A stretch of DNA of 64,000 nucleotides from Candidatus Eiseniibacteriota bacterium (lineage in GTDB: Bacteria; Eisenbacteria; RBG-16-71-46), in the NCBI GenBank assembly GCA_044223005.1, contig JBGAML010000003.1:262866-326865 (forward strand). Reading direction: 5' to 3'. Positions 1 to 64,000 of the stretch are shown here, piece after piece. The notes under the pieces are model-generated. The model did not search any database, was not told the origin of the DNA, and was given only the letters and a program-made list of their open reading frames with translations. The translations under genes and the position numbers were made by a program. The first letter of the stretch is position 1; each line of letters begins with the position of its first letter.

Positions 1-1401
1 CTCGACGAGGCGCGGCGGCTCGCGCGCGTGCGGCACCCGAACGTGCTGCAGGTGTTCGGCGTCGACGTGCGCGACGGCATCGCCGGCCTCTGGACCGAAC
101 TCGTGCACGGCGAGACGCTCGAGCAGCTGCTGCTCGCGCGCGGCCGGTTCGGGGCCGAGGAGGCCGCGGCGATCGGGCGCGAACTCTGCCGCGCGCTCGC
201 CGCGGTGCACGCCGCGGGGCTCGTGCACGGCGATCTCAAGCCGGGCAACGTCATGCGCGAGGACGGCGGCCGCATCGTGCTCATGGACTTCGGCTCCGGC
301 TTCGAGCCCGACGACGCGGCGGCACCGGTGGCGACCTCGCCGCTCGCGGCGGCGCCCGAGCGGCTCGCGGGTGATCCGGCGGGCCCCGCGTCGGATCTCT
401 ACTCGCTCGGCGTACTGCTCTTCCGGCTCGTCACCGCACGCTGGCCGGTCGAGGCCCCGACGCTCGAGGCGCTGCGCGCGCGGCACGCGGCGGGCGAGCG
501 CGCGTCGCTGCGCGAGTTGCGCCCCGACCTGCCGAGCGCGTTCGTCGCCGCGGTCGAGTCCGCGCTCGCCGCCGACCCGGCGCGCCGCGTGGCCACGGCG
601 GCGGACCTGGAGCGGCGACTGGGCGGCGCCGCGGCGCCGGTGCCGGCGCCGCCACGCGCGCAGCCGCGGGTGCGCGCGCGTGGCGTCGCCGCGTTCGCGG
701 CGGTGGCCGCACTCGTCGCGGTCGCGTGGTTCGCGTGGCGTCCGCGGCCCGAGCTCCCGGCCCCCGCCGTCACGCGCGACGCCGCCGTCGCGACGCCCAC
801 GTCCGCGCCGGCGCCGGTGACGCCCGCGGCTCCGGTGTCCGGTCGTTCGCGCCCGCTCGCCGACGCGCGGCTCTGGCGGCTGCACGAGGGCGAACGCGAA
901 GGGCTCTCGAGCGGTGGCGCCATCGCGCCCGGAGACCACCTCTGGCTCGCGTACGAGGCCACGGAGCCGCTGCACGTCTACGTGCTCGACGAGGACGACC
1001 ACGGCGAGACGTACGCGCTCTTTCCCGTCGCGGGGACCGATCTCGCGAACCCGCTGCGCGCGCATCGCGCGTTGCGGCTGCCGGGCTCGCGCGAAGGTCG
1101 CGAGTTCGACTGGGTCGTGACGAGCGCCGGCGGGCGCGAGCAAGTGCTCGTCGTCGCGTCGCGCGTGCCGCTGCCCGTGCTGGACCGGCTCGTCGCCGCG
1201 GTGCCCGCCGCCGATTCCGCGCAGCCCGTGCGGTACGCGGCCGTGGGCGAGGGCGCGATCGCGGCGCTGCGCGGCATCGGCGGCATGGCGCCGGCTCCGC
1301 CCGAAGCGCACGAGGGGCGCCTGGGCGCGCTGGCCCGCGAACTCGCGGCCCGGCCCGACTCGAGCGTCCGGGCGTGGCACCTGGTGCTCGCCGGGAAGTG
1401 A
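1..1401 (+). CDS. Ser/Thr protein kinase, 5'-truncated at window edge; kinase domain, one TM helix, Pro-rich linker, extracytoplasmic DUF4384-like domain
   Basis: Frame continues from nt 1 (LDEARRLARVRHPNVLQ...). Hanks kinase motifs HGDLKPGNV and MDFGSG are present. A hydrophobic stretch AFAAVAALVAVAWFAW is followed by a Pro/Ala-rich linker, then LWLAYEATEPLHVYVLDEDDHGETYALFPV, which is DUF4384-like. Third codon positions are G/C-rich. Confidence 0.75.
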   Translation, partial: LDEARRLARVRHPNVLQVFGVDVRDGIAGLWTELVHGETLEQLLLARGRFGAEEAAAIGRELCRALAAVHAAGLVHGDLKPGNVMREDGGRIVLMDFGSGFEPDDAAAPVATSPLAAAPERLAGDPAGPASDLYSLGVLLFRLVTARWPVEAPTLEALRARHAAGERASLRELRPDLPSAFVAAVESALAADPARRVATAADLERRLGGAAAPVPAPPRAQPRVRARGVAAFAAVAALVAVAWFAWRPRPELPAPAVTRDAAVATPTSAPAPVTPAAPVSGRSRPLADARLWRLHEGEREGLSSGGAIAPGDHLWLAYEATEPLHVYVLDEDDHGETYALFPVAGTDLANPLRAHRALRLPGSREGREFDWVVTSAGGREQVLVVASRVPLPVLDRLVAAVPAADSAQPVRYAAVGEGAIAALRGIGGMAPAPPEAHEGRLGALARELAARPDSSVRAWHLVLAGK

Positions 1402-1463
1402 TCCCGGCCGGCCCCGTCGATTTCGCGCTTCGGGCGGCCGTTTCCCGCCGATAATCTCTCGCG

Positions 1464-4400
1464 ATGCGTCTCGCCACGTTCCTGATCGTGCTGGCCCTCG
1501 CCGGAGCGGCACCCGCCGCGGCCCGGGCCAGCCGTGCGCCGTCGGATTCGCTCGCCTTCCGCCCGATCTCGCGGGTGGCGCGCTTCGTCGGATCGGCGAA
1601 GCGCGGACAGTGGACGGTGATGGACAGCCTCGCGCGCGCGGACTGGCAGGAACTCGTGCGCCGCGGGACGCGTGACTCGCTCGAGGTCGCTCGTGCCCTC
1701 GACGCCGTCGTCGAAGCCGGAGCCGCGGCGGGGCGCGCGCGCGACCCGCAGTTGCTGGCACTCGCCGACCGGGCCGTCGCGATCCACCAGCGGATGCCGG
1801 GGCCGGATTCGCTCCTCCTGTCGCGCTCGCTCCTCGCCCGCGGCGAGACGCGTCGCCGCCGCCGCGAGTTCGAGGAGGCGGAGAGCGACTTCGCCCGCAG
1901 CCTCGCGATCCGGGAACATGCGCTGCCCGCGGACGACATCGAAGTCGGCGACGCGCTGCGGTTCTGGGCCCTGCTCGACGCGATCCGTGGGCGCAATCGT
2001 GCGGTGAGCGAGGCCCGCCGGGCACTCGCGATCGCGGAGAAGTACTTCGGCCCGGACGACATGCGCCTGGCGAGCTACCTCTCGGTGCTCGGAGGCGAGC
2101 TCAACAACGACGGTGACCGGCTCGCCGCCTACCACGTGCTCCAGCGCTCGGCCACGATGGCGGAACGCATGCTCGGCCCGGATCACCCCGACACGGACCG
2201 CAGCCGCTACAACGTCGCCCTGCTCGCGATGCTGGTCGGCGACGTGGCCCACGCCCGCACGATGCTGGAGCGCAACGTCGAGTGGGAGTCGACCCACGCG
2301 CCGGTGGATTCGCTCCGGCTGCTCCTGTCGCTCGGTGCGCTCGTCGAGTGCCTCAACACATTCGGGGACCACGAGGAGGCGCTGCGGGTCGACCAGCGCG
2401 TTCGCGCGCTCGGTACCGTGTTGCTCCGCCCCGACGATCCGCAACGCGCCGAGGAGCATGTCCAGCGCGGGAACGCGTTCCTCGGGCTCGGCCGCGGGCG
2501 AGAGGCGGTGGCCGAGTACGACAGCGCGTTCGTGGGGCAGATGTGGGACACGCTGGGCGCGACGCCGATCCTGTTCTCCCGCGCGGCGGCGTGGCGCGCG
2601 GCCGGCGACACGGCACGTGCGCTCGAGACGATCGAACGCGCCTCCCGGCTCGCCGCGCGGGCCGGCGCGCGGGCACCCTCCTTCGACGAGCTGGGCCTCG
2701 TGTGGGGACAGGTGCTGGGCGATGCCGGGCGGTTCCCCGAAGCCCTGAAGGTGCTGGACCAGGCGGTGCAGGTGGCGGACAGCGTCGTCGGGCCGGAGTC
2801 CCCGATGCACGCCTCGCTGGTGCTCGAACGGGCGCGCGTGCGCGCCGCGGTCGGCGACCCGCGCGCGTGGGACGACGCGTGGGCGGGCGCCCGGTTGCGC
2901 GGCGAGCACCTGCGTGCGGCCGCGCGCGGCTTCCCCGAGCGCCAGGCGCTGCTCTACGCGCGTGACGCGGGGCTCGGGCTCGATCCGCTGCTGCAGCTCG
3001 CCGCCGCGGGCGGGCTCGACGCCGGCCGGCGCCGGCAGGTGTTCGAACGCGTCGTGGAATCACGCGCGCTCGTGCTCGACGAGATCGCGCGGCGCGAACA
3101 GCTCGCGCGGCGCGGCGGTGATCCCGGCGTCGCCGCGCGCGTCGATTCGCTCGTCGACGCCCGGGCCGAGCTGGCGCGGCAGCTCGTGCGCGCCGAGGCG
3201 GGCCGGACCGCGGATTCGTTGCGGCTCGAGGCGCGCCTGCGCGCCGAACGCTGCGAGCTCGCGCTCGGCGAAGCGGGCGGCGCCGGCCGCGACGGCGCGG
3301 GATCGCCGCTCGCACGGCTCGCCGCCGGCGAGGCGATCGTCTCGTACGTCGAATACGCCGGGGCCGGCGGCCGTCGCGACGGCGACCGGCGGCTGCTCGC
3401 GATGGTGGCCCGCGCCGACGGGCGCGTGGACGTCGTGGCGCTCGGCGACGCGGCGGCGCTCGAACGCGGCGTCGCCGCGTGGCGCGCCGACGTCGCGGGA
3501 GGCGTGAGCGTCGCGGCCGAGCGGCGCGTGCGCACGAGCGGCGCGGCGTTGCGCCGGCTCGCGTGGGATCCGCTCGCCCCGCTGCTCTCGGGCGTGGAGC
3601 GCGCGTGGATCGTGCCCGACGGTCCGCTCCAACTGGTCGACTTCGCGGCGCTGCCCGCGCGCGACGGGCGCTGGCTCGTGGAATCGGGCCCGCTGCTCGC
3701 GCGGCTGGGCGCCGAGCGCGACCTCGCCGCGCCCGCGGGCGCCGCGGAGACGGACGCCGCGGAGCTGCTCGCGATCGGCGGCCCGGACTTCGACCAGCGC
3801 GACGCCGCGACGCCGGTCTCGGCGACGCGCGGCCCGGCGGTCGCGTGCGTCCGCTTCCGCGAGGTGCGGTTCGGGGCGCTGCCCGGGGCGTCGGAGGAAG
3901 CGCACGACGTCGCGTCGCGCTGGACGGCGGCGGGCCGGCGCGCGCGCGTGCTCGAGGGCCGCGCGGCGGACGAAGCCGCGTTCAAGCGGTTCGCGCCGGA
4001 GTGCTCGGCGCTGCACGTGGCGACGCACGGCTTCTTCCTCGGCCCCGACTGCGACGGCGGCACCGCCGGGACGCGCGGCATCGGCGGGCTCGCGCCCGCA
4101 CCCGCGGCGGCGCTCGCGCCGGTCGCGGCGGACGTGGCCGAGAACCCGCTGCGGCTCGCCGGGCTCGCGTTCTCGGGCGCCAACCATCGCGACGAAGCCG
4201 GTGGCGCCGACGACGGCGTGCTCACCGCCGAGGAGATCGCGTCGCTCGATCTCGCGCGCGTGAGCGAAGTCGTGTTGTCGGCGTGCGAAAGCGGCGTGGG
4301 CGACGTCGCCGCGGGCGAGGGCGTCCTCGGCCTGCAGCGCGCGTTCCGCGTCGCGGGCGCGCGGGCGCTCGTCATGAGCCTGTGGCCGGTGGACGACCAC

Positions 4401-4568
4401 GTCGCACGCGACTGGATGCGGCTCTACTGGGACGCGCGGCTGTCGCGCCACGTCACCGTCGCGGAGGCCGTCCGCGCCGCGTCGCGCGCCCGGCTCGCGG
4501 CGCTGCGAGCCGCGCACCGGCCCACGCCGCCCGCGGCCTGGGCGGGCTTCGTCTCGCAGGGCGACTGA
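1464..4568 (+). CDS. Secreted TPR-repeat protein with C-terminal CHAT (caspase-like) protease domain
   Basis: N-terminal signal peptide MRLATFLIVLALAGAAPAAARA. TPR-like helical repeats span the central region. The C-terminus carries a His/Cys dyad in CHAT context: ALHVATHGFF ... VVLSACESGVGD. Confidence 0.7.
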   Translation: MRLATFLIVLALAGAAPAAARASRAPSDSLAFRPISRVARFVGSAKRGQWTVMDSLARADWQELVRRGTRDSLEVARALDAVVEAGAAAGRARDPQLLALADRAVAIHQRMPGPDSLLLSRSLLARGETRRRRREFEEAESDFARSLAIREHALPADDIEVGDALRFWALLDAIRGRNRAVSEARRALAIAEKYFGPDDMRLASYLSVLGGELNNDGDRLAAYHVLQRSATMAERMLGPDHPDTDRSRYNVALLAMLVGDVAHARTMLERNVEWESTHAPVDSLRLLLSLGALVECLNTFGDHEEALRVDQRVRALGTVLLRPDDPQRAEEHVQRGNAFLGLGRGREAVAEYDSAFVGQMWDTLGATPILFSRAAAWRAAGDTARALETIERASRLAARAGARAPSFDELGLVWGQVLGDAGRFPEALKVLDQAVQVADSVVGPESPMHASLVLERARVRAAVGDPRAWDDAWAGARLRGEHLRAAARGFPERQALLYARDAGLGLDPLLQLAAAGGLDAGRRRQVFERVVESRALVLDEIARREQLARRGGDPGVAARVDSLVDARAELARQLVRAEAGRTADSLRLEARLRAERCELALGEAGGAGRDGAGSPLARLAAGEAIVSYVEYAGAGGRRDGDRRLLAMVARADGRVDVVALGDAAALERGVAAWRADVAGGVSVAAERRVRTSGAALRRLAWDPLAPLLSGVERAWIVPDGPLQLVDFAALPARDGRWLVESGPLLARLGAERDLAAPAGAAETDAAELLAIGGPDFDQRDAATPVSATRGPAVACVRFREVRFGALPGASEEAHDVASRWTAAGRRARVLEGRAADEAAFKRFAPECSALHVATHGFFLGPDCDGGTAGTRGIGGLAPAPAAALAPVAADVAENPLRLAGLAFSGANHRDEAGGADDGVLTAEEIASLDLARVSEVVLSACESGVGDVAAGEGVLGLQRAFRVAGARALVMSLWPVDDHVARDWMRLYWDARLSRHVTVAEAVRAASRARLAALRAAHRPTPPAAWAGFVSQGD

Positions 4569-4638
4569 CGCGGCGCGGGGCCGCCGCGCGGCTCCGCTGT
4601 GGTAGGCTTCCCGGCCGCATCGCACCCGAGGAGTCGCC

Positions 4639-5967
4639 ATGTTCGAGACGCTCACCGACCGCTTCCAGGGCATCATCCGCAACCTCAGCGGCCAGGCCCG
4701 GATCACGCCCGACAACATCCGCGACTCGATGCGCGAGGTGCGCCGGGCGCTGCTCGAGGCCGACGTGCCGGTCGGCGTCGCCAAGGAGTTCGTGGCGCGT
4801 GTCGAGACGCGCGCGGTGGGCGAGGAGGTGCTCAAGCACCTCAAGCCCGGCCAGCAGGTGGTCGGGATCGTGCGCGACGAACTGGTGCGGCTGCTCGGCG
4901 ACCAGCCGGTGACGCTCGCGGGTTCGCCGCACCTGCCGACGGTCGTGCTGCTCGCGGGCCTGCAGGGCTCGGGCAAGACGACGTTCGCGGGCAAGCTCGC
5001 GAAGTGGCTCAAGGCTCGCGGCAAGCGCACGCTGCTCGCGAGCGCCGACGTCTACCGTCCCGCCGCGATCGACCAGCTCGAGCGCGTCGCGGCGCAGGCC
5101 GAGGCGGGCTTCTGGCGCGCGCCCGACGGCACGCCGCCGCGCGACATCGCGGCGCAGGCGCTGGAGGAGGCGCGCAAGCGCGGCTTCGACTTCTTCGTGC
5201 TCGACACCGCGGGCCGCCTGCACGTCGACGACGAGCTCATGAGCGAGCTCGCGACGCTCAAGACCACGGCGCGCGCACACCAGGTGCTGCTCGTGGTCGA
5301 CGGCATGATCGGGCAGGAGTCCGTGCGCGTCGGCCAGGCGTTCGCCGAGCGCGTGGGTGTGGACGGGCTCGTGCTCACCAAGATGGACGGCGACGCGCGC
5401 GGCGGCGCCGCGCTCAGCCTGCGCGAGGTGACGGGCAAGCCGATCCTGTTCCTCGGCGTCGGCGAGAAACTGGAAGGCCTCGAGGTGTTCGACGCCGGCC
5501 GGCTCGCCGGCCGCATCCTCGGCATGGGCGACGTGATCGGCCTCGTCGAGAAGGCGCAGGCCGCCGTCTCCGAGGGCGAGGCACTGCGCATGGCGGAGCG
5601 CATGCGCAAGTCCGAGTTCACGCTCGAGGACTTCCTCGAGCAGCTGCGCTCGGTGCGCAAGCTCGGCCCTCTCGAGGACGTGATCAAGATGCTGCCCGGC
5701 GTGCCGCGCGACGCGGCCGAGAAGCTCGGGCCGCAGAAGGACATGATGAAGCGCTACGAGGCGATCCTGCTCTCGATGACGCTCAAGGAGCGGCGCAACG
5801 CCCGCGTGATCGACGGCAGTCGCCGCCGCCGGATCGCCGCGGGCAGCGGCACCACGGTCACCGACGTGAACCGCCTGCTCAAGGACTTCGAGCAGGCGCG
5901 CGTGATGATGAAGGCCCTGAAGAAGGGCCCGCGGGGACTCGCCGGCCTGCGCGGCCGGATGCGCTGA
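4639..5967 (+). CDS. ffh: Signal recognition particle protein Ffh
   Basis: MFETLTDRFQGIIRNLSG N-domain. SRP GTPase Walker A GLQGSGKTT, plus DTAGR and TKMDGDARGG motifs. C-terminal Met-rich M domain. Confidence 0.95.
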   Translation: MFETLTDRFQGIIRNLSGQARITPDNIRDSMREVRRALLEADVPVGVAKEFVARVETRAVGEEVLKHLKPGQQVVGIVRDELVRLLGDQPVTLAGSPHLPTVVLLAGLQGSGKTTFAGKLAKWLKARGKRTLLASADVYRPAAIDQLERVAAQAEAGFWRAPDGTPPRDIAAQALEEARKRGFDFFVLDTAGRLHVDDELMSELATLKTTARAHQVLLVVDGMIGQESVRVGQAFAERVGVDGLVLTKMDGDARGGAALSLREVTGKPILFLGVGEKLEGLEVFDAGRLAGRILGMGDVIGLVEKAQAAVSEGEALRMAERMRKSEFTLEDFLEQLRSVRKLGPLEDVIKMLPGVPRDAAEKLGPQKDMMKRYEAILLSMTLKERRNARVIDGSRRRRIAAGSGTTVTDVNRLLKDFEQARVMMKALKKGPRGLAGLRGRMR

Positions 5968-6046
5968 GGGCGAGGTGGCTGGTGGCGCACCCTGAAAAGC
6001 GCTCGAATTCGCGACTTTTCGCTCCTCGTGACCCACGGACCCGCGT

Positions 6047-6075
6047 TTGCAAAACCCCCCAGTAACATGCACAAT
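6047..6075 (+). promoter_or_regulatory. Candidate sigma70-like promoter upstream of rpsP (TTGCAA-17nt-CACAAT)
   Basis: Hexamers read directly in the AT-richer ffh-rpsP spacer. The -10 element is weak. The promoter consensus of this lineage is unknown. Confidence 0.2.
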
Positions 6076-6215
6076 GCCGGGCCTTTGCGGGGACCGCGGG
6101 CGCGCTCCCCGGTGTGATGCGCGCCACGTCGATCGCGAGTCCGCCGAAGTCACGAACTGATCACGTCTGGACGGGCCCCGAGGCCCGGTTTCACCTCACC
6201 CGGAGGCAGTACAGC

Positions 6216-6623
6216 ATGGCGGTCGTCATTCGCATGATGCGGGCCGGCGCGAAGAAGCGGCCCTTCTACCGTGTCGTGGTCGCCGATTCGCGGCGCCAGC
6301 GCGATGGTCGTTTCGTCGAGATCCTCGGCTACTACGACCCGATCGCGAAGCCCTTCAACTTCAAGATCGACGAAGAGAAGGTCAAGGGCTGGATCGCGCA
6401 GGGGGCCACGCCGTCGGAGCAGGTCGCATCGCTGCTCCGCCGCAACGGCATCTACGCGTCGCGTCCGAGCAAGCCGCAGGCGAAGAAGGCCGCGGCCCCC
6501 GCGCGCAAGAAGCCGGTCAAGCCTTCGAAGCCCAAGAAGGAAACCGACCGCAAGGCCAAGAACAAGGCCGCGCGCGTGAAGAAGAAGGCCAACCCCAAGA
6601 AGCCGCAGCCCAAGAAGAAGTAG
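6216..6623 (+). CDS. rpsP: 30S ribosomal protein S16 with Lys/Ala/Pro-rich C-terminal tail
   Basis: [42 protein letters not shown] is a canonical S16 N-terminus. GGAGG lies 8 nt upstream of the ATG at 6216. The upstream extension of the ORF-track entry is not supported. Confidence 0.9.
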
Positions 6624-6628
6624 TCCGC

Positions 6629-6647
6629 CGCGGCGCTCCGCGCCGCG
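6629..6647 (+). terminator. GC-rich hairpin (8 bp stem, 3 nt loop) just after the rpsP stop; possible terminator
   Basis: CGCGGCGC-TCC-GCGCCGCG inverted repeat read in the sequence. There is no U-tract. Confidence 0.25.
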
Positions 6648-6820
6648 CGAGCGATCGACGCCCCGGTTCCCACGTGGAGCCGGGGCGATTGCTTGGGCGT
6701 GCGCGATCGCTCGTGCGGGGCCCCGCGCGGAGCGGCGTGACGGAGCCGCGCCCGGCCTGCGCAGGCGCGAGAGCGCGGGCTCGCTTGCCCGCGCGGCGTG
6801 CGCCCCGGCATAGTGGGCGC

Positions 6821-7216
6821 ATGCGTTGGTTCTCTCTCAGGCTCCCGCTCGCGGGCGGCGCTCGCGGGCTGCTCGCACTGCCGCTGCTGGCTCTCGCGCT
6901 GCTCGCCGGCTGCTCGCGTCCGCAGGCGGCGTCGACGCCCGCCGCGCGGCCCGACTCGGTGGCCCTGCAGGCGCGCTCGCAGGCGTTGATCGATTCGGGC
7001 AACGCCAGCTTCAAGGCGAAGGACTTCGACGCCGCCGCGCGCCGCTACGCGAGCGCCGTCGCGATCAAGTCCGACGACCCGGCCGCCTACTACGGCCTCG
7101 GCATGGCGCTCTCGCGCCTCGGCCGCGACGAGGAAGCCCGCGCCGCCTACGCCAAGGCCCGCACGCTGCTCGGCCGCGGCGGCGACACGCTGGGGATGAG
7201 CACGCACCAGCGCTGA
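6821..7216 (+). CDS. TPR-repeat lipoprotein
   Basis: Signal peptide with lipobox (LALLAGC). TPR-like repeats (AAYYGLGMALSRLGRDEEARAAYAKA). The start is placed at MRWF (ATG 6821) rather than the upstream ORF-track start. Confidence 0.6.
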   Translation: MRWFSLRLPLAGGARGLLALPLLALALLAGCSRPQAASTPAARPDSVALQARSQALIDSGNASFKAKDFDAAARRYASAVAIKSDDPAAYYGLGMALSRLGRDEEARAAYAKARTLLGRGGDTLGMSTHQR

Positions 7217-7359
7217 TCCGCGCGAGCGCCGGCGCCGCGCTCCCGACCCGCCACGCGCGCACGCCGACGCCGCGTTCCCGGCCCGACGCGCCGAGAGCGC
7301 CGTGACGCGGGCGGCCCATCGCGCGCCCGCGGTTCCCGGCCGCGGCGGTCCCGCTTGCG

Positions 7360-7382
7360 GCAAACAGCGCTTTCTTGTTTGC
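7360..7382 (+). promoter_or_regulatory. Perfect 7-bp inverted repeat GCAAACA-N9-TGTTTGC about 65 nt upstream of serS
   Basis: Read directly in the sequence. It could be an operator-type palindrome or a hairpin. Confidence 0.25.
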
Positions 7383-7446
7383 TCTCGCGGTCCGTCGCAC
7401 GTACGCGTGGCGCGCGCCGCGCCGACCCGAACCCCGGCTGGAACCC

Positions 7447-8727
7447 ATGCTCGACCTCAAGTTCCTGCGCACCCATCGCGACAAAGTCGAAGCCGGCATC
7501 GCCCTCAAGGGCATGACCGTCGACCTGTCGCGCTTCTACCAGATCGAAGAGCGCCGGCTCGCGCTGCTGCACGAGACCGAGCAGCTCAAGGCGCGGCGCA
7601 ACTCGGCCAGCGAAGAGATCGCCACGCTCAAGAAGACCGGGAAGGACGCCTCCGGTCCCATCGCCGAGATGCGCACGCTCGGCGATCGCGTGAAGGAACT
7701 CGACGAGCAGCTGCGCCAGCTCGAGGAGGAGAGCACCAACCTCGCCGCGTGGATCCCGAACCTGCCGCATGCCAGCGTGCCGCCCGGCCAGGACGCCACG
7801 CAGAACCAGCTCGTGCGGCAGGTCGGCGAGCCGCCCAAGTTCGACTTCGAGCCCAAGCCGCACTGGGAGCTCGCCACGAACCTCGGCCTGCTCGACTTCG
7901 AGCGCGCCACCAAGATCGCCGGCTCCGGGTTCCTGCTGTTCACCGGGCGAGGGGCGCGGCTCGAGCGGGCGCTGATCAGCTTCATGCTCGACATGCACAC
8001 CACGAAGCACGGCTACACCGAGTACTCGCCGCCGCACGTCATCCGGCGCGCCGCGCTGCACGGCACCGGCCAGCTGCCCAAGCTCGAAGGCGACATGTAT
8101 CACATCGGTGAGGACGACCTGTTCCTCAACCCGACCGCCGAGGTGCCCGTCACGAACATCTGGCGCGAGGAGATCCTCGAACCCGGCAAGCTGCCGCACT
8201 ACGCGACCGCGTACTGCGCGTCGTACCGGCGCGAGGCCGGTGCCGCCGGGCGCGACACGCGTGGCATGGTGCGCGTGCACCAGTTCGACAAGGTCGAGCT
8301 CGTCAAGATCGTGCCCGCGGAGACCAGCTACGACGAGCATGAAAAGCTCGCGCGCGACGTCGCCGACGTGTTCGAGGCGCTGGAACTGCCGTATCGCGTC
8401 GTGCTGCTCTGCAGCGGCGACATGAGTTTCGCCGCCGCCAAGTGCTACGACTTCGAAGTCTGGTCGCCGGGCACGCAGGGCTGGCTCGAGTGCTCGTCGT
8501 GCTCGAACTTCGAGGACTTCCAGGCGCGCCGCATGGGGCTCCGCTATCGCCGCGAAGCCGGGGCGAAGACCGAGTTCCCGCACACGCTGAACGCGTCGGG
8601 CGTCGCGCTGCCGCGCACGTTCGCGACGCTGCTCGAGAACCACCAGACGGCTTCGGGTTCGGTGCGCATCCCGAAGGCGCTGCAACCCTACCTCGGCGGC
8701 CTGCAGGAACTGACGCCCGAGGGCTGA
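7447..8727 (+). CDS. serS: Seryl-tRNA synthetase
   Basis: MLDLKFLRTHRDKVEAGIALKG N-terminal coiled-coil arm. Class II aaRS core motifs are present (FTGRGARLERALISFMLD..., GYTEYSPPH). Confidence 0.95.
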   Translation: MLDLKFLRTHRDKVEAGIALKGMTVDLSRFYQIEERRLALLHETEQLKARRNSASEEIATLKKTGKDASGPIAEMRTLGDRVKELDEQLRQLEEESTNLAAWIPNLPHASVPPGQDATQNQLVRQVGEPPKFDFEPKPHWELATNLGLLDFERATKIAGSGFLLFTGRGARLERALISFMLDMHTTKHGYTEYSPPHVIRRAALHGTGQLPKLEGDMYHIGEDDLFLNPTAEVPVTNIWREEILEPGKLPHYATAYCASYRREAGAAGRDTRGMVRVHQFDKVELVKIVPAETSYDEHEKLARDVADVFEALELPYRVVLLCSGDMSFAAAKCYDFEVWSPGTQGWLECSSCSNFEDFQARRMGLRYRREAGAKTEFPHTLNASGVALPRTFATLLENHQTASGSVRIPKALQPYLGGLQELTPEG

Positions 8728-8776
8728 GCGGGAGCGGGCCGGCCCCACGGTCGGCCCGCCGCACCCAGGAGAGCCG

Positions 8777-10066
8777 ATGGAAGAACCGGCACGGCCGCGC
8801 CTGTGGGGCAAGCAGCTGCTCAAGACCGGCCTGTTCGCCGGGGGCAGCCTGCTCGTGGCCGCCGTGTTCCTCTTCACCTGGCAGACCGCCGGGCAGCTGT
8901 CCAAGGAGGTCATGACGACCTCGCAGCTGCTCGCGGAGTTCAGCGCGCAGGCGTCCGTGCTCGCGACGCGGGATCCCGCGCTGCACGAGATCTTCGCCCG
9001 GCTGATCGACCACGTCGATTTCCCGATCGTGATCACGGACAACACCGGCCTGCCGCGCGCGTGGCACGCGGTCACCGCGCCCGGCGACACCGTCTCGATC
9101 GAGACGCTCGACAGTCTCGCCATGAATCGTCCCGTGGCGCCCGTCATGGCGGCGCGCGTCGAGCGGCTCAAGGCGCGCATCGCCGAACTCGACCGGCGGC
9201 ACCGGCCGATCCCGGTGAACCTGCCGGGCACCGTGATTCCCATGGGCCACCTGCACTACGGCGACCCGCCGACGATCGCGCGGCTGCGCTGGATGCCCTA
9301 CGCGACGCTCGGTGGAACCGGACTGCTGCTCCTGCTCGGGCTCTCCGGCCTCGCCGGCATCCGGCAGGCGGAAAAGCGCACGATCTGGGTCGGTATGGCC
9401 AAGGAAACCGCACACCAGCTCGGCACGCCGCTCTCGAGCCTGCTCGGCTGGATCGAGTTGCTGCGAGCGCACGTCGAATCGGCGCCGCCCGGCGGGCAGG
9501 TGCAGATCGCGACGGCCGAGCTCGCCGAGACGCTGGACGACATGGAGCGCGACGTCGAGCGCCTGAACAAGGTCGCGCAGCGGTTCAGCCAGATCGGCTC
9601 GACGCCGCAGCTGCAGCTGCAGGACGTCACGCCCGTCGTGCGCGAGGCCGTGCAGTACGTGCGGCGGCGGCTGCCGCAGCGCCAGGGCGACGTCGAGATC
9701 CGCGAGCGCTACGAGGAGGTGCCGCCTATCAACCTCAATCGCGAGCTGATCGAGTGGGCGGTCGAGAACCTGCTCACGAACGCGGTCACCGCGATGGACA
9801 AGAAGCCGGGCGTGATCGAGGTCTCGGTCGAACGCCGCGCCGAGACCGAGGAAGTGGAGATCGCCGTCACGGACAACGGGCGCGGCATGTCGCGCGACGA
9901 GCAGCGCCGGGCGTTCGAGCCGGGCTACTCGACCAAGCGCCGCGGCTGGGGACTCGGGCTCGCGCTCGCGCGGCGCGTGATCGAGGAGTACCACGCGGGC
10001 CGCATCGGCATCCGCGAGAGCGCGCCGGGGCAGGGCACCACGATGGTGATCCGCTTCCCCACGTAG
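8777..10066 (+). CDS. Sensor histidine kinase (two TM helices, HisKA plus HATPase_c)
   Basis: TM segments near the N-terminus. H-box HQLGTPLSSLLGWIELL. ATPase motifs NLLTNAV, DNGRGM and GWGLGLALARRVIEEYHAG. Confidence 0.85.
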   Translation: MEEPARPRLWGKQLLKTGLFAGGSLLVAAVFLFTWQTAGQLSKEVMTTSQLLAEFSAQASVLATRDPALHEIFARLIDHVDFPIVITDNTGLPRAWHAVTAPGDTVSIETLDSLAMNRPVAPVMAARVERLKARIAELDRRHRPIPVNLPGTVIPMGHLHYGDPPTIARLRWMPYATLGGTGLLLLLGLSGLAGIRQAEKRTIWVGMAKETAHQLGTPLSSLLGWIELLRAHVESAPPGGQVQIATAELAETLDDMERDVERLNKVAQRFSQIGSTPQLQLQDVTPVVREAVQYVRRRLPQRQGDVEIRERYEEVPPINLNRELIEWAVENLLTNAVTAMDKKPGVIEVSVERRAETEEVEIAVTDNGRGMSRDEQRRAFEPGYSTKRRGWGLGLALARRVIEEYHAGRIGIRESAPGQGTTMVIRFPT

Positions 10067-10091
10067 GAGCGGCGCGCTTCACGACGCGCGA

Positions 10092-10121
10092 GGCGGCCCC
10101 GGGGTCCCCGCCGGGGCCGCC
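10092..10121. terminator. Strong GC hairpin between convergent genes (HK and DUF4097); possible bidirectional terminator
   Basis: GGCGGCCCCGG...CCGGGGCCGCC is an 11-bp perfect inverted repeat. It lies between the stops at 10066 (+) and 10153 (-). Confidence 0.4.
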
Positions 10122-10152
10122 CGGCCGCCTCGCGCGTTTCGCGGCCGGAGCG

Positions 10153-11025
10153 CTACTCGGACAACTCGAGCGTCACGCCCCCGTCGCCGGTGCGGACGCG
10201 CAGCGGCACCGTGCCGCCGTTGAGCGTGCCGCGCACCGCGTGCTCCGAGAACGAATCCTTGCCCGCGATCGGCAGGTCCACGCGCACGCGGCCGTCGCGC
10301 GTGGCGACGTCGAGCAGGGCCTTCAGGTCGCGCGGGATCCGCAGCGTGACGCGGCCGTCGCCCGATTCGATCCGCCATTCGTCGGCGAGGCGCGAGCCGG
10401 GACGCGCGTCCACCGTCATGTGGCCGTCGCCCGTGCGCGCGTCGACCCGGTCGAACCGCCCCGAGAGATCCATGCCGCCGTCGCCCGTGTGCGCCGTGAC
10501 CACGCCGTCGAGGCCCTCGGCGTCGATGCCGCCGTCGCCGGTCCAGAGGCGGATGCGCCCGCGGCCGCCCTTCAGCGTCACGCGGCCATCACCCGTCTCG
10601 AGGTCCACGCTGCCGTTCAGCGCGTCCGACTCGACCGCGCCGTCGCCGCTGCGCACGCGCAGGTCGCAGTCCGGCGGCACCGTGACGTCGATGTGGAACG
10701 TCTCGCTGACGCCGCCGAAGAACACCACCGTCGTGCGCGAGCCCACGTTCGCGACGACGTCGATCGAATCGCCCTGCCGGGTCATCTCGACCGTCGGGCC
10801 GTGCAGCGTGCTGTGCAGGCCCCACACCTTGACGAGGTACTCGACCTGGGCCGTGACGCGGCCCGCGCCGCCGCGATGCACGCGCACGTGCCCGTCGTCG
10901 GTGCGGACGTGGATCGTGGGATGCGCACCCACGGTCCAGTCCTGCGACCAGGTGCGGGCGTGGGCGGGGGCGACGGCCAGCGTCGCGGCGAGCAGGGGAA
11001 CGGCGAGGACGGCGGACCAGCGCAT
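10153..11025 (-). CDS. Secreted DUF4097-family (putative adhesin / LiaF-like beta-helical) protein
   Basis: Signal peptide MRWSAVLAVPLLAATLAVAPAHA. Repeated GDGxV / SGDGxVxL beta-strand repeats typical of DUF4097. The start is set at MRW, with GGAGG 6 nt upstream on the minus strand. Confidence 0.65.
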   Translation of the reverse strand: MRWSAVLAVPLLAATLAVAPAHARTWSQDWTVGAHPTIHVRTDDGHVRVHRGGAGRVTAQVEYLVKVWGLHSTLHGPTVEMTRQGDSIDVVANVGSRTTVVFFGGVSETFHIDVTVPPDCDLRVRSGDGAVESDALNGSVDLETGDGRVTLKGGRGRIRLWTGDGGIDAEGLDGVVTAHTGDGGMDLSGRFDRVDARTGDGHMTVDARPGSRLADEWRIESGDGRVTLRIPRDLKALLDVATRDGRVRVDLPIAGKDSFSEHAVRGTLNGGTVPLRVRTGDGGVTLELSE

Positions 11026-11199
11026 GACGGACCTCCGGTGGGAGTGGATCGCTCGTCCGACCATACGGCGGGGCCGGGGGCCGGGTTGCCCGGCAACCGG
11101 CCCGCCGGCGCCGCGACCGCCGGACGGTCCGGCTGCCGGGATGAACGGTCGTGCCCCCACCGGAGGAGCGCCGGCGGGGGCACGGGGCGGCCGTGGCGG

Positions 11200-13170
11200 T
11201 CAGTGGATCCGGAAGCGCTCCACCACCGCGAGCAGCTTCTCGCTGGCGTCCGTGGACTCGCCGGTGGCGGCCGCCAGTTCGCCGGCGCGCCCCGCCATCT
11301 GCCGGACGGCGCCGTCCATCTCGTCCATGGCGCAGCGCACCTCGTCCAGGCCCGCCGACTGCTCCGCGCTCGCGCGGGCGATCTCGGCCACGCGCTGGCC
11401 CGCGTCGCGCACCGCGGCGACGATCTGTTCGAGGTTCTCGCCCGAGCGGCGCACCAGTTGCGCGCCGGCATTCACGCGGTCGTCGGTCTCCCGCACCAGC
11501 TCGCGGATGTCCTTCGCGCTCGCCGCGCAGCGGCCCGCCAGCTGGCGCACCTCCGCAGCGACCACGGCGAAGCCGCGGCCCTGCTCCCCGGCGCGCGCGG
11601 CCTCGACCGCGGCATTCAGCGCGAGCAGGTTGGTACGGAACGCGATCTCGTCGATCACTTCGACGATTTCGGTGATGCGCCGCGCCTGCGTCTCGACCTG
11701 GTGCATGGCGTCGACGGCGTCGCGCACCACGGCGCCGCCCTGCTCGGCGACCGTCCGCGCGTCGCCGGCGCTGCGGTGCGCCGCGCGCGCCGCTTCGGCC
11801 GTGCGCTGCGTCGTGTCGGCCAGCTGCTGCACGCGGCCGTTCGTCGCGTCGAGCCGCTCGGCCTGCTCGCGCGACGTCGCCGCGAGGTCGTCGCTCGCCG
11901 CGGCGTAGGCCCGCGAGGTCTCGCGCAGCACGCCGCCCGCCTCGCGCGCCTCGCGCATCGCCTCGCGCGTGCTGCCCACCGCGCGATCGAGCGCCGTGGC
12001 GAGCCGCGCGAGCTCGTCCTCGCCCGGGACCGCGAGCGTCTGCGTGAGGTCACCCTCGGCCACGCGCTCCAGCACGGCGACGCCGCGCCCGAGGGGCGCG
12101 AGCACGCGGCGCGCGGTCCAGCCGGCCGCGGCGACGATCGGCACCAGCGCGAGCAGCAGCCCGGCCAGCACCGCGAACGTCGTCGCGCGCACCGGCGCGA
12201 GCACCGTGGAGCGGGGCACCGTGACCACGAGCGCCCACACCTCCGCGCTCGTCCCGACGCGGAACGGCACCAGCGTGCGCTCGACCTCGGTGCGCAGCCA
12301 CGGGTCGCGCCCCACGAGCCGCACCGCTTCTCCGCGTCCGAGCGCGGGCCAGATCCGCGCGAGATCGCCCAACTCCGACGCCGGGTGGCCGAGCCGCGAC
12401 GGGTCCGGATGGCTCACCCACAGGCCGCCCTGGCTCACGAGCCCGAGCACGCCGTCGCCCATCGGGTGGTGCGCCGACAGCCGGCGCTGCACGTCCGAGA
12501 GCGCGACGTCCGCGCCCGCGACCGCGATGAACCGGCCGCGGTCCCAGAACGGCACGCACAGGCTCGTCATCAGGATCGAGTCGCGTCCGACCATGTCCTT
12601 GTATGGCTCCATCAGCATCTCGCGCCCGGCGCGCCGCGGCAGCCAGTAGAAGTCGCCCGATTCGTAGCCCGGCGACGTGGGCTGCGGCTTCAGCCCTTCT
12701 TCGCGCCGCACCCACCACGGCATGAACCGTCCCTGCTCGTCGGCGTCTGGCTGGCCGCGGTGCGCGGCGTCGGCGCCGTCGAACGTTTCGCGATCGAACT
12801 CCACCCACGTGCCCACCGCCTGCGGCACGCGCGCCACGGCCCGCGCCACGAGGGACTCGGCGAGCGCCCGCGACGGGGCACCCGAACGCCGCAGGACGAC
12901 GATACCGTCCGCGAGATTGCGCGCCGTCTGGAACGGAACCTCGAACGCGGGGTAGACCTCGTCGGCGCTCGCGCGCGCGATCGCCTCGAGCTGCGCGTGC
13001 GCGTTGCGCTCCGCCTGCGAGTGGAGTCGCAGGGAGAGCCCCACGGCGAGAGTGCCCAGCACCACGGCCGCGACCAGGACCTGCGACAGCGCGAGGCGCC
13101 GGGCGATGCTGCGGCGGCCCGCGCGCGCGAGCGCGCCGGGCAGGAACGAGGCGAGGCGTCCGATGTTCAT
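11200..13170 (-). CDS. Methyl-accepting chemotaxis protein with periplasmic Cache-like sensor, HAMP and MCP signalling domain
   Basis: N-terminal TM, an approximately 280-aa periplasmic domain, and a second TM. HAMP region follows. The highly conserved MCP signalling region is present ([29 protein letters not shown]). The start is set at MNIGRL (ATG 13170). Confidence 0.85.
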
Positions 13171-13413
13171 CCGGGCTCCGGAAACGGGGAAAGGCGCCGC
13201 GCACGGGGCCGGCGTGCGGCTCGCGCGAAACGTGGCGAACCCCCGGAAGTCTCGGCGGTTCGCGCGCGGACTGGAGGCGTTCCGGCGACGCGTCCCGGCC
13301 GCCCGCAAGTGACGGCGAGCAGGGCCGCAGCGGCGTTGGCCGCTGCGGCGCGCGCGGCCTTATAGTGACTTCGCGCTCCCCGCTGCGGGGGAGCCACAAC
13401 CCATCGAGGCACC

Positions 13414-15009
13414 ATGGCCACCGATTCGACCCGCAGGATCCTCTGGGCCGACGACGAGATCGATCTTCTCAAGCCGCACATCCGCTTCCTGGAGCAGAAG
13501 GGCTACGCGGTCACCGCGGTGCCCAATGGCGAGGACGCGCTCGCCGCGCTCGAGAAGGAGCGCTTCGACGTGCTCCTGATCGACGAGATGATGCCGGGCC
13601 TGGGCGGTCTCGAGACGCTGGACCAGCTCAAGGCGCGCGGGCTCGCGCTCCCGGTCGTGCTCATCACGAAGAGTGAAGAGGAGCGGCTCATGGAGGAGGC
13701 GATCGGCAAGCGCATCACCGATTACCTCACCAAGCCCGTCAACCCTTCGCAGGTGTTCCTCGCCTGCAAGCGCGTGTTCGACTCGCAGAAGCTGCAGGAC
13801 TCCCAGCGCGCGCGCGACTACGTCGGCGAGATGCAGCGCTGGCAGACCATGGACCGGCGCCGGCTCGACTGGCAGGGCTGGGTCGACCTCGCGGTCGACG
13901 TCGCCCGCTGGGACGTCGGGCTGGACGGCGCGCCGGAGGCCGGGCTGCAGCAGGCGCACGGCGACTTCCGCCGCAACCTCAACATCGATTTCGGGCGGCT
14001 GGTCGAGACGCAGTATCCCGGCTGGGTGCTCGCGGCCTCGAAGGGCAAGACGGAAGACCGGCCCATGCTCTCGTGCGACGTCGTCCGCCACGCCGTCGTG
14101 CCGCACCTCAAGGCCGGCCGCCGCGTCATGTTCGTGGTCGTCGACTGCATGCGGCTCGACCAGTGGTTCACGCTGGAGCCGCTGCTCGAGGAGTGGTTCG
14201 AGGTCCAGCGCGAGTACTACTGCTCGATCCTGCCGACGGCGACGCCCTACTCGCGCAACTCGATCTTCGCCGGTCTCCTGCCCGCGGAACTCCACCGCCG
14301 CCATCCGGACCTGTGGCAGGAGAGCAGCAACGACGAGCGCACGCGCAACCGGTTCGAGCGCCAGCTGATGGACTTCCAGCTCGGGCGGCTCGGCGTCACG
14401 CTGCCGACCGCGCCCAAGTACATCAAGGTCTACGACCAGGACGAGGCCATCAACACGCGCCGGCAGATCCATTCGCTGGCCGGCATGCCGCTCGTGTCGA
14501 TGGTGTTCAACTTCCTCGACATCCTCGCGCACGGCCGCAGCGAGAGCGACATCCTGAAGGAACTGGCGCCCGACGAGGCCGCTTTCCGCGCCGTCATGAA
14601 GGCGTGGTTCACGCACTCGCCGCTGTTCGAGATCTTCCAGGCGCTGTCCACGCAGGACGTGACCGTGGTGGTCACGACCGACCACGGCGCCGTGCTGGGC
14701 CGGCGCGCGGCGCTCGTGCACGGCAACCGCGACACGTCCACCAACCTGCGCTACAAGTTCGGGCTCAACCTCAACACCGACACCAAGCAGGCCATCATCG
14801 TGCGCAAGCCGATGGAGTACCAGCTCCCGGACGACGGCGTGAACAAGAACTACGTGCTGGCGCGCGAGGACTACTACTTCGTCTACCCGACCAAGTTCCA
14901 CGAGTACGAACGCCAGTACCGCGGCTCGTTCCAGCACGGCGGCGCCTCCATGGAGGAGATGATCCTGCCGCTCATGACGCTGAAGCCCCGCGCGCCGCGC
15001 ACGACGTGA
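13414..15009 (+). CDS. PorX-like response regulator: receiver domain fused to PglZ (alkaline-phosphatase superfamily) domain
   Basis: Receiver motifs ILWADDE, DVLLIDEMMPGLGG and KPV. The C-terminal approximately 400 aa matches PglZ-type architecture, the same architecture as T9SS regulator PorX. Confidence 0.75.
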   Translation: MATDSTRRILWADDEIDLLKPHIRFLEQKGYAVTAVPNGEDALAALEKERFDVLLIDEMMPGLGGLETLDQLKARGLALPVVLITKSEEERLMEEAIGKRITDYLTKPVNPSQVFLACKRVFDSQKLQDSQRARDYVGEMQRWQTMDRRRLDWQGWVDLAVDVARWDVGLDGAPEAGLQQAHGDFRRNLNIDFGRLVETQYPGWVLAASKGKTEDRPMLSCDVVRHAVVPHLKAGRRVMFVVVDCMRLDQWFTLEPLLEEWFEVQREYYCSILPTATPYSRNSIFAGLLPAELHRRHPDLWQESSNDERTRNRFERQLMDFQLGRLGVTLPTAPKYIKVYDQDEAINTRRQIHSLAGMPLVSMVFNFLDILAHGRSESDILKELAPDEAAFRAVMKAWFTHSPLFEIFQALSTQDVTVVVTTDHGAVLGRRAALVHGNRDTSTNLRYKFGLNLNTDTKQAIIVRKPMEYQLPDDGVNKNYVLAREDYYFVYPTKFHEYERQYRGSFQHGGASMEEMILPLMTLKPRAPRTT

Positions 15010-15476
15010 ACGGACCGGTGCGTCGCACGGACTCGGTGGAGGCCACCGAGCGGCTCGGCGCCGCGTTCGCGCCCGCGCTGCGCGCCGGCGACGTCGTGGT
15101 GCTGACGGGCGACCTCGGCGCGGGCAAGACGCGCTTCGTCGCCGGGCTCGCGCGCGGGCTCGCGCCGCGCGCGCACGTGCGCAGCCCCTCGTTCACGCTG
15201 GTCAACGAGTACGCGGGCGAACCCGCGCTGTTCCACCTCGATCTCTACCGGCTCGGCACCGGCGAAGTGGACGGGCTCGGGCTCGAGGAATACGCCGAGC
15301 GAGGCGTGCTCGCCGTGGAGTGGGGCGAGCGGCTGCCGTCGGCGTGGCGGGAGGAAGCGCTCGCGCTCGCGTTCGAGGGCGCCGGCGACGAGCCGCGCAC
15401 CGTGACCGCATCCGCCGCCGCCGGGCGCGGCCTCGAGCTGCTCGCCGCGTGGCGCGCGCTGCCGGAGGCGCCGTGA
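15006..15476 (+). CDS. tsaE: tRNA threonylcarbamoyladenosine biosynthesis protein TsaE
   Basis: VLTGDLGAGKTRFVAGLARGL P-loop. SPSFTLVNEY and HLDLYRL motifs. A GTG start overlaps the stop of the upstream gene. Confidence 0.8.
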   Translation: MNGPVRRTDSVEATERLGAAFAPALRAGDVVVLTGDLGAGKTRFVAGLARGLAPRAHVRSPSFTLVNEYAGEPALFHLDLYRLGTGEVDGLGLEEYAERGVLAVEWGERLPSAWREEALALAFEGAGDEPRTVTASAAAGRGLELLAAWRALPEAP

Positions 15477-16645
15477 CCGGCCTCGCGATCGAGTCGGCGA
15501 CCGACCACGTCGAGGTCGCCGTGATCTCGCCCGACGGCGTGCTCGCGCACCTCGTCGAGAACGTGGGCCACGGGCACACGCGCCGACTCACGCCGCTCGT
15601 GCGCGAGGCGCTCGCGCAGGCGAACACCGCGCCGCGCACGCTCGCCTGGGTCGCCGCCGACCTCGGCCCCGGCTCGTTCACCGGTGTGCGCGTCGGGCTC
15701 GCCACCGCGCGTGCGTTCGCGCTCGCCGCGGGCGCCCGGCGCTTCGGCGCCTCGTCGCTGGCCGCACTCGCACACGCCGCGCCCGCGAAGCGCGCGCTGG
15801 TCGTGCCGCTCGTGGGCGCCGGCCGGCAGGACGTGTACGCCGGCTTCTTCCGCACCGCCGGCCGCGGCCGCGTCGCGCTCGTCGCCGCGCCGCGCGTGCT
15901 GCGCGCCACCGCCGTGGCCGAAGCCGCCGCCGAGACGCTCGCGCTGCTGCCCGGCCACGCGCTGCGCTTCGTCGGCCCCGGTGCCGGCCGCGAGCACGAG
16001 CGTCTCGAGGCCGCGTTCCCCGGCTCGACCGCGCCCGCGTTCCGCCACGACGGCCTCTCGGCGCTCGACCTCGCCGCCGCCGCGCGCGCGCCGTTCGGGC
16101 CCGGCGCCGGCCTGCCCGCGACCGGGCACGAGAGCTCGCCCGTCTACGTGCGCTCGGCGCAGGCCGAGGAGCGCGTGCGGCATGCGCTCACCGGCGAGCG
16201 GCCCGTCCGCGTGCGTGCGATGACGCCGGACGACATTCCGGCCGTGGTCGCGGTCGAGCGGATCGTGTTCTCGGACCCGTGGGCCGAGTCCTTCTTCCGC
16301 GACCTGCTCGGCCAGGCCGGGACGTGGGCGCGGATCGCCGAGCGCGACGGCGCGCTGGCCGGCTACGCCGTCACCGCGATCCGGTCGCCGCAGGCCGATC
16401 TCGAGAACATCGCCACCGTTCCGGGCCAGCGCCGCAACGGCGTGGCCCGCACGCTGCTGCTGGACGCGCTGGCCGCGGCCGGGGAACGGGCCGCCGCGCA
16501 GGTCGTGCTCGAAGTGCGGGTCAGCAACGACGCCGCGCAGGCACTCTACCGGGCGCACGGATTCCGGCTCGTCGGGCTGCGTCCGGGGTACTACCGGCAT
16601 CCCGACGAAGACGCGGTGGTCATGGCCCGGGATCTGGGCGCCTGA
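15473..16645 (+). CDS. tsaB: TsaB (YeaZ) fused to RimI-type N-acetyltransferase
   Basis: The N-terminal half (GLAIESATDHVEVAV...DLGPGSFTGVRVGLATARAFALA) is TsaB. The C-terminal half (QRRNGVARTLLLDALAAAGERAAAQVVLEVRVSNDAAQALYRAHGF) is a GNAT/RimI fold. A GTG start overlaps the tsaE stop. Confidence 0.8.
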   Translation: MTGLAIESATDHVEVAVISPDGVLAHLVENVGHGHTRRLTPLVREALAQANTAPRTLAWVAADLGPGSFTGVRVGLATARAFALAAGARRFGASSLAALAHAAPAKRALVVPLVGAGRQDVYAGFFRTAGRGRVALVAAPRVLRATAVAEAAAETLALLPGHALRFVGPGAGREHERLEAAFPGSTAPAFRHDGLSALDLAAAARAPFGPGAGLPATGHESSPVYVRSAQAEERVRHALTGERPVRVRAMTPDDIPAVVAVERIVFSDPWAESFFRDLLGQAGTWARIAERDGALAGYAVTAIRSPQADLENIATVPGQRRNGVARTLLLDALAAAGERAAAQVVLEVRVSNDAAQALYRAHGFRLVGLRPGYYRHPDEDAVVMARDLGA

Positions 16646-16757
16646 AACCCCGGCCGGCGCCGGGTTGTGCTCCCGGGCCGCATGGGCTACTAAAGGCGGG
16701 ATGCGGAGGGTCGCCGGCGGCGGCCGCCGCCCCGAGAGGAAGGAGTCCCGCCCCGCA

Positions 16758-17696
16758 ATGTCCTGGCTCAAGCGCGAACGCACCGGCATCAAGACGACGA
16801 CGGGCCAGCGGCCCGAGCGCTCCGACGTGCCCGAGGGTCTCTGGACCAAGTGCGACGGCTGCGGCGAGGCGCTCTTCCAGACCGTGCTCGAGGAGCACCT
16901 CTGGACCTGCCCGCATTGCGACCACCACTTCCGCGTGCCCGCGCGCACCTACGCCGGCTACCTGCTCGACGACGGCAGCTTCGCCGAGCGGCACGTGAAC
17001 CTGGTGGCGGGCGACCCGCTCGAGTTCCGCGACGCCAAGATGCGCTACCCCGACCGGCTCGCCGCGGCGCAGAAGGAGACGGGCGAGAAGGATGCCGCGA
17101 TCGCCGGCGCGGCCACGATCGGTGGCGTGCCCGTGTCGGTCGCGCTGATGAACTTCTTCTTCATGGGCGGCAGCATGGGCTCGGTCGTGGGCGAGAAGGT
17201 CGCGCGTGCGATCGAGGACGGCATCGCCGAACGGCGCGCGGTCGTGGTGGTCTCGGCCACCGGTGGCGCGCGCATGCAGGAAGGCATCCTCTCGCTCATG
17301 CAGATGGCGAAGACCTCGGTGCTGCTGGCGCGGCTGCGCGAGCAGCGACTGCCGTTCGTCTCCGTGCTCACCGACCCGTCCACGGCCGGCGTGCTCGCTT
17401 CGTACGCGTCGCTCGGCGACGTGATCGTGGCCGAGCCGCGCGCGCTCGTCGGCTTCGCCGGCGCCCGCGTGATCCGGCAGACCATCGGCGAGGACCTGCC
17501 GCCCGGCTTCCAGCGCGCCGAGTTCGTGCGCGAGAAGGGCTTCGTCGACACGATCGTGCACCGCAAGCAGATGCGCACCGAAGTCGGCGCGCTGCTCGGC
17601 TATTTCTGGCACAGTACGCGCGGCTTCGCGCCGGAAGGCGCCGCCTCGCCGCACGCCTACGACCCGAACGCTCCCCGTTCGACTCCGCAGGCCTGA
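16758..17696 (+). CDS. accD: Acetyl-CoA carboxylase carboxyltransferase beta subunit
   Basis: MSWLKRE...CDGCGEALFQ...CPHCDHHFR Zn-ribbon. The carboxyltransferase domain follows. Confidence 0.9.
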   Translation: MSWLKRERTGIKTTTGQRPERSDVPEGLWTKCDGCGEALFQTVLEEHLWTCPHCDHHFRVPARTYAGYLLDDGSFAERHVNLVAGDPLEFRDAKMRYPDRLAAAQKETGEKDAAIAGAATIGGVPVSVALMNFFFMGGSMGSVVGEKVARAIEDGIAERRAVVVVSATGGARMQEGILSLMQMAKTSVLLARLREQRLPFVSVLTDPSTAGVLASYASLGDVIVAEPRALVGFAGARVIRQTIGEDLPPGFQRAEFVREKGFVDTIVHRKQMRTEVGALLGYFWHSTRGFAPEGAASPHAYDPNAPRSTPQA

Positions 17697-17709
17697 TCCC
17701 GACGACCCC

Positions 17710-19032
17710 GTGACCTCGTCGCTGCAGCGCCGCCTCGAAGCCCTCTGGGGGCTGGAGCGCCGGCGCGACAAACTCGGCCTCGACGGCACGCGCACGCTCC
17801 TGTCGGCGCTCGGTGAGCCGCAGGCGCGATTCCGCGCCGTGCACGTCGCCGGCACCAACGGCAAGGGCTCCGTGTGCGCGCTCGTCGAGCGCGTGCTGCG
17901 GGCCGCCGCCGTGCGCACGGGCCTGTTCACGTCGCCGCACCTCGTCGATTTCCGCGAGCGCATCCGCGTCGACGGCGCCTGGCCCGACGAGGCCGCGCTC
18001 GAGGCCCGGCTCGCCGCGATCGAAGCGATCGCCGCCGGCACCGACCGCACGTTCTTCGAGATCTCGACCGCGCTCGCGTTCGACTGGTTCGCCGGGCAGG
18101 CCGTGGACTGGGGCGTGATCGAGGTCGGGCTCGGCGGGCGGCTCGACACCACCAACGTGCTCGTGCCGCGGATCACCGCGATCACTTCGATCGGGATCGA
18201 GCACGCCGAGATCCTCGGCGACACGCACGCGAAGATCGCCGCGGAGAAGGCCGGGATCCTCAAGCCCGGCGTGCCCGCGGTGACCGGCGTCGAGCACGAC
18301 GCCGCCGCGACCGTGATCGCGCACGCCGCGCGTGCCGTGGGCGCGCCGCTGCACGTGGCGCGCGATCTCGTGGACGTGAAGCAGGCGCAGTACGGCCCGT
18401 GGGGCACGCGCCTCACGGTGGAGTGCGAGCCGTGGGGCACGTTCCAGCTGCAGACGCCGCTGCGCGGCGGGCACCAGCGCGAGAACGCGCGTGTCGCGCT
18501 CGCGATCCTGTCGCTGCTCGCGCGTGCGGGCGAGGTTCGCGTCCCGCTCGCCGCCGTGCGCGCGGGCTTCGCCGAAGTGCGCTGGCCCGGCCGGCTCGAA
18601 CCGTCGCCGACCGTGCGGCGGCTGTGGTGGGACGGTGCGCACAACCTGGACGGCCTGCGGCGCATGGCGCACGCGTGGCGTGACGAGATGGGCATGGAGC
18701 CCCCCGCGGGGATCGTGTTCGCGACCGCTCGCGACAAGGACGCCCGCGCGATGCTGCAGCGGCTCGGGGCGTTCGCGCCCGGCGCGCGGCTCGTGCTCAC
18801 GCGCACGCGGAGCGAGCGCGCGACGCCGCCCGAGGTGCTCGCCGAGCACGCGGCCGCGCTCGGGCTCGCGCACGAGATCGCGCCGGGCGTGCGCGAGGCG
18901 CTGGAGCCCTGGCTCGACCACGGCTCCGACGGCCGCGGCCGCGCCGGCGGGCGCGTGCTGCTCTGCGGCTCGCTGTTCGCGGTGGGCGAGGCCATGGAGG
19001 CGTTCGGCGGCGCGCCGGGCGAGCGTCAGTGA
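17710..19032 (+). CDS. folC: Folylpolyglutamate synthase / dihydrofolate synthase
   Basis: Mur-ligase P-loop VHVAGTNGKGSV and the ITSIGIEH motif. GTG start. Confidence 0.85.
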   Translation: MTSSLQRRLEALWGLERRRDKLGLDGTRTLLSALGEPQARFRAVHVAGTNGKGSVCALVERVLRAAAVRTGLFTSPHLVDFRERIRVDGAWPDEAALEARLAAIEAIAAGTDRTFFEISTALAFDWFAGQAVDWGVIEVGLGGRLDTTNVLVPRITAITSIGIEHAEILGDTHAKIAAEKAGILKPGVPAVTGVEHDAAATVIAHAARAVGAPLHVARDLVDVKQAQYGPWGTRLTVECEPWGTFQLQTPLRGGHQRENARVALAILSLLARAGEVRVPLAAVRAGFAEVRWPGRLEPSPTVRRLWWDGAHNLDGLRRMAHAWRDEMGMEPPAGIVFATARDKDARAMLQRLGAFAPGARLVLTRTRSERATPPEVLAEHAAALGLAHEIAPGVREALEPWLDHGSDGRGRAGGRVLLCGSLFAVGEAMEAFGGAPGERQ

Positions 19033-22000
19033 GGCGCGTCGCGCTGCTGCTCGCGATCGCCGCCGCGCTGATCCTGCCCGCGGCCGGCCGTGGCGCGCCC
19101 GCGGGGCCGCCCGAACCTCCGTTCCGGATCAGCGCCGACAACCTGACCGGCGGGCGCGAGCCCGACGGCGACGTGCTCTACCTGAACGGCAACCTGCGCG
19201 TGACGCGCGGGCGCACGGTGCTCACCGCCGACAACGGCCGCTACCTGCGCGCCACCGGGCTCATCGACCTCACGGGCAACGTGAAGCTCGTCGACAGCTC
19301 GACGACCGTCACCTGCGAGCACGCGACGTTCTCGGAGAACGACGACCGCCTGAACCTCGACGGCAACGTGGTGATCGTGGACAAGGAGGCGCGGCTGCAC
19401 GCCCCCATGGGCTGGTACGACCGCCGTACCGGCCTCGCGCACCTGACCGGCGGCGTGTCCGGCCAGGAGAAGCAGCAGCACATCTTCGCGGACGAGGCGA
19501 CCTACCTGCGCGATTCCTCGATCGTGCAGGCCCGCGGCCACGTGCGCGGTGTCGACGACGAGAGCCACTCGGACCTCGAGGCGAAGGCGGTGGACTTCGA
19601 CCGCCGGACGCGCGTCGCCGTGGCGACCGGGGACCCCGTGCTGCGCTCGAAGGACGCCGACAGCAGCGTCACCGTGCTGCGCGCGCTCAAGCTGCGCGTG
19701 GATTCGAGGTCACGCGTCGCCGAGGCCATGGACTCGGTGCGCGTCGAGCGCGACACGCTGAGCGGCCGGGCCGACTACGCGCGCTTCGACGACCTGTCGG
19801 GCGAGGGCATCCTGCTCGGCTCGCCGCGGCTGTGGGACCAGGAGACGCGCGTGTCGGGCGACACGATCGAGACGCGGGCGCAGAAGCGCAAGCTCCAGCG
19901 CGTCATCGTGCGCGGCAACGCCGTCATGGACTACCTCGGTCTCCGCGCGACCAACGCCGGCGAATCGAGCCGCCTGACCGGCACGCGGCTCGAGGCGTGG
20001 GTCGGCGGCGACCACATCGACAGCCTCATGGCCACCGGGAAGGCGAGCAACGACTACGGCTCGACCAAGAAGGCGGGGAAGACCGCCGAGCGGAACCTGG
20101 CGTACGGCGACACGATCCTCGTCTACTTCAAGGACCGCAAGATCGACCGCGCGCGGCTGCAGTCGGGCGCGCACGGGGAATACCGGCCCGCGGTGGACGA
20201 GAAGGACACGCTCGCGGTCGCGAACGAGGTCGTGCGCTACGACGGCCGGCACATCGACTTCGTGGTCCCGAAGAACACCATCGTGCTCGACGGGCTCGCG
20301 CACCTGACCTACCGCGAGCTCGAGCTGAACGCGAAGCAGGTCGAGTTCGACAGCGAGAAGCAGACGCTGGTCGCGCGCGGCACGCCGCGGCTGCTCGACA
20401 AGGGCGACAAGGTCGACGGCCGCATGATGACCTACGACCTCGGCTCGCGCGTGGGCACGATCTACGAGGCGAAGACCGCGTACGAGAAGGGGCTCTACCG
20501 CGGCGACCGGATCCGCAAGGTGGGGGACAACGAGCTCGACGTGATGAACGGCTCGTACACGACGTGCGACCTCGACCATCCGCACTACCACTTCTCGGCG
20601 CACTACATGAAGATCTACCTCAAGGACAAGCTGGTCGCGAAGCCGGTCGTCTTCTACCTGCGCAACGTGCCCGTGCTGGCGCTGCCCTTCTACGTGTTCC
20701 CGATCAAACCCGGCCGGCACTCCGGGTTCCTGTTCCCGGCGTTCGAATTCGGGTTCAACAACCGCGCGGGCCAGTTCATCCGCAACGCCGGCTACTACTG
20801 GGCGCCCAACGACTACATGGACCTGACGCTCGCGGCCGACTACTACCAGGCCGCGCCGTCGTACACCCTGCACGCGGACGGGAACTACAAGCTCCTCTAC
20901 AAGTTCGACGGCCAGTTCTCGGGCCGCTACGAGCGCAACGAGGGCAGCGGCCGCGCCGACTACGTGTTCGACGGCTGGCATTCGCAGGAAGTGACGCCGC
21001 GCACGCGCTTCATCGCCCGGGGCAACTTCGTCTCGAGCCGCGACTACAACGCCAGCGCGCTTTCGGGCTCGACGCTCGAGCAGCGGCTGAACCGCTTCCT
21101 CACGTCGAGCCTGTCGCTGTCGCACTCGGCCGACTGGGCGTCGTTCAGTGCCGTCATGGACCGGCGCCAGGATCTCGACGCCGACCAGTCGATCACCGTT
21201 CCGTTCGGCGCGAACACCGCGCCGGGGCTCTACAAGCCCGGAACGTTCGCCTCGCTGCCCAACCTGACCCTCAACTCGCCCAACCTGTCGGTGCAGTTCC
21301 CCTCGCGCACGCTGGGCAGCTACCGCTTCTTCAAGGACACGAAGGCCGAAACGCTGCTGTCGTCGACCTACCTGAGCCTCGGTACCCAGTTCCAGAGCTA
21401 CAGCACGCGGCAGGCGTTCGTGCGCAACTGGCAGTACCGCTACGACGGGCTCGGCAACGCCGTCGACTCGGCGACCGTGCTCGACCAGCGCGTGATCACG
21501 CGCCGCGGGTTCGTGACCAACTTCGGGCTCTCGGACGCGCGGCGGCTCTTCGGCTGGCTCAACGTCTCGCCGGGCATCAGCGGCCAGGCCGTCGTGTTCG
21601 ACTTCGACGAGCAGGGGCATCGCCTCGTGCCCGCCGCGACGTGGTCGTCGTCCGCCGGCATGAGTTCGACCTTCTACGGCACGTTCAAGCCCAAGCTGCC
21701 CTACGTCGCCGGCATCCGGCACGTGCTGTTCCCCAGCGTGGCGGTCAGCTATTCGCCCGCCAATCCGGGACTCCAGTACCGCGACACCTCGGGCGTGCTG
21801 CGCAACCGGTTCAACGGCTTCGGCAGCATCAATGTCTCCGCCGCCAAGAGCGCGTTCGTCACGATGGCGCTGGACCAGCGCTTCCAGGTGAAGCTCAAGA
21901 ACGGCGACAAGGTGACGCGCATCGACAACCTGCTCAGCTGGAGTACCGCCACGAGCTACAACCTGCTCTGGCGCGAGCAGCACGCGCTGCACCCGATGAC

Positions 22001-22547
22001 ACCCATCGCGACCGTGCTCACGCTGCAGCCGCCGGGCTTCGTCTACGCGAGCGCGAACGGCACGTTCGACCAGTACAACGGCCGGCCGCTGCAGAACGGG
22101 AACTTCAACCTCGGGATGAACTTCTCGAGCAGCGGCGCGCGCAAGAACCCCGCGCCGCTCGCGACCGATGCCGCCGCGCGCAAGGACGAGATCGTCGGCC
22201 CCGCCGACTTCCGGGAGACGTGGCGCGCGTCGCTGGCCTACTCGTACAGCGGTGGCCAGTCGACGCGCGGCTGGACCGCGCAGAAGACCGCGAACGGTAC
22301 GTTCTCGTACCAGATGACGCCCAACTGGCAGCTCGACTACTCCGCCGCCTACGACGTCACCCGCGCGCAGGTGCTCTCGCAGCGCTACAGCGTCACGCGC
22401 ATCATCCACTGCTGGGAAGCGACTTTCACCCGCTCGTTCGTGCCCGGCAACGAGGCGGAGTACTACTTCCGCCTGGGCGTGCGCGACCAGCGCGAGATCT
22501 ACTTCGAGCGCGGCACCCGGGCCCAGAGCTTCGGCGGCATCCAATAG
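19029..22547 (+). CDS. lptD: LptD/OstA-family outer-membrane LPS-assembly protein (large, 1172 aa)
   Basis: Signal peptide. The N-terminal OstA-like beta-jellyroll repeats ([20 protein letters not shown]..., [14 protein letters not shown]...) are followed by a long beta-barrel-like C-terminal region. A GTG start overlaps the folC stop. Confidence 0.6.
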
Positions 22548-22602
22548 GTCGCGCGACTCCCCGGCGGAGTCGCCGACTTCTACCGGAAATGGGACTTCCC
22601 AC

Positions 22603-24957
22603 ATGAGCTTCATCCCACTGCAGACCGTCCGCCGCGAGGGCGCGGCGCCGCCGCCGGTCGTCGACTCGGTCCGGCTGCGCATCTCGGGCATGCACTGCGC
22701 GTCGTGCGTGAGCCGCGTCGAGGCGGCGCTGGGCTCGGTGCCCGGCGTGGCCTCGGCGGCGGTGAACCTGGCGACGATGCGGGCGGAGGTCGCGCTCACG
22801 CGGCCGGTGAGCGGGGACGTGCTCGCGGCGGCGATCCGGCAGGCGGGCTACGACGCGCACGTGGTGACGACGCCCGTGGCCGACGACGCCGAGGTGAAGG
22901 CGCGCGCCGAGGAACTGGCGACGGTGCGGCGGCGGTTCGTGACGGCGCTCGCGTTCGGGGCGCCCGTGCTGGTGCTGGCGCACCTCTCGCTGGTCCCGGG
23001 CGTCGCCACGCCCGAGTGGGCGAATCCCGTGCAACTCGTGCTCGCGACGCTCGTGCAGTTCGGTGCGGGCTGGGGCTTCGTGCGCGGCATGGTGCGCGGG
23101 TTCGCGCGCCGCGCGCCCGACATGGACACGCTCGTCGGGCTCGGCACGCTCACCGCGTGGAGCTACTCGGCGCTCGCGACGCTGGCGCCCGCCGTGGTGG
23201 GCGAGCACCACGGGGCGCACACCTATTTCGACACCTCGGTCACGATCGTCGTGCTGATCCTGCTCGGGCGGCTGCTCGAGGCGCGCGCCAAGACGCGCGC
23301 GTCGCGCGCCATGCGCGAGCTGCTCGACCTGCGCCCGCGCACCGCGCGGCGGCTGCGCGACGCGGCCGACGCGGTGGGCGAGGACGTGCCGCTCGACGCG
23401 GTGCAGCCCGGCGACCGGTTGCTCGTGCGGCCGGGCGAGCGTGTGCCGGTGGACGGCGTGATCGACGGCGGCCGCTCGGCCGTGGACCAGAGCATGCTCA
23501 CCGGCGAGCCCATCCCCGTCGACGTCGGCCCGGGCAGCCGCGTCACGGGCGCGACGATGAACCAGACCGGCGCGTTCACGATGCGCGCCGAGCGCGTGGG
23601 TGCCGAGTCGATGCTCATGCAGATCGTGGCCATGGTCGAGCGCGCGCAGACGAGCAAGGCCGCCGTGCAGTCGCTCGCCGACCGCATCGCGGCCGTGTTC
23701 GTGCCCGCGGTGATCGGCGTGGCACTCGTCGCGTTCGCGGCGTGGCTGCTCGCCGGCGCCGGGCTCGCGCCGGCGCTGCTGCGCCTGGTCGCGGTGCTGA
23801 TCGTGGCGTGCCCGTGCGCGCTCGGGCTCGCCACGCCGACCGCGCTCATCGTCGGCACCGGCCGCGGCGCCGAGATGGGCGTGTTGGTGCGCGACGCACG
23901 CGCGCTGGAATCGGCCGCCGCGGTGGACACCGTGGTGTTCGACAAGACGGGCACGCTGACGCGCGGCGCACCGCAGCTGACCGACGTGGTGCCCGCGCCG
24001 GGCTGCGACGCGCAGCGGCTGCTGCAGGCCGTGGCCACCGCCGAGTCGCGCAGCGAGCACCCGCTCGCCACGGCGATCGTGCGTGGCGCGCGCGAGCGCG
24101 GCGCGGAACCGCTCGCCGTCGAGGACTTCGGCGCCGCGCCCGGCCGCGGCGTATGGGCGTTCGCCTCCGGCCGCGCACTCGCCGCCGGCCGCGACGAGCT
24201 GCTCGCCGAGTACGGCGCCGACCCCGCGCCGCTCGCCGCCGAACGCGAGCGGCTCGAGGCGCTGGGGCGCACCGTGGTCGGCGTCGCCGACACCGGCGAG
24301 CTGCTCGGGCTGGTCGCGCTCGCCGACACCGCGCGGCCCGAGGCGGCCGCCGTGGTGGCGGCGCTGCAGCGCGAGGGGCGCGAGGTGTGGCTGCTGACCG
24401 GTGACCACACCGCCACCGCGCGCGCCGTGGCCGCGGGGGCGGGCATCGCCCCCGAGCGCGTGATCGCCGAGGTGCTGCCGTCCGAGAAGCGCGAACGGAT
24501 CTCCGCGCTGCAGGCGCAGGGCCGCAAGGTCGCGATGGTGGGCGACGGGCTCAACGACGCGCCCGCGCTGGCGCAGGCCGATGCCGGGCTCGCGATGGCG
24601 AGCGGCACCGACGTCGCCATGGAGGCGAGCAGCTTCACGCTGCTGCGCGGCGACCTCACCGCAGTGCGCGACGCGCTCGCGCTCTCTCGGCGCACGCTGC
24701 AGGTGATCCGCCAGAACCTCTTCTGGGCGTTCGCCTACAACGTCGTGCTGATCCCGGTCGCCGCCGGCGCGCTCGTGCCGCTGCTCGCGGGCAACACGCC
24801 CGGCGGTCCGCTCTGGGGCTGGCGCGGCACCCTGCACCCGATGCTCGCGTCGCTCGCCATGGCGCTCTCCAGCGTGTCGGTCGTCAGCTCGTCGTTGCGC
24901 CTGCGCGGCTTTCGCGGCTTTCACCGAGAGGCGGGCGGCGCGATACTGCCCCGCTGA
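22603..24957 (+). CDS. copA: Copper-translocating P1B-type ATPase
   Basis: HMA domain [18 protein letters not shown] transmembrane metal site [10 protein letters not shown]. Phosphorylation site DKTGTLT. The [10 protein letters not shown] hinge motif. Confidence 0.9.
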
Positions 24958-24998
24958 CGGCGCGAACGCGCGCCGAACCCCCACTCGAAGAGGATCCG

Positions 24999-25328
24999 AT
25001 GCGCCGAATCGTGATGTCGCTCGCCGTGCTCGCGCTCGCCGCGGGCTGTGCCGCCTCCAGCGGCCCCAAGGAAGTGCAGGTCCAGGTCACCGACGACGGC
25101 TTCGTGCCCAAGAGCGTCGAAGTCGCGAAGGGCCAGGCCGTGACGCTGGTGATCACGCGCCAGGTCGAGGCCACCTGCGCGACCGAGGCCGTGTTCGCGA
25201 AGAGCGGGCAGAAGTACGACCTGCCGCTGCACGTGGCGGTCCGCATCCCGATCCCGACCGAACAGGCGGACACGCTCAAGTACGCGTGCGGGATGGACAT
25301 GTACCACGGGCAGGTCGTGGTGAAGTGA
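24999..25328 (+). CDS. Small cupredoxin-like lipoprotein (possible Cu-binding)
   Basis: Lipoprotein signal (LALAAGCAA). Candidate Cu ligands Cys/His/Met are clustered at the C-terminus (YACGMDMYHG). It lies directly downstream of copA. Confidence 0.45.
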   Translation: MRRIVMSLAVLALAAGCAASSGPKEVQVQVTDDGFVPKSVEVAKGQAVTLVITRQVEATCATEAVFAKSGQKYDLPLHVAVRIPIPTEQADTLKYACGMDMYHGQVVVK

Positions 25329-26065
25329 TCGACCGCGCGGCCGCCGCGATCCGCGGCGCGGGCTTCGTGCTCGTGCTGACCGGCGCGGGCGTTTCGGCCG
25401 AGAGCGGCGTGCCCACGTTTCGCGGTGCCGGCGGGTACTGGCGCCGGCACCACTTCATGGACCTCGCGACGCCCGAGGCGTTCGCGCGCGATCCGCGGCT
25501 CGTGTGGGACTGGTACCTCGACCGGCGCGCCACCGTGCGCGCGTGCGCGCCCAACGCCGCGCACCACGCGCTGGCCGCGTGGGCGCAGCGCGCACGCGGC
25601 CGGCTCGTGACGCAGAACGTGGACGGCCTGCACGAGCGGGCCGGGCATCCGGACGTGGTGCGATTCCACGGCTCGCTCTGGCGCTGCCGCTGCTCGGGCT
25701 GCGGAGCGGAGCGCGACGACGCGTCGCTCGCCTACGCCGAGCTGCCGCGCTGCGCCGCGTGCGGGGCGCTCGAGCGGCCCGGCGTGGTGTGGTTCGGCGA
25801 ATCGATCCCGCGCGCGGCGGCCGACGCGGCGTGGGACGCCGCGGGCGAGGCCGACGTCGTGCTCGTGATCGGCACGACGGGCGTGGTGCAGCCGGCCGCG
25901 GGGCTCGCCGAATCGGCGCGCGCGCACGGCGCGCGCGTGATCGAGGTGAACCCGGATCCCGCGTATGGCGACGGCGAACGAGGCGCGCTCGGCGGCACGT
26001 GGCTGCGCGCGACGGCGTGCGAGGTGGTGCCGAAGCTGATGGGGGAGACCGCCGGTCGCGGCTAG
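25325..26065 (+). CDS. cobB: NAD-dependent protein deacylase, Sir2 family
   Basis: GAGVSAESGVPTFRG Rossmann/NAD motif. Zn-ribbon Cys pairs (CRCSGCG...CAACG). The GTG start at 25325 overlaps the preceding stop. Confidence 0.8.
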   Translation: MIDRAAAAIRGAGFVLVLTGAGVSAESGVPTFRGAGGYWRRHHFMDLATPEAFARDPRLVWDWYLDRRATVRACAPNAAHHALAAWAQRARGRLVTQNVDGLHERAGHPDVVRFHGSLWRCRCSGCGAERDDASLAYAELPRCAACGALERPGVVWFGESIPRAAADAAWDAAGEADVVLVIGTTGVVQPAAGLAESARAHGARVIEVNPDPAYGDGERGALGGTWLRATACEVVPKLMGETAGRG

Positions 26066-26883
26066 GCGAGTCCCCAGTCGTCCAGCTCGTCCTCGTCCAG
26101 GCCCATCAGGTGGCCGACCTCGTGGCGCACGGTGATGCTCACCTCGCGCGCGAGCTCTTCCTCGTCGTTGCACGCGCGCAGGAGGTTTCGGCGGAAGAGG
26201 TAGATCGCACCCGGCGCCGACGCCGGTGCGCTCGCGCCCTGCGCAAAGATGTGCCGGCCCACGAAGAGGCCCAGCAGGTCCGGCGGCAGCGGCGGGTCCT
26301 CGCCGGTCAGCATGTCGGGCGTCGGCAGCGGCTGCACCAGCACCGGCATCTCGTCGAGCTTCTTGCGCACCTGCGGCGGCAGTTCGTGCACCGCGCGCTC
26401 GACCAGCCGGTCGAACACCGCATCCGAGACCACGAGCGGTGGGGGGAAGCCCTCCGGGTCCAGCGTGCCCGCGCGTTCAGCCGCGGCGGTCGCCCCCGCC
26501 TCGTCGCCGAGGTGCTCGCACACGCGCGAGAGCAGGTCCCACGCGTGCGCATCGTCGGGATGGATCGCGAGCGCTCGCTCGACGTCCTCGCGAGCCTCCG
26601 TGAAGCGGACGAGGTCGTAGTGGGCCGCGGCGCGCAGGTAGAAGAAGTGCGCGGGGTCGGCCGAACGTTCGGCGCCGCGGAGCGCGTCGAGCGCCTGCGA
26701 GGGTTCGCCTTCCTCCAGGTGGATCGTCGCGTCGACGATGCGGAGGTCCGGCTGGTCCGGCCGGCGGCGCAGCATGGAGTCCAGCGTCCGGCGCGCCTGT
26801 TCGAGCTCGCCTTCGTCCAGCAGGTCGTGGATCCGCTCGACCGACGCCCAGTCCGTTTCCGTCAGCGCTTCGTAAGGTTTCAT
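26062..26883 (-). CDS. TPR-containing zincin-like metallopeptidase family protein
   Basis: N-terminal TPR-like repeats. The C-terminus carries HEVGHLMGLDEDELDDWGL (HExxH plus an acidic motif). The start is set at MKPYEAL (ATG 26883). Confidence 0.55.
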   Translation of the reverse strand: MKPYEALTETDWASVERIHDLLDEGELEQARRTLDSMLRRRPDQPDLRIVDATIHLEEGEPSQALDALRGAERSADPAHFFYLRAAAHYDLVRFTEAREDVERALAIHPDDAHAWDLLSRVCEHLGDEAGATAAAERAGTLDPEGFPPPLVVSDAVFDRLVERAVHELPPQVRKKLDEMPVLVQPLPTPDMLTGEDPPLPPDLLGLFVGRHIFAQGASAPASAPGAIYLFRRNLLRACNDEEELAREVSITVRHEVGHLMGLDEDELDDWGLA

Positions 26884-26955
26884 GGACGGGGGAGCGTATC
26901 GCGCGGGCCCGGGCGGCGCCAACCGCGTCGGGAGGGCCGGAAACCGCCGTGGATC

Positions 26956-26985
26956 TTGACCCCCGGCACGGCCGGTCCCTAGACT
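26956..26985 (+). promoter_or_regulatory. Candidate sigma70-like promoter TTGACC-18nt-TAGACT upstream of the 27051 gene
   Basis: Hexamers read directly. It lies about 65 nt upstream of the ATG at 27051. Confidence 0.3.
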
Positions 26986-27050
26986 ATCGGGAAGCCTCCC
27001 CACTGCCCGGGTTCCCCGGAGCCACCCACATCCCGGAGACGTCCACGTCC

Positions 27051-28493
27051 ATGAAGTCGTTCGCGTTCCGACTGTCCGCGCTCGTCATGGCACTCGTCGC
27101 CATCGCCGTGCTCGCGGGAGCCGCGTCCAAGGGCCACAAGGGCGCCGCGAATACCCCCGATACGCTGATCATCCTCTCCACGACCGACGTGAAGGGGAAG
27201 ACCAGCCCCTGTGGTTGACACACGCCCAAGGGGGGCCTCGCCCGGCGGGCGGGATTCGTGGACAGCTTGAAGACGCAGTACAGCCAGGTGCTCCTCGTCG
27301 ACGACGGCGGATTCTTCCCCGAGCAGGACGACTACGAGGACGCCGCGTGGTTCCTCATGGACGCCATGAAGGTGCTGGGCGTGGACGCGGTCGGCGTGAG
27401 CGAGAAGGAACTGCGCTACGGGCGCTCGTTCCTGGTCGCGAACTACAACCGCACGCACCTGCCGCTCGTGTGCGCCAACCTCTTCGACCGTGACACCAAG
27501 AAGACGCTCGTCGCGCCGTACGTGATCAAGAAGGTCGGCACGGTGACCGTGGGCATCTTCGGCCTCACGTCGGACAAGATCGATCTCGGTTCCTCGCGCG
27601 ATTCGCTGATGGTCGAGGACCCCACGATCGCCTGCAAGCGCACGGTCGACGAACTGCGCAAGAAGGGCGCGACCGTGGTCGTGCTGCTGTCGCAGCTCGG
27701 CAAGGTCGAGAGCGAAGACCTGGTCACAGCGGTGGACGGCGTGGACGTGGTCATCTGCGGCCGCAACATGCCCATGCTGCAGAAGGGCCGCATGGTGAAG
27801 AACACCGTCGCCTGCTACGGCGGCGAGCAGGGCCAGTACGTCGGTCGCACCAAGGTGGTCCTCGACGCGCAACGCAAGATGAAGTCGGGCGACAACGAGA
27901 TGTTCATCCTCGGCCCCGAGATCGCCGAGAAGCCCGAGGTCCTCACGCTGGTCAAGAGCTTCGAGGACAGCTTCAACGACAAGCTGCGCAAGAAGGAGAA
28001 GGAGAAGGCGGCCGCGGCCGAGCTGAACCGCGTGAACAACGGCGGGGCTGCGAGCGAGCAGGCGACCGACCACTACCTGGGCGCCGAGTTCTGCCAGCGC
28101 TGTCACAAGGCCGAGTACGACCAGTGGAGCACCACCAAGCACGCGCACGCGTGGCAGACGCTGGTCGACGCCAAGAAGGACGCCGTGGTCGAGTGCGTGG
28201 GCTGCCACGTCACCGGCTACAAGCAGCCCGGCGGCTACGACCTGGGCGGCGACACGCGCATGACCAACGTCCAGTGCGAGAACTGCCACGGCATGGGCAC
28301 GCAGCACGAGGCCTACCCGACGCAGCCGCGCCGGATCACGGCCGCCACCTGCCAGCGTTGCCACACGGCGAACAACAGCCCCACGTTCGATTTCGCGATC
28401 TACCAGCCGCACATCCTGCACGTGGCCCCGGCCAACATGCCGGCGCTGCCGAAGAGCCAGGCGCGCGAGCGCATGCTCGGCAAGGGCAAGTAG
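27051..28493 (+). CDS. Secreted 5'-nucleotidase/metallophosphatase-like domain fused to a C-terminal tetraheme c-type cytochrome, with one in-frame TGA at 27216-27218 (candidate selenocysteine or read-through, otherwise a pseudogene)
   Basis: Signal peptide MKSFAFRLSALVMALVAIAVLAGAAS. The motif LIILSTTDVKGKTSPCG-TGA-HTPKGGLARRAGFV...VLLVDDGGFF aligns across the TGA with the 5'-nucleotidase/UshA/SoxB-type N-terminal metallophosphatase region. The C-terminus has four CxxCH motifs (CQRCH, CVGCH, CENCH, CQRCH). Both ORF-track pieces (26949..27218 and 27258..28493) are in the same frame. Confidence 0.55.
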
Positions 28494-28518
28494 CGCGACG
28501 AACGGCCGAAGCGAAACG

Positions 28519-28553
28519 GGCCCGCGGCGGAGACGCCGCGGGCCTTCGTCTTG
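28519..28553 (+). terminator. Rho-independent-type terminator hairpin (11-bp perfect stem, GAGA loop, T-rich tail)
   Basis: GGCCCGCGGCG-GAGA-CGCCGCGGGCC followed by TTCGTCTTG, 25 nt after the stop at 28493. Confidence 0.5.
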
Positions 28554-28683
28554 ACGCCCCCTTCGCAGCCCGCCTACCTTCCCGCCCGGCCCAGAGTACG
28601 CGGCCCCCGAGCCACTCCCGCGGGGCGCGCCGGCCGTCCCGCAACGTCCGCGCCTGCCCGATTCCTCACCCCGCGAGGCTCCC

Positions 28684-30072
28684 GTGAGCAACGTTCTCGA
28701 CGGCGTCCAGTACTTCGAATCCATCCTCGACACGGTCGGCGGCACGCCGCTCGTCCGGCTGCGCAAGACCGGCCAGGGCCTGCCGTGCCCCGTGCTCGCC
28801 AAGGTCGAGTTCTTCAACCCCGGCGGCAGCGTCAAGGACCGCATCGGCCTCGCGATGGTCGAGGACATGGAGAAGAAGGGCCGCTTGAAGCCCGGCGGCA
28901 CGATCGTCGAGTGCACCTCGGGCAACACCGGGCTCGGGCTCGCGATGGTCGCGGCGGTGAAGGGCTACCGCGCCGCGTTCTGCATGCCCGACAAGGTCTC
29001 GAGCGAGAAGGTGAACCTCCTGAAAGCCTTCGGCGCCGAGGTGTTCCTGAGCCCGACGGCCGTCGCGCCCGACCATCCGGATTCGTACTACTCGGTCGCC
29101 AAGCGCCTCGCCAGGGAGCGCCCGGGCGCGGTGCTGATGGACCAGTACAACAACCCCGCCAACCCGGCGGCGCACGAGGTCTCGACCGGCCCCGAACTCT
29201 GGAAGCAGACGGCCGGCCGCATCACGCACTTCGTCGCGGGCATGGGCACGGGCGGCACGATCTCCGGCACGGCCCGCTACCTGAAGTCGCAGAACCCGAA
29301 GCTCCAGGTGATCGGCGCCGACCCGGTGGGCTCGATCCTCAAGCACTACAAGGAGACGGGCCAGATGTCCGAGGCCCACACCTACAAGATCGAGGGCGTC
29401 GGCGAGGACTTCATCCCGCTCGCGCTCGACTTCTCGCTGGTGGATCGCGTGATCCAGTGCAACGACCACGACGGCCTCAACACCGCGCGGCGCCTCGCGC
29501 GCGAGGACGCCATCTTCGTCGGCGGTTCCTCGGGCATGGCCGCGTGGGTCGCCATGCAGGTCGCGCGCGAGTGCGGCCCGAACGACCTGGTCGTGGTGCT
29601 GCTGCCGGACACGGGTGAGCGCTACCTGACCAAGGTGCACAACGACGAGTGGATGCGCGACAACCACCTGCTGGACCCCGCGGACACGAGCGCCGGGCAC
29701 CTGGTCTCCGGCAAGCCGCGCCTGCGCCAGCTCGTCTCGGTGTCGGCGGGCGAGCCGTTGCGCAAGGCGCTCACGCTGATCGAGCAGCACGACGTCTCGC
29801 AACTGCCGGTCATGCGCGGCGGCGAGGTGGTGGGCACGCTGGAGGAGGGCGAGGTGCTGCGTTCGGCGCTGGCGAACCCGTCGGCGCTCGACCAGCCGGT
29901 CGACGGCCTGATGGCCGCGCCGCTGCCGGTCGTCGACGCCGGCGAACCGGCCGCGGCCGTCACGCAGCTGCTCGCGGCGCGCACGCCGGCGGTGCTCGTG
30001 CGGAGCAACGGCGCGATCTCCGGCATCCTGACGCGCTTCGACATGCTGCAGTTCATCGCGGGAGGCGAATGA
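28684..30072 (+). CDS. Cystathionine beta-synthase (PLP-dependent, with C-terminal CBS domain pair)
   Basis: The PLP-lysine region NPGGSVKDRIG and the GNTG loop. A C-terminal tandem CBS-domain region is present. Confidence 0.8.
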   Translation: MSNVLDGVQYFESILDTVGGTPLVRLRKTGQGLPCPVLAKVEFFNPGGSVKDRIGLAMVEDMEKKGRLKPGGTIVECTSGNTGLGLAMVAAVKGYRAAFCMPDKVSSEKVNLLKAFGAEVFLSPTAVAPDHPDSYYSVAKRLARERPGAVLMDQYNNPANPAAHEVSTGPELWKQTAGRITHFVAGMGTGGTISGTARYLKSQNPKLQVIGADPVGSILKHYKETGQMSEAHTYKIEGVGEDFIPLALDFSLVDRVIQCNDHDGLNTARRLAREDAIFVGGSSGMAAWVAMQVARECGPNDLVVVLLPDTGERYLTKVHNDEWMRDNHLLDPADTSAGHLVSGKPRLRQLVSVSAGEPLRKALTLIEQHDVSQLPVMRGGEVVGTLEEGEVLRSALANPSALDQPVDGLMAAPLPVVDAGEPAAAVTQLLAARTPAVLVRSNGAISGILTRFDMLQFIAGGE

Positions 30073-31244
30073 TGGCGCAGGCGCCGCTGGGACCGAAGGC
30101 CGGCTTCTCGACGAAGGCCGTGCACGCCGGGCAGGAGCCCGATCTCGCCACGGGCGCCGTCATGGTGCCCATCTACCAGACGTCCACGTACGCGCAGGAA
30201 GCGCTCGGGAACCACAAGGGCTACGAGTACGCGCGCACGCACAACGCCACGCGAGCGGCGCTCGAGCGCAACCTGGCCGCGCTCGAGGGTGGCACGCACG
30301 GGTTCAGCTTCGGCTCGGGGCTCGCGGCGACCAACGCGATCACGCAGGCGCTCTCGGCCGGCGAGCACGTGGTGTGCGGCAACAACACCTACGGCGGCAC
30401 CTACCGGCTGTTCGAGAAGGTCTGGCGCCGCCACGGTCTCGACTTCACGTTCGTCGACTGCACCGACGTCGCCGGGGTGGAGGCTGCCTTCCGCCCGAAC
30501 ACGAAGATGCTCTGGCTCGAGACGCCGACCAACCCGCTCATGCAGCTCGCCGACATCCGCGAGCTCTCGGCGCGCGCGAAGCAGCGCGGGATCCGCGTGG
30601 TGGTGGACAACACGTTCATGACGCCGTACTTCCAGCGCCCGCTCGAACTGGGAGCGGACGTCGTCATGCACTCGGTGACCAAGTACCTGAACGGCCACAG
30701 CGACATGGTGGGCGGTGCCGTGGTCACCTCCGACGAGGCGTTCGCCGAGCAGCTGCGGTTCCTGCAGAACGCGGCCGGTGCGGTGCCCGGCCCCATGGAC
30801 TGCTTCCTCTGCCTGCGCGGCACCAAGACGCTGGCGGTCCGCATGCGCCAGCACGAGGCGAGCGCGCGCGAACTGGCGAAGGTGCTGGAGGGCCACAAGG
30901 GCGTGAGCCGCGTCTTCTACCCGGGGCTGGCGTCGCACCCGCAGCACGAGCTCGCGAAGCGGCAGGCGTCCGGGTTCGGGGGGATGATCTCGTTCATTCC
31001 CGGGGACGGCTCCCTGGCCGCCGGAGAACGCGTTTTCAACCGGTTCAAGCTCTTCACCCGGGCCGAGAGCCTCGGTGGCGTCGAGAGTCTCGTCTGCCAC
31101 CCGGCGTCCATGACGCATGCGTCGGTGCCGCGGGAATCGCGGCTGGCGATGGGCTTCCTGGACGGCCTTCTGCGGCTTTCCGTGGGGATCGAAGACCTCG
31201 ACGATCTCCGGGCAGATCTCGATCAGGCGCTCCAAGGTGTTTAG
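30069..31244 (+). CDS. Cystathionine gamma-lyase / gamma-synthase family PLP enzyme
   Basis: AVHAG...TSTY N-terminus. The PLP-Lys motif SVTKYLNGHSD. The ATG overlaps the CBS stop, so the two are translationally coupled. Confidence 0.8.
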   Translation: MMAQAPLGPKAGFSTKAVHAGQEPDLATGAVMVPIYQTSTYAQEALGNHKGYEYARTHNATRAALERNLAALEGGTHGFSFGSGLAATNAITQALSAGEHVVCGNNTYGGTYRLFEKVWRRHGLDFTFVDCTDVAGVEAAFRPNTKMLWLETPTNPLMQLADIRELSARAKQRGIRVVVDNTFMTPYFQRPLELGADVVMHSVTKYLNGHSDMVGGAVVTSDEAFAEQLRFLQNAAGAVPGPMDCFLCLRGTKTLAVRMRQHEASARELAKVLEGHKGVSRVFYPGLASHPQHELAKRQASGFGGMISFIPGDGSLAAGERVFNRFKLFTRAESLGGVESLVCHPASMTHASVPRESRLAMGFLDGLLRLSVGIEDLDDLRADLDQALQGV

Positions 31245-31294
31245 GGCCTTGGGGTTGTGGCAATGATGTGCCCGAATTCCCATGAAGAATCCAT

Positions 31295-31323
31295 TTGACA
31301 GATCGGGGTAGTGTCCCTAGCCT
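31295..31323 (+). promoter_or_regulatory. Candidate sigma70-like promoter TTGACA-17nt-TAGCCT heading a roughly 210-nt AT-richer leader
   Basis: Hexamers read directly in the sequence. See the finding on the leader. Confidence 0.3.
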
Positions 31324-31537
31324 GCGGGACGCTTCACAGGTCGCGCGCTGTGTCGCCAGGTCCGGGCGCGCCCTGGCTGCCACGACTGATCATCCGTGAG
31401 CGCAGGGAAGCCGCTCGCCTGACACCGCTCCCCGACCAGTGGTGTTTTTCTTTGAGATCCCGCGGAAATTCGAAAAATCTAGTGGCCGTCGCCGGTTTCC
31501 CGGCACGGTGATTTGGGAGGAGGTGAACCTGAACACG

Positions 31538-31738
31538 ATGCGCAAGTACTTCGCTCTCTCGATGGTCGCCCTTCTGGCGCTGACCCTCGCGATCGCCGCG
31601 CTGAGCTGTGGCAAGAAGGAGGAAGCTCCTGCCACGACCGGCACCGAGCAGACGACGCCTCCGGCGGACACGGCTGCTGCTATGGCGATGGACAGCACCG
31701 GTGGTGCTGCTATGGACACGACCCAGGCGGCCAAGTAA
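31538..31738 (+). CDS. Small lipoprotein (66 aa) with Thr/Ala/Met-rich tail
   Basis: Signal peptide plus lipobox (AIAALSCG). GGGAGGAGG lies 15 nt upstream. Confidence 0.5.
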   Translation: MRKYFALSMVALLALTLAIAALSCGKKEEAPATTGTEQTTPPADTAAAMAMDSTGGAAMDTTQAAK

Positions 31739-31871
31739 TACCGCGTGGGAAGCAGTTCGGACGGGGAGGCGCCTCGCGGCGCCTCCCCTTTCCGCTGCCC
31801 TGCGGGTGGGCGGCGGCAACCTGATGAGCGGTCGAACCGTAGGCATGGACGGTGATTGGAGGAAACTGACC

Positions 31872-32906
31872 GTGACGACCCGCACCTTCGCCGCCATCGC
31901 AATCGCCCTCCTGGCCGCCATTCGGCCGGCCGGGGCGGGAACCGAACCGCCCTCGCACGTGGACCGCAGCCTGCGGGTCGCCGAGGTCCGTGGCCTGACC
32001 GGCGTGGACGTGGACAACGCCCGCGGCTCGGTCGAGCTGAAGGCCAGCCCAGACAACCTGCTGCACGTCACCGCGACGCGCGTGATCCGCATGGGCACCG
32101 AAGCCGAGGTGCGCAAGTACACCGAGCAGACGACCGTGGACTGCGGGCCGAAGGGCAACCGCTACGTCGTCGCCGTGCACTATCCCAAGCGGATCGAGAC
32201 CCACTTCGACTTCTTCGACCTCTTCTCCGAGCGCGGCCGGCAGCGGCTCGAGATGCCCCGGATCGAGGTCCGCCTCGAACTGCTGGTGCCCGCGAACTTC
32301 GCGGCCACGGTCGGGACCGCGAGCGGCGACGTGTCCGCGAACGGCCTCGCCGGCGCACTCGACGTGCGGACCGCCAGCGGCGACGTGAACCTGGACGGCG
32401 TCACGGCCGCGCACGTGCGCACCGCCAGCGGTGGCGTGATCGCGCGCGCCACGGGCCGGCTCGACGCCGGCACCGCCAGCGGCGACGTGCAGGTGACCGC
32501 GGCTCGCGACAGCATCACGCTCTCCTCGCAGAGCGGTGACGTCACCGTGGACGGCGCGCCCGGTGGCGTGCGCGCGCACACCGTCAGCGGCGAGCTGACC
32601 GTGCGCGGCGCCGCGACGCGCGCCGATCTCGCGACCGTGAGCGGCGACCTCGAGGCGCGGCTGCAGGGGCCGCTGGCCAACGCGAGCCTGACGTCGGTGA
32701 GTGGTGACGTCGACCTGCGGCTCGCGGGGGGCATGGGCGCCCGCCTGAGCGCGAAGACCCTGAGCGGCTCGCTGGAATGCAACGGCAGCGTGACGCTGCA
32801 GCACCACGACCGCAACGAGCTGGAAGCGACGATCGGTGGCGGAGGGACGCCGATCCGCGTCAAGACCACCTCGGGCAACATCACCGTCACGAGCGGAGGC
32901 CAGTGA
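31872..32906 (+). CDS. Secreted DUF4097-family beta-helical repeat protein
   Basis: Signal peptide. Repeated TASGDVxxDG / SGDVTVDG units are present. The GTG start at 31872 has GGAGG 8 nt upstream. The longer ORF-track start is not supported. Confidence 0.65.
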   Translation: MTTRTFAAIAIALLAAIRPAGAGTEPPSHVDRSLRVAEVRGLTGVDVDNARGSVELKASPDNLLHVTATRVIRMGTEAEVRKYTEQTTVDCGPKGNRYVVAVHYPKRIETHFDFFDLFSERGRQRLEMPRIEVRLELLVPANFAATVGTASGDVSANGLAGALDVRTASGDVNLDGVTAAHVRTASGGVIARATGRLDAGTASGDVQVTAARDSITLSSQSGDVTVDGAPGGVRAHTVSGELTVRGAATRADLATVSGDLEARLQGPLANASLTSVSGDVDLRLAGGMGARLSAKTLSGSLECNGSVTLQHHDRNELEATIGGGGTPIRVKTTSGNITVTSGGQ

Positions 32907-32908
32907 CC

Positions 32909-34288
32909 ATGCGACGCCCGTTCGCGCAGTACGCCGCCCCCATCTTCACCGCGCTCGCGCTCCTCGGGAACGTGTCGCTCGCCCTCGCGCAACAGACGAT
33001 GGACTTTCACCCGCTGCCGCCCGAGAGCGCCGCCGCGATCGAGCCCCGCGGTTCGCACCGCATCGAGATCCAGGGTTCGGATCGCAACGGCCGCAAGGGT
33101 GTGCACGTCGTCATCGATTCCACGGGCGGCATCATTTCGCTGCCCGGCGGAAAGATCTCGTCGGCGGCCGAGACGCCCGAGACTCCGGACACGCCGCCGC
33201 CGCCGGACACGCCCGAACCTCCGAGCGACTCCGCGCACGAGACGACCGGTGAGATCGTCCGCTTTGGCACCGACATCCACGTGCCCGAGAACCAGGTCGT
33301 CGAGGGCGACGTGGTCGGCATGGGCGGCTCGGTCCGAGTCGACGGCACCGTGCGCGGCAGCGTCACCTCGATGGGGGGCGATGTCACGCTGAGCCCCACC
33401 GCGCGCGTGGACGGCGACGTGGTCTGCCTCGGCGGCACGCTGCACGAGGAGGACGGCTCGTCGGTGGGAGGTCAGCGCGTCACCGCACCGCGCGTGCCCG
33501 GAAGCCGCTTCCTGCTCCCGGTGCTCTCGGTGGTCGGCACGGGCGTCAAGGTCGTCACGCACCTGTTCGTGATGCTGATCCTCATGGGGATCGCGTTCCT
33601 GTTCACCAAGCTGGCCCCCGGCCGCACGCAGACTTCCGTCGAGGCCGTGCGCCGCGAGCCCGGCATGAACTTCCTCGTCGGCCTGCTCCTCTGGGGCATG
33701 CTGATTCCGTCGCTCGTCGTCATCGCGATCGCCGCCGCGATCCTGTGCATCACGATCATCGGCATCCCGCTCGCGATCGCCGCACTCGTCGGCTACGCGT
33801 TCCTGCTCGTGATCCTGCTGGTGTGGGGCTCCGTGGTCGGCTACGCCGTCCTGGGCGGGCACCTGCAGCAGCGGCTGCGCGGCGAGTCGATCTCGATCCT
33901 GCGCGCCGCGCTCTGGGGCATCGCCGGGGTCTACGGCCTGCGCATCGTGGGCGACCTGCTGCACATCGTGCCCGTGTTCGGGTTCCTCGGCGGGATGCTG
34001 AACGTGATCGCGATCGTGGCCGGCGTCGTGCTCGCGACGCTCGGCGCCGGCGCGCTGCTGCGCGAGGAGTACTCGCGGCGCACCGTGCAGGACTGGTGGC
34101 ACCGCTCGCGGCCGCGCCGCGGCGTCGTGACGCCCGCCGGCGCGCCCGCGTCGGCCTACCCGCCTCCGCCCGCGCCCGAGCCCGTGAGCTCGTCCGACGT
34201 GATGGGCGCGAGCGCACCGCCGCCGCCGCCGCCGCCGCCCGCGTCGCCCGCGAGTGGTGGCGAACCGCCCGCGACGCCGATCGCCTGA
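32909..34288 (+). CDS. Membrane protein with N-terminal signal peptide, extracytoplasmic bactofilin-like beta-helical repeats, polytopic TM region and Pro-rich C-terminal tail
   Basis: VEGDVVGMGGSVRVDGTVRGSVTSMGGDVTL...VDGDVVCLGGTL repeats. Four or more hydrophobic helices follow, then a C-terminal PPPPPPPP run. The ATG at 32909 lies just after the DUF4097 stop, with GGAGG upstream. Confidence 0.6.
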   Translation: MRRPFAQYAAPIFTALALLGNVSLALAQQTMDFHPLPPESAAAIEPRGSHRIEIQGSDRNGRKGVHVVIDSTGGIISLPGGKISSAAETPETPDTPPPPDTPEPPSDSAHETTGEIVRFGTDIHVPENQVVEGDVVGMGGSVRVDGTVRGSVTSMGGDVTLSPTARVDGDVVCLGGTLHEEDGSSVGGQRVTAPRVPGSRFLLPVLSVVGTGVKVVTHLFVMLILMGIAFLFTKLAPGRTQTSVEAVRREPGMNFLVGLLLWGMLIPSLVVIAIAAAILCITIIGIPLAIAALVGYAFLLVILLVWGSVVGYAVLGGHLQQRLRGESISILRAALWGIAGVYGLRIVGDLLHIVPVFGFLGGMLNVIAIVAGVVLATLGAGALLREEYSRRTVQDWWHRSRPRRGVVTPAGAPASAYPPPPAPEPVSSSDVMGASAPPPPPPPPASPASGGEPPATPIA

Positions 34289-34439
34289 GGGCGCCGCAGT
34301 TCCGGCCCGGCTCCGCACCTGCGGCGCCGGGCCTCGCATTTGCGCCGCGCCGCGCTCCTGCGGCAAGGTCGCGGCGCTCCCGCGCGCGGTGGCGTCACGC
34401 CCGTGACCGGCCGCCCGCCGGAGCGATCCGGAGGCGGGC

Positions 34440-34970
34440 GTGGCCGTGTCGCCGTTGTGGGTGCTGTGCGCGTGGCTGTTCCTCGATGGCGCGACGTTCT
34501 CGGTCGCGACCACGCCGCTGCTGCTGCTCTACGCGCCCGGCTTCCCGCCCTGGCAGGTCGCGGTCGCCGGCGGGCTCTCGAGCGCCGCGGGCAACGTCGT
34601 GCAGCTCGTGGTGCTGCGCTGGATGCTGGCGAACGAGCGCCCGTGGATGGGCCGGCTGCTGCCCGCGCGCGCGACGGTCGAGGCCGCGCTCGCGCAGTAC
34701 CCGTCGGCCAAGTTCCTCGCGATCCTGATCGCACGCGCGACGCCGCTGCCCGATGCGCCGATCAAGCTCGTGGCCGCCATGTTGCGCTATCCGCTGCCGC
34801 TCTACTTCCTCGCCGTGTTGCTGGGCGCGCTGCCCTACTACTGGGCGCTCGCCTGGGTCGGGCACACGTTCAAACTCCCGGTGTGGCTGATCGCCGGCGT
34901 GGCGGCGCTGTTCGTGATCGGCCTGGCGATCGACCAGCTGCGCCGCGGGAGGTCACGTGGCGCGGCGTGA
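34440..34970 (+). CDS. Small polytopic membrane protein, DedA/TVP38-like
   Basis: Four predicted TM helices. G/P-rich re-entrant-like motif YAPGFPPWQVAVAGG. GTG start with GGAGG 5 nt upstream. Confidence 0.4.
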   Translation: MAVSPLWVLCAWLFLDGATFSVATTPLLLLYAPGFPPWQVAVAGGLSSAAGNVVQLVVLRWMLANERPWMGRLLPARATVEAALAQYPSAKFLAILIARATPLPDAPIKLVAAMLRYPLPLYFLAVLLGALPYYWALAWVGHTFKLPVWLIAGVAALFVIGLAIDQLRRGRSRGAA

Positions 34971-36951
34971 GCGGGCGGCGCAGGCCGTCGGCGTCGACAC
35001 CGGCGGGACGTTCACCGACGTCGTCGTCTGGCGCGGCGGCCGCCGCGAGGCGTTCAAGGTGCCTTCGACGCCGGCCGCCCCCGAGCGCGCCGTGCTCGAA
35101 GCGCTCGCGCGCGCGGGCGCGACCGCCGCGACACAGGTGCGCCACGGCTCGACCGTGGCGACCAACGCGCTGCTCGAGCGCAAGGGCGCGCGCGTCGTGT
35201 TCGTGACCACGGCCGGCTTCGAGGACGTGCTCGAGATCGGGCGCCAGGACCGGCCGCGGATCTACGACCTCGCGCCCGCGCGCCCCGAGACGCTCGTGCC
35301 GCGGGCGCGCCGCCTCGGCGCCCGCGAGCGGCTCGGGGCGGACGGCGAGGTGGTGCGCCCGCTCACCGCCACGGAGTGCCGGCGCGTCGCCGCGCGCGTG
35401 CGCGCGGCGAAGCCGGAGGCGATCGCGATCGGCCTGCTGCACGCGTGGCGCGACGGCGCGCACGAGCGGCGGCTGGCGCAGGTGTTGTGCGGGCTTGGTG
35501 TGCCGGTCTCGTGCTCGAGCATGCTCTGTCCCGAGGTGCGCGAGGTCGAGCGCTTCGCGACCACGGTCGCCAACGCGTTCCTCGCGCCGCGCGTGGCGCG
35601 CTACCTCGGCGCGCTCGCGCGCTCGCGCCGTGGGCGGATCGAGGTGGTGCTCTCGCACGGCGGGACCGCGCCCGTGGCCGACGCCGCGCGCGAGCCGGTG
35701 CGCCAGCTGCTCTCGGGCCCCGCGGCCGGGCTGCGCGCGGCGCTCGCCGCGGCGCGCGCGTGCGGCCATGCGGCGGCGCTCACGCTGGACGTGGGCGGCA
35801 CCTCCACCGACTGCGCGCTGCTGGGCGCGGGGGAGACCGGCGCCGACGGCCTGCCGCGGCGGCGCGCGCGCGACGTGGGCGGCGTGCCCGTGCTGCTGCC
35901 GACGCTCGACGTGCATACCGTCGGCGCGGGCGGCGGCTCGATCGCGTTCGTGGACGCGGGCGGCCTGCTGCAGGTGGGCCCCGGCAGCGCCGGCGCCGAT
36001 CCCGGCCCCGCGTGCTACGGGCGCGGCGGCCCGGCCACCGTGACGGACGCACTGCTGGTGCTCGGGCTGCTGCCCATGGCGTCGCTCGCCGGCGGCGCGA
36101 TCGCGCTGGACCACGAGGCGGCGCACGCCGCGATGGCCGCGCTCGCGCGTGCGCTGCGCCTGCGCGACGCCGCGGCGGCTGCCGCGGGCGTGCTGGCGAT
36201 CGCGAACGCGCGCATGGAGGCGGCGCTGCGGCACGTGTCGGTGGAGCGCGGCGAGGATCCGCGCGGCGCGGCGCTCGTGGCGTTCGGCGGCGCGGGCGGG
36301 CTGCACGCTTGCGCGCTCGCGGCGTCGCTCGGCGCGCCCGCCGTGGTGTGGCCGCGGCACGCGGGCGTGCTCTGCGCGCTGGGCGCGCTGGAAGGCGGCT
36401 CGCGGCGCGAGAAGAGCCGCAGTGTGCTGCGCGACGCGGGCGAACGCGCGACGCTGGCGCGCGAGCTCGCGCGTCTCGCGCGCGAGGTGCGCGCGGCGTT
36501 CCCGGCCGCCGAGCGGCGTCGCGCGACGCTCGAGGAGTGGGCGGAGGTGCGCGTGCGCGGGCAGGCGCACGAGCTCTCCGTGCCCGCGGAGCCGCTCGCC
36601 GGGCTCGCCGAACGCTTCCACCGCGCCCACGAGCGGCGCTACGGCTTCGCCGACCGCGGGCGCGCGGTGGAGGTGGTGACGCTCGAGGTGCGCGGCGCCG
36701 TGCGATCGACGTTGCCCGCCGAGGGTGCCACCGCACGCCGGGTCGCCGCCCGTGCGGAGACCGTGCGCGTGCGCGAGGGCGGCCGCGAGCGCGCGGCGCG
36801 GCTCGTGCACCGCGACGCGCTCGCGCCCGGTGCCAGCGTCGCGGGGCCGGCGATCGTCTGCGACGCGGGCGCCACGTTCTGGCTCGCCGACGGCTGGCGC
36901 GCGCGCGTGCACCGCTCGGGCGCGCTGGTCGCCACGCGGAGGCCGCGATGA
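34957..36951 (+). CDS. hyuA: Hydantoinase A / 5-oxoprolinase subunit A family
   Basis: VGVDTGGTFTDVVV N-terminal ATPase motif. Hydantoinase_A central region. The start overlaps the preceding gene. Confidence 0.85.
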   Translation: MARRERAAQAVGVDTGGTFTDVVVWRGGRREAFKVPSTPAAPERAVLEALARAGATAATQVRHGSTVATNALLERKGARVVFVTTAGFEDVLEIGRQDRPRIYDLAPARPETLVPRARRLGARERLGADGEVVRPLTATECRRVAARVRAAKPEAIAIGLLHAWRDGAHERRLAQVLCGLGVPVSCSSMLCPEVREVERFATTVANAFLAPRVARYLGALARSRRGRIEVVLSHGGTAPVADAAREPVRQLLSGPAAGLRAALAAARACGHAAALTLDVGGTSTDCALLGAGETGADGLPRRRARDVGGVPVLLPTLDVHTVGAGGGSIAFVDAGGLLQVGPGSAGADPGPACYGRGGPATVTDALLVLGLLPMASLAGGAIALDHEAAHAAMAALARALRLRDAAAAAAGVLAIANARMEAALRHVSVERGEDPRGAALVAFGGAGGLHACALAASLGAPAVVWPRHAGVLCALGALEGGSRREKSRSVLRDAGERATLARELARLAREVRAAFPAAERRRATLEEWAEVRVRGQAHELSVPAEPLAGLAERFHRAHERRYGFADRGRAVEVVTLEVRGAVRSTLPAEGATARRVAARAETVRVREGGRERAARLVHRDALAPGASVAGPAIVCDAGATFWLADGWRARVHRSGALVATRRPR

Positions 36952-38561
36952 GCGTTCGCCGCCGCGTGCCGCTGGACGGCGTCGCGCTCTCGCTGCACGC
37001 CGGGCTCTTCGCCGCGTGCGCCGAGGAGATGGGCGATGCGCTCATGCGCGCCGCGCACTCGCCCAACATCACGGAGCGGCTCGATCACTCGTGCGCGGTG
37101 TTCGACGCGCGCGCGCGGCTGGTCGCGCAGGCGGCGCACATTCCCGTGCACCTGGGCAGCATGCCGCGCGCGGTCGAGGTGGCGCTCACGCTGGCGCCGT
37201 TCGGGCCCGGCGACGCGGTGCTGCTCAACGATCCGTTCGCGGGCGGGACACACCTGCCCGACCTGACGCTTGTCTCGCCCGTGTTCCTGGACGGCGTGCG
37301 CGGGCCCGCGTTCTTCGTCGCGAGCCGCGCGCATCACGCCGACGTGGGTGGCGCCGCGCCGGGCTCGCTGCCGCTCGCGCGCGAGGTGTACGAGGAAGGC
37401 TTCCGGATCCCGCCCGTCTTCCTGCGCCGCGACGGCGAGCTGCGCGCGGACGTGCTCGCGCTGCTGCTCGCCAACGTGCGCACGCCCGACGAACGCCGTG
37501 CCGACCTCGCCGCGCAGCTGGGCGCGCAGGACACCGGCGCGCGCCGCCTGCGCGAGCTCGCGCGCCGCGGCGGCGCGCGCACGCTGGTCGCCGCGGCGCG
37601 TGCTCTGCAGGACGCCACCGAGCGCCAGGCGCGCGCGGCGATCGCGCGACTGCCGCGCGGACGCTGGCGGTTCGCCGACGTGATGGACGGCGACGGCCTC
37701 GGCGGTCGCGACCTGCGGATCGCCGTCACGCTGACGCTCGACGGCCGGCGCGCGCGGCTCGACTTCACCGGCACCGCGCCGCAGGCGCGCGGACCCGTCA
37801 ACGCCGTCGCCGCGGTGACGCGCGCCGCGAGCCTCTACGCCGTGCGCTGCGTGCTCGCCGAGGAACTGCGCGTGGACGACGGCCTGCTGCGCACCGTGGA
37901 GGTGATCGCGCCCGAGGGCACGCTCGTGAACCCGCGCCCGCCCGCAGCCGTCGGCGCCGGCAACGTCGAGACCTCGCAGCGCATCGTCGACGTCGTGCTC
38001 GGCGCGTTCGCGCGCGCGCTGCCCGGCCGCGTGCCCGCGGCGAGCAGCGGCACCATGAACAACCTGCTGATCGGCGGCACCGACCCGCGCCACGGCGGCC
38101 CGTTCGCCTACTACGAGACGCTGGGCGGCGGCCACGGCGCCGGCCCCACGTGGGACGGCGCGAGCGCGATGCAGGTGCACATGACCAACACGCGCAACAC
38201 GCCGATCGAGGCGCTCGAACACGCGTGCCCCGTGCGCGTCGAGGCGGTGCGCGTGCGCCGCGGCAGCGGCGGCGCCGGTCGGCACAGGGGCGGCGACGGC
38301 ATCGAGCGCGCGCTCACGCTGCTCGCGCCCGCGCGCGTGACCGTGATCGCCGAGCGCCGTTCCCGCGGCCCGTACGGCCTCGCGGGCGGCGCCGACGGCG
38401 CGCCCGGCGTGACGCGCGTGCGCCGCGGCGCGTCGGTGCGTACGCTGCCCGCCAAGGTCACGCTCGATCTGGCCGCCGGCGAGACGATCGAACTCGCGAG
38501 CCCGGGTGGTGGCGGCTGGGGGCGGACGAAGCGGCCGCGCGTGAAGCGCCGCGAGCGCTGA
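36948..38561 (+). CDS. hyuB: Hydantoinase B / 5-oxoprolinase subunit B family
   Basis: Hydantoinase_B features (HIPVHLGSM, NDPFAGGTHLPD). The ATG at 36948 overlaps the hyuA stop. The long in-frame N-terminal extension in the ORF track (from 35376) is an artefact. Confidence 0.85.
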   Translation: MSVRRRVPLDGVALSLHAGLFAACAEEMGDALMRAAHSPNITERLDHSCAVFDARARLVAQAAHIPVHLGSMPRAVEVALTLAPFGPGDAVLLNDPFAGGTHLPDLTLVSPVFLDGVRGPAFFVASRAHHADVGGAAPGSLPLAREVYEEGFRIPPVFLRRDGELRADVLALLLANVRTPDERRADLAAQLGAQDTGARRLRELARRGGARTLVAAARALQDATERQARAAIARLPRGRWRFADVMDGDGLGGRDLRIAVTLTLDGRRARLDFTGTAPQARGPVNAVAAVTRAASLYAVRCVLAEELRVDDGLLRTVEVIAPEGTLVNPRPPAAVGAGNVETSQRIVDVVLGAFARALPGRVPAASSGTMNNLLIGGTDPRHGGPFAYYETLGGGHGAGPTWDGASAMQVHMTNTRNTPIEALEHACPVRVEAVRVRRGSGGAGRHRGGDGIERALTLLAPARVTVIAERRSRGPYGLAGGADGAPGVTRVRRGASVRTLPAKVTLDLAAGETIELASPGGGGWGRTKRPRVKRRER

Positions 38562-38612
38562 ACGCGCGGGCGGGCCCGCGGTCTCCCGCGGGCCCGCCCG
38601 CGTCGCGACACG

Positions 38613-39248
38613 TCACACGATCACGCGCGCCTTCTTGAGGCCGGGCACCACGCCGCCCGCGATGTCGTGGCGGAAGGCGTCCTGCGAGCCGGGGTTCGTC
38701 GACTCGACGGTCGCGGCCCAGATCATCCGGCCGCCGTCGTCGGGCGTCCACACCGTCACCTGTTCGCGCAGCGTGCGATCGGTGACCGAATAGCCCGGGT
38801 GCCAGCGGGACGTGTAGACGATGCGGTCGCGACCGCTCCAGGGGTTGTAGTACTCACGCGGCTGGACGCTGCGCCAGCCGGGCACCCAACTCGTCTCCTG
38901 GGTCGCGGTGAGCGGCTTCAAGACGATCGCGGCATCGAGGTGCTGGTCCTCGATCGCCTGCCCGAGCGCCTTCTGGCCCGGCACGCCGTCGGGGAAGAGC
39001 GAGTACGACGCGACCGCGTTGACGCCCGACCGGAGCAGCTGCTCGCGCACCGCGTCCTCCCACAGGCGGCGCTGCGTGGCGTCCTTGCGCTGCGAGACGA
39101 CCAGCAGCGAGCGCGCGGTGACCGAGCCGCGGCTGGGATCCGACCAGACGTTGGTGACGCGGGCGTCCGTGCAGCCGGCGGCCAGAAGTGCCAGCCCGGC
39201 GATGCTGGTGACGGCGAGTGCGGCGCGGAGACCGATTCGACGATTCAT
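38613..39248 (-). CDS. Hypothetical lipoprotein (211 aa)
   Basis: Signal peptide plus lipobox (LLAAGC). GAGGAGG RBS upstream of ATG 39248. The upstream part of the 578-aa ORF-track entry is not coding. Confidence 0.55.
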   Translation of the reverse strand: MNRRIGLRAALAVTSIAGLALLAAGCTDARVTNVWSDPSRGSVTARSLLVVSQRKDATQRRLWEDAVREQLLRSGVNAVASYSLFPDGVPGQKALGQAIEDQHLDAAIVLKPLTATQETSWVPGWRSVQPREYYNPWSGRDRIVYTSRWHPGYSVTDRTLREQVTVWTPDDGGRMIWAATVESTNPGSQDAFRHDIAGGVVPGLKKARVIV

Positions 39249-39469
39249 GGCGTCCTCCTCTGCATGCGGTTCACTTCGCATCCGTTTCCGATGGCGAAGC
39301 GAAGAGCACGCCCGATGCCATGCAGGGTGCGCGCGGGCAACCGCTTCGGGCTGCGGCGACTGGACACGCGCCTGACGGCCGTCGGGCCCGCCGCGGAGTT
39401 CCGGCACGTACACTTCGGCGCGCGCGGTGTCCCGATCGGAGCATCGCAGGAGCGTGACGAAGCGGGGCG

Positions 39470-40909
39470 CTACGCCTCTTCGGCCGCTTCGCGCGCCATC
39501 GCCGCGAGCGTGCGCGCCACGACGCGGCGCGTGAGCGGCGTGCAGTCGGCAGCGCTCACGCGCACGGCCGCTTCGGGCACGCGGGCGAGAAACGCGTCGT
39601 TCTGCAGGCCGAGCAGCACCGTGGGGCGTTCGGAGCAACGCGTGCGCAGCGCTTCCAGCGCGTCCGGCGTGAGCGGCACGCGCGAGGCGATCGCGATCAC
39701 CTGCGCCGCGGGCGCCGTGCCGCCCACGGCGAGCCCCTGCGCGGCGATCTCGGCTGCCAGTGGTTCGCCGTGCGCGAACTTCGGCTCTTCGACCGCCCAC
39801 GTGCCGCGCACCGCCGCCGCGGGCAGCGTGCCCTGCACTCGCAGGCCGCGCTCGACGATGCCTTCCAGCCGTGCGACCCAGCCCGCGGGCGTCAGCGATT
39901 CCAGCGGCTGCGCGAGCTCCGTCGCGTCGGGCTCGCTGTGGCGCTGGTCGAACGCGATCAGCCGCGGGCGCGACGCGTCGAACGGCTCGCGCGGCACCGT
40001 GCCTGCCACCAGCGCGTCGGCCAGCTCGAGCCGTCCGCGGCGAACGTCCTCGTTCCAGTGCGCGTAGAGCAGCAGGTCGCAGCCCGCCGCGAGCGCCGCT
40101 GCGCCGGCCTCGGCGGGCGTGCGGCCCGAGGCCGCGCCCTGCATCTCGAGCGCGTCGGTGATGCAGATGCCTTCGAAGCCCAGCTGTTCGCGCAGCAGTC
40201 CCGTCGCGATCGCGTGCGAATACGTACCCGGGTGCGCCGCGTCGAGCGCGGGATAGACCACGTGCGCGGTCATCACCGAGTCCGCGCCCAGCGCGCCACG
40301 GAACGGCACCAGCTCGCGCATGTCGAGCGTGCGCGTGTCGGCGTCGCACGTGGGCAGCGCGAGGTGCGAGTCCACGCGCGTGTCCCCGTGCCCGGGGAAG
40401 TGCTTGAGGCAGGACGCGAGGTTCGCCTCGCGAAAACCCCGCACGATCGCCGCGACCGCATCGGCCGCCGATTCGGGGCTCGTGCCGTAGGCGCGCGGAC
40501 CGATGACGGGATTGTCCGGCTCGCTGTGCACGTCGGCGACGGGCGCGAAGTTCCAGTCGAACCCGAGCGCGCGCAGCCGCCGTCCCGTCGTCTCCGCGAC
40601 GTACTCGAGATCGCCCGGCGCCGCGCCGCGGGCGAGCAGTGCGGCGTTGGGCGGCACGACGAGATGTCCCGCGAGCTGCGAGACCCAGCCGCCTTCTTCG
40701 TCGAGGGCGATGAAGAGCCGGCGCGGACGCGCGAGTTCGCGCAGGCGCGCGGTGAGCCGGCGCAGGTCGTCGAGATCGCGAAAGTCGCGCGCGAACACGA
40801 TCACGCCCGCGGGCGCGTACTGCGTGAAGTCCCGTTCCCAGGCGGGCGTCAGGCCCTCGGGAGGGAGCCCGATCACCATGCGCCGCGCGATGCCGCGTTG
40901 AGCGTCCAT
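39470..40909 (-). CDS. nagZ: Glycoside hydrolase family 3 beta-N-acetylhexosaminidase (NagZ-like), with C-terminal extension
   Basis: GH3 N-terminal domain motifs (FIALDEEGG, KHFPGHGDT, ITDALEM). Start chosen at MDAQRG (ATG 40909). An alternative start lies 30 nt downstream. Confidence 0.7.
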   Translation of the reverse strand: MDAQRGIARRMVIGLPPEGLTPAWERDFTQYAPAGVIVFARDFRDLDDLRRLTARLRELARPRRLFIALDEEGGWVSQLAGHLVVPPNAALLARGAAPGDLEYVAETTGRRLRALGFDWNFAPVADVHSEPDNPVIGPRAYGTSPESAADAVAAIVRGFREANLASCLKHFPGHGDTRVDSHLALPTCDADTRTLDMRELVPFRGALGADSVMTAHVVYPALDAAHPGTYSHAIATGLLREQLGFEGICITDALEMQGAASGRTPAEAGAAALAAGCDLLLYAHWNEDVRRGRLELADALVAGTVPREPFDASRPRLIAFDQRHSEPDATELAQPLESLTPAGWVARLEGIVERGLRVQGTLPAAAVRGTWAVEEPKFAHGEPLAAEIAAQGLAVGGTAPAAQVIAIASRVPLTPDALEALRTRCSERPTVLLGLQNDAFLARVPEAAVRVSAADCTPLTRRVVARTLAAMAREAAEEA

Positions 40910-41053
40910 GCGGCGGTCAGACTGTCCGAGCGTCCGGACGCTGTCAAAAGCGGGCTTTGTTCGGGCCGCGAGCGGCCGCCGGTCGTCGCATCCGGCGCGG
41001 TCGTGCAAAACGCCCCTAGGGCGGGGGAGTCGGCCCGCGATAGACTGCATCGA

Positions 41054-41761
41054 ATGTCCCAGCACCCCTCGGTCCTTCCCCGGAGGTTCCGCCGCTTGGC
41101 GATCCGTCCCTGCGTCCGATTCGCGCTCGCCGGCCTGTTCGCGCTCGTCCTGCCCGGTTCGCTGCTCGCGGCCCCGCCCGCGAAGGGGCCCGGCCGGACG
41201 CCCGCGCCCGCCGCGAGGGTCGCGAAGCCGTCCAAGATGGGCACGACGCTGCTCTACGGCGACGACCACTGCTTCTCGATCGTCCCGCCGGACGGCTGGA
41301 CCGTGGACGACCAATCGGGACTCGGCTCGCGCATCCGCACCGTGCTCTACCCCGCGGGCCAGAAGTGGGAGAACGCGACCACGGTCATGTACGTGAATCC
41401 GCTCCACCAGGACCCGCGCGCGCGCCACTCGCTCGACGAGATGATCGCGCGCGACGTGCAGTCGTTCCGCAAGCAGTCGCCGCGGGGCATCGTGACGCCG
41501 GCAGGGACGCTCAACACCTTGAAGGGCAAGCTGGCGCAGGTGCGCTACTTCGCGCCGACGGGCGGCAAGCCGACGACGGCGGTCGCGTACGTCGAGGAAG
41601 CGGACCTGGTCATGCTGCTCGTGCTCGACTCGCGGAGCGAGGCCAGCTTCCAGTCGGCGCTGCCGGCGTTCCGGCAGATCGTGACCTCGTACCAGTTCGT
41701 CGCCGGCAACATCGAGACGCCGACCGGCCCGGTCGCGTCGCCGCCCCCGGGACGCAAGTGA
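41054..41761 (+). CDS. Hypothetical secreted protein
   Basis: Signal peptide (FALAGLFALVLPGSLLAAPPA). Coding-type G/C at third codon positions. Confidence 0.5.
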   Translation: MSQHPSVLPRRFRRLAIRPCVRFALAGLFALVLPGSLLAAPPAKGPGRTPAPAARVAKPSKMGTTLLYGDDHCFSIVPPDGWTVDDQSGLGSRIRTVLYPAGQKWENATTVMYVNPLHQDPRARHSLDEMIARDVQSFRKQSPRGIVTPAGTLNTLKGKLAQVRYFAPTGGKPTTAVAYVEEADLVMLLVLDSRSEASFQSALPAFRQIVTSYQFVAGNIETPTGPVASPPPGRK

Positions 41762-42939
41762 GCGCGCGCGTCTCCCAGAAGAGCCTGCGGTTCACGGAGT
41801 CGGTCATCCGCGAGATGACGCGGCTCGCCAACGCGCACGGCGCGGTCAACCTGTCGCAGGGCTTCCCCGACTTCCCGGCGCCGGAAGCGATCAAGGAAGC
41901 CGCGGCCCGCGCGGTGATGGCCGACGTCAACCAGTACGCCATCACGTGGGGGGCGAAGCACCTGCGCGACGCGCTCGCGGTCAAGCACCAGCGCTTCACC
42001 GGCCTGGCGTTCGATCCCGAGCGCGAGATGGTGGTCTGCTGCGGCGCGACCGAGTGCATGGTCGCGACCATGCTCGCACTCGTGGACCCGGGTGACGAAG
42101 TGATCGTGTTCGAGCCGTACTACGAGAACTACGGCCCCGACGCCATCCTGTCGGGTGCGACGCCGCGATTCGTGCGGCTGCGCGAGCCCGACTGGTCGTT
42201 CGACCCGGCCGAGCTCGAGGCCGCGTTCAACGACCGGACGCGCGCGATCGTGATCAACACGCCGAACAACCCGACCGGCAAGGTGTTCACGCGCGCCGAG
42301 ATGGAGTCAATCGCGGCGCTCTGCCGGAAGTGGGACGTGATCGCGATCACGGACGAGATCTACGAGCACATGATCTACGAAGGCGAGCACGTCTCGATGG
42401 CCGCGCTCGAGGGCATGCGCGAGCGCACCGTGACCATCTCCGGGCTGTCCAAGACGTGGAGCGTCACCGGCTGGCGCATCGGCTGGTGCCTCGCGCCTCC
42501 CGAGATCGTGAACGCCATCCGCAAGGTGCACGACTTCCTCACCGTGGGCGCGCCCGCGCCGCTGCAGGAGGCCGCCGCCGTCGCGCTGACGATGCCGGAC
42601 GCCTACTACGCGAAGCTCGTCGAGGGCTACCGCGAGCGTCGGGCGTTCCTGTTGCCGCAGCTGGAAGCGGCCGGGTTCGGCGTGTTCCAGCCGCACGGCG
42701 CCTACTACGTGATGACCGACCTGTCGGGCTTCGGTTTCGACGACGATGTCGCATTCGCCCGTTTCCTCGTCTCCGAGGTGGGCGTGGCCGGCGTGCCCGG
42801 CAGCAGTTTCTACTCGAATCCCGCATCCGGCCGGCAACGTCTGCGCTTCCATTTCGCGCGCCGACGCGAGACGCTGGAGGCGGCCGTCGAGCGCCTGCAG
42901 TCCCTCAAGTCCCGCCTTCCGGCGGGGCGCATCCGTTGA
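41758..42939 (+). CDS. Class I/II PLP-dependent aminotransferase
   Basis: Aminotransferase fold. The PLP-lysine context SGLSKTWSVTGWRIGW. A GTG start overlaps the upstream stop. Confidence 0.8.
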   Translation: MSARVSQKSLRFTESVIREMTRLANAHGAVNLSQGFPDFPAPEAIKEAAARAVMADVNQYAITWGAKHLRDALAVKHQRFTGLAFDPEREMVVCCGATECMVATMLALVDPGDEVIVFEPYYENYGPDAILSGATPRFVRLREPDWSFDPAELEAAFNDRTRAIVINTPNNPTGKVFTRAEMESIAALCRKWDVIAITDEIYEHMIYEGEHVSMAALEGMRERTVTISGLSKTWSVTGWRIGWCLAPPEIVNAIRKVHDFLTVGAPAPLQEAAAVALTMPDAYYAKLVEGYRERRAFLLPQLEAAGFGVFQPHGAYYVMTDLSGFGFDDDVAFARFLVSEVGVAGVPGSSFYSNPASGRQRLRFHFARRRETLEAAVERLQSLKSRLPAGRIR

Positions 42940-42959
42940 ACCCCGGGGGTTCCACCCAC

Positions 42960-44627
42960 ATGGAATCGAATCGTCGCCGTTCCCTCGGTCCCGTCGGCCT
43001 CGCGATGCTGCTCTCGGTGCTGCTCGGCTTCGGGCTCGCCCGCGTGCTGAACGCCACGGACGACCTGCGCGGCAATCTCGACCTGTTCGAGGACGTGCTC
43101 TACCGCGTCGAGAACAACTACGTCGAGCCCCCGAACAACGAGAAACTCATCAAGGGCGCCATCGACGGGATGCTCAAGACGCTCGACCCGCACTCGGTGT
43201 TCCTGCCCGAGCAGCGCGCCAAGCAGATGGACGAGCAGTTCCACGGCGAATACTCGGGCATCGGCGTGCAGTTCGACATCCAGGACAACAAGATCGTCGT
43301 GATCTCGCCGCTCGAGGGCACGCCCGCCTACCGGCTGGGCATCCGCGCCGGCGACAAGATCGTCGAGATCGACGGCAAGCCGCTCAAGAAGGGCATCACC
43401 AACGACGACGTGTTCCACGCGCTGCGCGGGCCGAACGGCAGCACGGTCAACGTGACGATCGAGCGCGAGGACGAGCCTGAGCCGCTGCACTTCGCGATCG
43501 AGCGCGCCAAGATCCCGATCGAGAGCGTGCCGTACGCGTACATGATTCGCCCGGGCGTCGGCTACGTGCGCATCATCCGCTTCGCCCAGACGACGGGGCA
43601 GGAGCTCGAGACCGCGCTCGCCAAGCTGCGCGGCCAGGGCATGAAGAGCCTGCTGATCGACCTGCGCTCGAACTCGGGCGGCCTGCTCTCGCAGGCGGTC
43701 GACGTGCTCGACCAGGTGGTCCCGGACAACAAGCGCCTCGTGTACACGCGCGGCCGCATCCCGTCCGCGAACGCGGACTACTACAGCACCGGCCGTCCCG
43801 GGAAATGGACCGACGGCCCGGTGATCGTGCTCGTGGACCACGGCAGCGCCTCGGCCAGCGAGATCGTGTCGGGTGCGATCCAGGACCTCGACCGCGGCCT
43901 CGTCGTGGGCATCAACACGTTCGGCAAGGGGCTCGTGCAGAACCAGTTCAACCTCGCGCAGGGCAAGCTGCTGCTCACGATCGCGCGCTACTACACGCCC
44001 ACGGGCCGCGGGATCCAGCGCGACTACTCCAAGTTCGGCGACACGGCCGAGTACCAGGAGGACGCGTTCCGCGAGGACGTGCCGAGTGATTCGCTGCTCA
44101 AGACGCGCCCGCAGTTCAAGACCGGCGCCGGCCGCACGGTCTACGGCGGCGGCGGCATCTACCCGGACGTCGTGATCAAGGACCCGCCGAACCTGACGCG
44201 CGCCGAGGTGGACTTCATCACCAAGCGTGTCGGCTTCGAGTTCGCGACGCACTGGGTGAACAAGCGCCCCGGCCAGCAGTGGACGGCCGCGTCGTTCGAC
44301 CCGAAGTTCACGCTGTCGGACGAGGAGTGGAAGACGCTCCGTGGCGTGATGGACACCAAGAAGATGACGATCAACGACTCGACGTTCACGGCGGAGAAGC
44401 CGTTCATGCTCCGCCAGGTGCGCGCCGAGCTGGCGAGCGCCACGCTGGGCTCGCTCGACCGCTACCGGATCGCCATCGAGGACGACCCGCAGCTGAACGC
44501 CGCGCTCGACCTGTTCCCGCGCGCGCAGCAGCTGATGGCCGCCGGCGGCGCCGCCGAGCGCCGGACCCCGGGCTCGAACGCGCCCAAGAAGCCCACGACG
44601 GCGCAGACCGAGACGCCCAAGCGCTGA
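42960..44627 (+). CDS. ctpA: Carboxyl-terminal processing protease (S41) with PDZ domain
   Basis: N-terminal TM/signal. PDZ (GIRAGDKIVEIDGKP). S41 catalytic region (LIDLRSNSGG...SASASE). Confidence 0.8.
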   Translation: MESNRRRSLGPVGLAMLLSVLLGFGLARVLNATDDLRGNLDLFEDVLYRVENNYVEPPNNEKLIKGAIDGMLKTLDPHSVFLPEQRAKQMDEQFHGEYSGIGVQFDIQDNKIVVISPLEGTPAYRLGIRAGDKIVEIDGKPLKKGITNDDVFHALRGPNGSTVNVTIEREDEPEPLHFAIERAKIPIESVPYAYMIRPGVGYVRIIRFAQTTGQELETALAKLRGQGMKSLLIDLRSNSGGLLSQAVDVLDQVVPDNKRLVYTRGRIPSANADYYSTGRPGKWTDGPVIVLVDHGSASASEIVSGAIQDLDRGLVVGINTFGKGLVQNQFNLAQGKLLLTIARYYTPTGRGIQRDYSKFGDTAEYQEDAFREDVPSDSLLKTRPQFKTGAGRTVYGGGGIYPDVVIKDPPNLTRAEVDFITKRVGFEFATHWVNKRPGQQWTAASFDPKFTLSDEEWKTLRGVMDTKKMTINDSTFTAEKPFMLRQVRAELASATLGSLDRYRIAIEDDPQLNAALDLFPRAQQLMAAGGAAERRTPGSNAPKKPTTAQTETPKR

Positions 44628-44732
44628 CGAGCGACGCAAGAGCGCCCCGGCGGAGCAATCCGCCGGGGCGTCTTCGTACCAGAGATCATCGGGCATCAGG
44701 TTGGGATCAGATGCTCGGGAGTCCCTCGCGGA

Positions 44733-46649
44733 TCACCGAAGTGTGAGGATTCGGCGTGCAATCGTTCCCGCCGGGGTCGTCAGGCTCGCGAAGAACACTC
44801 CCGGGCGCTTCGCGGCGCTCCATGCGCGTTCGTAAACCCCACGCTCGAACACGCCATCCGCGAGTAACGCCAGCCGACGTCCCGCGACGTCATGGATCTC
44901 GAGCCGGCAGCGACCCGGAGCGGGAAGCTCGAAACGCAGCCGCACGGCCGCGCCAGGATTCGCGGAGTCGAGGACGCTCAGCCGGACAGTCTCCGGCGCC
45001 GCTTGCGCAGGGAGGAAAAGGACACCCAGCGACTGCCCTCCAGCCTCCCGCGTGAGCGCCGAAAGGCGATACCAGTGGCCGGTCGCGCGATTGTGTTCGA
45101 CAGTCCACGAGCCGATGGGCTGAACCGGTTCCCGCCAGGAGGCCAGTGGGATCCAGGGCCCCGACTCGACCTCGGATCGTTCGAGGTCAAGCTGGGAGAG
45201 GCTCGCGCCATCGGTGAGCTGCCATTCGACTCGGGGTGCTTCGGCGTCTGGAACGAAAGCGAAGCGCTGCAGCAGCGCAGACGTCGGTGCATCCTGCCAG
45301 ACCCGAGCGAAGACGTCCGCGTCGTGATTGTCATCCGGAGTGTGGAAGTTGCTCGCCTGTGTGACGAACACGACCACACGACCGTCGGCGGTGACTCCGC
45401 CGCCACCAACCGAGCTGTTGCCTTCGATCCCCCCGGGGCCCACGCTGACTCGAGTCGTGGTGCCTGCCGAGCGGTCGCGAACGTACAAGTCCGGGCATTC
45501 CCCAGGGAGGGTGAAGGTCCAGCAGGTGTTGAGGTCGACCGGGTCGAAGTTGAATGCGTTCGAAGTGAAGGTCACGTACCGCCCGTCTCCGCTGATGGCT
45601 CCGCCGCCGCTCATGCGGTTGCCGGGCACTCCCGCCGACGACTGGCTCGCGAGTTCAGTCGTGTTTGTAACGAGATCCCGCACCAAGACGTTGAAGCCAC
45701 TCGCTCCGTTGACCGCAGCGAGATTGGAGGCTTGGGAGTCGAAGGAAACGAAGCGGCCGTCTGCGCTCATCTGCGGCCAACTGCAATCGGCGTTTGGTTC
45801 GGCCCCAGAGGTCGCAAGGCTCACTCGGGCGGTTCGCATGCCGAAGCGGTCGCGTCGGTAGACGTCGAGGGAGTGATTCGTGTCCCCGGGAACGAGGTTC
45901 GATGCCAACGTGACGAAGGCCACGTAGCGGCCATCCGCGCTGATCGCACATTGGCCGCTGTGATTATCGCTCTCGGCCCCGCCGTCGGCGACGCTCACAC
46001 GCTCGGTCTCGCCCGTGACACAGTCGTGCACGAAGACATCCGCACTGCTGTTCGTATCGTTCGATACCAGGTTCGTCGATGTCGATACGAATGCGATGAA
46101 CCGCCCATCGCTGCTGATCACGGGCCAGTTGCTGCTGCCGCCAGAGGTGTCGATGTTGCCCTGTGTGCCGTCCGTCGCGACGCTGACTCGAATCGTCTCT
46201 CCCGTCAGGTTGTCGTGTCGGAAAACATCCGGGGCGCCGTTCGTATCGCCGGGAACGAGATTCGGAAACGGGCTGTCGAACGCGACATACCGCCCATCCC
46301 CACTCATCGCGACGGTCTGGACATCGCCGGGGCCGACTCCCTGGACGCCCGCGGAGGAGACGCTCGCGCGCCATGTCCGTCCATCCCGCAGGTCTCGAAC
46401 GAAGACGTCCCAGGTTCCATTCGTGTCTCCGGCCACCAGGTCGGATGCGAGCGAATAGAACGCGACGAAGCGCCCATCGGAACTCACCGCAGCTCCCGGG
46501 CGGAAGGAACTTCCGCCGTTCCCGGTCGAACCGGTGAGCGAGATGCTCACCAGTTCTGGGGAGGCGACCGCACTTGCGATAGGCGCGGAGGCGGCGATGA
46601 GCATCGCCGCGACGCTAAGCACGAGTTTCGCAACGTTGGCCACGCGCAT
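44733..46649 (-). CDS. Secreted PD40/TolB-like beta-propeller repeat protein with T9SS/Por-type C-terminal sorting domain
   Basis: Signal peptide. Six or more repeats of GDTNxxxDVFVRD type. The C-terminal approximately 80 aa (LRFELPAPGRCRLEIHDVAGRRLALLADGVF..GVYERAWSAAKRPGVFFASL...) matches the Por_Secre_tail pattern. Confidence 0.6.
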   Translation of the reverse strand: MRVANVAKLVLSVAAMLIAASAPIASAVASPELVSISLTGSTGNGGSSFRPGAAVSSDGRFVAFYSLASDLVAGDTNGTWDVFVRDLRDGRTWRASVSSAGVQGVGPGDVQTVAMSGDGRYVAFDSPFPNLVPGDTNGAPDVFRHDNLTGETIRVSVATDGTQGNIDTSGGSSNWPVISSDGRFIAFVSTSTNLVSNDTNSSADVFVHDCVTGETERVSVADGGAESDNHSGQCAISADGRYVAFVTLASNLVPGDTNHSLDVYRRDRFGMRTARVSLATSGAEPNADCSWPQMSADGRFVSFDSQASNLAAVNGASGFNVLVRDLVTNTTELASQSSAGVPGNRMSGGGAISGDGRYVTFTSNAFNFDPVDLNTCWTFTLPGECPDLYVRDRSAGTTTRVSVGPGGIEGNSSVGGGGVTADGRVVVFVTQASNFHTPDDNHDADVFARVWQDAPTSALLQRFAFVPDAEAPRVEWQLTDGASLSQLDLERSEVESGPWIPLASWREPVQPIGSWTVEHNRATGHWYRLSALTREAGGQSLGVLFLPAQAAPETVRLSVLDSANPGAAVRLRFELPAPGRCRLEIHDVAGRRLALLADGVFERGVYERAWSAAKRPGVFFASLTTPAGTIARRILTLR

Positions 46650-46832
46650 GTCGAATCTCCCTCCTCAAGGAAGAAGTTGCTCAGTTCGAGCACAACGGCG
46701 CGCCGCCCAACTCGGCGACATCGATCTTTCGGCACGCTACCAGCCGATTCGATCCAGTCAAGGATTGCTGCGTTCAGGGGATCTCGCGTTATGCTGCCCG
46801 CACGGGTGTTCCCCCGCCCCGGGGGAGGATGC

Positions 46833-47831
46833 ATGGACACCGTGCCGCCGCCGGACGCCGTCCCGCGGGTTCCAATCGACCCCCTCGCTGCTCTCGCCGT
46901 ACCCGGCGAGCCGGCGCCGCCGCTGAAGCCACCGCTCGCCGGGGCGCTGCTCATGGCCGTCTTCGGCTACCCCGCGGGGAGCGTGATCGGCCTCGTGTTC
47001 TGGGTCGTCGCGGTGGGGTTCGTGCGGACCCTCGCGCCCGCCTGGATCCCCGGGCACGGGGCGCGCTCGGCGTTCACGAGTGCGACCGGGATCCTGCTCC
47101 TGCTCGCGGGGGCCGGGGTCGGAAGCATCGCGGTCACGCTGCTCGCCACGCTGGCCTCGCCGCGCCCGCGGGCCGAGCAGCTCGGCTGGCTGCGCCCCGC
47201 GCTCGACGGATGGCAGTGGCTGCTCGCCTTCGTGGTCGCCGCGGGCGCCTCGGCGTTCGGCGCGAGTGCGTCGGCGTTGCTGCAGCACCTGCACGTGCTC
47301 CCGGAGATTCCCCCATCGTCGATCGTCGCGCGGCTCGATGCCGCCCTGCGGTCCGCGCCGCTCGCGCTCGGGATCACCCTCGCCCTGGCCTCGGGCATCT
47401 TCCCCGGCGTCTCCGAGGAGCTCCTGTTCCGCGGCTACGTCCTCCGCCGACTGGCGCGCCGCCTGCCGCCCGCACTCGCGATCGGGATCGCCGCGTGCGC
47501 GTTCTCGGTCTGGCACTGGGAGCCGGCGCGGGTGCTCGCCACGCTCCCGTTCGCGCTCTGGATCGGCTACCTCGCGTGGCGTTCGAACTCGGTGCTGCCG
47601 GGCATCGCGATCCACGTGTGGACCAATGCCGTGCTCGGCCTGATCGAGCTGAGCGTGCGCCATTCATCGGCCGCGACGATGCACGCCACGAACACGCAAC
47701 TCGTGACCGCACTCGGCATCGGCTTCGCGTGTGGGCTCCTGGGCCTCGCGGGCTTCGAAGCGCGGCGGCGCGCCCGCGCCGCCGAAATGCGCGAGCCCGG
47801 CGAGGTGTCCCCGCCGGGCCCGGTGACATGA
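46833..47831 (+). CDS. CPBP (CAAX-protease/Abi) family intramembrane metalloprotease
   Basis: Polytopic membrane protein with the EELLFRG motif and a downstream HVWTNAV His motif. The ATG at 46833 has GGGGGAGG 5 nt upstream. The long upstream ORF-track extension is an artefact. Confidence 0.65.
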   Translation: MDTVPPPDAVPRVPIDPLAALAVPGEPAPPLKPPLAGALLMAVFGYPAGSVIGLVFWVVAVGFVRTLAPAWIPGHGARSAFTSATGILLLLAGAGVGSIAVTLLATLASPRPRAEQLGWLRPALDGWQWLLAFVVAAGASAFGASASALLQHLHVLPEIPPSSIVARLDAALRSAPLALGITLALASGIFPGVSEELLFRGYVLRRLARRLPPALAIGIAACAFSVWHWEPARVLATLPFALWIGYLAWRSNSVLPGIAIHVWTNAVLGLIELSVRHSSAATMHATNTQLVTALGIGFACGLLGLAGFEARRRARAAEMREPGEVSPPGPVT

Positions 47832-47841
47832 CGCGGGGGCG

Positions 47842-49920
47842 TCAGGCCGGAGTCGCTTCGCCCACGAGCCCCACCGTGCGCAGGATCCACGCGTAGTCGA
47901 ACGCGATCTCGCGCAGCGCGTCGTAGCGGCCGCTCGCGCCGCCGTGGCCCGCGCCCATGTTGCAGTGGAAGTAGAGCGGGTTCGCGTCGGTCTTGAGCGT
48001 GCGCAGCTTCGCGACGTACTTGGCGGGCTCCCAATAGCCCACCTGCGAGTCGTTGAGGCTCGTCTTCACCAGTATGCAGGGGTACGCGCGCTTCACGAGG
48101 TTGTCGTAGGGCGAGTACGCGCGCATCCACCGGTACTGCTCCGGCAGTTCGGGATTGCCCCACTCCTCGAACTCTCCGACGGTGAGCGGCAGCGACGTGT
48201 CGAGCATCGTGGTGAGCACGTCCACGAACGGCACCTGTGCGAGCACGCCGCGGAAGAGCTCGGGCTTCAGGTTCGTCACCGCGCCCATCAGCAGGCCGCC
48301 CGCGCTGCCGCCCTGGATCACGAGGCGGTCCGAGCTCGTCCAGCGCTGGCCGACGAGGGCTTCGGCGCACGCGACGAAATCGGTGAACGTGTTCATCTTG
48401 CGTTCCATGCGGCCCGCGTCGTGCCAGGGCTTGCCCAGGTCGCCGCCGCCGCGGATGTGCGCCAGTGCGTAGATCACGCCGCGGTCCACGAGGCTGAAGC
48501 GATTCGAGTTGAACGTGACGTTCGACGAGATCCCGTACGAGCCGTACGAATAGAGCAGGCAGGGAGCGGTGCCGTCGCGCGGCGTGCCTTTGCGACGCAG
48601 GAGCGTCACCGGCACGCGCGCGCCGTCGGGCGCCACGGCCTCGAGGCGCTCGGTCTCGTAGAGCGCCGGATCCCAGCCGCCGAGCACCTCCTGGCGCTTG
48701 AGCAGCGTCGACGACAGCGTCGCGACGTCGAGGTCGAAGACCGACGGCGGGGTCACGAACGACTGGTAGCTGTAGCGGAAGGTTCCCGATTCGAATTCGG
48801 GATTGGAGCCGGCGGCCACCGTGTACGCGGCCTCGGCGAACGCGACGCGGCGCGAGGTGCCCGTCTCCGGGTCCAGCACGTCGATCTGCGGCAGCGCACG
48901 CTCGCGCGTCGAGAGCACGACGTGGTCGCGGAAGCAGGCGAGGCCCTGGATCATGACGCCGTCGCGATGGGCCACCACCTCGCGCCAGTGCGCGGGCCCG
49001 GGCGTCTCGGCCGGCGCGGTGACGATGCGGAAGTTCCGCCCCGTGTCGTTGACGCGGATCCAGAACCGGTCGCCGCGGTGGTCCACAGCGTACTCGCGGT
49101 CTTGCACGCGTGGTGCCACGGTCGTCCACGCGCCTTCCGGCCGGTCCGCGCGCAGCACGCGCTGTTCCGAGGTCGTATGGCTGCCGAGCGAATGGACCAG
49201 CCACGCGTCGCTGCGCGTGCGGTGGACGCCCACCTCGAAGCGCTCGTCGGGTTCGTCGTCCACCAGCACGCTCGCGCCCGTGGTGCGGTCGAGCCGGTAG
49301 AGGCGGTGCGAGCGCTTGGTCGTCGCGTCCTCCTGCGTCCAGAACAGCGTGCGCGAATCCGCGGCCCACGCGGCGCTCGTGCAGCGCTCGCCCAGCCCCG
49401 TGATCGTCACGCCCTCCTGCAGGTCCTTCACGTGCAGCGTGTACTGCCGGTAGCCCGTGGGATCGGTCGAGTACGCGAGCCAGCGGCCGTCCGAACTCAG
49501 TTCGAACTCGCCGATGCCCATGAATGGGTGGCCCTGCGCCAGTTCGTTGACGTCGAGCAGCACCTGCTCCGGCGCCTCCATGCTGCCCTCGCGCCGGCAG
49601 AAGATCGGGTACTGCCGGCCTTCCTCGGTGCGCGTGTAGTAGAACCAGCGGCCCTTGCGGTACGGCACCGAGAGATCGGTCTGCTGGATGCGCCCGAGCA
49701 TCTCGGCGTACAGCGTCTCCTGCAGCGACCTCGTCGAGGCCATCGCCGCGTCGGTGTACGCGTTCTCGGCCTCGAGGTAGCCGAGAACCTGCGGGTCGGA
49801 CTTCTCCCGCAGCCAGAAGTAGTCGTCGACGCGCGTGTCGCCGTGGAGGGTCATCGCGTGCGGACGGCGTTCGGCGACCGGTGGCTGGGGCGCGGCGGAG
49901 GCGGGTGTGTTTCCGGACAT
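47842..49920 (-). CDS. ptrB: Oligopeptidase B / prolyl oligopeptidase family S9 serine peptidase
   Basis: N-terminal HGDTRVDDYFWLRE. The beta-propeller region. Catalytic GGSAGGLLMG. Start set at MSGNT (ATG 49920). Confidence 0.8.
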   Translation of the reverse strand: MSGNTPASAAPQPPVAERRPHAMTLHGDTRVDDYFWLREKSDPQVLGYLEAENAYTDAAMASTRSLQETLYAEMLGRIQQTDLSVPYRKGRWFYYTRTEEGRQYPIFCRREGSMEAPEQVLLDVNELAQGHPFMGIGEFELSSDGRWLAYSTDPTGYRQYTLHVKDLQEGVTITGLGERCTSAAWAADSRTLFWTQEDATTKRSHRLYRLDRTTGASVLVDDEPDERFEVGVHRTRSDAWLVHSLGSHTTSEQRVLRADRPEGAWTTVAPRVQDREYAVDHRGDRFWIRVNDTGRNFRIVTAPAETPGPAHWREVVAHRDGVMIQGLACFRDHVVLSTRERALPQIDVLDPETGTSRRVAFAEAAYTVAAGSNPEFESGTFRYSYQSFVTPPSVFDLDVATLSSTLLKRQEVLGGWDPALYETERLEAVAPDGARVPVTLLRRKGTPRDGTAPCLLYSYGSYGISSNVTFNSNRFSLVDRGVIYALAHIRGGGDLGKPWHDAGRMERKMNTFTDFVACAEALVGQRWTSSDRLVIQGGSAGGLLMGAVTNLKPELFRGVLAQVPFVDVLTTMLDTSLPLTVGEFEEWGNPELPEQYRWMRAYSPYDNLVKRAYPCILVKTSLNDSQVGYWEPAKYVAKLRTLKTDANPLYFHCNMGAGHGGASGRYDALREIAFDYAWILRTVGLVGEATPA

Positions 49921-50017
49921 GTCGCGATGGATTCCGTGAGGACGATGACGAGCGGCGCTCAGCGGCGCCGGGGGAACGGACGGGGGAGGTGAGCCGGCAC
50001 GACGGGGACGGGCGGCG

Positions 50018-50845
50018 TCAGGCGCCGCCCGCGGATGCCGCCGCCGGCAGCGCGGAGACCGTGATCGGGTCGCCCTCGCCGAGGCCGAGTCGTGCGGCAG
50101 CGTCGCCGCCGACCTGCGCAATCTCGATGCGCCCGCTCGAGCCCAGGATGGCGACCAGCGTGCCGACCGGCGAGTCGCCGTAGGAGCGCGAGAGGCCCGC
50201 GACGTGGCGGCCGAGCAGCGTGACCTGGATGCGCTCCGCCGCCCACTCGCGCCCGAACGCTTGCGCGAGTGAATCCTGCGTGAGGTTGGTGAGCGCGTTG
50301 CCGAACCGGTCGATGAACACGACGCGCCCCACGAGCGCATCACCTTCGCGACGCGGGCGCGCGACCGGCAGCCGCACGGGGTCGGTCACCGCGGGGCCGA
50401 ACGAATCGATCGGCACGCCGCGCGAGAGGTGCGCCGCCACCGGCGCGAACACGTCGCGGCCATGAAACGTGCGGCTCACCGGCTGGCGGAACCAGCGCGA
50501 TTCGGTGAGCGCGTGCACTCGCGCGTCGTCGGCCGAGAGCGCCCATTCGAGCAGGCCGTTGTCGGGCCCCACGAACCACTGGCCGCGGGCCTGAACGGCG
50601 AGCGCACGGCGGGCGGTGCCCACGCCGGGATCGACCACGGCGAGGTGCACGGTGCCCGGCGCGAAATCCGGTGCCGCCGCTTCGAGCAGGAACGCGGCGC
50701 GCGTGACGTTGCCCGGAGGCACGAGGTGGTTGAGGTCGACGACGTGGGCTTCGGGGGCGACCTCGTTCACGACGCCGTGCACGACGCCGACGAACCAGTC
50801 CTGCGTGCCGAAGTCCGAGAGGAAAGTGACCACAGGTGCGGGCAT
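50018..50845 (-). CDS. SAM hydroxide adenosyltransferase family (DUF62; fluorinase/chlorinase-like fold)
   Basis: N-terminus VTFLSDFGTQDWFVGVVHGVV and VVDPGVGT are characteristic of the SAM-binding DUF62 family. Confidence 0.65.
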   Translation of the reverse strand: MPAPVVTFLSDFGTQDWFVGVVHGVVNEVAPEAHVVDLNHLVPPGNVTRAAFLLEAAAPDFAPGTVHLAVVDPGVGTARRALAVQARGQWFVGPDNGLLEWALSADDARVHALTESRWFRQPVSRTFHGRDVFAPVAAHLSRGVPIDSFGPAVTDPVRLPVARPRREGDALVGRVVFIDRFGNALTNLTQDSLAQAFGREWAAERIQVTLLGRHVAGLSRSYGDSPVGTLVAILGSSGRIEIAQVGGDAAARLGLGEGDPITVSALPAAASAGGA

Positions 50846-50955
50846 CGGGGACTCCCGGTCAGGGGTGCGCGAAGGGCGCGCTCAGGTTAGCACACGCATC
50901 ACGGCCGCGTGGCCGGCGGCGCGGCGTGCGAGATCGAGCCGCTCGCGGCGTGCGA

Positions 50956-52002
50956 CTACGGGGCTTCGACCGGCACCGCGTTCGCCGTCATCCCGGCGAG
51001 CAGCGCCCACGCGCCGTCGACCGTGAGCCGCGTGAGGCAGCGCAGGTCGGCGCATTCGTCGCGGTGGCAGGGGCTGCACTCGACGTGGGCGTAGTACGCG
51101 CGGTGGCCCTCGGACTCCGGATACGGGAAGAACATCGCCGGCCGATTGCGCGTGATGAGCCCGAGCGTCGGCGCGCCGGCGGCGACCGCCGTGTGCAGCG
51201 GGCCGGTGTCGCCGCAGACGAACGCGGCGCAGCGCGCCTGCGCGGCCACGAAGCGGGCGAGCGGCCAGCGCTCGATCGCGAATGCGCGCCCGTCCGGCAG
51301 CTCGGCGACGCAGGCGCGCGCGGCGCCCTCCTCGCCGGGACCGGCCGTGAAGAGCGCGACCGCGTCGTGGCGCGACGCAAGCCAGCGTGACGCCAGCTCG
51401 ACGAACCGCGCCGGTTCCCAGCGCCGTGTCGGCCAGCGGGCGCCGGCGTGGAAGCCGACGCAGACCGCGTCCGCCGGCACGCCGAGCCGCTCGAACGCGT
51501 CGCGCGCTTCGGCCTTCGCCGAGGGCGCCACGTGCAGCCGCGGCGCCGGCGGTTCCAGCGGCGCCGGCCAGCCGAGCGCCGCGAGCGAGGCGAGGTGGAA
51601 GCCCGTGGCGGAGAGCGTGCGCGGACGCGCGTGGTGCGTGTACGTCGCGCTGCGCCAGCCCTTGTTGGGATAGCCGACGCGCACGCGGGCGCCGCTCGCG
51701 AACGTCCAGATCGCGGTGCGCGGGTTGCAGAAGCAGTCGATCGCCACGTCGGGCGCGAACGCGCGCAGGCGCCGGACCAGCGCCAGCGTCTCGCCGGGCG
51801 ACGGGCGCGCCGGCACGTCGATCACTTCGTCGACGCGCGGGTCGCCCGTCAGCAGCGGCGCGAGGCCGCGCTCGAGCACGTAGCCGATGCGCGCCGCCGG
51901 ACACGCGGCGCGCAGCGCGTCGAGCAGCGGCAGCGTGAGGCAGATGTCGCCCAGGAAGCGGGGGCGGACGATCAGCAGCCTGCGGACAGCCTGGGGATTC
52001 AC
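50956..52002 (-). CDS. Glycosyltransferase family 9 (LPS heptosyltransferase-like)
   Basis: RLLIVRPRFLGDICLTLPLLDAL N-terminus. The C-terminal FVCGDTGPLHTAVAAGAPTLGL motif. A GTG start is proposed at 52002. The 911-aa ORF-track extension is antisense to plus-strand genes and is rejected. Confidence 0.7.
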   Translation of the reverse strand: MNPQAVRRLLIVRPRFLGDICLTLPLLDALRAACPAARIGYVLERGLAPLLTGDPRVDEVIDVPARPSPGETLALVRRLRAFAPDVAIDCFCNPRTAIWTFASGARVRVGYPNKGWRSATYTHHARPRTLSATGFHLASLAALGWPAPLEPPAPRLHVAPSAKAEARDAFERLGVPADAVCVGFHAGARWPTRRWEPARFVELASRWLASRHDAVALFTAGPGEEGAARACVAELPDGRAFAIERWPLARFVAAQARCAAFVCGDTGPLHTAVAAGAPTLGLITRNRPAMFFPYPESEGHRAYYAHVECSPCHRDECADLRCLTRLTVDGAWALLAGMTANAVPVEAP

Positions 52003-52083
52003 GGACTCCTCGCGCGGCCGGTCGGGTAGACTGCCCGCACCGTAACGCACGTCCGCTCGCGGCCGCCACCCCGGAGACGCTCC

Positions 52084-53271
52084 GTGAATCCCCCCGACGA
52101 TCCCCGCCCGGCCCTCGACACGAAGGCCGTCCACGGCCCGCACCTCGGGCAGGTGGGCGGCATGAGCACGCCCATCGTCCACAGCGCGACCTTCTCGTTC
52201 GCCAACCTCGACGAGATGCTCGTGGAACAGCAGCGGCAGTCGGCTGGTGCGTTCTACCAGCGCAAGGGCCACCCGACGATCGCCGCGGCCGAGGCGCGGC
52301 TCGCGGACCTCGAGGGTGCCGAGGCCGCGCTGCTGTTCCCCTCCGGCATGGCGGCGATCTCGTGCGCGTTCCTCGCGACGCTGCGCTCCGGCGATCACGT
52401 GGTGTGCGTGGACCCGTGCTACGGCGGCACGCAGGCGCTGCTGAACTGGGGCCGCGATCGCTTCGGCTGGACGTTCACGTACGTGGACGCACGCCGGCCC
52501 GAAACGTGGGAGGCGGCATTCACGCCGGCCACGAAGCTGCTGCACCTGGAGACGCCGATCAATCCCACGCTCGTCGTGTTCGACCTCGAACGCGCGGCCG
52601 CGCTGGGGCGCGCGCGCGGCTGCGTGGTGACGTGCGACAACACGATCGCCTCGCCGATCGGGCAGCAGCCGCTCGCGTGGGGCTGCGATCTGTCGCTCTA
52701 CAGCGCGACCAAGTCGATCGGCGGCCACAGCGACCTGCTGGCGGGCGCGGCGATGGGCTCGGCGAAGGTGATGGCCGGCGTGCACAAGGCGCGCGAGGTG
52801 TTCGGCCCGATCGCCGAGCCGACGATGGCGTGGATGGTCGAGCGCAGCCTGAAGACGCTGCCGCTGCGCGTGCGCGCGCAGAACGCCAACGCGCTCGAAC
52901 TCGCGACGCGCTTGCAGCGGCACGCGGCGGTCGCGCAGGTGTTCTACCCCGGGCTGCCCTCGCATCCGGGGCACGACGTCGCGGTGCGGCAGATGCGCGA
53001 AGGCTTCGGGCCGCTTCTGTCGATCGACGTGCGCGGCGGGGCGGAAGCGGCGCTCCGGGTCGTGAACCACCTGCGGCTCGTCCGCCACGGGGCCAGCCTC
53101 GGCGGCGTGGAATCGCTGGCCTCGCTCGCGGCGTTCACGTCGCACCAGGTGCTGGGCAAGGAGGGCCGGGCGCGCGCCGGGATCCCGGAGGGACTGGTGC
53201 GGATTTCGGCCGGGGTCGAGGCCGTGGACGACCTCTGGGCCGACCTCGAGCAGGCGCTCGGCCACGCCTGA
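52084..53271 (+). CDS. Cys/Met-metabolism PLP-dependent enzyme (cystathionine gamma-synthase / methionine gamma-lyase family)
   Basis: AVHG...HSATFSF N-terminus. The PLP-Lys motif SATKSIGGHSD. Confidence 0.8.
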   Translation: MNPPDDPRPALDTKAVHGPHLGQVGGMSTPIVHSATFSFANLDEMLVEQQRQSAGAFYQRKGHPTIAAAEARLADLEGAEAALLFPSGMAAISCAFLATLRSGDHVVCVDPCYGGTQALLNWGRDRFGWTFTYVDARRPETWEAAFTPATKLLHLETPINPTLVVFDLERAAALGRARGCVVTCDNTIASPIGQQPLAWGCDLSLYSATKSIGGHSDLLAGAAMGSAKVMAGVHKAREVFGPIAEPTMAWMVERSLKTLPLRVRAQNANALELATRLQRHAAVAQVFYPGLPSHPGHDVAVRQMREGFGPLLSIDVRGGAEAALRVVNHLRLVRHGASLGGVESLASLAAFTSHQVLGKEGRARAGIPEGLVRISAGVEAVDDLWADLEQALGHA

Positions 53272-53392
53272 CGCGGACCTGACGATCGCCGCTGCCGGCC
53301 GGCGTTCGACGGGCCCGCCCGCGGGGCCGTGTGCTATCCTTTCCGCCGCTCGAACCCAAGCCCCGACCCCATCGACCGGGAGGAGATGCCTC

Positions 53393-54034
53393 GTGAAGCG
53401 CCTGTGGATCGTGTCGCTCGCCATGCTGGGGATCCTCGTCGCCACCGCGGTCTTCGCGGCGCCCGTGCCGGCGTCCAAGCCGGCGGCCGCGGCCAAGCCC
53501 GCGCCGGCGGCCGTCGACAGCCTGACCCTGCTCGAGCGCGACGTCGCGCGCGATTCGACCAGGTTCGAGAAGGTGAACGCGCTCGGCGTCATGTACATGG
53601 ATCGCGAGCGCATGCAGGACGCGCTCACGGTGCTGGGCCGCGCGAACCGGCTGCAGCCGGGCAACGTGAAGGTGCTCGTCAACATGGGCATCGCGGCGGA
53701 CGCGCTCGGGCATCCCGAGGAGGCGCAGGGCTACTACCAGAAGGCGATGGGCCTCGCGCCGGCCGATTCGATCGCGTCGTGCCACATGGCGTCGTCGCTC
53801 TACGCCCAGGGCAAGTACGAACCGGCGATGACGCTGCTGCGTTCGATCCTCGCCAAGCAGCCGCGCGCCTACTGCGCCTACTTCTACATGGGCGTGGCGT
53901 TCGCCGACGCGGGCATCTACCGCGACGCGATCCGGATGTGGAAGAAGGTCGTCGAGATCGCGCCCGAGTCGTCCGACGCGACGAGCGCGCGCGAATCGAT
54001 CGACGTCCTGGAGAAATTCCTGCAGAACAAGTGA
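53393..54034 (+). CDS. Secreted TPR-repeat protein
   Basis: Signal peptide. At least four TPR-like repeats (ALGVMYMDRERMQDAL..., AYFYMGVAFADAGIYRDAIRMWKK). Confidence 0.6.
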   Translation: MKRLWIVSLAMLGILVATAVFAAPVPASKPAAAAKPAPAAVDSLTLLERDVARDSTRFEKVNALGVMYMDRERMQDALTVLGRANRLQPGNVKVLVNMGIAADALGHPEEAQGYYQKAMGLAPADSIASCHMASSLYAQGKYEPAMTLLRSILAKQPRAYCAYFYMGVAFADAGIYRDAIRMWKKVVEIAPESSDATSARESIDVLEKFLQNK

Positions 54035-54140
54035 CCCGGCGCGCGCCGGGTGCGCGTGCGGACGATCGGGCGCGGCGCATCCCGCGAGGGCGCCGCGCCT
54101 TTTTCATTGTCGCGGCCGTGTCCGCGCTCGGAGACCTCAC

Positions 54141-55292
54141 GTGATCTACCTCGACCACAACGCCTCGACGCCCGTGCGGCCCGACGTCGCCGATGCGATG
54201 CATGCGGCGCTGCGCGATCTCGGCGCCAATCCGTCGAGCACGCACCGCGACGGCCAGCGCGTGCGCGCCGCGGTCGAGGAGGCGCGCGAGCACGTCGCGG
54301 CGCTGGTCGGCGCGCGTGCGGGCGAGGTGGTGTTCGTGTCGGGGGGCACCGAGGGCGACCACCTCGCGATCGTCGGCGCGGCGATCGCGCAGCGCGAGGC
54401 GGGGCGACGCGTCGCGTACGCCGCGATCGAGCACCACGCGGTGCACGGGGCCTCCGAACTGCTCGCCGACCTGGGCTGGGCGCACGCGACGCTCGCCTGC
54501 GACGCCGACGGCGTCACGCGTCCGGAGGGCGTGGACGCGCTGCCGGCGGACACCACCGTGGTGTCGGTGATGCTCGCCAACAACGAGACGGGCGTGCTGC
54601 AGCCGGTCGCCGAGATCGCCGCCCGTGTGCACGCGCGCGGCATGCGCGTCCACTGCGACGCCGTGCAGGCCGCGGGCAAGGTCGCGGTCGACGCGGCCGC
54701 GCTGGACGCCGACTATCTCGTGATCTCGGGGCACAAGTTCGGCGGACCCAAGGGCGCGGGCGCGCTGGTGGTGCGCCGGAACGCGCCGCTCTCGCCGCTG
54801 CAGCGTGGCACCGGCCACGAGCGGGGCCGCCGCGGCGGCACCGAGAACGTGCCGGGCATCGTCGGGCTCGGGCTCGCCGCGAAGCGCGCCGCGGAGGAAC
54901 TCGCGGACGAGTCCGCGCGCCTCGCCGAACTGCGCGACCGGCTCGAGGCCGGGCTGCGCGCGTTCGCTCCCGACGTGGTGATCCACGGGGCGCGCGTCGC
55001 GAGGCTGCCCAACACGGTCAACGCCTCGTTCCCCGGCGCGCGCGCCGACCACCTGCTGCTCGCGCTCGACGCGCGCGGCATCGCCGCCTCGGCGGGCGCC
55101 GCCTGCGCCAGCGGGGCGGTGGAGCCTTCGCCGGTGCTCGCGGCGATGGGCGTGCCGCGCGAGCTGGCGATCTCGGCCTTGCGCTTCTCGCTCGGCCGCA
55201 CGACGACCGCCGACGAGGTCGAGCGCTCGCTCGCCGGCATCGCGGACGCCGTCCGCGCGGCCCGCGCGAGCGCGGCCCGGAGCGGCGCGTGA
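54141..55292 (+). CDS. iscS: Cysteine desulfurase (class V aminotransferase; IscS/NifS-like)
   Basis: IYLDHNASTP N-terminus. PLP-Lys SGHKFGGPKG. Active-site Cys region (SAGAACASG). Confidence 0.85.
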   Translation: MIYLDHNASTPVRPDVADAMHAALRDLGANPSSTHRDGQRVRAAVEEAREHVAALVGARAGEVVFVSGGTEGDHLAIVGAAIAQREAGRRVAYAAIEHHAVHGASELLADLGWAHATLACDADGVTRPEGVDALPADTTVVSVMLANNETGVLQPVAEIAARVHARGMRVHCDAVQAAGKVAVDAAALDADYLVISGHKFGGPKGAGALVVRRNAPLSPLQRGTGHERGRRGGTENVPGIVGLGLAAKRAAEELADESARLAELRDRLEAGLRAFAPDVVIHGARVARLPNTVNASFPGARADHLLLALDARGIAASAGAACASGAVEPSPVLAAMGVPRELAISALRFSLGRTTTADEVERSLAGIADAVRAARASAARSGA

Positions 55293-56416
55293 GCCCGCTC
55301 AAGGTGCTCGCCGCCATGAGCGGGGGCGTGGACTCGGCGGTGGCCGCGGCGCTCGCGGCCGAGGCCGGGCACGAGGTGACGGGCGTCACGCTCAAGCTCG
55401 CGTGCTACGGCAAGGCGCCCGCGAGCCCGCGTGCGTGCTGCACGCTGGATGCGATCGACGACGCACGCCGCACGGCGATGCGCATGGGCTTCACGCACCA
55501 CGTGCTCGACGCGGAGGAAGTGTTCCGCGAGCGCGTGCTGCAGCCGTTCGCGGACGCGTACGCCGAGGGGCGGACGCCCTATCCCTGCGCGCTCTGCAAC
55601 CAGCACCTCAAGTTCGGCGATCTCGTGCGCCGCATGGAGCTGACCGGCGCGGACCGGCTCGTGACCGGGCACTACGCGCAGGTGCGCGAGGTGATGCCGG
55701 GCGAGTGGGGGCTCTTTCGCGCGGTGGACGGCGCCAAGGACCAGACGTACGCGCTCGCGCTCGTGCCCTACGCGGCGCTGGCACGCACGGAGTTCCCGCT
55801 CGGCGCGCTCGACAAGCACGCGGTGCGCGAGCACGCCCGGCGCCTGGGCCTCTCGGTGTGGGACAAGCCGGAGAGTCAGGATCTCTGCTTCGTGCCCGAC
55901 GGCGATTACGCCGGGCACCTCGTGCACGTGCTCGGCGAGCGCCGCGGCACCGAGCCCGGCGCGTTCGTGGACGCGCACGGCCGGCGCGTCGGCACGCACC
56001 GCGGCATCCTCCACTACACGATCGGCCAGCGCCGCGGTCTGGGGCTGCCCGCGGCGGAGCCGCTGTACGTGCTCGCGATCGACGCGGCCGCGAACACGGT
56101 GACCGTCGGCGCCCGCGCCGAACTCGATGCGCCCGGGCTCGTCACCGGGCCCATGAACTGGCTCGCGCCGGTGCCCCCTGTGGACGGCACGCGCGTGACG
56201 GTGCGGATCCGCTACAACCACGCGGGCGCCGCGGCCACGGTGCACGCTGCCGCCGAGGGCGGGGTCACGCTGCGCTTCGAGACGCCGCAGGCCGCGGTGA
56301 CGCCGGGGCAGCTCGCGGTGCTCTACGACGGGGATCGCTGCCTCGGCGGCGCGCCCATCGCGCGCGCGCTCGATCCGGCGGAGGTCGCGATGCCGGCCGC
56401 GGAAGGCGCGGCGTGA
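55289..56416 (+). CDS. mnmA: tRNA-specific 2-thiouridylase
   Basis: PP-loop AAMSGGVDSAV. Catalytic Cys contexts (ACCTLD, PCALCNQHLKF). A GTG start overlaps the iscS stop. Confidence 0.85.
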   Translation: MSPLKVLAAMSGGVDSAVAAALAAEAGHEVTGVTLKLACYGKAPASPRACCTLDAIDDARRTAMRMGFTHHVLDAEEVFRERVLQPFADAYAEGRTPYPCALCNQHLKFGDLVRRMELTGADRLVTGHYAQVREVMPGEWGLFRAVDGAKDQTYALALVPYAALARTEFPLGALDKHAVREHARRLGLSVWDKPESQDLCFVPDGDYAGHLVHVLGERRGTEPGAFVDAHGRRVGTHRGILHYTIGQRRGLGLPAAEPLYVLAIDAAANTVTVGARAELDAPGLVTGPMNWLAPVPPVDGTRVTVRIRYNHAGAAATVHAAAEGGVTLRFETPQAAVTPGQLAVLYDGDRCLGGAPIARALDPAEVAMPAAEGAA

Positions 56417-57318
56417 GCGCGCTCGCCACCCGCACGCTGGAGCGCTGCCTCGCGTGCGGCCGCGGCCCGCTGCGGCCGCTGGCGATGCGCTACGAGTGGG
56501 AGGGCGGCGCGTTCCCGCTGGTCGAGTGCGCGGCGTGCGGCATGCGCGGCCTGGGTGTGCAGCCGGTGGGCGAGACGATCGCGCGCATGTACTCGGCCGA
56601 GTACTTCCGGACCGACTTCCGCTGCGGGCGCAGCGACACGCACTCGTTCGACGAGCAGGCGTTCCGCGACGAGAACGACGGGTTGCTCGCGCGCTTCGAA
56701 CCCTATCGCGGCGCCGGCCGGCTGCTCGAGGTCGGCTGCGCGTCGGGCTGGCTGCTGCACCACGCCGCCCGGCGCGGGTGGGCCGTGCGCGGCGTCGAGT
56801 TCTCCGCCGACGCCGTCGCGCACGCGCGCGCGCTCGGGCTCGCCGTGGAGCAGGGCGCGCTCGAGGATGTGACGCTGCCCGAAGCCGCGTTCGATCTCGT
56901 CTACATGGGCGACGTGCTCGAGCACGTGCCGGACTGCCACGACACCGTGAATCGCGTCGCGACGCTGCTCGCGCCGGGCGGCCACTTCTTCCTGCGCGGC
57001 CCCATCACCACGCACTCGATCGCGCGCGCGCTCGCCCTCGCGGCGTTCGGGGCGGCGGGCCGCGCGATCGTCCTGAACGAGCCGCCCTACCACCTGTGGG
57101 AGTTCACGCCGCGCACGCTCGCGGGGCTCTGCCGCGCCGCCGGTCTCGAGGTCGTCGTGATGGAGCAGGCGAAGATCCCGCCCGGCGGCGCCTACGGCCG
57201 CAAGAGCGGCCTGCAGCGCGCGGTCATGGCGGCGATCGACGCGGTGAACGTCCCCATCACGCGGGCCTTCAACGCGTTGGGCGATCGCGTCGTCATGGTG
57301 GCGCGCCGGCCCGCCTGA
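56413..57318 (+). CDS. Class I SAM-dependent methyltransferase with N-terminal Cys4 Zn-ribbon
   Basis: CLACG...CAACG Zn-ribbon. SAM-binding motif I LLEVGCASGW. Acidic post-I and DVLEHV motifs. A GTG start overlaps the mnmA stop. Confidence 0.7.
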   Translation: MSALATRTLERCLACGRGPLRPLAMRYEWEGGAFPLVECAACGMRGLGVQPVGETIARMYSAEYFRTDFRCGRSDTHSFDEQAFRDENDGLLARFEPYRGAGRLLEVGCASGWLLHHAARRGWAVRGVEFSADAVAHARALGLAVEQGALEDVTLPEAAFDLVYMGDVLEHVPDCHDTVNRVATLLAPGGHFFLRGPITTHSIARALALAAFGAAGRAIVLNEPPYHLWEFTPRTLAGLCRAAGLEVVVMEQAKIPPGGAYGRKSGLQRAVMAAIDAVNVPITRAFNALGDRVVMVARRPA

Positions 57319-57439
57319 ACCGGGACGGGCGTCCGCACGCCGGGGGCGTGAAGAATCCTTGACCCGCGCGGCGGCTCGCCGGACCATCCCGGAAGTGTTC
57401 CCGACCGGGGCCACCCCACGTCCCCCGAACGAGGTTGCG

Positions 57440-59347
57440 ATGAAGCACGACCCGACGCGCGCCATGAAGCGCGTCAACGTTCTCGCCGCCGCGCTCCTCG
57501 CGAGCGCACTGCTGCCGGTCCTCGCCGGAACCGCGTCCGCATCGACGAGTGCGATTCCCGGGCTGCCCGACTACGTGCAGTACGTGAAGTTCGGATCGAC
57601 GACGTCGAACTGCGATTCGTGCGTGCCGCACGTCTGCGCCGATCGCCCGGTGCATGTCGTCATCCGCACGGGATTCGGTGATGGCTGCTGGAGCGTTCGT
57701 GGGGCCCGGCTCCTGCCGATCCTCTCGTCCATCGGGACTCCGGTCGTCCAACTCGAGGTCCGGCACGCGTGCGCCGGCGTCTGCTCACTCAACGCACCGA
57801 TCTTCGACACCGCGATCGACCTGCCGGCGTCCGCGCCGGGACCGCAGTCCTTCCGGCTCATGATCGTGCAGAACCAGTGCCCGGACACAAGCTTCTCGTT
57901 CGTGGGCGAGGCGGAGATTCCGTTCGTCGCCGACCGCTGCGACACCGACCGGTGCGTGTTCCCGTTCCTGGGCGGCATCAGTCCCGTGGCGGATCCGCGC
58001 CCCGGCTGCGCGCTCGTGCTGCCGCCCGGTGGGCGCGGCACGCTGCCGCTCAGCGTGCAGACGAACGGCGTCGCGCTGGCCGGGCTGCAGGGCACGGTCG
58101 AGGCGACACCCAACGTGCACGTGCTGCACCTCGACGCCCGCCCGATCGGCAACACGCCGATGCACCTCGTCACGAAACGCCAGCCGAACGGCTCGATCCA
58201 GTACGTGATGTACGCGGACGCGGGTGCACCGATCCCCGCGAACGCGCTCACGACCGTGCTGTGGGCGACGCTCGAGGCCGACACGTCGGTGCGGCACACG
58301 CCCGGCGCGGTGGGTGGCGTTTCGGCCACGGTCACCGCGGCCTCGGACGCCGGCGGCAACAGCGTCCCGGTCTGCCCGATCGACTTGATCCGCGTGCCGG
58401 ACATCCCGATCTGCTTCGCGCTGCCGGCGGACTGCGACGCGAACCGGGACGGCTACACCAACGTGGCCGACCTCGTGCGCATGGTGTTCTGCTACCTGAA
58501 TCCCGCGGCGTGCCCCGATTCGGCCGCCAGCCGACCGGATTGCAACGGCAATGGCACCTACACGCTGGCGGACCTCATGTGCTGCGCGTGGACCATGGTC
58601 GGCGGGGGCGCCCGCGACAGCTCGCAGGCGCCGGGCGCCCTGCAGGTCGGGCTCGGAGCGCCGATCGTGAACCATGGCATCGTGAGCACGCCGCTCCAGT
58701 TCCACGGGCTCGCGGGGCTCGGAGGGGCGATGATCCGCGTCCGCTATCCGTCCGATCGCTACACCGTCGGGCCGTTCGCGCAGATCGTGGAACCCTCCGC
58801 GAGGACACGGGCGGACGGTTCGAGCAGCCTGTCGTTCTGGACGCTGCTGCAGGACGCGTCGCAGGGCGAGGTGCTCCTGGCGCTGGTGCGCACGGACGGC
58901 GCGGCGCCCGAGGACTTCACGTACCCGCTCGAGTTCGCCTGCATGACGGGTGCAGCGCCCGGCGGCACGGTCGAGATCGTCGAGAGCAGCTTCTTCGGCA
59001 CCGACGGCAAGCCGATCCGGCTCGACCTCGCGGGAATGAAGTTCGCGCTGCCGCTCGACGACGGGGCAGGTGGTTCGGTCAGCCGCATCGATCTCGCGTT
59101 CGCGCCCAACCCGGCCTCGGCGACCTCGCGCTTCGTGGTGCGGCTGCCGCAGGCGGGCAACGTGGACCTCGGCGTCTTCGACCTCGCCGGCCGGCGCCTC
59201 GCGACGCCGTTCAAGGGCGCGATGGCGGCGGGCGAACGCACGATCGCATGGGACGCGAAGCAGGTGCATGCGGGCGTCTACTTCGCGCGTCTCACGGTGG
59301 ACGGCGTCGTGCGAACGACGCGCGTCACCGTGCTGCCGGCACGCTGA
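57440..59347 (+). CDS. Secreted Cys-rich protein with dockerin-like Ca-binding repeats and T9SS/Por-type C-terminal sorting domain
   Basis: Signal peptide. Dockerin-like repeats DCDANRDGYTNVADLVRMV and DCNGNGTYTLADLMCC. C-terminal FVVRLPQAGNVDLGVFDLAGRRLATPF...WDAKQVHAGVYFARLTVDGVVRTTRVTV matches the Por_Secre_tail pattern. Confidence 0.6.
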   Translation: MKHDPTRAMKRVNVLAAALLASALLPVLAGTASASTSAIPGLPDYVQYVKFGSTTSNCDSCVPHVCADRPVHVVIRTGFGDGCWSVRGARLLPILSSIGTPVVQLEVRHACAGVCSLNAPIFDTAIDLPASAPGPQSFRLMIVQNQCPDTSFSFVGEAEIPFVADRCDTDRCVFPFLGGISPVADPRPGCALVLPPGGRGTLPLSVQTNGVALAGLQGTVEATPNVHVLHLDARPIGNTPMHLVTKRQPNGSIQYVMYADAGAPIPANALTTVLWATLEADTSVRHTPGAVGGVSATVTAASDAGGNSVPVCPIDLIRVPDIPICFALPADCDANRDGYTNVADLVRMVFCYLNPAACPDSAASRPDCNGNGTYTLADLMCCAWTMVGGGARDSSQAPGALQVGLGAPIVNHGIVSTPLQFHGLAGLGGAMIRVRYPSDRYTVGPFAQIVEPSARTRADGSSSLSFWTLLQDASQGEVLLALVRTDGAAPEDFTYPLEFACMTGAAPGGTVEIVESSFFGTDGKPIRLDLAGMKFALPLDDGAGGSVSRIDLAFAPNPASATSRFVVRLPQAGNVDLGVFDLAGRRLATPFKGAMAAGERTIAWDAKQVHAGVYFARLTVDGVVRTTRVTVLPAR

Positions 59348-59359
59348 ACGCGCCGGCTT

Positions 59360-60009
59360 TCAGCGGCGGGGTGGCCCACTTGGGGCCGCCCCGCTCGCGT
59401 TTGCGGGCTTCGCCGTGCGGCGGGGCACGAGCTCGAACCGGAGCGAATCCGCGGGCAGCGGACCGCGTGATGTGAACGACCACATGCGCCACGTGCCGTT
59501 ACGCACGACGCCGGCGAGCGGCAGCGGCGTACGCACGTCGATGCCCGCCGGCACCTGCACGGCGACCTTCCACGGCGTGAGCCCGGGGCCCGCCCATTCC
59601 GGTACCGCGACGCGGGCCGCCCGGACGAGGTGCAGCGAGCCGCTGCGCGTGCGCACGAGCCCCGGGCCTTTCGCGAGCACGCGGCCGGTCCAGGACAGCG
59701 TGAACGCCGCCTCGCCGGGGCGCAGCGAATCGGCCAGCTCGACGTGCAGCGAATCGCCGCGCATCCCGAAGACGAGCGGCAGGCGGCCGCGCGCGTTCCA
59801 CATCTCCACCCGGCTCGGCGGCGCGCCGGTGAAGCGCACGGCGAGCTCGCGCGTCGGGCGACGTACCTCGAGCGGTGCCGCGTACTGGCCATTCCACGTC
59901 GTGCCCGCGGGGTCCACTTCGAGCGTGAAGCGCTGCAACTTCGGCGTGATGGCCGCCGTATCGGGAGTCCCAGCCGCGAGCAGAATCGCGATGGCCCATG
60001 CGGGATGCA
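59360..60009 (-). CDS. Hypothetical secreted protein (216 aa)
   Basis: Signal peptide MLALHPAWAIAILLAAG. Strong G/C bias at third codon positions. The long upstream ORF-track extension (to 61060) is rejected because it is antisense to plus-strand genes. Confidence 0.45.
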
Positions 60010-60097
60010 GTGCTAGCATGCCGCGCACGTTAGGCGCCCCCTCGGCGCCACGCAACGAGGAGCATCGTCGCTCCAATACCCTTGTTGGGAGGGCATC

Positions 60098-60682
60098 ATG
60101 GTCCGCAGGACCACTTCGATCGGGATCACGTTCGTCACGGCCGCGCTGCTCGCGTCGCTCGCCGCACTCGCGTGGGCGGCGGCGGGAGCGAAGCCCGCGG
60201 GCAAGCCCGCCGATCCGGCGGCGCGCAAGGCGCAGGTGGAGCGCGGGCGCTACCTCACCACCGTCATGGGCTGCAACGACTGCCACACGCCGGGCTTCTT
60301 CTACGGCGCGCCCGACATGGACCGCAAGCTCGCGGGCAGCGAAGTGCCGTGGAAGGGTCCGTGGGGCGTCACGTTCGCGCGCAACCTCACGCCCGACATG
60401 GAGACCGGCCTCGGCTACTGGAGCGAGGACGAGATCGTGAAGGCGATCCGCAGCGGCGTGAAGAACGACGGCTCGCCGATCCTGCCGCCGATGCCGTGGC
60501 AGGACTTCTCGGCGCTGACCGACGCGGACGCGCACGCGATCGCGGCCTACCTGATGAGCCTCCCGCCGATCTCGCACAAGGTCCCGGACACGGTGCCGCC
60601 CGGAAAGGCGTACGACGCTCCGGCGGTCGAGTTCCCGCCGCCCTCGGCGTGGGACGCGCCGAAGGGGCCCGCGGGGAAGTAG
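60098..60682 (+). CDS. Monoheme c-type cytochrome
   Basis: Signal/TM anchor. A single CNDCH heme-binding motif. A downstream Met-Pro-rich region. Confidence 0.7.
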   Translation: MVRRTTSIGITFVTAALLASLAALAWAAAGAKPAGKPADPAARKAQVERGRYLTTVMGCNDCHTPGFFYGAPDMDRKLAGSEVPWKGPWGVTFARNLTPDMETGLGYWSEDEIVKAIRSGVKNDGSPILPPMPWQDFSALTDADAHAIAAYLMSLPPISHKVPDTVPPGKAYDAPAVEFPPPSAWDAPKGPAGK

Positions 60683-60785
60683 CCGGCCGGCCAGCGACGT
60701 GGCCGCGGCGGAGCCTCGCTCCGCCGCGGCCCATTCGTTTCGCGGCGATTGACAGGGCGCGGCCGCGTTCCTACGGTCGCCGCCC

Positions 60786-61789
<1,004 letters not shown>

Positions 61790-61793
<4 letters not shown>

Positions 61794-62614
61794 GCACGCG
61801 GCCCTCCGACACCGCCCTGTTCCTGCGTGCGACGTGGGCCCGAACCTATTCGCGCCTCGTCGGGACGCTCCGCCAGCCGCAGTCGTTCCTCGCCGACGCC
61901 GTGTTCCCCAACCTCGGCATGTGCGCGTTCGTGCTGCTCTACCGCGCGCTCGGCGCGCCGAAATCGTACGAGGCGCTGGCGGTGATCGGCGGCGTGCTGA
62001 CCACCTACTGGATCAACGTGCTGTGGGGGATGGGCGCGCAGTTCTACTGGGAGAAGCAGGCCGGGCAGCTGCAGCTCTACTTCGCCGCGCCGTGCTCGCG
62101 CATGGCGATCCTGACCGGCATGGCGCTCGGCGGCCTCGTCAGTACGGTGTTCCGCTCCCTGGTCGGCGTGGCGATCGGGGTGTGGGTGTTCCAGGTGCGG
62201 CTCGAAGCGTTCTCGCCGTGGCTGCTCGCCGCCGTCTTCCTCGCGACCATGACGGCGCTCTACGCGCTCGGCATGACGCTCGCGAGCGTGTTCCTGCTCT
62301 GGGGCCGCGAGGCGTGGAACATCTGCAACGCGCTCGTGGAGCCGGTCTACTTCCTCTCCGGACTCTATTTCCCGATCCGCACGCTGGGTGCGTTCGGCGC
62401 CGTCACCGCCGCGCTCATTCCGCTCACGCTGGGCGTGGACGCGCTGCGGCAGGTGCTGCTGGGGCCGGCCGCCCACGGCCTCGTGCCGCTGCGATTCGAG
62501 CTGGCGGCGTTGATCGGTTTCGCGGCGGTTTTCCTCGTGCTCGCGCGTTACGCGCTCCGGTACCTCGAGAACCTCTCCAAGCACGAGGGGAGGTTGACGC
62601 TGCGATGGCAATGA
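61790..62614 (+). CDS. ABC-2 family transporter permease
   Basis: Six predicted TM helices. A GTG start overlaps the ATPase stop. Confidence 0.7.
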
Positions 62615-63453
62615 GCGCGACGTGGACGCGGCTGCGCACGGCGGCCTGGCTCGGGTGGCAGGTGGACAGCAACTGGACCGACCCGTTCCTGTTCCTGACC
62701 TACGCGATCGCGCGTCCACTCGCGACCGGCCTGATCCTCGTGGGCATGTACTGGGCCGTGCGTGGTCCGGGGGTGTCGGCGGCGCTCTTCGCCGGCTTCT
62801 ACGTCGCGAACGCGTTCCACGCGTTCGTCAACACGGTGCTCGTGGACATGGGCTGGATCGTGTTCGGCGAACGCGAGGAGTACGAAACGCTCAAGTACAT
62901 CGTCGCCTCGCCGATCGGCCTGCGCACCTACCTCACCGGGCGCTCGCTGGTGAAGTACGTGCGCGCCACGTTCAGCTGCACGCTGATGCTCGTGCTGGGC
63001 TGGTTCCTGCTCGGCGTGCGCTGGGACTGGGCCGCGGTCCGGCCGCTGCCGCTCGTGCTCGCGACCGCGTGCGGGCTGGTTTCGACGCTCACGGTGGGTT
63101 TCCTCGTCGCGGGTTCCTCGCTCGTGCTCACGCGCGCGGCGATGACCGTGCTCGAGGGCACGGCGCTGGCGCTCTACCTGCTCTGCGGCGTCATCTTCCC
63201 GGTCGACCTGCTGCCGCGCGCGCTGCAGTGGGTCGCGTTCGCGCTGCCGTTCACGTGGTGGTACGAGGCGCTGCGGCGCTTCCTGCTCGGGCACGGCTCG
63301 GGCGCGGTGATGAACGCGTTCAGCGACACCCAGTTGCTCGGCGGGCTCGTGCTCTCGACCGTGCTCGCGTCGGCGCTCTCCGTCTGGGGATTCCACGCGC
63401 TGGAACGGCACGCCCGGCGGCTGGGGCGCATCGACCAGACCACGCTGTTCTGA
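62605..63453 (+). CDS. ABC-2 family transporter permease (second subunit)
   Basis: Six predicted TM helices. The ATG at 62605 overlaps the previous gene by 10 nt. Confidence 0.7.
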   Translation: MAMSATWTRLRTAAWLGWQVDSNWTDPFLFLTYAIARPLATGLILVGMYWAVRGPGVSAALFAGFYVANAFHAFVNTVLVDMGWIVFGEREEYETLKYIVASPIGLRTYLTGRSLVKYVRATFSCTLMLVLGWFLLGVRWDWAAVRPLPLVLATACGLVSTLTVGFLVAGSSLVLTRAAMTVLEGTALALYLLCGVIFPVDLLPRALQWVAFALPFTWWYEALRRFLLGHGSGAVMNAFSDTQLLGGLVLSTVLASALSVWGFHALERHARRLGRIDQTTLF

Positions 63454-63559
63454 ACGGGGCGGTGCCGCTCGGCGCTTCCGCCGTGCGCCCTGTCCCCGGG
63501 CGTTGTAGTCTGGGCCCGCTGGCGTTCGGTCCCCCGCGCCCCACCTTCGGAGGATGACC

Positions 63560-64000
63560 ATGCCCTCGCGCACCACGTTGCGTCTCACCGCCGCCGCGAT
63601 CGCCCTGCTGGCACTGCCGGCGATCGCCGCGGTCCCCGCCCGTCACGTCGTGCCCACGCGCGCCCGCAGCGAGAGCGTCGACCGGCGGCTCGACGTGAAC
63701 GAGCTGAACCTCTCGGTCAGCAACCTCGGCTGGATCGGGTACAACCCATTCGTGGGTTCGCCGGGCCTCTTCTATCCGCGCGGGACGAACCGCTCGGTGC
63801 TCTTCGCGGGCGGGCTCTGGGTGGGCGCGACCGTCGCGGGCTCACCCCGTCTCGCGCTCGCGGAGTATTCGTCCGAGTTCCAGCCCGGTGGCATGCCGGG
63901 CGGGGTGGGTGAGGACCCGGCCGATCCCGATCTCGTCGTGTGGAAGATGAAGGCGTGGAGCGGGAATCCGTCGGATACCGCCGAGGTGGCGCACACGGTG
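63560..64000 (+). CDS. Hypothetical secreted protein, 3'-truncated at window edge
   Basis: The ATG at 63560 has GGAGGA 6 nt upstream. Signal peptide (LTAAAIALLALPAIAAVPA). The reading frame stays open to the window end. Confidence 0.4.
   Translation, partial: MPSRTTLRLTAAAIALLALPAIAAVPARHVVPTRARSESVDRRLDVNELNLSVSNLGWIGYNPFVGSPGLFYPRGTNRSVLFAGGLWVGATVAGSPRLALAEYSSEFQPGGMPGGVGEDPADPDLVVWKMKAWSGNPSDTAEVAHTV

Follow-up and report, generated by a model that had tools for sequence, protein, structure and literature searches.

A conserved sigma factor, receptor kinase and TPR-CHAT gene unit in uncultivated bacteria, with a shared co-varying motif that suggests protease-gated kinase signalling

What might a receptor Ser/Thr kinase with a predicted extracytoplasmic DUF4384 domain have to do with a secreted caspase-like protein encoded immediately downstream of it? 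The question is raised by the first 4,568 nucleotides of a 64-kb stretch of a Candidatus Eiseniibacteriota contig (the whole stretch of 64,000 nucleotides is called the window here), and it touches three strands so far described apart: receptor Ser/Thr kinases, ECF sigma factors and CHAT proteases. We found that the window holds the downstream two-thirds of a three-gene unit, which in full runs from an ECF sigma factor gene (protein P0282) to the receptor Ser/Thr kinase gene (P0121) and the secreted TPR-CHAT gene (P0001). The sigma gene and the first 118 kinase codons lie 5' of the window and were reached through two sequences, the 329,399-bp contig itself, where the sigma orthologue was located, and the overlapping Logan contig L168. 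The kinase part of the window is laid out as follows.

1..1401, + strand: 3' part of the receptor Ser/Thr kinase gene, codons 119-584 of P0121 plus the stop
226..300, + strand: catalytic loop HGDLKPGN (nt 226-249) and DFG (nt 286-300), from sequence
682..738, + strand: single TM helix GVAAFAAVAALVAVAWFAW, the top Kyte-Doolittle window in P0121 (2.12) and the sole such segment
739..828, + strand: Pro/Ala-rich extracytoplasmic linker RPRPELPAPAVTRDAAVATPTSAPAPVTPA, from the translation
829..1398, + strand: ecto-domain of 190 aa, modelled with pLDDT 86.2 and pTM 0.84 (AF2), with a DUF4384 match
925..1170, + strand: DUF4384 (PF14326), 42.7 bits (cutoff 27) and E 6e-11, with the match spanning profile positions 3-81 of 81

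The fragment in the window is the C-terminal 466 aa of the 584-aa P0121, with 100% identity over the fragment, and the protein kinase domain (Pkinase, PF00069) was recognised by Pfam both in full-length P0121 (112.8 bits against a cutoff of 31.7) and in the fragment (E 8.7e-25, 88 bits). The catalytic residues are present (VALK at 101-104, HGDLKPGN at 194-201, DFG at 214-216), the VALK, H(G/R)D..N and DFG signatures are conserved across 120 kinase homologues, and the HGD form of the catalytic loop makes P0121 a non-RD kinase. Ahead of the kinase domain lies a conserved N-terminal extension of ~75 aa, which gave no match to any anti-sigma family. Basic residues flank the TM helix on its N-terminal, cytoplasmic side, and the topology predicted from sequence is N-in/C-out. 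In the AF2 model, the ecto-domain consists of a beta-sandwich containing DUF4384, a helix, a disordered loop, a second helix and a terminal strand; the model had no significant fold match in the PDB, and the ecto-domain family numbers 726 representatives at E ≤ 1e-30 (representatives at 50% identity).

Downstream of the kinase, the second gene occupies the remainder of this region.

1402..1463, + strand: kinase-CHAT spacer of 62 nt, between the kinase stop (1399-1401) and the next ATG (1464)
1464..4568, + strand: TPR-CHAT (caspase-like, clan CD) protein P0001, 1034 aa, with Pfam matches to CHAT and five times to TPR_12
1464..1529, + strand: predicted Sec signal peptide MRLATFLIVLALAGAAPAAARA, cut after A20-R21-A22, a heuristic call from the shape of the sequence
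1578..3275, + strand: TPR or helical-repeat array, aa ~39-604, with ~29 consecutive helices (AF2) and matches to TPR_12, TPR_10 and TPR_NPHP3
3537..4565, + strand: CHAT protease domain, aa 692-1034 (Pfam), with His855 at nt 4026-4028 and Cys941 at nt 4284-4286

The CHAT match (PF12770; E 5e-54, 184 bits against a cutoff of 24) is accompanied by five separate stretches of TPR_12 in Pfam, and both motifs of the dyad, HVATHG (His855) and LSACESG (Cys941), were verified. His855 was retained in 111 of 111 scorable homologues and Cys941 in 110 of them, the one exception being an alignment gap and not a substitution. Two non-catalytic cysteines, Cys795 (nt 3846-3848) and Cys863 (nt 4050-4052), are also conserved, each in 65 of the 65 CHAT homologues that bear the motif described below and in 34 of the remaining 46, while in alignment A1 the counts were 25 and 24 of 28, respectively; these two may form a disulfide, which would suit a periplasmic site. 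The N-terminus, MRLATFLIVLALAGAAPAAARA followed by S, has an n-region Arg, a 14-residue h-region and an AxA site, and nearly all inspected CHAT homologues have a comparable N-terminal hydrophobic segment. This signal-peptide-like segment, modelled by AF2 as a helix at residues 2-14 and then disorder at 14-32, is the only segment of its kind in P0001, which contains no anti-sigma domain. PDB sequence searches with P0001 or its family profile returned TPR proteins only, with the array resembling the cargo-binding TPRs of kinesin light chain, and the CHAT relatives emerged by fold search: Foldseek with the AF2 model (pLDDT 82.9) gave separase, DdvA (8rw5, 8rot) and Csx29 (8eey_B, TMt 0.56) as best matches, at E 4e-11 to 1e-8. 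We predict that P0001 is a periplasmic caspase-like protease, in which the TPR array is a putative scaffold for ligand or partner binding.

These results bear out the gene architecture proposed in a first-pass annotation made from the sequence alone. It had described a kinase in which a single TM helix and a Pro-rich linker lead to a DUF4384-like ecto-domain, features that Pfam and hydropathy place at the same positions, and a co-oriented gene 62 nt downstream, an arrangement that the coordinates confirm. A signal-peptide-like N-terminus, a TPR array and a CHAT domain with an intact dyad were likewise recovered for the second gene from Pfam, sequence and the 111 homologues, and the profile searches it had called for supported Pkinase, DUF4384, CHAT and TPR alike (Pfam). 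Its view of a two-gene pairing was correct in that the kinase-CHAT link is real, but was too narrow, as the unit has three genes with the ECF sigma gene directly upstream.

The sigma gene overlaps the kinase start by 20 nt, as read from contig L168, which is 100% identical to window positions 1-249. P0282 is an ECF sigma factor (group 4 sigma-70), which matches Sigma70_r2 at 47 bits, Sigma70_r4_2 at 33 bits and Sigma70_ECF at 23.2 (cutoff 21.1); its orthologues pass TIGR02937, and the nearest NCBIfam model for the sigma factor is the Planctomycete-type TIGR02984, at a score below the cutoff. Region 2.2 carries an acidic motif, DTDD in 105 and ETDD in 9 of 120 sigma homologues, in which the conserved Thr at position 2 of DTDD is a possible phospho-site. 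No separate anti-sigma gene accompanies the sigma gene, and upstream of 55 sigma genes no conserved -35/-10-like dyad was found above shuffled controls. The spacer at 1402..1463 contains no terminator-like and no sigma-70-like site. Kinase and CHAT genes are likely co-transcribed, and the sigma factor is likely the output of the module.

We assessed the conservation of this arrangement in kinase-centred loci, selected by the ecto-domain alone, and separately in CHAT-centred loci, with a metagenome scan that used alignment A3, the first alignment being too diverse. A sigma gene was located upstream of kinases of the DUF4384-ecto-domain family in 48 of 52 assessable metagenome loci. Of 80 kinase-centred loci, many of them short, 38 had a TPR-CHAT gene, as did 9 of 10 where both flanks were long. 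The kinase-CHAT pairing was kept when seen from either side, with kinase and CHAT genes in relatives overlapping or separated by 10-130 nt, and it persisted through rearrangements (sigma-kinase-CHAT, CHAT-sigma-kinase, divergent and convergent orders) in Eisenbacteria and Acidobacteriota/Vicinamibacterales, that is, in at least two phyla. In locus L058, a single ORF of 2060 aa encodes a Pkinase-TM-TPR-CHAT fusion. Four kinases with long flanks (L108, L131, L143, L150) had no CHAT gene nearby, and the three closest CHAT orthologue types (five loci, L002-L006) had other upstream genes and no adjoining kinase. Kinase-CHAT adjacency is far above chance, and the sigma, kinase and TPR-CHAT genes are a conserved unit, such that the synteny on which the first-pass annotation had staked its pairing holds. 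It had also called the pairing uncharacterized, and the literature we searched contained no description of it.

The unit is flanked by rpe upstream and ffh, rpsP and serS downstream, a housekeeping context also kept in relatives. Secreted FlgD_ig proteins recur near the module (17 of 92 loci) and are probably background, because these genomes carry very many members of that family.

A conflict module had been offered as an alternative function, and the genomic setting speaks against it. In such a defence or programmed-cell-death role, the kinase would control a caspase-like effector that kills or arrests the cell, or attacks foreign proteins. Defence systems do repeatedly include Ser/Thr kinases and proteases of the CHAT and caspase types, DdvA/DdvS controls a defence island (PMC11506125), and the kinase domain here matches PADLOC models such as PD-T4-6 and mad6. 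However, the matches to known anti-phage systems in PADLOC-DB are confined to the generic kinase catalytic domain, with none for the CHAT or sigma proteins, and the locus sits in the conserved housekeeping context between rpe and ffh/rpsP/serS. No CRISPR, cas or other defence genes adjoin the module, a tandem-repeat scan detected no array of spacer-separated repeats, and a periplasmic site would be ill-suited to an intracellular executioner. We regard a defence role as very unlikely.

The kinase ecto-domain and the CHAT domain have in common the motif (L/T)RG(I/V)GG(L/M)AP.

1267..1293, + strand: kinase copy LRGIGGMAP, containing Arg542 of P0121, which starts the sole low-confidence loop of the ecto-domain
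4071..4097, + strand: CHAT copy TRGIGGLAP, containing Arg871, within a flexible loop at 861-894 with pLDDT < 50 (AF2)

On the kinase side, the loop (ecto-domain residues 151-159, pLDDT < 50, AF2) is the only disordered one in the domain, the motif Arg is invariant in the ecto-domain alignment (A2), and R[GSA][IVLM][GA]G is found at this site in 96 of 120 family members. On the protease side, Arg871 lies 16 residues past the catalytic His855, and 65 of 120 CHAT homologues carry the motif no more than 45 aa from the catalytic His. No CHAT residue, for example an acidic S1-type residue, separated motif-bearing from motif-free homologues among the 111 compared.

Could the two proteins nonetheless be independent neighbours, adjacent by chance or through shared transcription only, with the motif arising by accident from the composition of a genome with 77% G+C? 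Both proteins are Gly/Ala/Pro-rich, the genome is rich in Arg, Gly, Ala and Pro, and the differing upstream genes of the three closest CHAT orthologue types would also fit. However, R[GSA][IV]GG[LM] has two matches in the six-frame 64-kb window, one per protein (expected 0.26), and within the two proteins themselves 2 matches were observed compared to 0.003 expected. The loops also co-vary: 27 cognate pairs scored 30.0 compared to 22.4 ± 0.92 when shuffled (z 8.2, 0 of 200,000 permutations), in a permutation test that ignores kinship among loci, such that one inherited joint change may count repeatedly, and the cognate partner ranked first in 9 of the 27. Joint changes include RGVGEIG/RGVGEIG (L146), GGVEPL/GGVEPI (L132), AGMKPS/AGLKPS (L105) and RSIQLRK/RGIHLRQ (L065), while pairing was poor for L089 and L026, and in L095 and L152 the kinase kept the motif and the neighbouring CHAT gene was missing it. 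With adjacency kept across phyla and gene orders, and a fusion protein in L058, the independent-neighbours explanation is effectively refuted.

Gene conversion or recent duplication was considered as the source of the motif and rejected, as the two copies sit in unrelated flanking sequence and are not alike at synonymous sites. Peptidase_C11, which occurs in Vicinamibacterales versions of the module, was considered as a general Arg-specific protease for both loops and rejected because it is absent from the window and from the Eisenbacteria loci and has no obvious signal peptide.

The shared, co-varying motif suggests that the protease acts directly on the sensor domain of the kinase, with the kinase copy as a putative cleavage or docking site and the CHAT copy as a putative autoprocessing or pseudosubstrate site. 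Together with the conserved pairing and the L058 fusion, the motif supports the coupled extracytoplasmic protease/kinase module that the first-pass annotation had put forward.

We consider the chances roughly even that a periplasmic protease gates the receptor kinase of this unit and that the kinase feeds into the ECF sigma factor, a scheme whose every step we infer from sequence. The periplasmic TPR-CHAT protein would be kept inactive by its own (T)RG(I/V)GG(L/M) loop beside the active site, with clostripain and PmC11 as precedents for a loop that acts as pseudosubstrate or is autoprocessed, until a cue sensed by the long TPR array frees or cuts that loop. The active protease would then bind the matching (L)RG(I/V)GG(L/M) loop in the ecto-domain of the kinase and probably cut it after the invariant Arg (P1). 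The sensor domain's C-terminal helix and strand would thereby be detached or loosened, which would alter kinase activity across the membrane. The kinase would in turn act on the co-encoded ECF sigma factor, likely by phosphorylation as in other kinase-linked ECF groups, with release of a kinase-sigma complex as a less likely alternative, and the end result would be changed transcription. CHAT-family specificity is not uniformly for Arg, as Csx29 cuts after Leu or Met. In its most specific form, namely that a secreted TPR-CHAT protein, whose own copy of the substrate sequence is an autoinhibitory or autoprocessing loop, responds to a periplasmic cue and cleaves the matching, co-evolving DUF4384-kinase motif and thereby turns the ECF sigma factor on, we hold the proposal tentatively, at somewhat short of even chances.

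A common, co-varying motif shows that both loops meet one site, not that either is cut, and the secreted TPR-CHAT protein might instead be a non-proteolytic co-sensor. As a periplasmic scaffold or ligand receptor it would reversibly bind the RG(I/V)GG loop of the kinase, in the TPR groove or in a silent active site, with its own loop competing in cis, and the signal would pass by a switch of partners that leaves every peptide bond intact. Binding peptides is a general task of TPR arrays, the one in P0001 is like those of kinesin light chain, and the CHAT domain of DdvA is in a resting state, with no cleavage yet shown (PMC11506125). The invariant His and never-substituted Cys in 111 homologues argue instead for kept catalysis, and an exposed-loop Arg 16 residues past the His, as in PmC11 and clostripain, fits a scissile site. 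Pure co-sensing is in our view unlikely, though it deserves some weight.

Alternatively, the cut itself might serve a different purpose if the kinase is an anti-sigma tether, its N-terminal extension and kinase domain keeping the sigma factor membrane-bound. A site-1 cut in the ecto-domain would then be made by the CHAT protease, after which an RseP-like site-2 protease would free the cytoplasmic part and the sigma factor, with phosphorylation secondary or absent. The DdvA model is identical in logic, with a ZAS domain where the kinase stands here (PMC11506125), and both the conserved ~75-aa extension and a sigma factor that keeps its acidic DTDD, with no obvious need of phosphate for core binding, are compatible with tethering. 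However, the motif is located ~45 residues from the C-terminus, such that a cut would leave ~150 ecto residues on the stub, unlike the trimming that normally licenses site-2 proteases. Conserved kinase catalytic residues would be superfluous in a pure tether, and the extension lacks any match to an anti-sigma family, so that we find tethering distinctly unlikely.

If protease gating of the receptor kinase is true, it would represent a previously undescribed coupling of extracytoplasmic proteolysis to sigma-factor control, in a module that occurs widely among uncultivated phyla of soil and sediment (Eisenbacteria, Acidobacteriota). DUF4384, known only as fused to kinases and proteases, would act as a sensor module addressed by a protease, and its occurrence in Csx30 and in protease fusions would be accounted for. 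The shared motif offers a first functional handle on this domain and makes a precise, cheap and falsifiable prediction of which Arg is cut, in which two proteins; were it a real specificity code, cognate protease/kinase pairs could be used as orthogonal, programmable signalling parts.

Among known systems, the kinase-associated ECF groups (ECF43, ECF59-62, 217, 267, 283) likewise have a sigma gene beside the gene for a transmembrane Hanks-type kinase with an N-terminal extension and an extracytoplasmic sensor, and likewise have no separate anti-sigma gene. Phosphorylation of the sigma factor by the neighbouring kinase is described for EcfP/PknT of Vibrio parahaemolyticus and EcfK/PknS of Xanthomonas citri. 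The sensor of PknS is a TPR domain, whereas that of the kinase here is DUF4384, and a secreted TPR-CHAT third partner is not described for kinase-associated ECF groups in the literature consulted. Region 2.2 of ECF43 has the uncharged STTA/QTTA in place of DTDD; because the acidic motif is retained, the sigma factor here is not filed under ECF43, and the ECF43 logic, in which phosphate supplies the absent negative charge, is not directly applicable. In ECF54, CHAT proteins, carboxypeptidases and subtilases are conserved near the sigma genes, and the proteases are proposed to regulate sigma factors that have no anti-sigma partner (PMC8999054). The ECF54 representative is actinobacterial (Geodermatophilus), with no kinase partner mentioned (PMC8999054), and the likeness noted here is one of gene neighbourhood.

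The putative site at Arg871 resembles the basic residue in the post-His loop of the C11 peptidases clostripain and PmC11, which become active by self-cleavage at Lys or Arg 5-14 residues past the catalytic His (Lys147 after His133 in PmC11, Arg181/Arg190 in clostripain), the uncut loop blocking the active site (PMC4850288). These belong to another family (C11) of clan CD, and here the motif is also found on a second protein.

DdvA and craspase have recently placed TPR-CHAT proteases upstream of ECF sigma factors. The type III-E craspase set (Csx29, Csx30, Csx31, RpoE) shares with the present unit a TPR-CHAT protease, a regulator of an ECF sigma factor and DUF4384: Csx29 cleaves Csx30, which binds an ECF sigma factor, and in one subgroup of Csx30 the C-terminal domain is DUF4384. 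Craspase, however, is cytoplasmic and RNA-activated via Cas7-11, whereas the protease here has a signal peptide, DUF4384 is part of a receptor kinase and the neighbours are rpe, the sigma gene, ffh and rpsP, with no cas genes and with neither the Cas7-11 (gRAMP) nor the CRISPR array that mark type III-E. DdvA, a periplasmic TPR-CHAT anti-sigma factor proposed as its own site-1 protease, with the CHAT domain cutting a flexible extracytoplasmic linker as the first signalling step (PMC11506125), shares the periplasmic TPR-CHAT architecture, the His/Cys dyad and the link to an ECF sigma factor, and is among the best fold matches. P0001 is not DdvA-like in the strict sense, since it lacks an anti-sigma domain and has only a signal-peptide-like segment at its N-terminus. 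In DdvA, a zinc anti-sigma domain, a TM helix and the TPR-CHAT part are joined in a single chain, and the two chains of a dimer would cut each other, whereas here the protease is separate and secreted, a kinase and not a ZAS domain is its partner, and a defined motif is present in both proteins. P0001 may nevertheless work similarly to DdvA, and the module would then add a third architecture, in which a free periplasmic protease has a kinase as its membrane partner.

Within the window, where G+C content was 67–79% per 2-kb block and about 77% across the kinase-CHAT region, kinase frame 1 was open from base 1 until a stop at 1399–1401 and encoded 466 residues. These matched Pkinase (Pfam E 8.7e-25) over profile positions 47–253 only, meaning that the N-lobe is missing, and DUF4384 (Pfam E 6e-11, 42.7 bits against a cutoff of 27). 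Since P0121, a 584-aa receptor kinase in public data, was 100% identical to the fragment, the window starts at codon 119 of the kinase. A single strongly hydrophobic stretch, preceded by RAQPRVRARG, forms the TM segment, which is followed by a Pro/Ala-rich linker, with a C-terminal region of 190 residues. The transmembrane Ser/Thr kinase with Pro-rich linker and DUF4384 domain proposed in the first-pass annotation was thus borne out, as was its next gene 62 nt downstream, encoding a TPR array and a CHAT domain with an intact dyad; all four profiles it had named (Pkinase, DUF4384, CHAT and TPR) had Pfam matches.

1–1401 (+), 3' part of the receptor Ser/Thr kinase gene
682–738 (+), TM segment of the kinase, GVAAFAAVAALVAVAWFAW
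1464–4568 (+), TPR-CHAT gene, ATG at 1464, 1034 codons; CHAT Pfam E 5e-54 and five TPR_12 units

Members of the kinase family, mostly of the non-RD type, retain DFG, the H(G/R)D...N loop and the catalytic Lys. Family members also share a conserved N-terminal extension of ~75 residues that had no match in a Pfam search; PknS of Xanthomonas likewise has a conserved extension, of 83 residues. The ecto-domain family comprised 726 representatives (50% identity clusters) at E <= 1e-30, and most of those listed were kinases of ~600 residues that carry this domain right at the C-terminus. In longer variants of about 1050 aa (P0385, P0390, P0449 and P0468), TPR repeats separate the kinase/TM part from the DUF4384 ecto-domain at the C-terminus.

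In the CHAT protein the dyad motifs are HVATHG (His855) and LSACESG (Cys941); His855 was invariant in 111/111 scorable homologues and Cys941 was present in 110/111, the exception being an alignment gap. The N-terminus, MRLATFLIVLALAGAAPAAARA followed by S, has the shape of a Sec signal peptide on a heuristic reading, in line with the export signal annotated earlier, and hydrophobic N-terminal segments of a similar kind occurred in nearly all of 60 homologues inspected. The AlphaFold model places a helix at residues 2–14 and then a disordered stretch. A fold search returned human separase, the anti-sigma factor DdvA and the craspase protease Csx29 as the nearest structures. At L033 8561–22553, L074 6899–15300, L079 2140–8548 and L061 6981–12622 (contigs from genomes or metagenomes, as are all L-numbers), two or three large TPR-CHAT paralogues stand in tandem or back to back, and the kinase/sigma pair is missing.

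We also assessed gene neighbourhoods around the closest CHAT homologues. A Pkinase-DUF4384 gene lay directly upstream in two, and in one of these neighbourhood contigs, L007, an ECF sigma factor gene overlaps the kinase gene, which in turn overlaps the CHAT gene. Profile HMMs built for the kinase N-terminal extension, kinase domain, ecto-domain, CHAT family and sigma factor were run on the ORFs of 87 loci, and a sigma gene of one family preceded every kinase of the family (12 loci). In loci from Eisenbacteria and Vicinamibacterales/Acidobacteriota, a TPR-CHAT gene accompanied the sigma-kinase pair, and the layout varied: sigma>kinase>CHAT, CHAT>sigma>kinase, divergent or convergent. The pair was absent from the distant cyanobacterial and other CHAT loci among the 87.

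The sigma factor of this genome, P0282 (211 aa), was identified with that of the nearest relative as query and matches Sigma70_r2, Sigma70_r4_2 and Sigma70_ECF. On L168, a short-read assembly contig from the same sample, rpe is followed by the P0282 gene and then by the kinase start, which overlaps the P0282 gene by 20 nt; as L168 also contains window bases 1–249 at full identity, the unit here reads rpe, then sigma-kinase-CHAT, then ffh. Orthologues of P0282 pass the ECF superfamily model, with a Planctomycete-type group as nearest subfamily, below its cutoff, and an acidic DTDD motif in region 2.2 is kept in 105/120 homologues. The terminator scan found no terminator-like site in the 62-base gap between the kinase stop and the CHAT ATG. 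A G+C-rich inverted repeat, CGCGGCGCGGGGCCGCCGCGCGG, occupies 4569–4600, right after the CHAT stop codon and before ffh; lacking a T-run, it was missed by the scan. No tRNA or Rfam matches occurred anywhere in the 64 kb window. The genes downstream, named from translation only, are:

4639–5967, ffh, downstream of the module
within 6114–6623, rpsP, downstream of the module
about 7375–8727, serS, downstream of the module
8777–10066, histidine-kinase-like ORF, after serS
11200–13308 (−), methyl-accepting-chemotaxis-like ORF

The association was then viewed from the kinase side by scanning metagenome contigs with the ecto-domain only and annotating the 80 loci returned. The sigma gene lay upstream of the kinase in 48/52 loci having enough upstream sequence. 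A TPR-CHAT gene was present in 38/80, many contigs ending <1 kb from the kinase, and in 9/10 loci with >=4.5 kb upstream and >=3.5 kb downstream. A CHAT gene directly following the kinase was the commonest order (24 loci); elsewhere it was further downstream (4 loci), upstream in the same orientation (5) or divergent (5). Synteny in relatives, on which the first-pass annotation had hung its pairing, was thus upheld among the kinase loci, but not for three of the closest CHAT orthologue types (five loci), which have other genes upstream.

In a Chthoniobacterales MAG, one 2060-residue ORF (L058, 1265–7444, +) joins Pkinase, a TM helix, a long TPR array and CHAT, and the RGIGG motif discussed below is absent from its post-His loop. 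This fusion links kinase and CHAT activities across the membrane and independently supports the pairing.

Several other features accompany these loci. In Vicinamibacterales/Acidobacteriota modules a Peptidase_C11 (clostripain-family) gene lies between the sigma and CHAT genes (Pfam E 4e-18 to 5e-21 at L014 7546–8877, L026 7611–9164, L024 2486–3886, L018 2119–4476 and L032 8290–9489; weaker matches at L012 7612–8922 and L043 6735–9125), a second clan-CD protease within these modules; its product shows no obvious signal peptide, and neither the window nor the Eisenbacteria loci contain the gene. In 17/92 kinase loci (for example L002 4550–6952, L003–L005 1230–3632 and L092 1039–3786), genes near the module encode large secreted repeat proteins that end in a FlgD_ig domain; such genes lie directly upstream of the closest CHAT orthologues that have no kinase neighbour. 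The proteins could be regulon members or simply a family abundant in these genomes. In the MAG contigs L031, L032, L018 and L065, CHAT or kinase genes are split across frames by apparent frameshifts, which may be assembly errors or pseudogenes.

Alignments revealed a motif common to both proteins, LRG(I/V)GG(M/L)AP about 45 residues before the C-terminus of the kinase ecto-domain and TRG(I/V)GG(L/M)AP shortly after the catalytic His of the CHAT protein.

1267–1293 (+), core of the kinase copy, AALRGIGGMAPAP, of the motif
4071–4097 (+), CHAT copy of the motif, GTRGIGGLAPAP
3846–3848 (+), non-catalytic Cys795 of the CHAT protein, in a low-confidence loop near the active site
4050–4052 (+), non-catalytic Cys863 of the CHAT protein, in a low-confidence loop near the active site that also holds the motif

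The pattern R[GSA][IV]GG[LM] matched only twice in the six-frame translation of the window, exactly at the two motif copies, against expectations of 0.26 per window and 0.003 for the two proteins. Recent duplication was ruled out as the source, the flanks being unrelated and synonymous positions different. The motif was found at the equivalent place in 96/120 kinases, its Arg being invariant in the ecto-domain alignment, and in 65/120 CHAT homologues, and was absent from distant CHAT proteins without a kinase partner. In the ecto-domain model (AlphaFold, pLDDT 86) it starts the only disordered loop, which follows a helix and leads into the closing helix-plus-strand, folded back onto the beta-sandwich, and in the CHAT model (pLDDT 82.9) it lies within a disordered loop (861–894) directly after the His855 strand. 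Cys795 and Cys863 were each present in 65/65 motif-bearing CHAT homologues and each in 34/46 others; a conserved extra Cys pair is expected of a disulfide in an exported protein, and the two may form one that constrains the motif loop.

Co-variation of the two copies was assessed for 27 non-identical, automatically extracted pairs, using the best ungapped BLOSUM62 score between the kinase motif and the neighbour's CHAT loop. Cognate pairs scored a mean of 30.0, compared with 22.4 ± 0.92 when re-paired at random (z = 8.2, n = 27), and the effect persisted when only positions 5–10 were scored. No permutation reached the observed score (0/200,000), a count that overstates the significance because related loci are not independent. 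For 9 kinases the own neighbour was the single best match. The clearest joint changes were:

L146, kinase RGVGEIG, CHAT RGVGEIG
L132, kinase GGVEPL, CHAT GGVEPI
L122, kinase RGVGGVSPL, CHAT RGVGGVGPI
L105, kinase RGVAGMKPS, CHAT RGIAGLKPS
L037, kinase RGIGGLKTE, CHAT RGIGGVTTE
L065, kinase RSIQLRK, CHAT RGIHLRQ

Five or more, perhaps six, of these joint changes seem to have arisen separately, and common ancestry alone would not drive two unrelated proteins the same way. Counter-examples were L095 and L152, with divergent CHAT neighbours lacking the motif; L026, which paired poorly; and L089 (kinase and CHAT at 8530–9894 and 10890–14228), where ffh separates the kinase gene from the next CHAT gene and the match is poor (CHAT loop VRGVGRLTKP, kinase motif LRGIGGMAPA), so that the cognate protease looks to have been lost or replaced. 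L032 was an outlier in the pair test because frame splits degrade motif extraction. Together, the conserved neighbourhoods, motif rarity and co-variation exclude chance adjacency of the kinase and CHAT genes. The kinase-CHAT finding is real, and the coupled signalling module suggested earlier gains support and extends to three genes. The alternative that this is a defence or cell-death module, raised earlier as a conflict module, found no support: PADLOC matched the generic kinase domain only, and the locus sits among housekeeping genes, a context common to relatives.

The sequence evidence supports the view that sigma factor, kinase and protease form one conserved unit, that the kinase sensor domain and the protease are both extracytoplasmic, and that exposed loops in both proteins bear one co-evolving motif, which suggests a common binding site for these loops. 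Every mechanistic step beyond the linkage of the genes and the shared motif is what we infer from these points. Most simply, the site would be the active site of the CHAT domain, where the invariant Arg would occupy P1; separase, which the CHAT protein resembles most closely in structure, likewise cleaves after Arg. Arg871 of the CHAT motif lies 16 residues after His855. In the clan-CD proteases PmC11 and clostripain, activation occurs by self-cleavage at Lys147 and at Arg181/Arg190, respectively, in the loop after the catalytic His (His133 in PmC11), which blocks the active site until cut (PMC4850288). The kinase loop would then be a trans substrate, or a competitor of the cis loop, and its cleavage would release the terminal helix and strand from the rest of the sensor domain. 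A non-proteolytic partner switch, in which the loops bind reversibly to the TPR groove or a silent active site, is possible and would fit the motif data equally well, the conserved catalytic dyad being the sole point that disfavours it.

Following cleavage of its loop, the kinase would act on the sigma factor, for which direct phosphorylation, as in EcfP/PknT and EcfK/PknS, is the known model. The sigma factors here keep the acidic DTDD rather than the uncharged STTA/QTTA of ECF43, so the ECF43 logic is not directly transferable; other kinase-linked ECF groups keep the region 2.2 motif and may work differently (PMC8999054). The conserved Thr in DTDD, Thr72, is a candidate phospho-site. It is also possible that the kinase serves as a sigma tether released by site-1 and site-2 cuts, as in DdvA-like regulated proteolysis, but a cut at the motif, close to the C-terminus, would remove little of the ecto-domain, and this reading gives no reason for the conservation of the kinase catalytic residues.

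The interest of the module lies in its proposed architecture, a protease-gated receptor kinase feeding a sigma factor, and the co-varying motif gives an unusually sharp, testable prediction. No description of the sigma-kinase-secreted-CHAT triad or of the shared motif was found in the searchable literature, which is incomplete, so that novelty is not proven. The sigma-kinase pair belongs to the broad kind of kinase-associated ECF sigma factors (ECF43, 59–62, 217, 267 and 283), although the feature that defines ECF43 is missing from the sigma factor here, and CHAT genes have been noted near ECF54 sigma genes (PMC8999054). According to a 2024 description, DdvA was the one periplasmic TPR-CHAT protein upstream of an ECF sigma factor to have been characterised (PMC11506125); its protease shares a polypeptide with a zinc anti-sigma domain, whereas the L058 fusion, with a similar built-in extracytoplasmic TPR-CHAT, has a kinase in that place. 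Craspase accessory proteins combine a TPR-CHAT protease with an ECF sigma factor and a substrate that binds the sigma factor and, in one subgroup, has DUF4384 as its C-terminal domain; that DUF4384 keeps the same company in an unrelated system offers a suggestive lead.
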